DNA of 32,000 bases from contig NZ_LN831024.1 of the NCBI RefSeq assembly GCF_001457615.1, positions 540,001 to 572,000 of the forward strand, in the 5' to 3' direction. Below the pieces are notes generated by a model. That model worked only from the letters and a program-made list of their open reading frames with translations, was not told the DNA's origin and searched no databases. This DNA is from Pseudomonas aeruginosa (GTDB lineage Bacteria; Pseudomonadota; Gammaproteobacteria; Pseudomonadales; Pseudomonadaceae). How positions within the stretch are numbered: position 1 is the first letter of the stretch; every line of letters begins with the position of its first letter. The translations under genes were made by a program, and so were the position numbers. This document shows positions 1 to 32,000 of this stretch, piece by piece.

Positions 1-28
1 CTCCTTGCGGAAACGGCCGACGCGTGGA

Positions 29-322
29 TCAGTGGATGAGCCAGCTCATGACGATCAGGCCGAGCACCGTCCAGATCACCCCGCCGACTATCGAGCGGCG
101 CATGAAGGCGCGTATACCGCTGTAGAGCAGCAACAGGCCGAGCACCAGGAAGACGAAGCTGAACAGCGATGCGTCCATGCCGATGGCCCTGGCCAGGCCG
201 TGGAGGAAGTCGTCCATGGCGCCCCAGATGCCGCCCAGCAGGCCGGAGAGCAGGTCCACCACGAAGCGGATCGCCCTGCCCAGCATCTCGCCCAGTCCGT
301 CGAAAAAGCCTTCTGTACCCAT
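29..322 (-). CDS. small hydrophobic/membrane protein, function unknown (97 aa)
   Basis: ORF track 29..322. Codons are GC3-rich like the host. Hydrophobic stretches: LLSGLLGGIWGA, FSFVFLVLGLLLLY, VIWTVLGLIVMSWLI. Lies directly downstream of the LysR gene on the same strand. Confidence 0.55.
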   Translation of the reverse strand: MGTEGFFDGLGEMLGRAIRFVVDLLSGLLGGIWGAMDDFLHGLARAIGMDASLFSFVFLVLGLLLLYSGIRAFMRRSIVGGVIWTVLGLIVMSWLIH

Positions 323-375
323 GAGTGTCCTGTCCTGAGTGTTCCCAGCGTTGGATCAGAGATTAGCCGCCGGGT

Positions 376-1302
376 TCAGCGCCGGCTGCTGCTTTGCTGC
401 GGAGCGAGGAACGACTGGCGGAAGTATTCGCGGAACGCGCGCATCCCGGCGCTCGCTTCGGTGTCGCGGCGCCAGGCCAGGCCGACGCTCATCGACGGCA
501 CCGGGTCGAGCAGCGATAGCGTCTCGATGCGTTTGCCTTCCAGCGACCAGGGCCGGTACACCAGGTCGGAGAGGATGGCCACGCCGGAGCCGTTGGCGAC
601 CATGCTGCGCACCGCTTCCACCGAACTGGTATGGAGGATCACCTGTGGCCGGTGGCCGCTCTGTTGCCAGTAGCGCAGCGCGCTCTGCCCGGCCTCGTCG
701 ACGGTGAGCATGATGTAGGGCTCGCCGGCCACGTCGGCAAGGCCCAGGTCGGCCTTCTCGCCCAGCGGATGGCGGCTGGGCAGCCACAACCGGCGCTCGG
801 AGTTGAACAGGGTTTCGGCGGCGATCCCGGGCTCGGTGAGATTGCCGGTGAGCAGCACGGCGATGTCGTAGCGACCGTCGAGGAGGCCGCGCTCGATGCT
901 GGCGCGCTCGTCCTCGAACAGTTGCAGCTCCAGTTCCGGGTACCACTGCGCCAGGCGTTGCAGGTGGTGGGGGAGGAAATAGCCCATCACGGTATAGCTG
1001 GCGGCGACCTTCAGGGTGCCTTCGACCCGGGTGTCCGGTTGCGGGCTGTTGAGCGCGTCGTCGACGCTGCGCTGGATCGAATAGGCGTGGTTGAGGAAGT
1101 GCCGGCCGCTGTCGGTCAGGTTCATGCCCTGGGCCGTGCGGGTGAACAGGGCGACGCCGAGCATGCCCTCCAGTTCCTGGATCGCGCTGGTCACCGCCGA
1201 CTGCGAGATGTTCAGGTGGATGGCGGCCTGGGATATCTGGCCGAACTCGGCGGTGGCGATGAAGTAGCGAACCTGGCGGAGGGTCAGGGCCATGGGGAGC
1301 AT
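376..1302 (-). CDS. LysR-family transcriptional regulator
   Basis: 308 aa. The N-terminal wHTH (LTLRQVRYFIATAEFGQISQAAIHLNISQSAVTSAIQELE) is the classic LysR signature, followed by a C-terminal substrate-binding fold. Divergent from the 1420.. operon. Alternative start at ATG 1293 (MALTLRQ). Confidence 0.9.
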   Translation of the reverse strand: MLPMALTLRQVRYFIATAEFGQISQAAIHLNISQSAVTSAIQELEGMLGVALFTRTAQGMNLTDSGRHFLNHAYSIQRSVDDALNSPQPDTRVEGTLKVAASYTVMGYFLPHHLQRLAQWYPELELQLFEDERASIERGLLDGRYDIAVLLTGNLTEPGIAAETLFNSERRLWLPSRHPLGEKADLGLADVAGEPYIMLTVDEAGQSALRYWQQSGHRPQVILHTSSVEAVRSMVANGSGVAILSDLVYRPWSLEGKRIETLSLLDPVPSMSVGLAWRRDTEASAGMRAFREYFRQSFLAPQQSSSRR

Positions 1303-1419
1303 CCGGAGGAGGTATCTGTTTTTCAGAAACCAGTCTATCGAATAATAAATCTACCCAATACCTTTCCCGGCTTTTACCGTGGCTCCATCCAACAACAAGA
1401 CAGATGAGGCCTGCGGGCA

Positions 1420-2178
1420 ATGACTGAAGTCGACCTCAATTCCGACATGGGCGAAGGCTTCGGCCCATGGACCATCGGCGATGGCGTGGACGCGGCGATC
1501 ATGCCGCTGATCAGCAGCGCCAACATCGCCACCGGTTTCCATGCCGGCGACCCGAGCAGCATGCGCCGCACCGTGGAGATGGCCGCCGAGCATGGCGTGG
1601 CCATCGGCGCCCATCCGGGCTTCCGCGACCTGGTCGGCTTCGGGCGTCGGCACATCGCCGCGCCGGCCATCGAGCTGGTCAACGACATGCTCTACCAGCT
1701 TGGCGCACTGCGCGAATTCGCCCGGCTGCAGGGCCTGTCGCTGCAACACGTCAAGCCCCACGGCGCGCTCTACATGCACCTGGCGCGGGACGAGGTCGCC
1801 GCGCGCCTGTTCGTCGAGACCCTGCAACGCCTGGAACCGGAACTGCTGCTCTATTGCATGCCCGGTTCGGCCACCTGGCGCATCGGCCGGGAACTGGGCC
1901 AGCCGCTGGTGCGCGAGTTCTACGCCGACCGCGACTACGACCGCAGCGGCTCCATCGTCTTCACCCGGCGGGTCGCCGCCCTCGATCCGCAGCAGGTCGC
2001 CGACAAGGTCCTGCGCGCCTGCCGCGAGGGCAAGGTGCGCACCGTCGAGGGCGAGGACCTCGACATCGCCTTCGACTCGGTGTGCATCCACAGCGATACC
2101 CCCGGTGCCCTGGAGCTGGTCGCCAGCACCCGTGCGCGCCTGGAGGGCGCCGGCATCCGCATCAAGGCGCCGCGTTGA
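1420..2178 (+). CDS. LamB/YcsF (PxpA-like, 5-oxoprolinase subunit A family) protein
   Basis: 252 aa. N-terminus [34 protein letters not shown] is the LamB/YcsF family pattern. GAGG lies about 10 nt upstream of the ATG. Confidence 0.85.
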
Positions 2179-2254
2179 GCGCCGCTCGCCTCGGCGAGCC
2201 TCGCGACAAGCTTTTCTGCCATTTCCTACAACGTTCGAATAATGAGGATTCGTC

Positions 2255-2503
2255 ATGGCCGAACATAACGTGCAGTCCCCCTTGCCCGGCACCTTCTATC
2301 GCAAGGCCAGCCCCGACGCGCCGCCCTACGCGGAGGTCGGGCAGGCGGTCGAGGCCGGCAGCGTGATCGGGCTGATCGAGGTGATGAAGCAGTTTTCCGA
2401 AGTGCAGGCCGGGCAGGCCGGCATACTCCAGGCGTTCCACGTGGAAGATGGCGAGGCCATCGAGCCGGGCCAGGTGCTGGCGGTGATCGCCAGCGCTACC
2501 TGA
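2255..2503 (+). CDS. short biotin carboxyl carrier protein (biotinyl domain only)
   Basis: 82 aa with the biotinylation motif EVMKQ (Lys45, codon AAG 2387..2389). TGAGGA RBS upstream. Sits immediately before the biotin carboxylase gene. Confidence 0.85.
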   Translation: MAEHNVQSPLPGTFYRKASPDAPPYAEVGQAVEAGSVIGLIEVMKQFSEVQAGQAGILQAFHVEDGEAIEPGQVLAVIASAT

Positions 2504-2513
2504 GGAGGATGCC

Positions 2514-3890
2514 ATGCACAAGCGACTGAACAAGCTGCTGGTGGCCAATCGCGGCGAGATCGCCGTGCGCATCATCCGCGCCGCGCAGGCACTGGGCATT
2601 CCCACGGTAGCGGTGTGCAGCGAGGCGGATCGCGATTCGCTGGCCGCGCGGCTGGCCGATGAGGTACGCCTGATCGGCCCTGCGCGGGCCGACCGGAGCT
2701 ACCTGGATATCGAGGCGATTCTCATGGCGGCGCGGGAAACCGGTGCCGACTCGATCCATCCCGGCTACGGTTTCCTCTCCGAGAACCCCGCCTTCGCCGA
2801 AGCGGTGCAGGCGGCCGGCCTGGTCTTCGTCGGTCCGGAGGCGCAGACCATCCGCCGCATGGGCGACAAGGCCGAGGCGCGGCGTACCGCGATGGCCGCC
2901 GGGGTGCCGGTGGTGCCGGGCTCGCCCGGCGAACTGGGCGACCTCGACGCGGCGCTGGCCTGCGCCGAAGAGGTCGGCTATCCGCTGCTGGTCAAGGCCT
3001 CCGCCGGCGGCGGCGGGCGTGGCATCCGTATCGCCCACGACGCCGACGAACTGCGTCGGGAATTCCCCATCGCCCAGCGCGAGGCGCAGGCCGCCTTCGG
3101 TTCGCCGGCGGTGTACCTGGAGCGCTTCATCCGCCAGGCACGGCACATCGAAGTGCAAATCCTCGGCGATGGCGAGCGCGCGGTGCATCTGTTCGAACGC
3201 GAATGCTCGCTGCAGCGGCGGCGCCAGAAGGTCTTCGAGGAGGCACCTTCGGCGGCGCTGGACGGCGCGCAGCGCCAGGCCCTCTGCGAGAGCGCGGTGC
3301 GCCTGGCGCAGAGTCTCGGCTATCGTGGCGCGGGCACCCTGGAATACCTGTTCGACGCGCACAGCGGCGAGTTCTTCTTCATCGAGATGAACACCCGTAT
3401 CCAGGTCGAGCATCCGGTCAGCGAGATGGTCACCGGCATCGACCTGGTCCAGGCCATGCTGCGCATCGCCGCCGGCGAGGCGCTGCCCTGGCGCCAGGAG
3501 GACATTCGCCTGAACGGCGCGGCGCTGGAGATGCGGATCAACGCCGAAGACCCGGCGCGCAATTTCTTCCCCAGCCCCGGCACCGTGGAGCGCCTGGAAT
3601 GGCCGCAGGGCGAGGGCGTGCGAGTGGACAGCCACCTGTATCCCGGCTACCGGGTGCCGCCCTACTACGATTCGTTGCTGGCCAAGCTGATCGTCCATGG
3701 TCGCGACCGCGACGAAGCGTTCGCCCGCGCGCGCCAGGCGCTGGAGCGCACCGTGCTGGCCGGCATGGCCACTACCCTGCCGCTGTACCGCTGGCTGCTC
3801 GCCGATGCGCGGGTACAGGCCGCGCAGTTCGATACCGCTACCCTGGAAACCTGGCTCGCCGAGCGGACCGCCGCCGCGCAGGAGGTTTGA
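2514..3890 (+). CDS. biotin carboxylase (ATP-grasp) subunit
   Basis: 458 aa. KLLVANRGEIAVRIIRA N-terminus, glycine loop ASAGGGGRGIR, and EMNTRIQVEHPVSE motif. GAGGAGG RBS. Confidence 0.95.
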   Translation: MHKRLNKLLVANRGEIAVRIIRAAQALGIPTVAVCSEADRDSLAARLADEVRLIGPARADRSYLDIEAILMAARETGADSIHPGYGFLSENPAFAEAVQAAGLVFVGPEAQTIRRMGDKAEARRTAMAAGVPVVPGSPGELGDLDAALACAEEVGYPLLVKASAGGGGRGIRIAHDADELRREFPIAQREAQAAFGSPAVYLERFIRQARHIEVQILGDGERAVHLFERECSLQRRRQKVFEEAPSAALDGAQRQALCESAVRLAQSLGYRGAGTLEYLFDAHSGEFFFIEMNTRIQVEHPVSEMVTGIDLVQAMLRIAAGEALPWRQEDIRLNGAALEMRINAEDPARNFFPSPGTVERLEWPQGEGVRVDSHLYPGYRVPPYYDSLLAKLIVHGRDRDEAFARARQALERTVLAGMATTLPLYRWLLADARVQAAQFDTATLETWLAERTAAAQEV

Positions 3891-3891
3891 G

Positions 3892-4770
3892 ATGCATGCC
3901 AACATCCGCTACAGCTTCGGCGGCGACGAGCACCTGTTCGCCGAGGTCGCCGAGTCCATGTCGCTGGAAGCCTTCTTCCGCGGCATGGCGATCACCCGCG
4001 CCATCGAGACCCTGCAATTGCCCGGGGTGCTCGACGTATGCCTGGCCAACGCCTCGTTCCAGGTCCGCTTCGACCCCGACCGGCTGGCCCCGCAGGCGCT
4101 GCTGGAGACCGTACGCGGCCTGGAAGCCGAGGCGGTCGCCGCGCGCAGCATCGAGACGCGTATCGTCGAAGTGCCGGTGTTGTACAACGATCCCTGGACC
4201 CACGAGACCCTGATGCGCTTCCGCGACCGTCACCAGGACCCGGACTCCACCGACCTCGAGTACGCCGCGCGGATCAACGGCTACGCCGACGTGCAGGCGT
4301 TCATCCAGGCGCACAGCGGCACGCCGTGGTTCGTCTCGATGGTCGGTTTCGTCGCCGGCCTGCCGTTCATGTACCAGATGGTCGAGCGCGAGCGGCAGTT
4401 GCAGGTGCCCAAGTACCTGCGTCCGCGCATCGACACGCCGAAGCTGACCCTCGGCCACGGCGGTTGCTTCGGCTGCATCTATTCGGTGCGCGGTGCCGGC
4501 GGCTATCAGATGTTCGGCGTGACTCCGGCGCCGATCTTCGATCCCCGCCAGGGCCTGCCCTATCTCGAGGAATCGATGGTGTTCTTCCGCGCTGGCGACA
4601 TCGTCCAGTTCCGCCCCATCGAGCGGACCGAGTACGAGCGCATGGCGGCCGAAGTCGAAGCGGGCACATTCGACCTGCGCATCCGCCCGGTGAGTTTCGA
4701 TCTCGACGCGTTCCTCGCCGATCCGCGAGGCTGCACGCAACGTCTGCAGGAGGTGCTGTATGTCGATTAA
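3892..4770 (+). CDS. KipI/PxpB-like protein ('allophanate hydrolase subunit 1' family; carboxyltransferase-like)
   Basis: The track ORF 3697..4770 overlaps the biotin carboxylase 3' end, so I trimmed it to ATG 3892 (GGAGG at 3881, 1 nt after the BC stop). This gives 292 aa starting MHANIRYSFGGDEHLFAEV, typical of the KipI/PxpB family. Confidence 0.8.
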   Translation: MHANIRYSFGGDEHLFAEVAESMSLEAFFRGMAITRAIETLQLPGVLDVCLANASFQVRFDPDRLAPQALLETVRGLEAEAVAARSIETRIVEVPVLYNDPWTHETLMRFRDRHQDPDSTDLEYAARINGYADVQAFIQAHSGTPWFVSMVGFVAGLPFMYQMVERERQLQVPKYLRPRIDTPKLTLGHGGCFGCIYSVRGAGGYQMFGVTPAPIFDPRQGLPYLEESMVFFRAGDIVQFRPIERTEYERMAAEVEAGTFDLRIRPVSFDLDAFLADPRGCTQRLQEVLYVD

Positions 4771-5737
4771 GGTGCTCAAGCCCGGCCTCGCCACCTCGGT
4801 GCAGGACGCCGGCCGCGAAGGCCACTATCACCTGGGCATCCCGCCGTCCGGCGCGCTCGACCAGTATGCCCTGCGCGCGGCCAACCTGCTGGTGGGCAAC
4901 GCACCGACCGCCGCCGTGCTGGAGTGCGCGCTGCTGGGTCCGCAGCTGGAGTTCCAGCGCGACGCCCTGGTGGCCGTGTGCGGGGCGCGCATGACGCCTC
5001 GCCTGGAGGGCGCGGAGATGCCGCTGGATACTTCCTTCCGGGTTCGCGCCGGGCAGGTCCTGGGGTTCGACTTCATCCGTGCCGGCGCCCGTGGCTATCT
5101 CGCCATCGACGGCGGCATCGCGGTACCCGAGGTGCTGGGCAGCCGTTCGACCTACGGTCTGGGGGCGATCGGTGGCTTGCAGGGACGACGGCTGGCGGAG
5201 GGCGACCTGCTGCCCCTGGGGCCTGCCTCGCCCTCTGCCGTGGAGGGCTTGGCGCTGCCGCGTTCGCTGCAGGTGGAGGTCGGCGGCGAGGTGAGCTTGC
5301 GGGTGGTTCCCGGGCTCTACGTCCATCGCCTGACCCCCGACGCGGTCGAGCGTTTCTTCGCCGAGACCTGGACCGTCGGTTCGGAGGCGGACCGCACCGG
5401 CTACCGCTTCAAGGGCGGCACGGCGCTCCGGTTCGAGCCGCGCGAACAGCCATTCGGCGCAGGCTCGGACCCGTCCAACATCGTCGACGCCTGCTATCCC
5501 ATCGGCTCGATCCAGGTACCGGGCGGGCTCGAACCCATCGTCCTGCATCGTGATGCGGTGTCCGGTGGGGGATATGCCACGCTGGGCACGGTGATCAGCC
5601 CCGACCTGAACCGGCTGGCGCAGATGCAACCGAACCAGAAGGCGCGTTTCGTCGCCGTCAGCCTGGAGGAAGGTCTCGAGGCGCGTCGCCGTTACAACTG
5701 GCAAGTGCAACGACTCCAGCACTTCTTCCTGCGCTGA
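4760..5737 (+). CDS. KipA/PxpC-like protein ('allophanate hydrolase subunit 2' family; carboxyltransferase-like)
   Basis: 325 aa. MSIKVLKPGLATSVQDAGREGHYHLGIPPSGALD is the KipA/PxpC N-terminal signature. The start overlaps the upstream gene by 11 nt, suggesting translational coupling. Confidence 0.8.
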   Translation: MSIKVLKPGLATSVQDAGREGHYHLGIPPSGALDQYALRAANLLVGNAPTAAVLECALLGPQLEFQRDALVAVCGARMTPRLEGAEMPLDTSFRVRAGQVLGFDFIRAGARGYLAIDGGIAVPEVLGSRSTYGLGAIGGLQGRRLAEGDLLPLGPASPSAVEGLALPRSLQVEVGGEVSLRVVPGLYVHRLTPDAVERFFAETWTVGSEADRTGYRFKGGTALRFEPREQPFGAGSDPSNIVDACYPIGSIQVPGGLEPIVLHRDAVSGGGYATLGTVISPDLNRLAQMQPNQKARFVAVSLEEGLEARRRYNWQVQRLQHFFLR

Positions 5738-5746
5738 GTCGATACC

Positions 5747-5773
5747 GGGCCGCTTCGGTCTGCGAAGCGGCCC
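5747..5773. terminator. bidirectional hairpin between convergent genes
   Basis: Perfect 11-bp stem gggccgcttcg (5747..5757) / cgaagcggccc (5763..5773) with loop gtctg. It lies between the stop at 5737 (+) and the stop at 5781 (-). Confidence 0.6.
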
Positions 5774-5780
5774 CGGGCGG

Positions 5781-6782
5781 TCACTTGTAGTAGACCTCTA
5801 TCGCGGCGGTGGCGTTGAAGGGGCCTGGCGTTGGAGTGCCCGTCATCCACCTCACCTGGGCGAGGAAGTTTCTTATGACCACCAATTGGTTCTGGCTATT
5901 GGGCACCAGTACGAACTCCTTGCCGATATCGATGATGCTGCGGTCTTCCTGCTTGAGAAGTCGGATTCCCACGGACTTGTTGTTGTTATCCAAAAGAGTG
6001 TCCGAACCCCACAGGGAGGTGCTGCCGGAGGGGAGGAACATCGCGTTCAGGCCATAGGCGCTGCTGCAGTTCTTATTGGCGGTGACGCTGAACGGAAGTT
6101 CCTTGAGGATCTGGTCCCGGCTGGCGAAATAGGCCTGCAGGCTTTGGAAGTCGACGGTTTTTGGAGAAAGGCTGATTGTGGACGCGCAGGCGACGTAGCG
6201 AAGGTTATTCAAGCCGTGGAGGGTCATGCGGAAGTTGTACCCCCCTATGTTATTGATAGCGCTCTCGCCATCGAACTGGAAAATCGGGTAGGCGTTTACC
6301 CCTGTGATAGGACCTTCCTTACCGGTACTGGGACCTGCCCGCTTGGAGAGAAAGAAGTTGAAGTTGACGGTCATCTTCTTCGCCCTGCCTTCGCAACCTC
6401 GTCCCGTCCAGCAACCATCGAAGTGCATGCCGATCTCCTTTCGGCACTTGTCGAGTGTCGAGCAGCGCAGGTCTTCGCCGTTCAGGTTGATGCCCACCTC
6501 CAGGTCCGAACCCAGCGCGCCCTGACCGGTTGGACTCAGGTAGAAATAGACCTGCTCTGGCCCCCAGTCGCGATCCTGGAAGCAAGTGATCGATATGGAG
6601 TAGTTCGGAGACCGCCAGAGTACGGTGTCCTTGGGGAGGACCGATGGAACAGCGATGCTCGTATCGATGTAGACATAATCTTCGGTTTGCTTGTTGTCCG
6701 ATTTCCAGCACATCAAGGCGAAGCTTTTCTGCGACAGGACGAGCAGCATTGCGACAAGCATGTAACGGATGAAGGCATTCAT
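5781..6782 (-). CDS. fimbrial two-domain adhesin-like protein, paralog 1 (333 aa)
   Basis: Track ORF 5781..6929 trimmed to ATG 6782, where the signal peptide MNAFIRYMLVAMLLVLSQKSFA begins. The C-terminal half has the chaperone-usher pilin pattern: Cys pair YVACAST...NKNCSS, VGIRLL, and terminal GPFNATAAIEVYYK. The N-terminal ~150 aa is Cys-rich, resembling a lectin domain. Confidence 0.75.
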   Translation of the reverse strand: MNAFIRYMLVAMLLVLSQKSFALMCWKSDNKQTEDYVYIDTSIAVPSVLPKDTVLWRSPNYSISITCFQDRDWGPEQVYFYLSPTGQGALGSDLEVGINLNGEDLRCSTLDKCRKEIGMHFDGCWTGRGCEGRAKKMTVNFNFFLSKRAGPSTGKEGPITGVNAYPIFQFDGESAINNIGGYNFRMTLHGLNNLRYVACASTISLSPKTVDFQSLQAYFASRDQILKELPFSVTANKNCSSAYGLNAMFLPSGSTSLWGSDTLLDNNNKSVGIRLLKQEDRSIIDIGKEFVLVPNSQNQLVVIRNFLAQVRWMTGTPTPGPFNATAAIEVYYK

Positions 6783-6859
6783 GGGGTTCTTCTGCAGGTT
6801 GTTAATCGATTCTTGTTTTTGCAGAGCATGCCGCGCCTGTTGCAGGTGCGGCCTAGCGG

Positions 6860-7866
6860 TCACTTGTAATAGACCTCTATCGCGGCGGTGGCGTTGAACG
6901 GGCCTAGAATGGGTCTGCTCGTCATCCACCTCAGTTGGGCGAGAAAGTTCTTCGTCACCGTCGTCTGGGTTGGGGCGTAGGGAATGAACTCGAACTCCTT
7001 ACCGATACTGATGACGCTGCGATCCTCATTGAGGAGCCTGATGCCCACTGTTGGATTGTCCTTGGCCAGCAACGTATCCGTGCTCGACAGGGTGGTATTG
7101 CTGGCGGGAATGAACATAGCGTTCAGGCCATAGGCGCTGTTGCAGCTCTTATTGGCGGTGATGCTGAAGGGAAGTTCTTTGATGACCAGATTCTGTGCGG
7201 CAAATTGCGATTGCAGTATCTGGAAGTTGAGGGTTTTTGGAGAAATGCTTAGCGTGGAGGTGCAGGCGACGTAGCGGAGGTTGTTCATGCCAAGGGCATA
7301 CATACGTAGGTTCCGGCCCCCCAGGTTGTTGATGCCTCCCACTCCATCGAACTGGAACAGTGCGTAGGAGTTTACGCCCGTGATGGGACCTTCCTTGCCG
7401 GGAGTGGGGCGGCGAGTTTGGAGAGGAAGATCTGGAAACGGACCTGCTTGGTCTGAGCCATGCCTTCGCATCCCCCCCGTCCTCCTGTCCAGCAACCATC
7501 GAAATGCATGCCTATCTTCTGCCGGCAGCCGGGGAGCGAGGAACAACGGAGGTCCTCGCCGTTCAGGTTGATGCCCACCTCCAGGTCCGAGCCCAATGCG
7601 CCCTGGCCGTCCGGACTGAGATAGAAATAGACGTCCTCAGGTCCGGTGTTTTCGCGCTCCTGGTAACACCTGACGGAGAAATCGTAGGTTGGAGAGCGCC
7701 AGAGCACGGTGTCCTTGGGCAGAGCCGAAGGCACGGCGATGCTCGTGTCGATGTTGACATAGTCGATCGTTGCCTTGTTGTCCGCTCTTTCGCAGGTCAG
7801 CGCATAACCTTTCTGCGCCAACGCAACCAGCATTCCCACAAGTAGTGTTCGGGTAATTGCATTCAT
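6860..7866 (-). pseudogene. fimbrial adhesin-like protein, paralog 2, split by a -1 frame change
   Basis: The N-terminal fragment (ORF 7372..7866; signal peptide MNAITRTLLVGMLVALAQKGYA) aligns to paralog 1 up to ..FLSK. The C-terminal fragment (ORF 6860..7546) aligns from ..PTPGKEGPITGVN to GPFNATAAIEVYYK. The frames switch at a C4 run (plus-strand gggg 7406..7409). Confidence 0.7.
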
Positions 7867-7881
7867 GGTGTATTCCGGGCC

Positions 7882-8625
7882 TCATGGGTGTTTGGCGTTG
7901 GTCTCTACGCCTGATTTCAATGCGCCGTGATAAGGGTGGAGGTTCCCTCCGTCGCTGACGATCGCGTAACGCACTTTGTCGGGATGGCAGGCGGCGATGT
8001 CGAACTGGTGATTGGAGAAGGGCGCCAGCATCAGGTGTTCGATGGCTTCGCCGCAGCTCCGCTCCGATGCGTCGAGGAACTCCAACTGGCTGAAGGTGAT
8101 GTGGTAGGGCGAAGGATTGTGTGCCTTCGGATTGCCGCTGGTGCCGAGCGTCCACGTCACGCCCTCGTTCGCCTGCTCGACGGTGGCTTCCAGGGGCGGC
8201 CGATAGAACAGCTTGAAGCGATGGCGTAGGGCGATCTGCAGGGTCTCGGGAGTACTGGGCGCGTGCGGCACGTCCAGCACGCTCAACAGCAGGTAGGTCT
8301 CGCGGTCGGTGGGCAGGCCCTGGCCCTGGTAGAGCACCTCTACCTTGGCCCGCTGGCCGGCGCCCAGGCGGAGCAGCGGCCTGGACACGGCGAAGGGCAG
8401 CGCCTGCCCCTTGCCGTCGGTACCCCAATCCAGGGAGATTTCCGCCAGGGCCGGCTCCTTGCCCTCGTTGACCAGCGTGATCGGCAGGCGCTTGCCTTTC
8501 ATCACGAAACGGTTCTGGCCGTCGAACGAGAGATCGGCATGGGCGGACATGCACAGCCAGGCGAATATCGATGCAAGAACCATCCGAAGCCAACTTCGGA
8601 CCTGGAAGAGGCGCTTTCCATTCAT
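7882..8625 (-). CDS. PapD-like periplasmic pilus-assembly chaperone
   Basis: Track ORF 7882..8757 trimmed to ATG 8625, which gives the signal peptide MNGKRLFQVRSWLRMVLASIFAWLCMSAHA. The mature N-terminus NRFVMKGKRLPITLVNEGKEPALAEISLDW matches the chaperone 'RVIY..g.k...l.v.N.g..p.l.q.w' pattern. About 248 aa. Stop is 15 nt before the paralog 2 start. Confidence 0.8.
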   Translation of the reverse strand: MNGKRLFQVRSWLRMVLASIFAWLCMSAHADLSFDGQNRFVMKGKRLPITLVNEGKEPALAEISLDWGTDGKGQALPFAVSRPLLRLGAGQRAKVEVLYQGQGLPTDRETYLLLSVLDVPHAPSTPETLQIALRHRFKLFYRPPLEATVEQANEGVTWTLGTSGNPKAHNPSPYHITFSQLEFLDASERSCGEAIEHLMLAPFSNHQFDIAACHPDKVRYAIVSDGGNLHPYHGALKSGVETNAKHP

Positions 8626-8857
8626 ATTCCTGAATGTGCCCGAATGAAACCCGTATCGTGTTTTGGAAAGTGGTTGGTCGGAAGGGTCGAATATATTTTT
8701 CGTTATACTTCCGCTGCGCTTTGAATGGCTATATTTAGGGTGGTTGGTTGCGTTCATGGTTCAAGTCTGGATAACTTGTTTTCGTTGCGCACCGCTAGGG
8801 TGGCAAGAGATTCAATGTTTCTCCATGTTAGAAACCTGCTAGGGAATATATAAATAA

Positions 8858-8886
8858 GATATTTCCTATTTCTTGTAGGAAATATC
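8858..8886. promoter_or_regulatory. 11-bp perfect inverted repeat in AT-rich intergenic region (candidate operator)
   Basis: gatatttccta (8858..8868) / taggaaatatc (8876..8886) with a 7-nt spacer tttcttg. Located upstream of the chaperone operon on the minus strand. Confidence 0.3.
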
Positions 8887-9001
8887 CTAAGCATTACTTG
8901 TAGTTTTCCGAGGTAGTTGCGCCGTTTCTTCCAGGGAGCCGAATGCCACATAGAGGACGAGGCCGATTGGAGCAGTCGATGACTACTGGCTTCTACATGA
9001 G

Positions 9002-9018
9002 TGATCAAATATTGATCA
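9002..9018. promoter_or_regulatory. 17-bp palindrome TGATCAA-ATA-TTGATCA (unassigned binding site)
   Basis: Perfect 7-bp arms (9002..9008 / 9012..9018). Sits 27 bp upstream of the putative bioB -35 element. Confidence 0.3.
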
Positions 9019-9019
9019 G

Positions 9020-9051
9020 ATGTAGTCCTGTGTCCTGGGTTGGGTTGACAG
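9020..9051 (+). promoter_or_regulatory. candidate BirA operator (bioO-like)
   Basis: aTGTAgtCC (9020..9028)-N14-GGTTgACAg (9043..9051). As I recall, the enterobacterial bioO is TTGTAAACC-N14/15-GGTTTACAA. The right half overlaps the -35 element. Confidence 0.35.
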
Positions 9052-9072
9052 CGTCATACAGCCACTTATGAT
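9045..9072 (+). promoter_or_regulatory. sigma-70 promoter of the bio operon
   Basis: TTGACA (9045..9050), 16-nt spacer, TATGAT (9067..9072). About 77 nt upstream of the bioB ATG. Confidence 0.5.
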
Positions 9073-9148
9073 GCCCTTGAGCCTGACCCCCGGCGTGCCG
9101 GGGCTCCCCGACAAAAGGCGCCATACAAGCGTCGAAGGAATCTTCCCC

Positions 9149-10207
9149 ATGAGTGCAACCGCTTCCGTCGCCACCCGTCACGACTGGTCCCTCGCCGAAG
9201 TCCGTGCCCTGTTCGAGCAACCGTTCAACGACCTGCTGTTCCAGGCGCAGACGGTGCATCGCGCGCACTTCGACCCGAACCGCGTGCAGGTCTCGACGCT
9301 GCTGTCGATCAAGACCGGCGCCTGCCCCGAGGACTGCAAGTACTGCCCGCAGTCCGGCCACTACAACACCGGCCTGGACAAGGAGAAGCTGTTGGAGGTG
9401 CAGAAGGTCCTCGAGGCGGCGGCCGAGGCCAAGGCCATCGGTTCGACCCGCTTCTGCATGGGCGCTGCCTGGAAGCACCCGTCGGCCAAGGACATGCCCT
9501 ACGTCCTGGAGATGGTCAAGGGCGTGAAGAAGCTCGGCCTGGAGACCTGCATGACCCTCGGCCGCCTGACCCAGGAACAGACCCAGGCGCTGGCGGACGC
9601 CGGCCTCGACTACTACAACCACAACCTGGATACCTCGCCGGAGTTCTACGGCAACATCATCACCACCCGCACCTACAGCGAGCGCCTGCAGACCCTGGCC
9701 TACGTGCGCGAGGCGGGGATGAAGATCTGCTCCGGCGGCATCCTCGGCATGGGCGAGTCGGTGGACGACCGCGCCGGCCTGCTGATCCAACTGGCGAACC
9801 TGCCGGAGCACCCGGAGTCGGTGCCGATCAACATGCTGGTGAAGGTCAAGGGCACGCCCCTGGCGGAAGAGAGGGACGTCGATCCCTTCGACTTCATCCG
9901 CACCCTGGCGGTGGCCCGGATCATGATGCCGAAGTCCCACGTGCGCCTGTCCGCCGGCCGCGAGCAGATGAACGAGCAGATGCAGGCGCTGGCCTTCATG
10001 GCCGGGGCCAACTCGATCTTCTACGGCGAAAAGCTGCTGACCACGAAGAACCCGCAGGCCGAAAAGGACATGCAGTTGTTCGCCCGTCTCGGCATCAAGC
10101 CGGAAGAGCGCGAAGAGCACGCCGACGAAGTGCACCAGGCCGCCATCGAGCAGGCGTTGGTGGAACAACGCGAATCGAAGCTGTTCTATAACGCCGCTTC
10201 CGCCTGA
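9149..10207 (+). CDS. bioB: biotin synthase
   Basis: 352 aa from ATG 9149, with GAAGGAA RBS at 9134..9140. Radical-SAM CxxxCxxC motif ([11 protein letters not shown]). The longer track start at 9068 was rejected. Confidence 0.97.
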
Positions 10208-10312
10208 CCATACTGGAAGGGAGGGCGCCGCCGTCCCTTCGTTGCAGCCGCTGATGTCGGCCCTGCGTGGACGGGTGCGCCTGCGTCCGTCCAGCAACAC
10301 GAGCGACCTGCC

Positions 10313-11518
10313 ATGTCCTTCGATCTCGCTTCCCGCCTCGCCAGCCGGCGCGCGGAAGACCTCTACCGCCAGCGGCCGCTGCTGGAGTCGGCCCAGGGCC
10401 CGGACGTCGTGGTCGACGGCCAGCCGCTGCTGGCCTTCTGTTCCAACGACTACCTCGGCCTGGCCAACCATCCCGAGGTGATCGCCGCGCTGCGCGCCGG
10501 CGCCGAGCGCTGGGGCGTGGGCGGTGGCGCCTCGCACCTGGTGGTCGGCCACAGCGGCCCGCACCACGAACTGGAGCTGGCCCTCGCCGAATTCACCGGG
10601 CGGCCCCGTGCGCTGCTGTTCTCCACCGGCTACATGGCCAATCTCGGCGCGGTGACCGCGCTGGTCGGCAAGGGCGACACGGTGCTGGAGGACCGCCTCA
10701 ACCACGCTTCGCTGCTGGATGCCGGATTGCTCTCCGGCGCGCGTTTCTCGCGCTACCTGCACAACGACCCGGCAAGCCTCGCCGCGCGCCTGGACAAGGC
10801 CGAGGGCAATACCCTGGTGGTCACCGACGGGGTCTTCAGCATGGACGGCAATCTCGCCGACCTGCCGGCCCTGGCCGCCGTCGCGCAGGCCCGCGGCGCC
10901 TGGCTGATGGTCGACGACGCGCATGGCTTCGGCCCGCTGGGCGCCAGCGGCGGCGGGATCGTCGAACATTTCGGCCTCGGCCAGGAGCAGGTGCCGGTGC
11001 TGATCGGCACCCTCGGCAAGGGTTTCGGTACCGCCGGCGCCTTCGTAGCGGGCAGCGAGGAACTGATCGAGACCCTGATTCAGTACGCCCGGCCCTACAT
11101 CTACACCACCAGCCAGCCGCCAGCGGTGGCCTGCGCCACCCTGAAGAGCCTGGAGCTGCTGCGCCGCGAAAGCTGGCGGCGGCAACACCTGGCGGCGCTG
11201 ATCGCCCGTTTCCGCCATGGCGCCGAGGCGCTTGGCCTGACCCTGATGGACAGCTTCACGCCGATCCAGCCGATCCTGGTCGGCGGCAGCCGCCAGGCCG
11301 TGGCCCTGGCCGGCATGCTTCGAGCCCGTGGCATCATGGTCGGCGCGATCCGCCCGCCAACCGTGCCGGCCAACAGCGCGCGGCTGCGCGTCACGCTGTC
11401 CGCCGCGCACAGCGAAGCGCAGGTCGACCGCTTGCTCGAAGCCCTCGGCGAAAGCTGGCGACAGCTGTCGTCTAGCCTTCTGGCAGAGATCGAAGCCGAG
11501 GAGGGAGACGATGCGTGA
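10313..11518 (+). CDS. bioF: 8-amino-7-oxononanoate synthase
   Basis: 401 aa class-II aminotransferase. PLP-lysine context GTLGKGFG. Lies between bioB and bioH. Confidence 0.95.
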
Positions 11519-12233
11519 CCACCTGATCCTGTTGCCGGGCTGGGGCCTGGGCAGCGCACCGCTGGAACCGCTGCGCGACGCGCTGCACGAGCGCGAGCCG
11601 CACCTGAACGTGTTGATCGAGCCGCTGCCGTCGCTGGACGACGCCGCCGACTGGCTCGACGAACTCGACGATAACCTGCCGCGCGATAGCTGGCTGGCCG
11701 GCTGGTCGCTGGGAGGCATGCTCGCCGGCGAACTGGCGGCGCGCCGCGGCGACGATTGCCGGGGACTGCTGACCCTGGCCAGCAATCCGTGCTTCCGCGT
11801 GCGCGAGGACTGGCCGAACGCGATGCCGGCGGAAACCTTCGAGGACTTCTTCGAGGCTTTCCTGCTCGAACCGCACCTGACCCGCAAGCGTTTCACCCTG
11901 CTGGTCAGCCAGGGTGCGCGCGACCCTCGGACCCTGGCGCGGCAACTGCAGGTGGCGCTGCCGCAGCTGGAGCGCGAGGCGCTGGTCGCCGGCCTGCAGT
12001 TGCTCGGCCAACTGGATACCCGGGCCGCCCTGGAAAACTTCCGCGGGCCGCAATTGCACCTGTTCGCCGAAGCCGATGCGCTGGTGCCGCTGGCCGCCGC
12101 CGAGACCCTGCTCGAGTGGCTGCCGGACGTCGAGGTCTCGACCCTGGCGGCCAGTCACGGCCTGCCGCTGGAATGCCCGGACGAGGTGGCCGGCGCAATC
12201 CTGAGATTCCTTCGCGAGGGTGACGATGCCTGA
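11511..12233 (+). CDS. bioH: pimeloyl-ACP methyl ester esterase (alpha/beta hydrolase)
   Basis: Track ORF trimmed to ATG 11511 ([12 protein letters not shown]), which overlaps the bioF stop by 8 nt. Nucleophile elbow GWSLGG. Confidence 0.85.
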
Positions 12234-13050
12234 CGATTCCTCGCCGCTGCTGGCGCCCCATGGCGTTGCCGCGCTGCCCGACAAGCGCCAGGTCGCCGCG
12301 TCGTTTTCCCGCGCGGCGGCCAGCTACGACGCGGTGGCCGAACTCCAGCGCGGCGTCGGCGAGAGCCTGCTGTCGGCATTGCCGGAAGGCTTCTCGCCGC
12401 GCCGCTGGGTCGATCTCGGCTGCGGCACCGGTTATTTCAGCCGGGCCCTGGAACGACGCTTCGGTGCGGCCGAGGGCCTGGCCGTGGATATCGCCGAAGG
12501 CATGCTGCGGCATGCCCGCGCGCGCGGCGGCGCCAGCCATTTCATCGGCGGCGACGCCGAGAGGCTGCCGTTGCGCGACGGCAGTTGCGACCTGCTGTTC
12601 TCCAGCCTGGCGATCCAGTGGTGCGCCGACCTCCCGGCGGTCCTGGCCGAGGCGCGGCGGGTCCTGCGGCCGGGCGGCGTGCTGGCGTTCAGCAGCCTGT
12701 GCGTCGGTACCCTGGGCGAGTTGCGCGACAGTTGGCGGGTGGTGGACGGCTTCGTCCACGTCAATCGCTTCCGCGCCTTCGCCGACTACCTGCAACACGC
12801 GGCCGGCAGCGGCCTGCTGCCGCTGACCCTGCGCCACGAGGACCGGCTCCTGCATTTCCCCGACCTGCGCAGCCTGACCCACGAACTCAAGGCGCTGGGC
12901 GCGCACAACCTCAACCCCGGGCGGCCCGACGGCCTGACCGGGCGCCAGCGCATCCGCGCGCTGGTCGCCGCCTACGAGCGTTTCCGCCAGCCCGAGGGGC
13001 TGCCCGCTACCTACCGCGTCGTCTTCGGCGTGCTGCGCAAGGATTCCTGA
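12226..13050 (+). CDS. bioC: malonyl-ACP O-methyltransferase
   Basis: SAM-methyltransferase motif I VDLGCGTG. Start at ATG 12226, with GTG 12220 as an alternative. Overlaps the bioH stop. Confidence 0.9.
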
Positions 13051-13053
13051 ACC

Positions 13054-13740
13054 ATGCCGGCGTTCTTCGTCACCGGTACCGACACCGAGATCGGCAAGAC
13101 CACCATCGCCGCCGGCCTGCTCCACGCGGCCCGGAGTGCCGGCCTGAGCACCGCCGCGGCGAAGCCGGTGGCCTCCGGCTGCGAGCCCACGGCGCAAGGC
13201 CTGCGCAATGGCGACGCGTTGGTGTTGCTCGGCCAGTGCTCGCTGGCGCTGGCCTACGAGCAGGTCAACCCGCTGGCCTTCGCACCGGCCATCGCCCCGC
13301 ACCTGGCGGCGCGCGAGGCTGGCGTCGAACTGAGCGCCGCACGCTTGCACGAGGCGGTGCGCGAGGTGCTGGCGCTACAGGCCGACTTCACCCTGGTGGA
13401 GGGCGCCGGCGGATGGCGCGTGCCGTTGCTGGGCCGCGAGAACCTGTCCGACCTGGCGCGCCTGCTGGCGCTGCCGGTGGTGCTGGTGGTCGGCGTGCGC
13501 CTGGGCTGTATCAACCATGCGCTGCTCAGCGCCGAGGCGATCCTGGGCGACGGCCTGGCGCTGGCCGGCTGGGTGGCCAACGTCGTCGACCCGGCTACCT
13601 CGCGCCTGGAAGAGAACCTAGCGACCCTCGCCGAACGCCTGCCGGCGCCCTGCCTGGGTCGGGTACCGCGCCTGGAGGAAGCCACTCCCGCGGCCGTGGC
13701 CGCACACCTCGACCTGCGGCCCCTGGGTATCGGGCTATAA
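13054..13740 (+). CDS. bioD: dethiobiotin synthetase
   Basis: 228 aa. N-terminal P-loop FVTGTDTEIGKT. Begins 3 nt after the bioC stop. Confidence 0.95.
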   Translation: MPAFFVTGTDTEIGKTTIAAGLLHAARSAGLSTAAAKPVASGCEPTAQGLRNGDALVLLGQCSLALAYEQVNPLAFAPAIAPHLAAREAGVELSAARLHEAVREVLALQADFTLVEGAGGWRVPLLGRENLSDLARLLALPVVLVVGVRLGCINHALLSAEAILGDGLALAGWVANVVDPATSRLEENLATLAERLPAPCLGRVPRLEEATPAAVAAHLDLRPLGIGL

Positions 13741-13848
13741 ACAGCGGGCCGTCCATAACCAACGGGCGGTACCCAGCGCCGGCCAAGTCTGCTTGAATAG
13801 AAGCCACTTGCTATCGCAGTGGCGCGTGCGCGTCCCCAGGAGTAGAGG

Positions 13849-14079
13849 GTGGAAATTTCCGGCAACGCTTTCGTCAGTGGCCTCAACGCGGTGCAGTCGG
13901 GCAGCGCCCGCGTCGCCCAGGCCGGCAGCGAGATCGCCCGCAATACCGTGGAGGCCCGTTCGGCCCAGGCCGAGCAGATGGTCGAACTGACCCGCGGCAA
14001 GCTCGAGGCGCAGAGCGGCGCCCGGGTCATCGAGGTAGCCGACGAGACCCTCGGTACCCTGATCGATACCCACGCCTGA
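13849..14079 (+). CDS. small hypothetical protein (76 aa)
   Basis: GTG start preceded by AGGAG (13838..13842). GC3-rich codons consistent with real coding. Ala/Gln/Glu-rich and probably helical. No family recognised. Confidence 0.55.
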   Translation: MEISGNAFVSGLNAVQSGSARVAQAGSEIARNTVEARSAQAEQMVELTRGKLEAQSGARVIEVADETLGTLIDTHA

Positions 14080-14085
14080 CTTCCT

Positions 14086-14105
14086 GGCGGCCGGCAGCGG
14101 CCGCC
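14086..14105 (+). terminator. GC hairpin after the small ORF
   Basis: ggcggccg (14086..14093), loop gcag, cggccgcc (14098..14105), followed by ccgatccttccttttcc. The T-tract is weak. Confidence 0.35.
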
Positions 14106-14252
14106 CCGATCCTTCCTTTTCCGACTGTCACCCGGCGGCCCCTGAAGCCTGCCGGGCGCTTCGCCATGGGCTTTACTGAGAGAGACGAAAGTGCTTTGGA
14201 AGGACGTGGCTGCCAGTGATTTCGGGCATGACCGAGCGGTCGGTTCGGATGC

Positions 14253-14281
14253 TTGACAAGGGATTGGCGTAAACGTATGTT
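14253..14281 (+). promoter_or_regulatory. sigma-70 promoter of first acyl-CoA dehydrogenase
   Basis: TTGACA (14253..14258), 17-nt spacer, TATGTT (14276..14281). Confidence 0.45.
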
Positions 14282-14296
14282 TCAAACGCCTGTTTG
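14270..14296 (+). promoter_or_regulatory. two adjacent PsrA-type operators
   Basis: tAAAC-gtat-GTTTc (14270..14283) and CAAAC-gcct-GTTTG (14283..14296). The PsrA consensus, as I recall, is G/C-AAAC-N2-4-GTTT-G/C. The sites overlap the -10 element and the predicted transcription start. Confidence 0.5.
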
Positions 14297-14418
14297 AGAG
14301 TCGGGACGCATGAGTGCGTCCGGCAAGGCGACCGGGAGCGATCCCGCACTGCGACCGCAGACTCTGGACATCCGTCCGGTCGCCGATTAACCAGAACCCT
14401 TCGTAGAGGTTGACTGCT

Positions 14419-16224
14419 ATGCCTGATTACAAGGCCCCCTTGCGTGATATCCGTTTCGTTCGCGACGAGCTGCTGGGCTACGAAGCGCACTACCAGAGCC
14501 TGCCGGGCGCCGAAGACGCGACTCCCGACATGGTCAACGCCATCCTCGAGGAAGGTGCGAAGTTCTGCGAACAGGTGATCGCTCCGCTGAACCGCGTCGG
14601 CGACCTGGAAGGCTGCACCTGGAGCGCCGACGGCGTGAAGACCCCGACCGGCTTCAAGGAGGCCTACCAGCAGTTCGTCGAAGGCGGCTGGCCGAGCCTG
14701 GCCCATGACGTCGAGCACGGCGGCCAGGGTCTGCCGGAATCCCTCGGCCTGGCCATCAGCGAGATGGTCGGCCAGGCCAACTGGTCCTGGGGCATGTACC
14801 CGGGCCTGTCCCACGGCGCCATGAACACCCTGCATGCCCACGGCACCGCCGAGCAGCAGGCAACCTACCTGACCAAGCTGGTCTCCGGCGAGTGGACCGG
14901 CACCATGTGCCTGACCGAGCCGCACTGCGGCACCGACCTGGGCATGCTGCGCACCAAGGCCGAGCCGCAGGCCGACGGTAGCTACAAGGTCACCGGCACC
15001 AAGATCTTCATCTCCGCCGGCGAGCACGACATGGCCGACAACATCGTCCATATCGTCCTGGCCCGCCTGCCCGACGCCCCGCAGGGCACCAAGGGCATCT
15101 CGCTGTTCATCGTGCCGAAGTTCCTGCCCAACGCCGAAGGCAACGCCGGCGAGCGCAACGCGGTTTCCTGCGGTTCCATCGAGCACAAGATGGGCATCCA
15201 CGGCAACGCCACCTGCGTGATGAACTTCGACGCCGCCACCGGCTTCCTGATCGGCCCGCCGAACAAGGGCCTGAACTGCATGTTCACCTTCATGAACACC
15301 GCTCGCCTGGGTACCGCGCTGCAAGGCCTGGCCCATGCCGAAGTCGGTTTCCAGGGCGGCATCGCCTATGCTCGCGAGCGTCTGCAGATGCGCTCGCTGA
15401 CCGGTCCGAAGGCGCCCGAGAAGCCCGCCGACCCGATCATCGTGCATCCTGACGTGCGCCGCATGCTGCTGACCATGAAGGCCTTCGCCGAAGGCAACCG
15501 CGCGATGCTGTACTTCGCCGCCAAGCAGGTCGACATCGTCCAGCGCAGCCAGGACGAAGAGCAGAAGAAAGCCGCCGACTCGATGCTGGCCTTCCTCACG
15601 CCGATCGCCAAGGCGTTCATGACCGAAGTCGGCTTCGAGTCCGCCAACCACGGCGTGCAGATCTTCGGCGGCCACGGTTTCATCGCCGAGCACGGCATGG
15701 AGCAGAACGTCCGCGACAGCCGCATCTCGATGCTGTACGAAGGCACTACCGGCGTTCAGGCCCTCGACCTGCTGGGTCGCAAGGTGCTGATGACCCAGGG
15801 CGAGGCGCTGAAGGGCTTCACCAAGATCGTGCACAAGTTCTGCCAGGCCAACGAAGCCAACGAAGCCGTCAAGGAATTCGTCGCTCCGCTGGCACAGCTG
15901 AACAAGGAGTGGGGCGACCTGACCATGAAGGTCGGCATGGCCGCCATGAAGGATCGCGAGGAAGTCGGCGCCGCTTCGGTGGACTACCTGATGTACTCCG
16001 GCTACGCCTGCCTGGCCTACTTCTGGGCCGACATGGCGCGCCTGGCCGCCGAGAAGCTGGCCGCCGGCACCGGCGAGGAAGCCTTCTACAAGGCCAAGCT
16101 GCAGACCGCGCGCTTCTACTTCCAGCGCATCCTGCCGCGTACCCGCGCCCACGTCGCCGCCATGCTGTCCGGCGCCAACAACCTGATGGAGATGGCCGAG
16201 GAAGATTTCGCCCTCGGTTACTGA
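14419..16224 (+). CDS. fadE1: long-form acyl-CoA dehydrogenase (601 aa)
   Basis: Start set to ATG 14419 ([10 protein letters not shown]) by analogy with the two paralogs; track TTG 14410 rejected. Motifs [12 protein letters not shown] and [12 protein letters not shown] (catalytic Glu). The symbol comes from remembering PA0506 at this position. Confidence 0.9.
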
Positions 16225-16228
16225 TGGC

Positions 16229-16288
16229 ACGGGCCGCTGGCGGCCCGTTCCCCAGGTGAGAAAGAGCCCGCCCTTCGGCGGGCTTTTT
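16229..16288 (+). terminator. tandem hairpins; the second is a canonical rho-independent terminator
   Basis: First hairpin: acgggccg-ctgg-cggcccgt (16229..16248). Second: gcccgcc-cttc-ggcgggc followed by ttttt (16266..16288). Confidence 0.75.
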
Positions 16289-16436
16289 CATGCCTGCGAT
16301 CCGCTGCATCCTGGCCTTCCGACCTCGGGGTTATGGCGTTGCATTCAGCGTCCGCAGCGTGATTGTAGGCGCCCGCCCGGCGCAGTAGCTTCGAGGGATT
16401 CGCGCCTGTGGGGCGCCCCTGCCGAGGAGAACAGAG

Positions 16437-18233
<1,797 letters not shown>

Positions 18234-18320
18234 CGGCTGCCGGGGCAGGGGCGCGGCGCTTCTTCCCCCGGTTTCTCCCGCACCCGCCGGGCCCGTCGGA
18301 CTCCCGGCGAACTCGCTCCA

Positions 18321-18343
18321 GCCCGCGAAAAGCGGGCTTTCTC
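18321..18343 (+). terminator. rho-independent terminator
   Basis: gcccgc-gaaaa-gcgggc followed by tttctc. The same GGGCTTT(T/C)TCATGCCTG flank occurs after the first paralog. Confidence 0.6.
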
Positions 18344-18505
18344 ATGCCTGTCGCATAGAAGACCGATATAGACTTTACGGTCACGACGTGACGCTACAAG
18401 TCCGAAATGTTGGTGGTGTAGACTCGGCCGCGGCACGCCTTTCGTGCCTCCATTTTGTTGCCGCTGGCCCCCGGCCGGCGATCGGTACGATCGAGGATTC
18501 CCCAC

Positions 18506-20284
18506 ATGGCTGATTACAAAGCTCCGCTGCGCGACATGCGCTTCGTCCTCAATGAGGTGTTCGAGGTCTCCCGGCTCTGGGCGCAACTGCCGGCGCTGGC
18601 CGAAGTGGTCGACGCCGAGACCGCCGCGGCGATCCTCGAAGAGGCCGGCAAGGTCACCGCCGGTACCATCGCCCCGCTGAACCGTCCGGGCGACGAGGAA
18701 GGCTGCCAGTGGAACGCTGGCGCGGTGAGCACCCCGGCCGGCTTCCCCGAGGCCTACCGGACCTACGCCGAAGGCGGCTGGGTCGGCGTCGGCGGTGATC
18801 CGGCCTACGGCGGCATGGGTATGCCCAAGGTGATCTCGGCGCAGGTCGAGGAACTGGTCAACTCGGCCAACCTGTCGTTCGGCCTGTATCCGATGCTGAC
18901 CGCCGGCGCCTGCCTGGCGCTCAATGCCCATGCCAGCGACGAACTGAAGGACAAGTACCTGCCGAACATGTACGCCGGTATCTGGGCCGGTTCCATGTGC
19001 CTGACCGAGCCGCATGCCGGCACCGACCTGGGCATCATCCGCACCAGGGCCGAGCCGCAGGCCGACGGCTCCTACAAGATCAGCGGGACCAAGATCTTCA
19101 TCACCGGCGGCGAGCATGACCTGACCGAGAACATCATCCACCTGGTGCTGGCCAAGCTGCCCGACGCCCCGGCCGGGCCGAAGGGCATCTCGCTGTTCCT
19201 GGTACCGAAGGTGCTGGTCAACGCCGACGGTTCGCTGGGCGAGAAGAACAGCCTGGGTTGCGGCTCCATCGAGCACAAGATGGGGATCAAGGCCTCGGCC
19301 ACCTGCGTGATGAACTTCGACGGCGCTACCGGTTGGCTGGTGGGCGAGGTCAACAAGGGCCTGGCGGCGATGTTCACCATGATGAACTACGAGCGCCTTG
19401 GCGTCGGCATCCAGGGCCTGGCCACCGGCGAGCGCTCCTACCAGAGCGCCATCGAATATGCCCGCGAGCGTATCCAGAGCCGCGCGCCGACCGGCCCGGT
19501 GGCCAAGGACAAGGCCGCCGACCCGATCATCGTGCACCCCGACGTGCGTCGCATGCTGCTCACCATGAAGGCGCTGAACGAAGGCGGCCGCGCCTTCTCC
19601 AGCTACGTCGCGATGCAGCTGGACACCGCCAAGTACAGCGAAGACGCGGTCACCCGCAAGCGCGCGGAAGAGCTGGTGGCGCTGCTGACCCCGGTGGCCA
19701 AGGCATTCCTCACCGACATGGGGCTGGAAACCACCATCCATGGCCAGCAGATCTTCGGTGGCCACGGCTTCATCCGCGAATGGGGCCAGGAGCAACTGGT
19801 GCGCGACTGTCGCATCACGCAGATCTACGAAGGCACCAATGGCATCCAGGCGCTCGACCTGGTGGGGCGCAAGGTGATCGGCAGCGGCGGCGCCTTCTCC
19901 CGTCACTTCACCGACGAGATCAAGGCCTTCGTCGCTTCCGCCGACGAGGCCCTGGGCGAGTTCAGCAAGCCGCTGGCGGCCGCCGTGGAGAACCTGGAAG
20001 AGCTGACCGCCTGGCTGCTCGACCGCGCCAAGGGCAATCCCAACGAGATCGGCGCGGCGTCGGTCGAATACCTGCATGTGTTCGGCTACACCGCCTATGC
20101 CTACATGTGGGCATTGATGGCGCGCACCGCGCTGGCCAAGCAGGGCGAGGACGACTTCTACGCCAGCAAGCTGGGTACCGCGCGCTTCTACTTCGCCCGC
20201 CTGCTGCCGCGCATCCATTCCCTGAGCGCCTCCGTGCGCGCCGGCAGCGAGTCGCTGTACCTGCTGGACGCCGAGCAGTTCTGA
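18506..20284 (+). CDS. fadE2: long-form acyl-CoA dehydrogenase paralog (592 aa)
   Basis: Track ORF trimmed to ATG 18506 ([13 protein letters not shown]). Contains CLTEPHAGTDLG and IYEGTNGIQALDL. The symbol comes from remembering PA0508 at this position. Confidence 0.9.
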   Translation: MADYKAPLRDMRFVLNEVFEVSRLWAQLPALAEVVDAETAAAILEEAGKVTAGTIAPLNRPGDEEGCQWNAGAVSTPAGFPEAYRTYAEGGWVGVGGDPAYGGMGMPKVISAQVEELVNSANLSFGLYPMLTAGACLALNAHASDELKDKYLPNMYAGIWAGSMCLTEPHAGTDLGIIRTRAEPQADGSYKISGTKIFITGGEHDLTENIIHLVLAKLPDAPAGPKGISLFLVPKVLVNADGSLGEKNSLGCGSIEHKMGIKASATCVMNFDGATGWLVGEVNKGLAAMFTMMNYERLGVGIQGLATGERSYQSAIEYARERIQSRAPTGPVAKDKAADPIIVHPDVRRMLLTMKALNEGGRAFSSYVAMQLDTAKYSEDAVTRKRAEELVALLTPVAKAFLTDMGLETTIHGQQIFGGHGFIREWGQEQLVRDCRITQIYEGTNGIQALDLVGRKVIGSGGAFSRHFTDEIKAFVASADEALGEFSKPLAAAVENLEELTAWLLDRAKGNPNEIGAASVEYLHVFGYTAYAYMWALMARTALAKQGEDDFYASKLGTARFYFARLLPRIHSLSASVRAGSESLYLLDAEQF

Positions 20285-20303
20285 GGCCTGGCGCCTGAGA
20301 CGG

Positions 20304-20329
20304 AAAGCCCCGCGATGCGGGGCTTTTTT
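20304..20329 (+). terminator. rho-independent terminator
   Basis: aaa-gccccgc-gat-gcggggc-tttttt (stem 20307..20313 / 20317..20323, T6 at 20324..20329). Confidence 0.85.
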
Positions 20330-20367
20330 CTGGGCGCCGGGGGCTCGGCGCGCGGGACGGGTGGGGG

Positions 20368-20562
20368 GGATATCCGCTTGCGGCTATCCGCCATTCCCAG
20401 GGTTTTCTCGGGGCCGTGATGGGACAGGGTGATCGGCGGATAACGCCGTTGGCGTTATGCCCTACGGCTCCTCGCGCAGGGTGGGCGGTAGGGCGAATAA
20501 CCGCTTGCGGTTATCCGCCATTCCCGTGGTTTTTCTCGTGCCGTGAGGGGACAGGGTTGTCG
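20368..20562. repeat. REP-like intergenic repeat cluster (two ~67-bp direct copies plus three palindromic GGATAAC..GTTATCC units)
   Basis: Copy A (20369..20435) and copy B (20495..20562) are near-identical: (g)ATAaCCGCTTGCGGtTATCCGCCATTCCC..GGTTTTCTCG..GCCGTGA.GGGACAGGGT..TCG. Palindromic units lie at 20368..20389, 20438..20460 (followed by CCTACG) and 20495..20516. Confidence 0.8.
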
Positions 20563-20615
20563 CGGTCCGCCGCGGAGGATACGGGGATATCCGTTGATGG
20601 CGTCTCGCCCGAGCC

Positions 20616-22097
20616 TCAGTGCGAGGTTCCCTCCGCATAGCCGATCTTGTTGCCGACGTTGTACTTGCCCGACGGCTTGTTCATCGGCAGTCGCTTCACT
20701 TCCTCCAGGCTGTGCGCGTCGTAGACCACCAGCGCGCCGTCGCGGTCCCAGACGCTGAGCAGGGCGTAGCGGCCGTCGCGGGTGAACTCGACGTGGCCGG
20801 CCACCTTGCCCGGGCTGGGGCGCAGGCGATGGGCGATTTCCAGGGTCTGCTTGTCGATCAGCAGGATCTCGTCGTGTTTCTTGCCAAGGAAGGTATCGGT
20901 CCAGGCGTAGGGCGAGTCGGCATGGCTGCGCATGAAGAAGCCGGGGCCGTCGGTGACGATTTCCTTCAACGGCTTCCAGTTTTGCAGGTCGATCACCGAG
21001 ATCACCCCGCGGCTGATGTTCGGCGTAGCGAACACCCAGCGCCCGTCGCGCTTCCAGTAGATGCCCGAGCCGAGGTGCGGCATGCCCGACAGCGGGATCG
21101 AGGCGACCCGCGCGCCGCTGTCCAGCTCGATCACCTCGCCGCCCCTGGCCTGCCGCGAGCTGCCCAGCAGGTAGCGGTAGTCGGGGCTGAAGGAGAAGTC
21201 GTCGAGGTAGTCGGCCACCGCCAACCGTTTCGGCGCGACCGGCTTGCCGTTGGCATAGGGCAGCTCCCACAGCTCGTGGACGTCCTTCAGGGCGACCACG
21301 AAGCTGTGTCGCGGCGGTGCCGTGTATACCGCGCTGACCCGCGAGGCCTGGCCCTGGGCGTCGGCCGCCGGGATGACCTGCACCAGGGACAGGTCGCGGG
21401 CGTCCAGCAGCACCAGGTTGCCGGGCAGGTAGTTGCCCACCAGGACCCAGTGCCCGTCGTCGCTGACCGCCAGGTTGCGCGTGTTGAGGCCGGCGCGGAC
21501 CTCGGCGACCACCTTCAGGTTGTACAGGTCGTAGAGGGTCACCCAGCCGTCGCGCGAGGCGAAGTACACCAGGCGCCCGTCCGGGGAGAACTTCGGACCT
21601 CCGTGCAGGGCGTAGCGCGAGGGGAAGCGGGCGATGGGCTCGAAGCGATCGCCGTCGAGGATGGTCACGTAGTGGTCGCCGGACTCCACCACCACGAACA
21701 GGTTCAGCGGGTCGGCCTCGAAGCGGGGCCTGGACGGCAGGGTGGCGAGGGGATGCGGCTGAACCTGGCTGGCCCGGATGTCCTCGGCGCTCCACTGCGG
21801 TTCGCGCGGCGGCGCCTGGTAGAGATAGGCGACCAGGGCGTCCGCCGCGGCGTCGTCCAATTGACCGGCAAAGCCGGCCATCTGGGTTGCCGGACGACCG
21901 TGCAGGATCACCTCGCGGGCCTGCGCCGGCTTCAGCCGCGAAAGGCTTTCCGGGAGCAGGGTCGGGCCGCTGCCGCCGAGCCGCCCGGCGCCGTGGCAGG
22001 CCTGGCAGTGCTGGCGGTAGAGCGCTTCCCCCGGCGCTTCGCCGGCCTGTGCGAGGGCGCCGAGGAGCAGGCCGAGGGCGAGGCCGATCAGGCGCAT
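20616..22097 (-). CDS. nirN: cd1-type cytochrome NirN (dihydro-heme d1 dehydrogenase)
   Basis: Track ORF trimmed to ATG 22097 (signal peptide [18 protein letters not shown]), giving 493 aa. Heme-c motif CQACHG plus a beta-propeller similar to NirS and NirF. Last gene of the nir operon. Confidence 0.9.
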
Positions 22098-22927
22098 GCG
22101 ACGGCCTCGCGGCTGACCGGCGAGCCGGCGCCCAGGTATGACGGATGCGCCATCGCGCGCTCGGCGAAGAGCGCGACCACCTGGCCGACGACGATCAGCG
22201 TCGGCGGCTTCAACTGGTAGCGTCGCGCCAGCGCCGGCAGCTCGGCAAGGGCGCCGCGGGTCACCTGCTGGCCCGCCTGGGTGCCCTGGCTGACCAGCGC
22301 CGCCGGGGTGTCGCTGGCGAGGCCGTGCTCGACCAGGCGCGCGGCGATCTCGGCGAGGTTGCCCAGGCCCATGTAGAACACCAGGGTCTGCTTGCCACGC
22401 GCCAGGCCGGCCCAGTCGAGGTCGAGGCGGCCGTCGTTCTGCAGGTGGCCGGTGACGAAGGTGCAGGACTGGGCGAGGTCGCGGTGGGTCAGCGGGATGC
22501 CGGCGTAGGTACTGCAACCGGAGGCGGCGGTGACGCCGGGGACCACCTGGCAGTCGACGCCGGCTTCGAGCAGGCGCTCCAGCTCCTCGGCGCCGCGACC
22601 GAAGATGAACGGGTCGCCGCCTTTCAGGCGGACCACCCGGCGTTGCTGCCGGGCCAGGCGCACCAGCAGCTCGTTGATTTCTTCCTGCGGCAGGCTGTGG
22701 TGGCCGCAGCGCTTGCCGACGTAGATGCGCTGGCAGCTTTCCGGCAGAAGGGCGATCAGCTCGCGGGCGACCAGGCGGTCGTAGACCACCACCTCGGCCT
22801 GTTGCAGCAGGGCCCAGGCGCGCAGGGTGAGCAGGCCCGGATCGCCGGGGCCGGCGCCGACCAGGGCGACGCTGCCGGCAGGGAAATCGACATCGAGGAG
22901 GGACGGCGGAATCACGGTAGTGTTCAT
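22088..22927 (-). CDS. nirE: uroporphyrinogen-III C-methyltransferase (SUMT) for heme d1
   Basis: Trimmed to ATG 22927 ([11 protein letters not shown]), giving 279 aa. SUMT motif [15 protein letters not shown]. Overlaps the nirN start by 10 nt. Confidence 0.9.
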
Positions 22928-22937
22928 GAGGCTTTCC

Positions 22938-24101
22938 TTAGACGGCGTGCAGCGCGATGCGCTCGAGGCCGATTTCCTGATCGCTGAGGTAGCAGCCGGG
23001 GTCTTCGCCCCAGAGTTCTCCGCCGGCCCAGGCGCGGGTGCGGGTGTTGCCGTTGCAGATGTCCAGCCAGCGGCATTGGCTGCAGCGCCCGACCACCGGT
23101 CGCGGGCGCTGGCGCAGTTGCAGGAGCAGCGGGTCGGGGCGCTCGAACCAGAAGTCGGCGAAGCGCTGATGGCGGATGTTGCCGACGCTGTGGTGCCACC
23201 AGTAGCTGTCCGGATGCACCTCGCCGGTGTTGTCGATGTTGGCGATGCCCTCGCCCGAGGCGTTGCCGCCCCAGTCCAGCAGCAGCTCGCAGAGACGCGC
23301 CAGTTGCTGCGGGCGGCGGCGCTTGAGCCAGTCGAGGAGAAGGATCGCGTCGGCGTCGTTGTTGCCGGTGACGAAGTCGCTGTCGCGCCCCTGCCGGATG
23401 TCCTCGTCGGCCCGTTCGAAGAGCAGCGCGAGGGCCTCGCGGGTGCGCCGGTGGTGGGCGTCGAGGGCGCGGCTGCGGCGGCCGCGGCCACTGTAGTTGA
23501 GGTGCGAGAGGTAGAACTTCTGCACGTCGAGTTCGCGCATCAGGTCGAGCAGTGCCGGTAGTTGCGCGGCGTTCTCCTCGGTCAGGGTGGTGCGCATGCC
23601 GACGCGGATATCCGCCTCGCGGCACAGGCGCATGGCCGCCAGCGCGGCGTCGAAGCTGCCCTGCTTCTGGCGGAAGCGGTCGTGGGTCTCGCGCAGGCCG
23701 TCGAGGCTGATGCCGACGTAGTCGAAGCGGGCCTCGGCCACGCGCTGGATGTTGCCTTCGTCGATCAGCGTACCGTTGCTCGACAGCGCCACGAACATCC
23801 CGGCCTGGCGCGCATGGGCGGCGATCTCGAAGAGGTCCGGGTGCATCAGCGGCTCGCCGCCGGAGAGGATCAGCACGCGCACTCCGGCGGCGCGCAGGTC
23901 GTCGATGCCGCGAAGGATTTCCGCGGTCTCCAGCTCGCCACGGAAGTCGCTGTCGGCGGAGGTGGAGTAACAGTGCTTGCAGGTCAGGTTGCAGCGCCGC
24001 AGCAGGTTCCAGATCACCACCGGGGCGCGCCTGCCGCCGGCGCGGCGCGGCGTCGGCGCGTCCTCGGCGAGGCTGCGCAGGTAATGGCTGATCCTCAGCA
24101 T
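22938..24101 (-). CDS. nirJ: radical-SAM heme d1 biosynthesis protein
   Basis: Trimmed to ATG 24101 ([11 protein letters not shown]), giving 387 aa. CxxxCxxC motif (CNLTCKHC) and a C-terminal Cys cluster (SPASM-like). Confidence 0.9.
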
Positions 24102-24610
24102 GGACGTTCCTCCTTCTGCGCCAGGCGCAGGCCGGTCTTCTTCAGGATGCGGCTGCTCACCAGCATCTCGTCGGCGCGACAGTCCTCGCCGAGCAGCAGG
24201 CGGATCTGCTGGCGATAGCCTTCGATCTCCGCTTCGCTGCGGCCGTGAACCATGGCGAACAGGTTGTAGCGCCACTGCGGCAGATGGCGCGGGCGCCGGT
24301 AGCAATGGCTGACGAAGGACAGCCCGCCGACCAGCCGGCCGAGGCGTTCGATGCGTTCGTCGGCGACGTCCCAGACGGTCATGCCGTTGTGCCGGTAGCC
24401 AAGGCGATAGTGGTTGGGCACCGCGGCGATGCGCCGGATCACCCCGGCGTCGCGCAGGCGCTTCAGCAGCGCCAGGGTCTCCGCCTCGCTCAGCCGCAGT
24501 TGCGCGGCGATCCACGCCCAAGGGTCGGCGACCAGCGGCAGGCCGGCCTGGGTCAGTTCGATCAGGCGGCGGGCGAGCAGGGCGTCAGAGGGGGAAATGC
24601 AGGCCGACAT
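24095..24610 (-). CDS. nirH: siroheme decarboxylase subunit (AsnC/Lrp-like)
   Basis: 171 aa. Paralogous to the three upstream genes. Its position matches the remembered nirDLGH order. Confidence 0.8.
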   Translation of the reverse strand: MSACISPSDALLARRLIELTQAGLPLVADPWAWIAAQLRLSEAETLALLKRLRDAGVIRRIAAVPNHYRLGYRHNGMTVWDVADERIERLGRLVGGLSFVSHCYRRPRHLPQWRYNLFAMVHGRSEAEIEGYRQQIRLLLGEDCRADEMLVSSRILKKTGLRLAQKEERPC

Positions 24611-25028
24611 GGTAGGTCGCCTCCTTGGGCAGGTCGAGTACCGCCAGCCCGCTCTCGCGCTCCAGCCGTGCGAGGGTCTCGGCGACCTCCGCCGGGCTGT
24701 CGCAGGCGACCACCAGCCACATGTTCAGGGCGTGCTCGCGACGGTAGTTGTGGGCGACCTGCGGCCAGCCGGCGAGCAGCGCGGCGATCTCTTCGAAACG
24801 CGCCTCCGGCACGCTCATGGCGGCCAGGGTGAAGGCACCGCCGAGGGGCTCGATATCGAACAGCGGACCGAAGCGGGTCAGGGTGCCGTCGTCGAGCAGG
24901 TCGTCCAGGCGGCGCAGGATGTCTTCCTCGCGGCAATCCAGCTCGGCGGCGAGCAGCGCGTAGGGATGCGGCTCCAGCGGCAGGCCGTGTTGCAGGCGGT
25001 TCAGCAGGCGCCGGTCGAACTCATCCAT
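24585..25028 (-). CDS. nirG: siroheme decarboxylase subunit (AsnC/Lrp-like)
   Basis: 147 aa, starting [23 protein letters not shown]. Its 3' end overlaps the nirH start by 26 nt. Confidence 0.8.
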
Positions 25029-25545
25029 GGCGGCGCTCCAGGTCGGCCGGCGGCGCGGTGTAGCGGCCGCCGCACTGCTTGTAGGCGCGCAGGCTGAACA
25101 GCCAGCGGTGCGGTGTCTGGCGCAGGGCGTGGCGCTCCAGCAGCGCCTCGATCTGGCGTTCCACTTCGCCGCGCTCGCGGCCGTGGATCATGCAAAACAG
25201 GTTGTATGGCCACATCGGCAGGCGACGCGGGCGGCGGTAACAGAGCGAGACGATCGTTTCGTGGGCGAGGGCGCGGCCGACGGCGTCGACCTCCGCGTCG
25301 GCGACGTCCAGCACCAGCATGGCGTTGGCGGTATAGCCCAGGGCGCGGTGGTGGAGGATCACCCCGAAGCGGCGGAACAGGCCGTCTTCGTCCCAGCGGC
25401 GGACCTGTTCCAGCACTTCGTCTTCGCCGGCGCCGATGCGTTCGGCGAGCACCCGGTAGGGCCGGCTGGCCAGCGGCAGGCCCTGTTCCAGCAGGTAGCG
25501 CAGGTGTTGCCGCTGCGGCGCGGCGAGGGGTTCGACGGGGTTCAT
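25021..25545 (-). CDS. nirL: siroheme decarboxylase subunit (AsnC/Lrp-like)
   Basis: Trimmed to ATG 25545 ([25 protein letters not shown]), giving 174 aa. ATGA overlap with the nirD stop. Confidence 0.8.
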
Positions 25546-25994
25546 CGGCTGGCCTCCAGGGGAAACGCGAGGTCGATGCAGTAGGCTTCCTGCATCGGCA
25601 GGTCGAGGGGTTGCAGGCCGGTGTCGGCGGCGATCTCCGCCAGTACCCGGTCGAGTTGCGCGCGGTCGCCGGCGGTGAGCACGAACCACAGGTTGTAGCG
25701 GTGTTCGCGCTGGTAGTTGTGGTTGACCTCGGCGTACTGGCTGATGCGCTCGGCGACCCGTTGCAGACGCTCCTCGGGCACCGCCAGGGCAGCCAGGGTG
25801 CTGGCCCCGGCGCGTTGGTGGCGGAGCACCGGGCCGACCCGCGACAACGCGCCGTCGGCTTCCAGGCGACGCAGCCGTTCGAGCACCTCGGCTTCGCTGC
25901 AACCCAGGGTCTCGGCCATCCGCCGATAGGGTTCCGCGCAGATCGGCAGGCCTTTCTGGTAGCGGGCGAGGAGGCGGCGGGAGAGGTCGTCCAT
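25542..25994 (-). CDS. nirD: siroheme decarboxylase subunit (AsnC/Lrp-like)
   Basis: 150 aa, starting [23 protein letters not shown]. Begins 8 nt after the nirF stop. Confidence 0.8.
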
Positions 25995-26002
25995 GGTGCC
26001 TC

Positions 26003-27181
26003 CTAGAGTCCGATGTGCTGGGCGCGGTGGCTGAAGAAGATGCCGCTCGGGCTGCGGGCCGGAAGGCTGCCGATGCGCTTCAGGCGGTACGGGTCCCAGA
26101 CCTGCAACTGGTCGGCGTCGCGCACCGAGATCCAGACCTGGTCGCCGCGCCCGCTGAATTCCATGTGCAGTACGCCGGGGCCAGGGCGCAGGGTTTCGAT
26201 CACTTCGTGGGTCTCGCTGTCGATGACCTGCACCTTGTCGTTGTCCGGGTAGGCGAAGTTGACCCAGATCTGCCGGTCGTCCGGTCGAGTCATGACGAAC
26301 ACCGGCTGGCCGGCGACGTCGATGGCGTCGGTCTGCTTCCAGTCGCGCGCGTCGAGCACCAGCACCTGGTGATGGCCGACCGCCGGGACGAAGGCCTGGT
26401 CGCTGGCGATGGTCCAGCCCTCCAGGTGCGGCATCTTGTACACCGGCAGCTTGCGTTGGCCGCGGCCGTAGTCGCCGAGTACGCGCCTGACGCCGCGCTC
26501 CGGGTGCCAGAGGTCGAGCTGGGCCATGCCGTCCTCGCCGAACAGCCCGGCCATGTAGTAGCGCCCGTCGGGGCTGATGAGGGCGTCGTAGGGTTGCTTG
26601 CCGATATCGCGGAAGCGGGTCAGGTGCGGCGTGTCGCCCTGGCTGAAGTCGGCGATCCAGATCTCGCCGCTGTCGAACAGGCTGAACACGAAGCGCTGCC
26701 CGGGCGCGTCGACCAGGCCGACCACCCGGGAGTTCCTGTCCTGGCCGGGGAGGCGGGTGGCGGGAATCTCGGCGACCAGCTCCAGGGTGCGGCTGTCGAA
26801 CACCTTGACCCCGCCCGGCTCGTAGTTGGATACCGCGACCAGCCGACCGTCCTGGCTGATCGCTCCGCCGATGCTGTTGCCGCCCTGGATCAGGCGCTTG
26901 TCGATGCGCTGGGCCAGCAGGTCGAGCTTGGTCAGGCCGCCGTCGCGACCGAATACGTAGGCGTAGCGCTGGTCGCGGGAGAACACCAGGGAGGCGTGGG
27001 ACAGGTCGCCGAGGCCTTCGACCCGCGCCAGCGAGGTCTTCGCCGTGCCGTCGAGGATCTGCACGCTGCCGTCGGCGCGTTCGATCAGCACGCCGAGGTC
27101 GCCGCTGCCGCGCAAGGGCGGCTGCTGGCTACAGCCGGCGAGCAGGGCGAGGAAAAGCGGCGCGAGGGGACGCAGGTTCAT
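26003..27181 (-). CDS. nirF: heme d1 biosynthesis/insertion lipoprotein, cd1-like propeller without heme c
   Basis: Trimmed to ATG 27181, giving 392 aa. Lipobox LLAGC in [19 protein letters not shown]. Homologous to the NirS and NirN propeller domain. Confidence 0.9.
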
Positions 27182-27537
27182 GGGGCGATCTCTCCTTCGA
27201 TCAGGCGGTCCACCAGCCAGCCGGCGTCGTCTTCGCTGAGCAGGCCGGCCCAGGGGGGCATCGGGGTTTGCGGACGGCCCATGAGCACGGTGGCGACCAG
27301 CGATTCGCGCGGCTTGCCGCGCAGGGCCTCGGGGGTCAGCGCCGGGCCGAGGCCGCCGGTCAGGCGCAGGCCGTGGCAGGAGCCGCAGTCCTGCAACAGC
27401 AGGTGACGCAACTGGGCCTGGCGACGGGCATCGGGATGCTCGTCGGCCAGGCCCGGAAGAGGACAGGCGAACGTCAGCGCGAGGGCCAGCCACAAGGCGT
27501 GGCTGGCGGCGCGCCGGAAGTCCGGAGGGGCGTTCAT
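27178..27537 (-). CDS. nirC: periplasmic c-type cytochrome NirC
   Basis: Trimmed to ATG 27537 ([24 protein letters not shown]), giving 119 aa. Heme motif CGSCHG. ATGA overlaps at both ends. Confidence 0.85.
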
Positions 27538-27848
27538 TTCTGCGACAGGACCCACTTCGCCAGGGTCTGCGCCTCGTCGTCGCTGACCGCGTTCGGCGGC
27601 ATCGGGATCGGGCCCCAGACGCCCTGGCTGCCGTTCTTGATCCGCTGCGCGAGTTCCGCTTCGGCGCCGGCCTGGCCGGCGAACTTGGCGGCGACGTCCT
27701 TGTAGGCCGGGCCGACCATCTTGGTGTCGATGGCATGGCAGGCCACGCAGCCCTTGTTCTTGAACAGCACTTCGGGGTCTTCGGCCCAGGCGCCCTGGGC
27801 GAGCAGGGTGCCGGTGGCGAGCAGCGAAAGCAGTGCGTACGGTTTCAT
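27534..27848 (-). CDS. nirM: cytochrome c551
   Basis: Trimmed to ATG 27848, giving 104 aa. The mature sequence [34 protein letters not shown]... matches P. aeruginosa c551 as I remember it. Confidence 0.95.
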
Positions 27849-27869
27849 CACGGTTCCTCGTAGGGGGGA

Positions 27870-27893
27870 GCGTGCGGGGCGTGCCCCGCACGC
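27870..27893 (-). other. intercistronic GC hairpin between nirS and nirM
   Basis: Perfect 10-bp stem gcgtgcgggg (27870..27879) / ccccgcacgc (27884..27893) with a 4-nt loop. Located 6 nt downstream of the nirS stop. Confidence 0.6.
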
Positions 27894-27898
27894 GGGTC

Positions 27899-29608
<1,710 letters not shown>

Positions 29609-29699
29609 CTATCTCCTCAGGAGCCCTGCGAGGCGCTCCCTTAGCAGTGTTTTGGGGGTGGCTGCGTCGGGAACTCCCGGGAATTCATGGCGCGAAAGG

Positions 29700-29742
29700 A
29701 TCATAGAAAGCAGGGTCTTTACCCTTGCTTGACCGGAATCAA
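29700..29742 (-). promoter_or_regulatory. nirS promoter: FNR-type ANR/DNR box plus -10 element
   Basis: TTGACcggaATCAA at 29729..29742 (centre 29735.5). On the minus strand, TATGAT at 29705..29700 places the start near 29694, so the box is centred at about -41.5 (class II). Confidence 0.8.
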
Positions 29743-29820
29743 GATTGCGTTGCTTTGCGCTTGTGGCACCTTCCAACTGTGAATAGCGTGCGGTCCTAAT
29801 CCCTAGCGCAGGAGTAGGAC

Positions 29821-30603
29821 ATGCGGGACGCGACACCCTTCTACGAGGCCACCGGCCATGAGATCGAAGTCTTCGAGCGCGCCTGGCGGCACGGCCTGCC
29901 GGTATTGCTCAAGGGCCCCACCGGTTGCGGCAAGACCCGCTTCGTCCAGTACATGGCGCGGCGCCTGGAACTGCCGCTGTACAGCGTCGCCTGCCACGAC
30001 GACCTGGGCGCCGCCGACCTGCTCGGCCGCCATCTGATCGGCGCCGACGGCACCTGGTGGCAGGACGGCCCGCTGACCCGCGCGGTGCGCGAAGGCGGTA
30101 TCTGCTACCTGGACGAAGTGGTGGAGGCGCGCCAGGACACCACGGTCGCCATCCACCCGCTGGCCGACGACCGCCGCGAGCTGTACCTGGAGCGCACCGG
30201 CGAGACGTTGCAGGCGCCGCCTTCGTTCATGCTGGTGGTGTCCTACAACCCCGGCTACCAGAATCTGCTCAAGGGCCTGAAGCCCAGCACCCGGCAGCGT
30301 TTCGTCGCGTTGCGCTTCGACTACCCGGCGGCGCAGCAGGAGGCACGCATCCTGGTCGGCGAGAGCGGTTGTGCCGAGGCCCTGGCGCAGCGCCTGGTGC
30401 AGTTGGGCCAGGCGCTGCGGCGGCTGGAGCAGCACGACCTGGAGGAAGTCGCCTCGACCCGCCTGCTGATCTTCGCCGCGCGCCTCATCGGCGACGGCAT
30501 GGACCCGCGCGAGGCGTGCCGGGTGGCGCTGGCCGAACCGCTCTCGGACGATCCGGCGACGGTGGCGGCGCTGATGGACATCGTCGATCTCCATGTCGCC
30601 TGA
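29821..30603 (+). CDS. nirQ: MoxR/CbbQ-type AAA+ ATPase for denitrification enzyme maturation
   Basis: 260 aa. Walker A GPTGCGKT and Walker B CYLDEV. Divergent from nirS. Confidence 0.92.
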   Translation: MRDATPFYEATGHEIEVFERAWRHGLPVLLKGPTGCGKTRFVQYMARRLELPLYSVACHDDLGAADLLGRHLIGADGTWWQDGPLTRAVREGGICYLDEVVEARQDTTVAIHPLADDRRELYLERTGETLQAPPSFMLVVSYNPGYQNLLKGLKPSTRQRFVALRFDYPAAQQEARILVGESGCAEALAQRLVQLGQALRRLEQHDLEEVASTRLLIFAARLIGDGMDPREACRVALAEPLSDDPATVAALMDIVDLHVA

Positions 30604-31165
30604 TACCGTCGAGCGGCGCCTGCCCGGCGACCTGGCGATGTGGTTCTTCATCCTCGCCGAACTCAGCGTGTTCAGCCTGCTGCTGCTGGCGTTCGCCGGC
30701 GCCCAGGCCTGGCAGCCGGAGCTGTTCCGTGCCGGCCGGGAGCAACTGGATAGCCGCTGGGGCCTGTTGCTGACCGTGGCCCTGCTCAGCTCCGGCTGGC
30801 TCGCCGCGCTGGCGGTGCATGCGGTGCGCCGCGGACGGCCGCGCCAGGCGAGCGGCTGGTTGCTGGCGGCGCTGCTGCTGGCGCTGGTCTACGTCGGCCT
30901 GAAGCTGCACGAGTACGGGCGGCTCGCCGATCTCGGCCTGGACATCGAGCACGACACTTTCTTCACCCTCTACTGGTGCCTGACCGGCTTCCATTTCCTC
31001 CACGTCCTGCTCGGCCTGCTGATCCTCGGCTGGCTGGCGCAGGCCTGCTGGCGCCGGTGTTATACGCCGCAGGCTTGCTCGGGACTGGAGTCGGGAGTGC
31101 TCTACTGGCACATGGTCGACCTGGTCTGGGTGCTGCTGTTCCCGCTGGTCTACGTCCTGCAATGA
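30593..31165 (+). CDS. nirO: cytochrome c oxidase subunit III-like membrane protein (NorE family)
   Basis: 190 aa, multi-pass hydrophobic, with a subunit-III-like segment (TLYWCLTGFHFLHVLLG..YWHMVDLVWVLLFPLVY). The start overlaps the nirQ 3' end by 11 nt. Confidence 0.8.
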   Translation: MSPDTVERRLPGDLAMWFFILAELSVFSLLLLAFAGAQAWQPELFRAGREQLDSRWGLLLTVALLSSGWLAALAVHAVRRGRPRQASGWLLAALLLALVYVGLKLHEYGRLADLGLDIEHDTFFTLYWCLTGFHFLHVLLGLLILGWLAQACWRRCYTPQACSGLESGVLYWHMVDLVWVLLFPLVYVLQ

Positions 31166-31166
31166 G

Positions 31167-31430
31167 GTGCCTATGCGAACCCTGACCCTCTGCTGGCTGG
31201 CGTTGCTGGCGCTGGCCGTGGCCGGTGTGCTGCTGGGCGGCGCCGGCGACTCTCCCTGGCTGCTGGCGGCGGTGCTGGCCTGCGCGGTGGCCAAGGGCTG
31301 GCTGATCGGCGAGCGCTTCATGGAGCTGGCCCATGCCCCGGCGCTATGGCGCCGCCTGCTGCTGGCCTGGCCGCTGCTGATGGCCCTGGCGGTGGGCGCT
31401 GCGCTGTACCTGGCGCGGATGAATAACTGA
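31167..31430 (+). CDS. nirP: small integral membrane protein
   Basis: 85-87 aa with three hydrophobic helices. Start is GTG 31167 or ATG 31173, with GAGG at 31164..31167. Begins directly after the nirO stop. Confidence 0.6.
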   Translation: MPMRTLTLCWLALLALAVAGVLLGGAGDSPWLLAAVLACAVAKGWLIGERFMELAHAPALWRRLLLAWPLLMALAVGAALYLARMNN

Positions 31431-31448
31431 GTAAATCGTTCGGGAATC

Positions 31449-31491
31449 TTGATTGCCATCAAGCGGGTTCGCCGCCGCCGCTTCCTAGAAT
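31449..31491 (+). promoter_or_regulatory. norCB promoter: perfect FNR-type (DNR) box plus -10 element
   Basis: TTGATtgccATCAA at 31449..31462 (centre 31455.5). TAGAAT at 31486..31491 places the start near 31497, so the box is at about -41.5. Confidence 0.8.
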
Positions 31492-31519
31492 CGCCGCACC
31501 ACCCATTCCAGGAGGCCGC

Positions 31520-31960
31520 ATGTCCGAGACCTTTACCAAAGGCATGGCCAGGAACATCTATTTCGGCGGGAGTGTGTTCTTCATCCTGCTGTTCCTGGCC
31601 CTGACCTACCACACCGAGAAAACCCTGCCCGAGCGCACCAACGAGGCCGCGATGAGCGCCGCGGTGGTGCGCGGCAAGCTGGTCTGGGAGCAGAACAACT
31701 GCGTCGGCTGCCACACCCTGCTCGGGGAGGGCGCCTACTTCGCGCCGGAGCTGGGCAACGTGGTCGGACGCCGTGGCGGCGAGGAGGGCTTCAACACCTT
31801 CCTCCAGGCCTGGATGAAGATCCAGCCGCTGAACGTGCCGGGCCGCCGCGCCATGCCGCAGTTCCATCTCAGCGAGGGCCAGGTCGACGACCTGGCCGAG
31901 TTCCTCAAGTGGAGCTCGAAGATCGATACCAACCAATGGCCGCCGAACAAGGAGGGTTGA
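31520..31960 (+). CDS. norC: nitric oxide reductase cytochrome c subunit
   Basis: 146 aa. N-terminal membrane anchor and heme motif CVGCHT. AGGAGG RBS at 31510. Confidence 0.95.
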   Translation: MSETFTKGMARNIYFGGSVFFILLFLALTYHTEKTLPERTNEAAMSAAVVRGKLVWEQNNCVGCHTLLGEGAYFAPELGNVVGRRGGEEGFNTFLQAWMKIQPLNVPGRRAMPQFHLSEGQVDDLAEFLKWSSKIDTNQWPPNKEG

Positions 31961-32000
31961 TGATGTCGCCCAATGGCTCCCTGAAATTCGCCTCGCAGGC
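31960..32000 (+). CDS. norB: nitric oxide reductase large subunit, 5' end only (runs off window)
   Basis: The ATG at 31960 overlaps the last base of the norC TGA. It reads MMSPNGSLKFASQ.., preceded by GGAGGG. Confidence 0.8.
   Translation, partial: MMSPNGSLKFASQ

Follow-up and report, generated by a model that had tools for sequence, protein, structure and literature searches.

The window (the whole 32-kb stretch of Pseudomonas aeruginosa DNA that was analysed) contains the genes PA0491-PA0496, that is, a gene for a LysR-type regulator and a divergent operon of five intact and tightly coupled genes encoding, in this order, a PxpA/LamB protein, an 82-aa BCCP, a biotin carboxylase (BC), a PxpB-like and a PxpC-like protein (Table 1). 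The first gene is separated from the BCCP gene by a 76-nt gap, and the following junctions consist of 10 nt (BCCP/BC), 1 nt (BC/PxpB-like) and an 11-nt overlap (PxpB-like/PxpC-like); each gene and junction listed in a preliminary description of this DNA, including the divergent LysR gene, was found in the sequence, exact to the base. The lack of an allophanate hydrolase gene noted there extends to the whole 32-kb window, where a search for amidase-signature genes returned none, and an Rfam search found no guanidine riboswitch or other Rfam element. The biotin-synthesis cluster bioBFHCD begins at 9068, beyond a fimbrial islet (3 kb, 56% GC). This proximity, also pointed out earlier, exceeds coincidence, because genes of biotin synthesis lie beside the BC-containing operon in three arrangements that differ from one another, including those of Burkholderia and other Betaproteobacteria.

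Table 1. Positions of genes and sequence features in and around the operon (window coordinates).
Feature	Position	Strand	Basis
LysR-type regulator, PA0491-like	376..1302	-	Pfam HTH_1 and LysR_substrate
Conserved putative operator, LysR-pxpA intergenic region	1313..1358		Two dyads, then CCCAA
PxpA/LamB-YcsF family hydrolase (UniProt PXPA1_PSEAE)	1420..2178	+	Pfam LamB_YcsF, 305 bits
Leader between pxpA and the BCCP gene	2179..2254	+	Hairpin and a stretch able to pair with the Shine-Dalgarno sequence
Biotinoyl-domain-only BCCP, 82 aa, EVMKQ	2255..2503	+	Pfam Biotin_lipoyl; NF005457, 134.5 bits (cut-off 87)
parS-like palindrome CGTTCCACGTGGAAGA inside the BCCP gene	2433..2448		Two mismatches to the parS consensus
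Biotin carboxylase, ATP-grasp	2514..3890	+	Pfam Biotin_carb_N, CPSase_L_D2, Biotin_carb_C; NF009471
PxpB-like carboxyltransferase subunit (CT subdomains C, D), 292 aa	3892..4770	+	Pfam CT_C_D
PxpC-like carboxyltransferase subunit (CT subdomains A, B), 325 aa	4760..5737	+	Pfam CT_A_B, 299 bits
GC-rich inverted repeat after the last gene	5746..5776		Read straight from the sequence

The first protein of the operon matches PXPA1_PSEAE exactly, has 38% identity with E. coli PxpA and scores 302 bits against NCBIfam NF003814 (cut-off 226); its solved relatives are PH0986, TTHB195, YbgL and PA4511, the last being a further PxpA paralogue of P. aeruginosa. The BCCP aligns only with residues 78-156 of E. 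coli AccB and has no AccB N-terminal domain; its biotinyl lysine is K45 (codon 2387-2389), and the EVMK motif occurs in all 45 BCCP-bearing sequences examined. The BC reaches 866 bits against NF009471 (cut-off 686), shares 52% identity with E. coli AccC, and keeps K116, K159, H209, E211, K238, E276, E288, N290, R292, Q294, E296 and R338. In every lineage that has them, both subunits experience strong purifying selection (dN/dS of 0.10 for BCCP and 0.09 for BC). The palindrome inside the BCCP gene, for which 0.05 matches are expected by chance, is probably parS6, placed adjoining PA0492-PA0496 in previous work (PMC5521831), and no part of the enzyme.

Are the last two proteins of the operon an ordinary PxpB and PxpC? 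The PxpB-like protein scores 93.9 bits against the urea carboxylase (UC) profile TIGR02712 and 69.7 against the PxpB profile TIGR00370 (cut-off 145.55), and its full-length alignment (residues 4-276) is obtained only with the UC of K. lactis. Its Lys174 (codon 4411-4413) aligns with the catalytic Lys1605 of UC, which the CT reaction requires as its general base (PMC5770610), while canonical PxpB, KipI and MSMEG_0436 carry an Arg in this column and also lack one insertion and a C-terminal extension common to the PxpB-like protein and UC. Fold searches gave 5I8I and 3VA7 (both UC) as best matches, with TM of 0.71-0.72 against 0.41-0.45 for YbgJ and MSMEG_0436, using an AlphaFold model of moderate quality (mean pLDDT 68) that is poor across residues 151-230. 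The PxpB-type GF.AGLPF is nevertheless retained where UC has LGDVFLGSP. Similarly, the PxpC-like protein reaches 218.8 bits against the PxpC equivalog NF045499 (cut-off 500) and 230.7 against urea_carbox, and contains at about residues 232-250 (5453-5509) a UC-type insertion, FGAGSDPSNIVDACYPIGS, of PSN..D..Y pattern, which aligns with EAGLHPSNAHDYVYSLGA of K. lactis UC and is missing in E. coli PxpC and in 88 of the 121 aligned sequences. Outside the shared indels, the protein is about as far from UC as it is from E. coli PxpC (36-41% identity), and quartet support for grouping it with UC is only 62-69%. Because the NCBIfam cut-offs are failed and rare features are shared with the UC carboxyltransferase, the pair is no ordinary PxpB/PxpC, and the UC-type lysine, insertions and fold speak for the split biotin-dependent carboxylase, with a UC-type carboxyltransferase and a LamB/PxpA partner, that had been suggested initially.

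No NCBIfam equivalog reaches its cut-off with the LysR protein, which shares 71% identity with the P. putida regulator adjoining LamB and is the orthologue of PP_2919, the butyrolactam-responsive activator of that species. It may bind the intergenic block that holds the dyads TATCTGTTTTTCAGAAA (1313-1329) and TATCGAATAATAAATCTA (1336-1353), a block conserved among 18 aligned intergenic regions of Pseudomonas, Marinomonas, Vibrio, Burkholderia, Achromobacter and enterobacteria, whether or not the locus has BC/BCCP. In the leader preceding the BCCP gene, the small hairpin reported earlier (GCTCGCC-TCGG-CGAGC, 2184-2199) is present and recurs at the same position in other Pseudomonas, with some compensatory changes, but its stability does not exceed that of shuffled sequence (z = -0.66). 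The leader stretch GCCATTTCCT (2218-2227) is able to form a stem with the start codon and the Shine-Dalgarno GAGGA (2244-2248), and the leader reads GCCTGCCTTTCTACAAC...AGGAACAGACATGGC in other Pseudomonas, where it is retained even if BC/BCCP are lost; because its sequence never varies, the stem is a candidate only. The inverted repeat following the last gene, located between convergent genes, is likely the operon end; lacking a trailing T run, it was missed by a scan for consensus terminators.

The order LysR / PxpA-BCCP-BC-PxpB-like-PxpC-like is found in about 42 of 80 gamma- and betaproteobacterial loci, and the identical five-gene order in a Corynebacteriaceae contig (43-56% identity), so that the arrangement is far above chance expectation and the neighbourhood co-occurrence of BC, BCCP and PxpABC, proposed earlier as a check, does recur. 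More distant members of the lysine-bearing clade are likewise neighbours of BC and BCCP, accompanied by LamB or by HyuAB (hydantoinase/oxoprolinase-type) and an omega-aminotransferase. About 33 of the 80 related loci are devoid of both BC and BCCP, following several independent deletions whose scars are visible; where present, the two genes are always flanked by pxpA and the PxpB-like gene, and deletion removes both at once. Since the PxpA, PxpB-like and PxpC-like genes of BC-less operons are still under purifying selection (dN/dS 0.05-0.11) after these repeated deletions, the dedicated BC/BCCP are replaceable, not obligatory, and most simply housekeeping AccB/AccC would stand in for them. The preliminary description had coupled such dispensability to an ordinary 5-oxoprolinase activity of the three Pxp-like proteins: the deletions bear out the former in part, without making the trio an ordinary 5-oxoprolinase.

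What could be the substrate of such a system? In P. putida genomes, LysR-LamB-CT_C_D-CT_A_B precedes genes for DUF4130, radical SAM, Mqo and UDP-glucose dehydrogenase, and because PP_2926 is udg, the trio corresponds to PP_2920-22. Regulator and trio are 71-81% identical to the window proteins, and the operator is the same. Mutants of PP_2919-22 show fitness values of -3.8 to -5.1 on butyrolactam only (-4.6/-3.8 for PP_2919). Deletion abolishes growth on butyrolactam, with substrate-specific complementation, butyrolactam at 50 uM elicits a response of the promoter, and plasmid-borne PP_2920-22 alone restores butyrolactam growth of the deletion mutant, while 5-oxoproline use needs PP_4575-7 and not PP_2919-22, and cross-complementation fails (bioRxiv 10.1101/2021.12.09.472016). 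The initial statement that no substrate is known is thus out of date, since this requirement and induction provide a candidate, although the assignment would be carried over to P. aeruginosa from an orthologue that has no BC/BCCP. Fitness data for bio genes are ambiguous on a biotin need for butyrolactam use: of its 47 stored columns, the P. putida bioB mutant fares worst on butyrolactam (-3.4/-3.2, compared with -0.7/-0.8 on GABA), whereas bioF, bioH, bioC and bioD mutants suffer less on butyrolactam (-0.8 to -1.3) than on ammonium (-1.3 to -1.9).

We propose, giving it an even chance, that PA0492-PA0496 encode a multi-subunit, biotin-dependent and ATP-driven lactam hydrolase, which might be called a 'lactam amidolyase' and whose likeliest substrate would be butyrolactam (2-pyrrolidinone), converted into GABA. 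The gene set and its conservation, the UC-type features, the catalytic residues, the selection acting on every gene and the P. putida orthology are observed. From there, BC would carboxylate biotin on the 82-aa BCCP using ATP and bicarbonate, and the PxpB-like/PxpC-like pair, as a UC-type carboxyltransferase, would move the carboxyl onto the lactam ring nitrogen with Lys174 acting as a base. The resulting N-carboxy-lactam, activated like allophanate in urea breakdown, could then be hydrolysed by PxpA/LamB, opening the ring, and the carbamate product would release CO2 (net: lactam + ATP + H2O -> omega-amino acid + ADP + Pi). The divergent LysR would turn the operon on upon a lactam signal, and in lineages without dedicated BC/BCCP the carboxyltransferase may draw carboxybiotin from housekeeping AccB/AccC. 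We infer the biotin dependence of the reaction, the N-carboxylation and the P. aeruginosa substrate; the carboxylation and ring-opening of a lactam, advanced earlier as a guess, is the reading favoured here. No description of biotin-driven lactam opening was found in the literature searched.

A different and rather doubtful reading is that PxpA and the PxpB-like and PxpC-like proteins make up by themselves a lactamase that depends on ATP but not on biotin, as is assumed for PxpABC, BC/BCCP being an optional accessory outside the catalytic cycle (for example a booster, a regulator or a CO2-handling device). As BC/BCCP were repeatedly deleted and the other genes kept, the trio may indeed work without biotin, which would fit the plasmid complementation in P. 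putida and the assumption in the literature that PxpBC phosphorylate the lactam. However, the trio has no recognisable ATP-binding domain (Pfam gives LamB_YcsF, CT_C_D and CT_A_B only), BC-less lineages keep the carboxyltransferase lysine and UC-type elements, BC/BCCP are strongly purified by selection where present, every complementation host had housekeeping AccB/AccC, and mycobacterial PxpC/PxpB homologues take BCCP-biotin, that of housekeeping AccA3, into their active site (PMC13012033). Could the operon encode an ordinary 5-oxoprolinase (PxpABC) beside a spare BC/BCCP pair? This seems improbable: the NCBI/UniProt names (PXPA1_PSEAE, '5-oxoprolinase subunit B/C family protein') and the PxpA profile score suggest it, but the other two subunits fall well short of their cut-offs, the P. 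putida orthologue plays no role on 5-oxoproline, PA4511 provides a second PxpA, and the BC/BCCP genes, besides their translational coupling to the Pxp-like ones, are conserved along with them across phyla. Still less probable is a split urea or guanidine carboxylase with its hydrolase encoded elsewhere, despite the UC-type lysine, insertions and fold and the 'urea carboxylase' label given by JGI to some homologues, as the window has neither an amidase gene nor a guanidine riboswitch, LamB/PxpA is the invariant partner, the UC motif LGDVFLGSP is replaced, and the orthologue has its visible phenotype on butyrolactam only. The initial view that neither urea amidolyase nor classical 5-oxoprolinase accounts for this gene set is supported. 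The least probable reading, that BC/BCCP are half of a second acetyl-CoA carboxylase unrelated to the Pxp-like genes (as the titles of NF005457 and NF009471, 'acetyl-CoA carboxylase', would have it), or that the Pxp-like pair is a BCCP-sequestering regulator like the mycobacterial complex, which sequesters biotin and has no urea carboxylase activity (PMC13012033), conflicts with the absence of an AccA/AccD partner and of the AccB N-terminal domain, with the constant position and joint deletion of BC/BCCP, and with the clear catabolic phenotype of the P. putida trio.

Among known systems, the closest is PP_2919-22 of P. putida KT2440, with a 295-aa PxpB-like and a 323-aa PxpC-like protein and matching gene order, operator, lysine and insertions; BC/BCCP are missing there, and what was once the beginning of the BCCP gene is now joined to the PxpB-like gene as a deletion scar. 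This locus has been treated as a PxpABC paralogue, biotin not being considered (Schmidt et al., bioRxiv 10.1101/2021.12.09.472016). A six-gene operon of S. aureus (pxpB, pxpC, accB, accC, pxpA) combines the same five functions under a LysR-type regulator, but in the order B, C, BCCP, BC, A and with the citrate-responsive CcpE (PMC11315280), a likeness drawn from its published description. The M. smegmatis pair MSMEG_0435-0436 (PDB 9YX5) is a PxpC/PxpB-type heterodimer on the long-chain acyl-CoA carboxylase complex, proposed to be regulatory, without dedicated BC/BCCP or known substrate (PMC13012033); unlike the window pair, it is of canonical type (Arg in the lysine column, no UC insertion), but its pocket holds BCCP biotin, and such pairs can therefore dock on a BCCP, the housekeeping one included. 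PxpABC (E. coli YbgJKL, B. subtilis KipI/KipA/YcsF) shares the three families, the A-B-C gene logic and a five-membered lactam, yet is only 30-41% identical to the window proteins, with a PxpB of about 220 aa devoid of catalytic Lys, insertion and C-terminal extension, a PxpC without the PSN insertion, and, in E. coli, an operon without BC/BCCP. The UC/urea amidolyase of K. lactis (3VA7, 5I8I) has a BC, a BCCP and a four-subdomain CT with K1605 and the A/B and C/D insertions, is the best fold match, and proceeds by amide N-carboxylation and then hydrolysis, as proposed here; it differs in being one polypeptide instead of four, in its amidase-signature allophanate hydrolase where the window has LamB/PxpA, in the LGDVFLGSP motif and in an overall identity of only 36-41%. 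If the proposal is true, the operon would be a lactam analogue of urea amidolyase, and a previously undescribed biotin chemistry.

The gene set, coordinates and spacings reported in the preliminary description for the PxpA-associated biotin operon are borne out exactly: successive genes are separated by 76, 10 and 1 nt, and the last two, which encode a PxpB-like and a PxpC-like protein, overlap by 11 nt and each have their Shine-Dalgarno sequence within the preceding gene. At least 1000 P. aeruginosa contigs carry exact copies of the window's proteins, and UniProt lists this PxpA as PXPA1_PSEAE, so that the window corresponds to the PA0491-PA0496 region. The LysR-pxpA spacer holds a putative two-dyad operator, which other genera share. 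The rest of the window contains a fimbrial islet, bioBFHCD, three acyl-CoA dehydrogenase genes and nir/heme d1 genes.

Features of the operon and of the neighbouring DNA (window positions)
Feature	Position	Strand	Remarks
LysR gene	376-1302	minus
PxpA (LamB/YcsF) gene	1420-2178	plus
pxpA-BCCP leader	2179-2254
BCCP gene	2255-2503	plus	82-aa biotinoyl-domain protein, EVMKQ
parS-like palindrome	2433-2448		inside the BCCP coding sequence
BC gene	2514-3890	plus
PxpB-like gene	3892-4770	plus	CT_C_D, 292 aa
PxpC-like gene	4760-5737	plus	CT_A_B, 325 aa
Inverted repeat	5746-5776		between the operon and the convergent fimbrial gene
Low-GC fimbrial islet	5781-8757	minus	between the operon and bioB
Split adhesin-like copy	7372-7866 and 6860-7546		the upstream one of the two paralogues
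PapD-type chaperone gene	7882-8757
Acyl-CoA dehydrogenases	14410-20284	plus	three tandem paralogues, ~600 aa, Acyl-CoA_dh_C domain
Heme d1 / nitrite reductase (nir) genes	20455-31936	minus	after the acyl-CoA dehydrogenases

The leader upstream of the biotin carrier (BCCP) gene is kept across Pseudomonas (loci L004, L017, L024, L029, L054 and L082), with a hairpin directly past the pxpA stop that shows some compensatory changes, and an invariant stretch (GCCUGCCUUUCU) able to base-pair with the following gene's Shine-Dalgarno sequence and start codon. The leader may control translation; in loci lacking the biotin carboxylase (BC) and BCCP genes it persists, and there precedes the PxpB-like gene. 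The hairpin was rejected as a terminator in the window, being not significant on its own and having no T run after it, and an Rfam search of positions 1-9200 (E <= 1) returned nothing except one chance sRNA match. The palindrome in the BCCP gene (CGTTCCACGTGGAAGA) has two mismatches to the parS consensus, with 0.05 matches expected by chance, and is probably parS6, near which ParB overproduction lowers expression of PA0492-PA0496 (PMC5521831). Past the operon, a strong GC-rich inverted repeat (CCGGGCCGCTTCG ... CGAAGCGGCCCCGG) is likely to act as a two-way transcription stop, though no T run follows it. The islet beyond (56% GC vs 66-70% around) carries the chaperone gene and a tandem pair of fimbrial-adhesin-like paralogues (64-66% identity across the aligned halves), the upstream copy being split by a frameshift; it has no usher gene. 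P. citronellolis (L003) is without the islet, and its bioB starts 203 nt past the PxpC-like gene. The acyl-CoA dehydrogenase and nir groups are both unrelated to the operon.

On sequence grounds, the Pxp-like pair is a carboxyltransferase (CT) of the urea carboxylase (UC) type, and not an ordinary PxpB/PxpC. Against the NCBIfam equivalog models, the PxpB-like protein reaches 69.7 bits for PxpB (TIGR00370, cut-off 145.55) and scores higher for urea carboxylase, while the PxpC-like protein reaches 218.8 bits for PxpC (NF045499, cut-off 500). PxpA exceeds the subfamily-level model NF003814 (302 bits, cut-off 226), and reaches none of the three equivalog-level PxpA models (NF003813, NF003815, NF003812). 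The PxpB-like protein is longer than canonical PxpB (~220 aa) and, among solved structures, aligns end to end with K. lactis UC only; KipI, YbgJ and MSMEG_0436 align to its middle part. Four features link its family to UC: the insertion NDPWTHETLMRFRDRHQDP, a GGYQ motif, ~45 additional residues at the C-terminus (an extension) and the lysine of a PKY motif. This lysine (Lys174), invariant in 27 family members, falls in the column of K. lactis UC K1605 (CT subdomain D), described as the general base essential to carboxyltransfer (PMC5770610), whereas canonical PxpB, KipI and MSMEG_0436 have an arginine there and are without the insertion and extension. Similarly, an insertion in the PxpC-like protein, FGAGSDPSNIVDACYPIGS, matches EAGLHPSNAHDYVYSLGA of UC, and is missing in E. 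coli PxpC and in 88 of 121 aligned sequences. An AlphaFold model of the PxpB-like protein (pLDDT 68, moderate confidence), used for global fold ranking only, places UC structures first (TM 0.71-0.72 vs 0.41-0.45 for canonical PxpB-type chains).

The resemblance is not complete, as the UC motif LGDVFLGSP is replaced in the PxpB-like protein by the PxpB-type GF.AGLPF, and, leaving the indels aside, UC and E. coli PxpC are at about the same distance from the PxpC-like protein. In phylogenetic analysis of the kind proposed in the preliminary description, quartets group PxpC-like proteins with UC with moderate support only, and all insertion-bearing PxpC-like proteins together with UC are strictly monophyletic in 0 of 200 neighbour-joining bootstrap replicates, because of rogue sequences. 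It is the shared indels and the lysine, rather than the tree, that carry the link to UC.

The BC and BCCP look functional from their sequences. BC is an ATP-grasp protein, 52% identical to E. coli AccC (866 bits for NF009471, cut-off 686), and keeps every catalytic residue checked (K116, K159, H209, E211, K238, E276, E288, N290, R292, Q294, E296, R338). BCCP is an AccB biotinoyl domain corresponding to AccB residues 78-156 only; its biotinyl lysine, K45, lies in an (A/V)MK motif kept in 45 of 45 BCCP-bearing sequences. Both genes are constrained (dN/dS 0.09-0.10 in Pseudomonas lineages retaining both), and the CT_C_D and CT_A_B genes alongside them supply a CT component that is homologous to the CT domain of UC and retains its catalytic lysine.

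An acetyl-CoA carboxylase, as named in the titles of NF005457 and NF009471, would have AccA/AccD partners and the AccB N-terminal domain, neither of which is present; for a guanidine carboxylase, there is no guanidine riboswitch (Rfam, 1-9200) and no carboxyguanidine deiminase partner gene. Urea carboxylase itself (TIGR02712, EC 6.3.4.6) is a single BC-CT-BCCP polypeptide with a cut-off of 1303.85 bits, and here four separate genes give pieces of 28-532 bits. Its partner, allophanate hydrolase, is neither fused nor nearby: as the preliminary description had noted, no amidase-signature gene is found, now across the whole 32 kb.

Related loci were collected with a six-sequence alignment query in one genome per species, which recovered 80 loci from Gamma- and Betaproteobacteria, all relatives of at least 60% identity, and a tblastn census was made with the window's six proteins as queries. 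The order PxpA, BCCP, BC, PxpB-like and PxpC-like with the divergent LysR gene, whose co-occurrence the preliminary description had suggested following, recurs as in the window in about 42 of the 80 loci. About 33 others, from the P. fluorescens, P. syringae and P. putida groups, consist of LysR, PxpA, PxpB-like and PxpC-like genes without BC and BCCP. These BC-less loci retain the conserved leader of the BCCP gene. Several show an in-frame fusion (MAE-PLATTPIRY) of the BCCP start codon and first two or three BCCP codons with the PxpB-like gene; others have a 5' BCCP stub together with the 3' end of the BC gene, or more extensive pseudogene remains. The BC-less state thus reflects loss and is not ancestral, and since the scars differ, BC and BCCP were deleted several times independently. 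Vibrio sp. MEBiC08052 (L065, ~8770-9140), in which the BCCP gene is kept and BC alone is lost, is an intermediate between the complete and BC-less operons.

The remaining genes of the BC-less loci are as constrained as before (dN/dS 0.08, 0.05 and 0.10), and the PxpB-like catalytic lysine is kept. Where present, dedicated BC and BCCP are therefore useful, but they can be replaced. The main rival explanation is that the trio of PxpA, PxpB-like and PxpC-like proteins is a biotin-independent lactamase to which BC and BCCP are accessory. The preliminary description had named as its refutation a trio that acts alone as an ordinary 5-oxoprolinase, with BC and BCCP dispensable; the BC-less loci show that the dedicated genes are not obligatory, which does not turn the trio into an ordinary 5-oxoprolinase. 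For the BC-less lineages, the simplest source of carboxybiotin would be the housekeeping AccB/AccC.

Several observations hint that biotin matters even without dedicated BC and BCCP. In the data set of Schmidt et al. (bioRxiv 10.1101/2021.12.09.472016), butyrolactam is the condition, out of 47 stored columns, in which the P. putida bioB mutant has its lowest fitness (-3.4/-3.2 vs -0.7/-0.8 on the product, GABA), with a weaker, ambiguous pattern for bioF, bioH, bioC and bioD mutants. Cryo-EM of the long-chain acyl-CoA carboxylase of M. smegmatis shows MSMEG_0435-0436, which are PxpC/PxpB homologues, holding the biotin that belongs to the BCCP of housekeeping AccA3 (PMC13012033). The proximity to bioBFHCD noted in the preliminary description recurs: the BC-containing operon has biotin-synthesis genes as neighbours in at least three different arrangements (L003, L062, L068, L071, L073, L075, L078, L079 and L080), with bioBFHCD directly downstream in P. 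citronellolis and likewise, past the inserted islet, in P. aeruginosa, bioF-D-B directly upstream of LysR in Burkholderia, and bioB 1.6-2.5 kb downstream in Glaciimonas, Trinickia and a betaproteobacterial MAG; such adjacency occurs in none of the ~33 BC-less loci. Not counted among these hints, as too indirect, is the pxpA/pxpT response of C. glutamicum, where pxpA (cg1141) and its transporter gene (cg1142) are among the few mRNAs responding to biotin supply, cg1142 rising 2.1-fold on limitation and both falling to 0.4-0.5 on excess (PMC3398298); glutamate overflow could account for it indirectly.

A candidate substrate, where the preliminary description had none, comes from P. putida. In its genomes the operon is of the BC-less form, and genes for DUF4130, radical SAM, Mqo and UDP-glucose dehydrogenase come after it; as PP_2926 is udg (PMC7937890), this synteny and the locus-tag count place the cluster at PP_2919-PP_2922. 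The case for orthology to KT2440 PP_2919-22, drawn from synteny in other P. putida genomes and that count, is strong but indirect, the cluster proteins being 71-81% identical to the window's. Schmidt et al. reported that transposon mutants of PP_2919-22 score -3.8 to -5.1 on butyrolactam, with no such phenotype on valerolactam, caprolactam, hydantoin or GABA, that a clean deletion of the locus abolishes growth on butyrolactam, that complementation among three P. putida lactamases is substrate-specific, and that the promoter of the cluster responds to 50 uM butyrolactam. They also found that 5-oxoproline use needs the paralogue PP_4575-7, and not PP_2920-22; P. aeruginosa, too, has a further PxpA (PA4511). 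Butyrolactam is thus a candidate substrate of the operon enzyme.

The lysine-bearing CT clade extends into other phyla, a picture based on seven single contigs, among whose called genes no member of the Amidase family occurs. The five-gene operon recurs on a Corynebacteriaceae contig, a Firmicute (L097) has the order class-III aminotransferase-BCCP-HyuA-HyuB-CT_C_D-CT_A_B-BC, and elsewhere the CT genes are paired with LamB or with HyuAB-type genes (hydantoinase / oxoprolinase / caprolactamase family). Partnership with two unrelated kinds of lactam- or hydantoin-opening enzymes fits a role of the CT in activating cyclic amides. Caprolactamase itself depends on bicarbonate, and discussion of this enzyme has included a carboxylated lactim. 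Lysine-bearing CT_C_D/CT_A_B genes stand beside HyuA/HyuB-type genes in L094 (Bacillaceae), L096 (an unassigned contig) and L097, an arrangement that may represent another, second type of lactam or hydantoin system linked to biotin.

We propose that BC would carboxylate biotin on BCCP, that the PxpB-like/PxpC-like CT would move the carboxyl group to the lactam nitrogen, that PxpA would hydrolyse the activated N-carboxy-lactam, and that the resulting carbamate would give off CO2. A bolder extension, which we consider rather improbable, is that the whole PxpABC/KipI-KipA family, including 5-oxoprolinase, works in this way: the need for ATP would come from BC, PxpB/PxpC would be CTs borrowing carboxybiotin from a BCCP (dedicated or, failing this, housekeeping AccB/AccA3), and PxpA would hydrolyse an N-carboxylated lactam. 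If true, it would account for the failure to find an ATP site in PxpABC, for the position of MSMEG_0435-0436 on the BCCP of the acyl-CoA carboxylase in mycobacteria, and for the fact that this operon can lose BC and BCCP repeatedly.

In the literature searched, no paper mechanistically links these BC/BCCP genes to the Pxp-like genes. In S. aureus, pxpB, pxpC, accB, accC and pxpA form one CcpE-controlled operon, filed separately under amino-acid and fatty-acid metabolism (PMC11315280), and an L. pentosus genome paper treats an extra 'ACC' copy and pxpB/pxpC-like genes as unrelated items. The genes are therefore known, their annotation is widespread though misleading, and a genetic phenotype exists for one orthologue, while the enzymology is undescribed. 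The proposed mechanism, if true, would be a new type of biotin-enzyme reaction, lactam N-carboxylation driving hydrolysis, and would supply the missing account of ATP coupling in Pxp-type lactamases. It would also correct the labels 'acetyl-CoA carboxylase', 'allophanate hydrolase subunit 1/2' and '5-oxoprolinase' on thousands of genomes (among them P. aeruginosa, Burkholderia and S. aureus), and give a testable function to the KipA/KipI homologues binding the mycobacterial acyl-CoA carboxylase. Butyrolactam and related lactams are nylon precursors, whose breakdown by production hosts and whose sensors matter to metabolic engineering. The same logic as in urea amidolyase is proposed here, with LamB/PxpA standing where allophanate hydrolase stands in that system.

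Follow-up and report, generated by a model that had tools for sequence, protein, structure and literature searches.

On the stretch of the Pseudomonas aeruginosa genome analysed here (32 kb, hereafter the window), a cassette of two gene types was found to adjoin the biotin genes (bioB). It lies on the minus strand and consists of an ORF for a PapD-like periplasmic chaperone of the PA0499 type (7882..8625), followed by two tandem adhesin paralogs, one of the PA0498 type (paralog 2, 6860..7866) and one of the PA0497 type (paralog 1, 5781..6782). The order of these genes and their spacing, 15 nt (7867-7881) and 77 nt (6783-6859), agree with a preliminary description of this DNA, while its remark that they are annotated only as hypothetical proteins or a probable chaperone is outdated, with records now reading "fimbrial protein" and "fimbrial biogenesis chaperone". 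A GC-rich hairpin with an 11-bp stem and no T-run (5747..5773; dG -26.1 kcal/mol, z-score -3.1) is situated between the convergent adhesin gene and a pxpC-like gene, and an AT-rich divergent intergenic/promoter region (8626..9067, 44-50% GC) separates the chaperone gene from bioB. The dip in GC content described previously is real, at 53-58% for positions 5700-8100 and 44-50% for 8550-9150 against 65-74% in the flanks, but it is patchy rather than continuous, as the chaperone gene reaches 63-69% in its 5' part (7950-8550), near flank level.

The chaperone was confirmed as PapD-like by matches to PF00345 (PapD_N, 4.1e-20) and PF02753 (PapD_C, 5.5e-15), both over curated cut-offs, these being the two Ig-like domains expected of PapD-like pilus chaperones. 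Its translation probably starts at the ATG at 8625 (247 aa) or at that at 8583 (233 aa, the deposited length), with the mechanical ORF extending to 8757, and the exact 233-aa sequence was found on at least 1000 contigs. The best PDB match was CupB2 (3q48, 5.6e-21); in this alignment NRFVM of the chaperone is placed with the Arg of ..RVVF in CupB2 and RFKLFYRP with RFKLFFRP of CupB2, and the LPTDRE motif is retained. We take this Arg of CupB2 to be the invariant Arg36 and RFKLFFRP to hold Lys141. The segment LQIALRHRF, which precedes RFKLFYRP, provides the alternating hydrophobic residues of a G1 strand. [quoted passage not shown] PA0499 has been reported to be transcribed and induced on surface attachment (PMC9112911) and to be activated and bound by BsrA (PMC8407307), and a transposon insertion in this gene alters chronic lung infection (PMC3033382).

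Adhesin paralog 1 is intact and encodes a protein of 333 aa with a signal peptide (residues 1-22), a receptor-binding domain (approximately 23-175) and a pilin domain (184-333; Pfam Fimbrial, PF00419, 5.8e-26). The profile HMM searches suggested in the preliminary description recovered the fimbrial domain in this protein and PapD_N and PapD_C in the chaperone. Signal peptides and cleavage sites (after the alanine of ALMC and ALTC) are present as described for both paralogs, as are the insert with four Cys residues, VGIRLL and the terminal ...AAIEVYYK; the partner Cys is also present, with a spacing of 42 residues rather than the approximately 45 claimed. Across the family of 22 sequences, all eight Cys residues are conserved in 21-22 members, including those of the additional four-Cys segment (residues 107-130), and C199, C239, Y332 and K333 are invariant in all 22. 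The protein thereby has the features of a chaperone-usher two-domain tip adhesin: its PF00419 pilin domain contains a conserved disulfide, and an aromatic residue lies at the end of the C-terminal strand.

The structure of the adhesin was modelled with AF2 (mean pLDDT 87.9), giving two domains with strands starting at residue 23, and the top full-length Foldseek matches of the model were FimH (5e-11), LpfD, CupB6, FocH and PapG, in line with the structural comparison proposed previously. The mature protein opens directly with a strand of the receptor-binding domain and so lacks an N-terminal extension; an N-terminal receptor-binding beta-sandwich is found in its place. The earlier designation of these proteins as FimH-like holds for architecture but not for sequence. 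No Pfam family besides Fimbrial was matched by the window adhesins at E up to 1, and a PDB sequence search with the adhesin returned nothing at E up to 1 except one chance match. Membership of the FimH mannose-binding lectin family was rejected, given the missing Pfam match and an identity to FimH of 13-14% in the structural alignment. The MrkD-like adhesins (PF22003) were likewise rejected, with MrkDrd unmatched both in the window proteins and in the orthologs at loci L019 and L024; adhesins that neighbour the orthologous pairs at L003 and L019 do match MrkDrd. The family of the N-domain is a small one, with 87 clusters at 50% identity in a set of 1.84 billion proteins, and the families of the chaperone and the adhesin are as narrow as each other and occur in the same taxa. 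For paralog 1, the exact sequence occurs in 4,946 index blocks of the assembly collection and on at least 1,000 contigs. The adhesin is predicted to sit at the pilus tip and to bind a receptor.

Paralog 2 was previously taken to be, like paralog 1, an intact protein of about 333 aa. In the window it is a pseudogene, split because of a 1-nt deletion in a C run (7406..7409, minus strand), which is C4 here and C5 in the intact allele (AAACTCGCCGCCCCACT in the window versus AAACTCGCCGCCCCCACT in L009-L018 and L027-L030). The N-terminal ORF (7372..7866) encodes 164 aa before a stop, with the C-terminal part lying in another frame (ORF 6860..7546), and the Pfam Fimbrial match (4.1e-23) is confined to the C-terminal fragment. 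C5 was found in ten other strains that share this paralog 1; nine of them encode an intact paralog 2 of 335 aa (P0006), and the truncated products of the window are rare (the 164-aa form on five contigs and a 203-aa form on three). A second frameshift hotspot was identified in a G homopolymer of the coding sequence (7472..7478, minus strand), whose length varies between strains: the window and most strains have G7, L011 has G6 (the gene not being called there), L027-L030 have G8 (truncated product P0064), and in L010, L012 and L014 the run is interrupted as GAGGGGG. The two paralogs represent a tandem duplication of approximately 1.08 kb with a nucleotide identity of 71-81%. Since a frameshift disrupts paralog 2 in the window, and different ones do so in further lineages, at least one of the two copies is dispensable.

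The absence of an usher and a major pilin, stated in the preliminary description for the immediate surroundings, was found to extend across the whole window. No match was obtained in the 32 kb using phmmer on six-frame ORFs of at least 90 aa with one CupC-type usher and one pilin as queries, and the ORF list for 3500-11500 contains no usher-sized ORF. A self-contained chaperone-usher operon was therefore rejected, as neither an usher (PF00577) nor a pilin is encoded with the chaperone in the 32-kb window. Neither an usher nor a pilin was found within up to 10 kb in any of the P. aeruginosa or P. paraeruginosa loci examined, nor in that of P. chlororaphis. The usher-less pair was identified at three unrelated genomic sites, these being the bioB site, a second site in P. 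aeruginosa (L006) and a site in P. chlororaphis (L003).

Comparison of the window with other alleles revealed that the 3' two-thirds of the chaperone gene and the adhesin gene(s) form a variable cassette (5781..8300, minus strand), an interval that coincides with most of the lower-GC stretch. Sliding identity to the alleles of L008 and L001 stays at 96-100% as far as approximately 8400 and falls from approximately 8300, returning to about 100% against L008 at the sliding window starting at 5800. The alleles recognised, three or more from P. aeruginosa and one from P. paraeruginosa, have adhesins that are 49-75% identical, against 96-99% for the flanks. Both the chaperone and the adhesin genes are under purifying selection (dN/dS 0.2-0.45), with dS between alleles at saturation (0.8-2) and flank dS at 0.02-0.19. 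The low GC content had been interpreted as horizontal acquisition of an islet. However, the bioB site of P. paraeruginosa is also occupied by a homologous pair, one that is highly divergent, and between P. aeruginosa alleles only the interval from approximately 8300 to 5781 varies, so that the cassette is better described as old, fixed at its site and exchanged between strains by recombination.

Orthologs of both genes were found in or beside a CupC-type pilin-chaperone-usher operon at seven loci from other taxa, namely Pseudoxanthomonas, Burkholderia and other Pseudomonas species. In Pseudoxanthomonas (L024) the genes form a contiguous pilin-chaperone-usher-chaperone-adhesin operon with one 6-nt gap and one 4-nt overlap, and the same order is present in B. 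ubonensis (L026). The pair is located directly downstream of the pilin-chaperone-usher operon in two Pseudomonas sp. loci (L019, L020), is divergent from it across a common intergenic region in L022 and L023, and comes after a transposase remnant in B. cenocepacia (L004). The linked operons share 51-69% (usher), 50-61% (chaperone) and 31-61% (pilin) identity with P. aeruginosa CupC1-3, with CupC3 as the P. aeruginosa usher of the comparison. A second, unrelated usher in L026 is 39% identical to CupC3, and many relatives are named "usher CupC3" in the source records. The linked operon is the ortholog of P. aeruginosa cupC1-C3. The cupC cluster of P. aeruginosa itself encodes only a pilin, a chaperone and an usher, followed by ogt and pqsA-E, with no adhesin gene. 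In L004, L019 and L020 the CupC-type operon already possesses a MrkD-like adhesin of its own, so that the pair could be an optional addition instead of the cognate tip. The preliminary description held that an adjacent cognate usher in most related strains would mark the pair as a decayed remnant; such an usher is absent within P. aeruginosa but adjacent in other genera, and the pair is therefore regarded as the detached end of an operon.

A further possible connection to cupC lies in the promoter region. Positions 8626..9067 are 96-100% identical per 100-nt window among three P. aeruginosa allele types, and ChIP peaks of BsrA, AlgR and CzcR have been reported upstream of PA0499 (PMC8407307, PMC4787818, PMC13209446). 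This region contains a 14-bp inverted repeat (TAGGATATTTCCTA N7 TAGGAAATATCTTA; 8855..8889, minus strand, 93% complementary), a candidate operator, within which a 16-mer (8874-8889) is common to cupC1 promoters and to the promoters of two independent chaperone-adhesin pairs. Its consensus (TRGGAAANKTCATACA) has one match in the window at two or fewer mismatches, against 0.02 expected by chance, and in approximately 0.5 Mb of loci matches occurred only upstream of cupC1 or of chaperone-adhesin pairs, in addition to one at the start of a CupC1-like pilin gene. The shared 16-mer is short, and the match in the window has two mismatches and lies approximately 250-300 nt upstream of the chaperone start, further than in cupC1 (approximately 135 nt) or L006 (approximately 90 nt). 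The shared motif suggests that the cassette may be co-regulated with cupC. No experimental link between this locus and CupC was found in the searchable literature.

The explanation we consider moderately probable is that the cassette is a functional module of a second chaperone and a tip adhesin, detached from a CupC-type operon and using the CupC3 usher in trans. The adhesin missing from the P. aeruginosa CupC pilus is probably provided by this module, since the same pair ends a complete CupC-type operon in related bacteria. The proposal made in the preliminary description of a Cup usher acting in trans is thus supported and narrowed to CupC by the seven loci with a CupC-type operon beside the pair. 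From that description, the chaperone, the two-domain adhesins and the usher in trans were retained, but an intact paralog 2, sequence kinship to FimH and acquisition as an islet were not. Following established chaperone-usher biology, the module would comprise the dedicated second chaperone (PA0499-type) and its client two-domain adhesin (PA0497-type), the duplicate PA0498-type copy being inactivated here. The Sec-exported adhesin would be captured in the periplasm by the chaperone, with donor-strand complementation of its C-terminal pilin domain, and the complex would then dock on an usher encoded elsewhere, most likely CupC3. Because it has no N-terminal extension, the adhesin would be restricted to the distal tip of the pilus, and the rod subunit, predicted to be CupC1, would polymerise beneath it by donor-strand exchange. 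Swapping of the cassette (the 3' two-thirds of the chaperone gene and the adhesin) between strains by homologous recombination would thus give rise to strain-specific tip adhesins. A fuller version of this proposal is offered tentatively, being possible but on balance doubtful: that the CupC tip adhesin is derived from an unlinked, recombination-swapped cassette with a co-evolving private chaperone, that lineages consequently differ in their CupC tips, and that the duplicate adhesin of one type is recurrently switched off by homopolymer frameshifts.

Among the alternatives, the module may instead work with a different usher or with any available one (CupA3, CupB3, CupE5 or several), as a free-standing alternative-adhesin cassette with no specific tie to CupC. 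Consistent with this are the CupB2 match of the chaperone and the CupB6 tip adhesin match of the adhesin model, the use of second chaperones by CupB and CupA/CupD (PMC3031594, PMC2696094) and the occurrence of the pair at several unrelated genomic sites. The CupB2 and CupB6 matches carry little information, however, as these are the only P. aeruginosa chaperone-usher chaperone and tip adhesin among the PDB matches. At all seven loci where the pair adjoins an usher this is of the CupC type, cupA, cupB and cupD have adhesin genes of their own while cupC has none, and the promoter motif is common to cupC1, making this reading unlikely, albeit one to be kept in mind.

It is improbable that paralog 2 is a phase-variable (contingency) gene that slippage in the G7 and C5 runs switches between an on and an off state. 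Alleles with G6, G7, G8 and C4 do occur among strains with identical paralog 1, but runs of this length are short for a contingency locus, the reading frame is kept in most strains (nine of ten sampled), the run is interrupted by a synonymous change in some strains and the length variation observed is that between strains. A role independent of any usher, as a stable periplasmic complex or as a lectin-like protein that is released, or inserted into the outer membrane, by some different route, appears more improbable still. A non-pilus role was proposed in the preliminary description and the usher-less arrangement is kept at three sites; against this, no chaperone-usher pilin domain that works in the absence of an usher is known to us, that of the adhesin retains the C-terminal strand and disulfide of its family, and orthologs lie inside usher operons with overlapping genes. 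That the pair is a decaying remnant of a former five-gene operon with no current function, as the lack of a nearby usher and pilin, the frameshifted paralog 2 (with independent G6 and G8 changes elsewhere) and the attachment of the pair to a full operon in other genera might suggest, is very improbable because dN/dS is 0.2-0.45 over saturated dS and intact paralog 1 and chaperone sequences are widespread in exact form (4,946 index blocks; at least 1000 contigs), and also in view of the conserved eight Cys and chaperone anchor residues, the expression, regulation and mutant phenotype of these genes (PMC9112911, PMC8407307, PMC3033382) and the homologous pair at the same site in P. aeruginosa and P. 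paraeruginosa.

The proposed use of CupC3 and CupC1 in trans can be set beside several known systems. CupC fimbriae (cupC1-C3, PA0992-PA0994) are connected to the pair by the operons joined to its orthologs elsewhere, the usher identity of 51-69% to CupC3 and the 16-nt promoter motif; in P. aeruginosa, though, cupC consists of pilin, chaperone and usher, with the chaperone-adhesin pair at a separate locus by bioB. CupB4/CupB6, CupA5 and CupD5 resemble the cassette in that the gene of a second PapD-like chaperone adjoins that of a two-domain tip adhesin, but those pairs sit within their own usher operons. The gene order of L024 and L026 resembles that of cupB (PMC3031594, PMC5022761), which differs in having a TpsA-like CupB5 and a POTRA-containing usher, and the binding of CupB4 to CupB6 may be indirect (PMC3031594). 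The adhesin model matches CupB6 (5cyl) at E 1.7e-9, although the sequence identity is 9-11%. The adhesin has the layout of FimH in the FimC-FimH system of E. coli type 1 pili: the signal peptide is followed by an N-terminal receptor-binding beta-sandwich, with a disulfide from the third mature residue, and then by a C-terminal pilin domain that depends on a donor strand. FimH (1qun_B, 5.1e-11) is also the top Foldseek match of the adhesin. Unlike FimH, to which it is 13-14% identical, it has no mannose-binding Pfam match, contains the extra four-Cys segment and has its own chaperone instead of using that of the rod subunits. MrkD-like adhesins (PF22003 and PF00419) are also two-domain tip adhesins and are encoded beside orthologs of the pair in L003, L004 and L019, but the window proteins and orthologs give no MrkDrd match. 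A precedent is given by the fimbriae of Bordetella pertussis, in which fim2 and fim3 are unlinked from fimBCD, so that one chaperone-usher system is encoded at separate loci and works in trans. There the unlinked genes are those of the major subunits, while the adhesin gene has remained beside those of the chaperone and usher, whereas here the adhesin and its dedicated chaperone are unlinked.

Little is established about the receptors to which Cup fimbriae bind, and PA0497/PA0498 with the private chaperone PA0499 represent a specific candidate for the adhesin absent from the cupC cluster. Should the link to CupC prove wrong, the locus would still be a clean case of a conserved usher-less chaperone-adhesin pair in need of explanation. 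The adhesin cassette is strongly polymorphic in a major pathogen, lies between near-identical flanks and is affected by a transposon insertion that alters chronic lung infection (PMC3033382), which makes it relevant to strain-specific tropism, to vaccine and anti-adhesion targets and to the breakup of chaperone-usher operons into modules. If tips are swapped between strains, the organisation of adhesin diversity in P. aeruginosa would follow that of its other hypervariable surface loci.

Three minus-strand genes, encoding a chaperone of the PA0499 type, then an adhesin of the PA0498 type (paralog 2) and another of the PA0497 type (paralog 1), were found to lie between bioB (9068-10207, plus strand) and a plus-strand set of biotin-carboxylase and 5-oxoprolinase-like genes ending at 5737. 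The gaps between them are those of the preliminary description, with paralog 2 starting 15 nt after the chaperone stop and paralog 1 77 nt after the paralog 2 stop. The exact proteins of this locus are present in thousands of P. aeruginosa assemblies, and the two paralogs represent a tandem duplication of approximately 1.08 kb with a DNA identity of 71-81%. Scanning of six-frame ORFs with reference sequences identified neither an usher nor a major pilin across the whole 32 kb, as had been claimed for the locus itself, and an Rfam search of the window returned zero RNA families. A GC-rich hairpin (dG -26 kcal/mol, z-score -3.1) was observed at 5747-5773 between the convergent adhesin and pxpC-like genes; an intrinsic terminator downstream of paralog 1 was rejected, the strong hairpin having no T-run on either strand. 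On the bioB side, a near-consensus sigma-70 promoter (TTGACA, 16 nt, TATGAT; 11/12) at 9045-9072 (plus strand) overlaps the listed start of the bioB ORF and diverges from the chaperone promoter region.

The ORF at 7882-8757 (minus strand) matched PapD_N (4.1e-20) and PapD_C (5.5e-15) of Pfam, upholding its identification as a PapD-like chaperone. Its true start is probably the ATG at 8625 or that at 8583, the latter giving the 233-aa form of the databases. The protein of the window is the commonest variant and is not identical to the PAO1 entry AAG03888.1, on which ground a PAO1 origin of the window was rejected. Searching for homologs retrieved a narrow orthologous family only, followed by unnamed chaperones at ~30-33% identity, and the closest solved structure was CupB2 (3q48, 5.6e-21). 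PapD-like chaperones grip the C-terminus of the subunit via two invariant residues (PMC3031594), which we take to be the Arg (NRFVM) and Lys (RFKLFYRP) retained in the alignment with CupB2.

Paralog 1 (5781-6782, minus strand) is intact and encodes 333 aa, with the Pfam Fimbrial domain at residues 184-333 (5.8e-26). The cysteines previously described were all found, namely one at the cleavage site with a partner 42 residues on, a four-Cys segment and the pair of the pilin domain, as was the C-terminal strand. Eight cysteines are kept in 21-22 of the 22 adhesin family members; in the single exceptional member C107 and C113 are both missing, suggesting that they pair with each other. Modelling of paralog 1 with AlphaFold2 from a 22-sequence alignment gave a confident, all-beta structure with two domains (mean pLDDT 87.9). 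Its full-length matches in the PDB using Foldseek were FimH (5.1e-11), LpfD, CupB6 of P. aeruginosa, FocH and PapG, all two-domain tip adhesins of chaperone-usher pili, while the pilin domain alone also matched pilins such as FimA, FimG and FimF. As the strands start with the first residue of the mature protein, there is no N-terminal extension; on the basis of the model, such a subunit would be able to cap a fibre and could not be incorporated in the shaft.

The N-terminal domain of the adhesins matched no Pfam family, no MrkD-like domain and no PDB sequence, and by sequence falls in no described lectin family. Because of this, the label "FimH-like" was found to be apt for architecture and fold and not for family membership, and assignment to the FimH or MrkD family was rejected. 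This domain has a small family, comprising 87 clusters at 50% identity in a set of 1.84 billion proteins. The idea of diversifying selection on the tip, with greater variability in the receptor-binding than in the pilin domain, was unsupported, both domains having diverged to a similar degree. Stretches resembling part of the N-terminal domain were also observed as repeats in two proteins from the comparisons, ten in P0151 (1806 aa) and five in P0210 (547 aa), the best of them at about query residues 23-83 and 78-140; parts of this fold may thus recur as repeat modules in large proteins.

Both adhesins had been described as proteins of ~333 aa, which stands for paralog 1 and fails for paralog 2, as the latter is not intact in the window. 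Its frame ends after 164 codons (ORF 7372-7866), with the pilin domain lying in another frame (ORF 6860-7546). A run of four C residues occurs at 7406-7409, where C5 was found in all ten other strains that encode an identical paralog 1, nine of which have an intact paralog 2 of 335 aa. The G7 run at 7472-7478 is a second such homopolymer: one strain group has G6 and another G8, each with a shifted frame, and a synonymous change interrupts the run in three strains. Frameshift alleles differ among the window and the homologous loci L011 and L027-L030 despite the identical paralog 1. From the C4, G6 and G8 lesions it follows, at the level of sequence, that at least three independent events have inactivated paralog 2. 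The lesion of the window is itself rare, its fragments being found on 5 and 3 other contigs (contigs counted, not isolates), and the recurrence of these same truncated products makes a one-off sequencing error unlikely. Mutational hotspots could underlie the variation in run length, as could phase variation at a low level; the latter, which would concern paralog 2 only, is regarded as improbable.

The dip in GC content of the preliminary description is real and was found to be uneven, with 53-58% in the adhesin genes, 44-50% in the intergenic region beside bioB, 63-69% in the 5' part of the chaperone gene and 65-74% in the flanks. This profile arises because a variable block starts inside the chaperone gene, the 5' part of which is shared between strains. 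At least three alleles of a cassette comprising the 3' part of the chaperone gene and the adhesin gene or genes were identified at the bioB site of P. aeruginosa: the window type with two adhesins, and two types with a single adhesin that is 75% or 53-54% identical to paralog 1. A fourth allele is that of P. paraeruginosa (49-51% identical). The flanking bioB and pxpC-like genes are 96-99% identical between cassette-bearing genomes (dS 0.02-0.19); between alleles, identity is 58-85% for the chaperone and 49-75% for the adhesin (dS 0.8-2), with dN/dS of 0.2-0.45 for both genes. Some P. aeruginosa alleles are nearer to P. chlororaphis proteins than to one another. Sliding identity placed the left boundary of the block at ~8300, inside the chaperone gene, and the right boundary, for the allele where it was resolvable, at the adhesin stop (5781). 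Over the promoter and the opening ~300 nt of the chaperone gene, by contrast, the allele types share 96-100% identity in each 100-nt window. A divergent block bounded by near-identical sequence indicates that the 3' part of the chaperone gene and the adhesin gene have been exchanged as a unit by homologous recombination, and such joint exchange is the prediction for a co-adapted pair. In strains with the 54%-identity allele, the neighbouring pxpC-like gene (CT_A_B) was observed to be split into two ORFs in one locus (L002, 8100-9079) and was not called in another (L001, 10999-12012); it is probably disrupted in both.

Homologs of the adhesin and chaperone share one narrow distribution, comprising P. 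aeruginosa, P. paraeruginosa, P. chlororaphis, a few other Pseudomonas, the Burkholderia cepacia complex and Pseudoxanthomonas, to which Comamonas is added for the chaperone. Six-frame ORFs of all fetched loci were scanned with reference usher, pilin, chaperone and adhesin sequences. No usher was found within up to 10 kb of the pair in P. chlororaphis, at the bioB site of either P. aeruginosa or P. paraeruginosa, or at a second site in P. aeruginosa. This second site, present in some strains (L006 and L007, 9245-11053), lies near ptrC and carries a chaperone-adhesin pair whose 350-aa adhesin is 46-47% identical; the pair adjoins a RocS-like sensor kinase and an autotransporter of the GDSL-lipase type. 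The P. chlororaphis locus (L003) also encodes two giant proteins (1555 aa and >2932 aa) beside the pair at 1-8415, and two more orphan two-domain fimbrial adhesins at 11739-12767 and 16808-17779 (one MrkD-like, one with a weak PapG_C match), likewise with no usher within 10 kb.

Seven loci of other taxa were found in which the orthologous pair is joined to a complete operon. In Pseudoxanthomonas sp. z9 the genes form one uninterrupted operon in the order pilin-chaperone-usher-chaperone-adhesin, including a 6-nt gap and a 4-nt overlap between genes, and this order recurs in B. ubonensis. The pair follows an operon and an MrkD-like adhesin in two Pseudomonas species, is divergent from the operon with a common intergenic region in two Pseudoxanthomonas MAGs, and follows a transposase remnant in B. 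cenocepacia, where two further adhesin genes lie behind it. Directly upstream of the B. cenocepacia operon lies a gene for a TPS-domain (TpsA-like) protein (L004, 1-2451), recalling cupB, in which the TpsA-like CupB5 lies inside the operon.

The usher of a Pseudomonas sp. locus retrieved a family widely named "usher CupC3". Its closest core P. aeruginosa relative (69% identity), which represents 2,023 clustered sequences, is encoded together with a pilin and a chaperone in a set of three genes. This set is followed by ogt, pqsA-E and phnA, and we take it to be cupC1-C3 (PA0992-PA0994) of the PAO1 map. Relative to CupC1-3, the pair-linked operons are 51-69% identical for the usher, 50-61% for the chaperone and 31-61% for the pilin, against only 39% for an unrelated usher nearby. 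With linked ushers this close to CupC3, the pair is, as judged from gene order and identity, the distal end of a CupC-type operon in other bacteria, and the cupC of P. aeruginosa lacks exactly those two genes. The cupC locus was further observed to be dimorphic (L033 versus L034 and L035), the common usher allele P0224 and the rarer P0220 being 69% and 73% identical, respectively, to one outgroup usher. A RocS-like hybrid kinase lies beside hpt in the rarer allele, and in L035 hpt is separated from cupC1 by an IS21-type insertion (4208-6042).

Upstream of the chaperone, the AT-rich stretch contains a 14-bp inverted repeat (8855-8889, minus strand), inside which lies the 16-mer TAGGATATTTCCTACA. 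Similar sites were identified upstream of cupC1 (TAGGAAACTTCATACA), of its second allele (TAGGAAAAGTCATACA) and of the independent pair in L006 (TGGGAAATTTCATACA); the 16-mer sites lie at 5356-5371 of L033, 6377-6392 of L034, 9144-9159 of L006 and 731-746 of the Pseudoxanthomonas full-operon locus L024. A consensus built from both cupC1 sites and the L006 site matched the 32-kb window once at <=2 mismatches, at the 8855-8889 element (0.02 expected by chance). In ~0.5 Mb of fetched loci it matched only upstream of cupC1 or of chaperone-adhesin pairs, with the single exception of the start of a CupC1-like pilin gene in Pseudoxanthomonas. The palindromic element, whose 16-mer is shared with the cupC1 promoters, is a lead as a candidate regulatory site, and RocA1, which activates cupC (PMC12051241), is a candidate to bind it. 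PA0499 is induced as part of the surface-attachment response (PMC9112911) and is bound and activated by BsrA (PMC8407307), and published ChIP peaks of AlgR and CzcR map upstream of it. A transposon insertion in PA0499 was picked up in a screen for mutants favouring chronic airway infection (PMC3033382). The literature describes PA0499 solely as a probable pilus chaperone, and in the searchable portion, which omits most subscription journals, nothing was found on PA0497 or PA0498 as adhesins or on a link of the bioB-side locus to CupC.

The best-supported reading is that the locus is a functional, detached "second chaperone and tip adhesin" module of a CupC-type system. The chaperone would capture the adhesin, the complex would be delivered to an usher in trans, and the adhesin would cap the fibre, with the rod growing beneath it by donor-strand exchange. 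Capture, delivery, capping and rod growth are the established chaperone-usher mechanism. Specific use of CupC3 and CupC1 by the module is inferred from the synteny in relatives, the adhesin missing from cupC and the promoter motif. That another usher, or any usher, serves the pair has a modest chance of being correct. A role of the pair independent of any usher, to be set beside the tip-adhesin fold and the seven operon-linked loci, appears rather improbable. Least likely, by a little, is a decaying remnant, given the repeated lesions of paralog 2 on one side and the intact paralog 1 and dN/dS values on the other. The earlier observation is thereby partly confirmed and its interpretation partly supported. 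The locus consists of ordinary members of known families, and what is new is the combination of a split arrangement, a private co-evolving chaperone and an allelic cassette.
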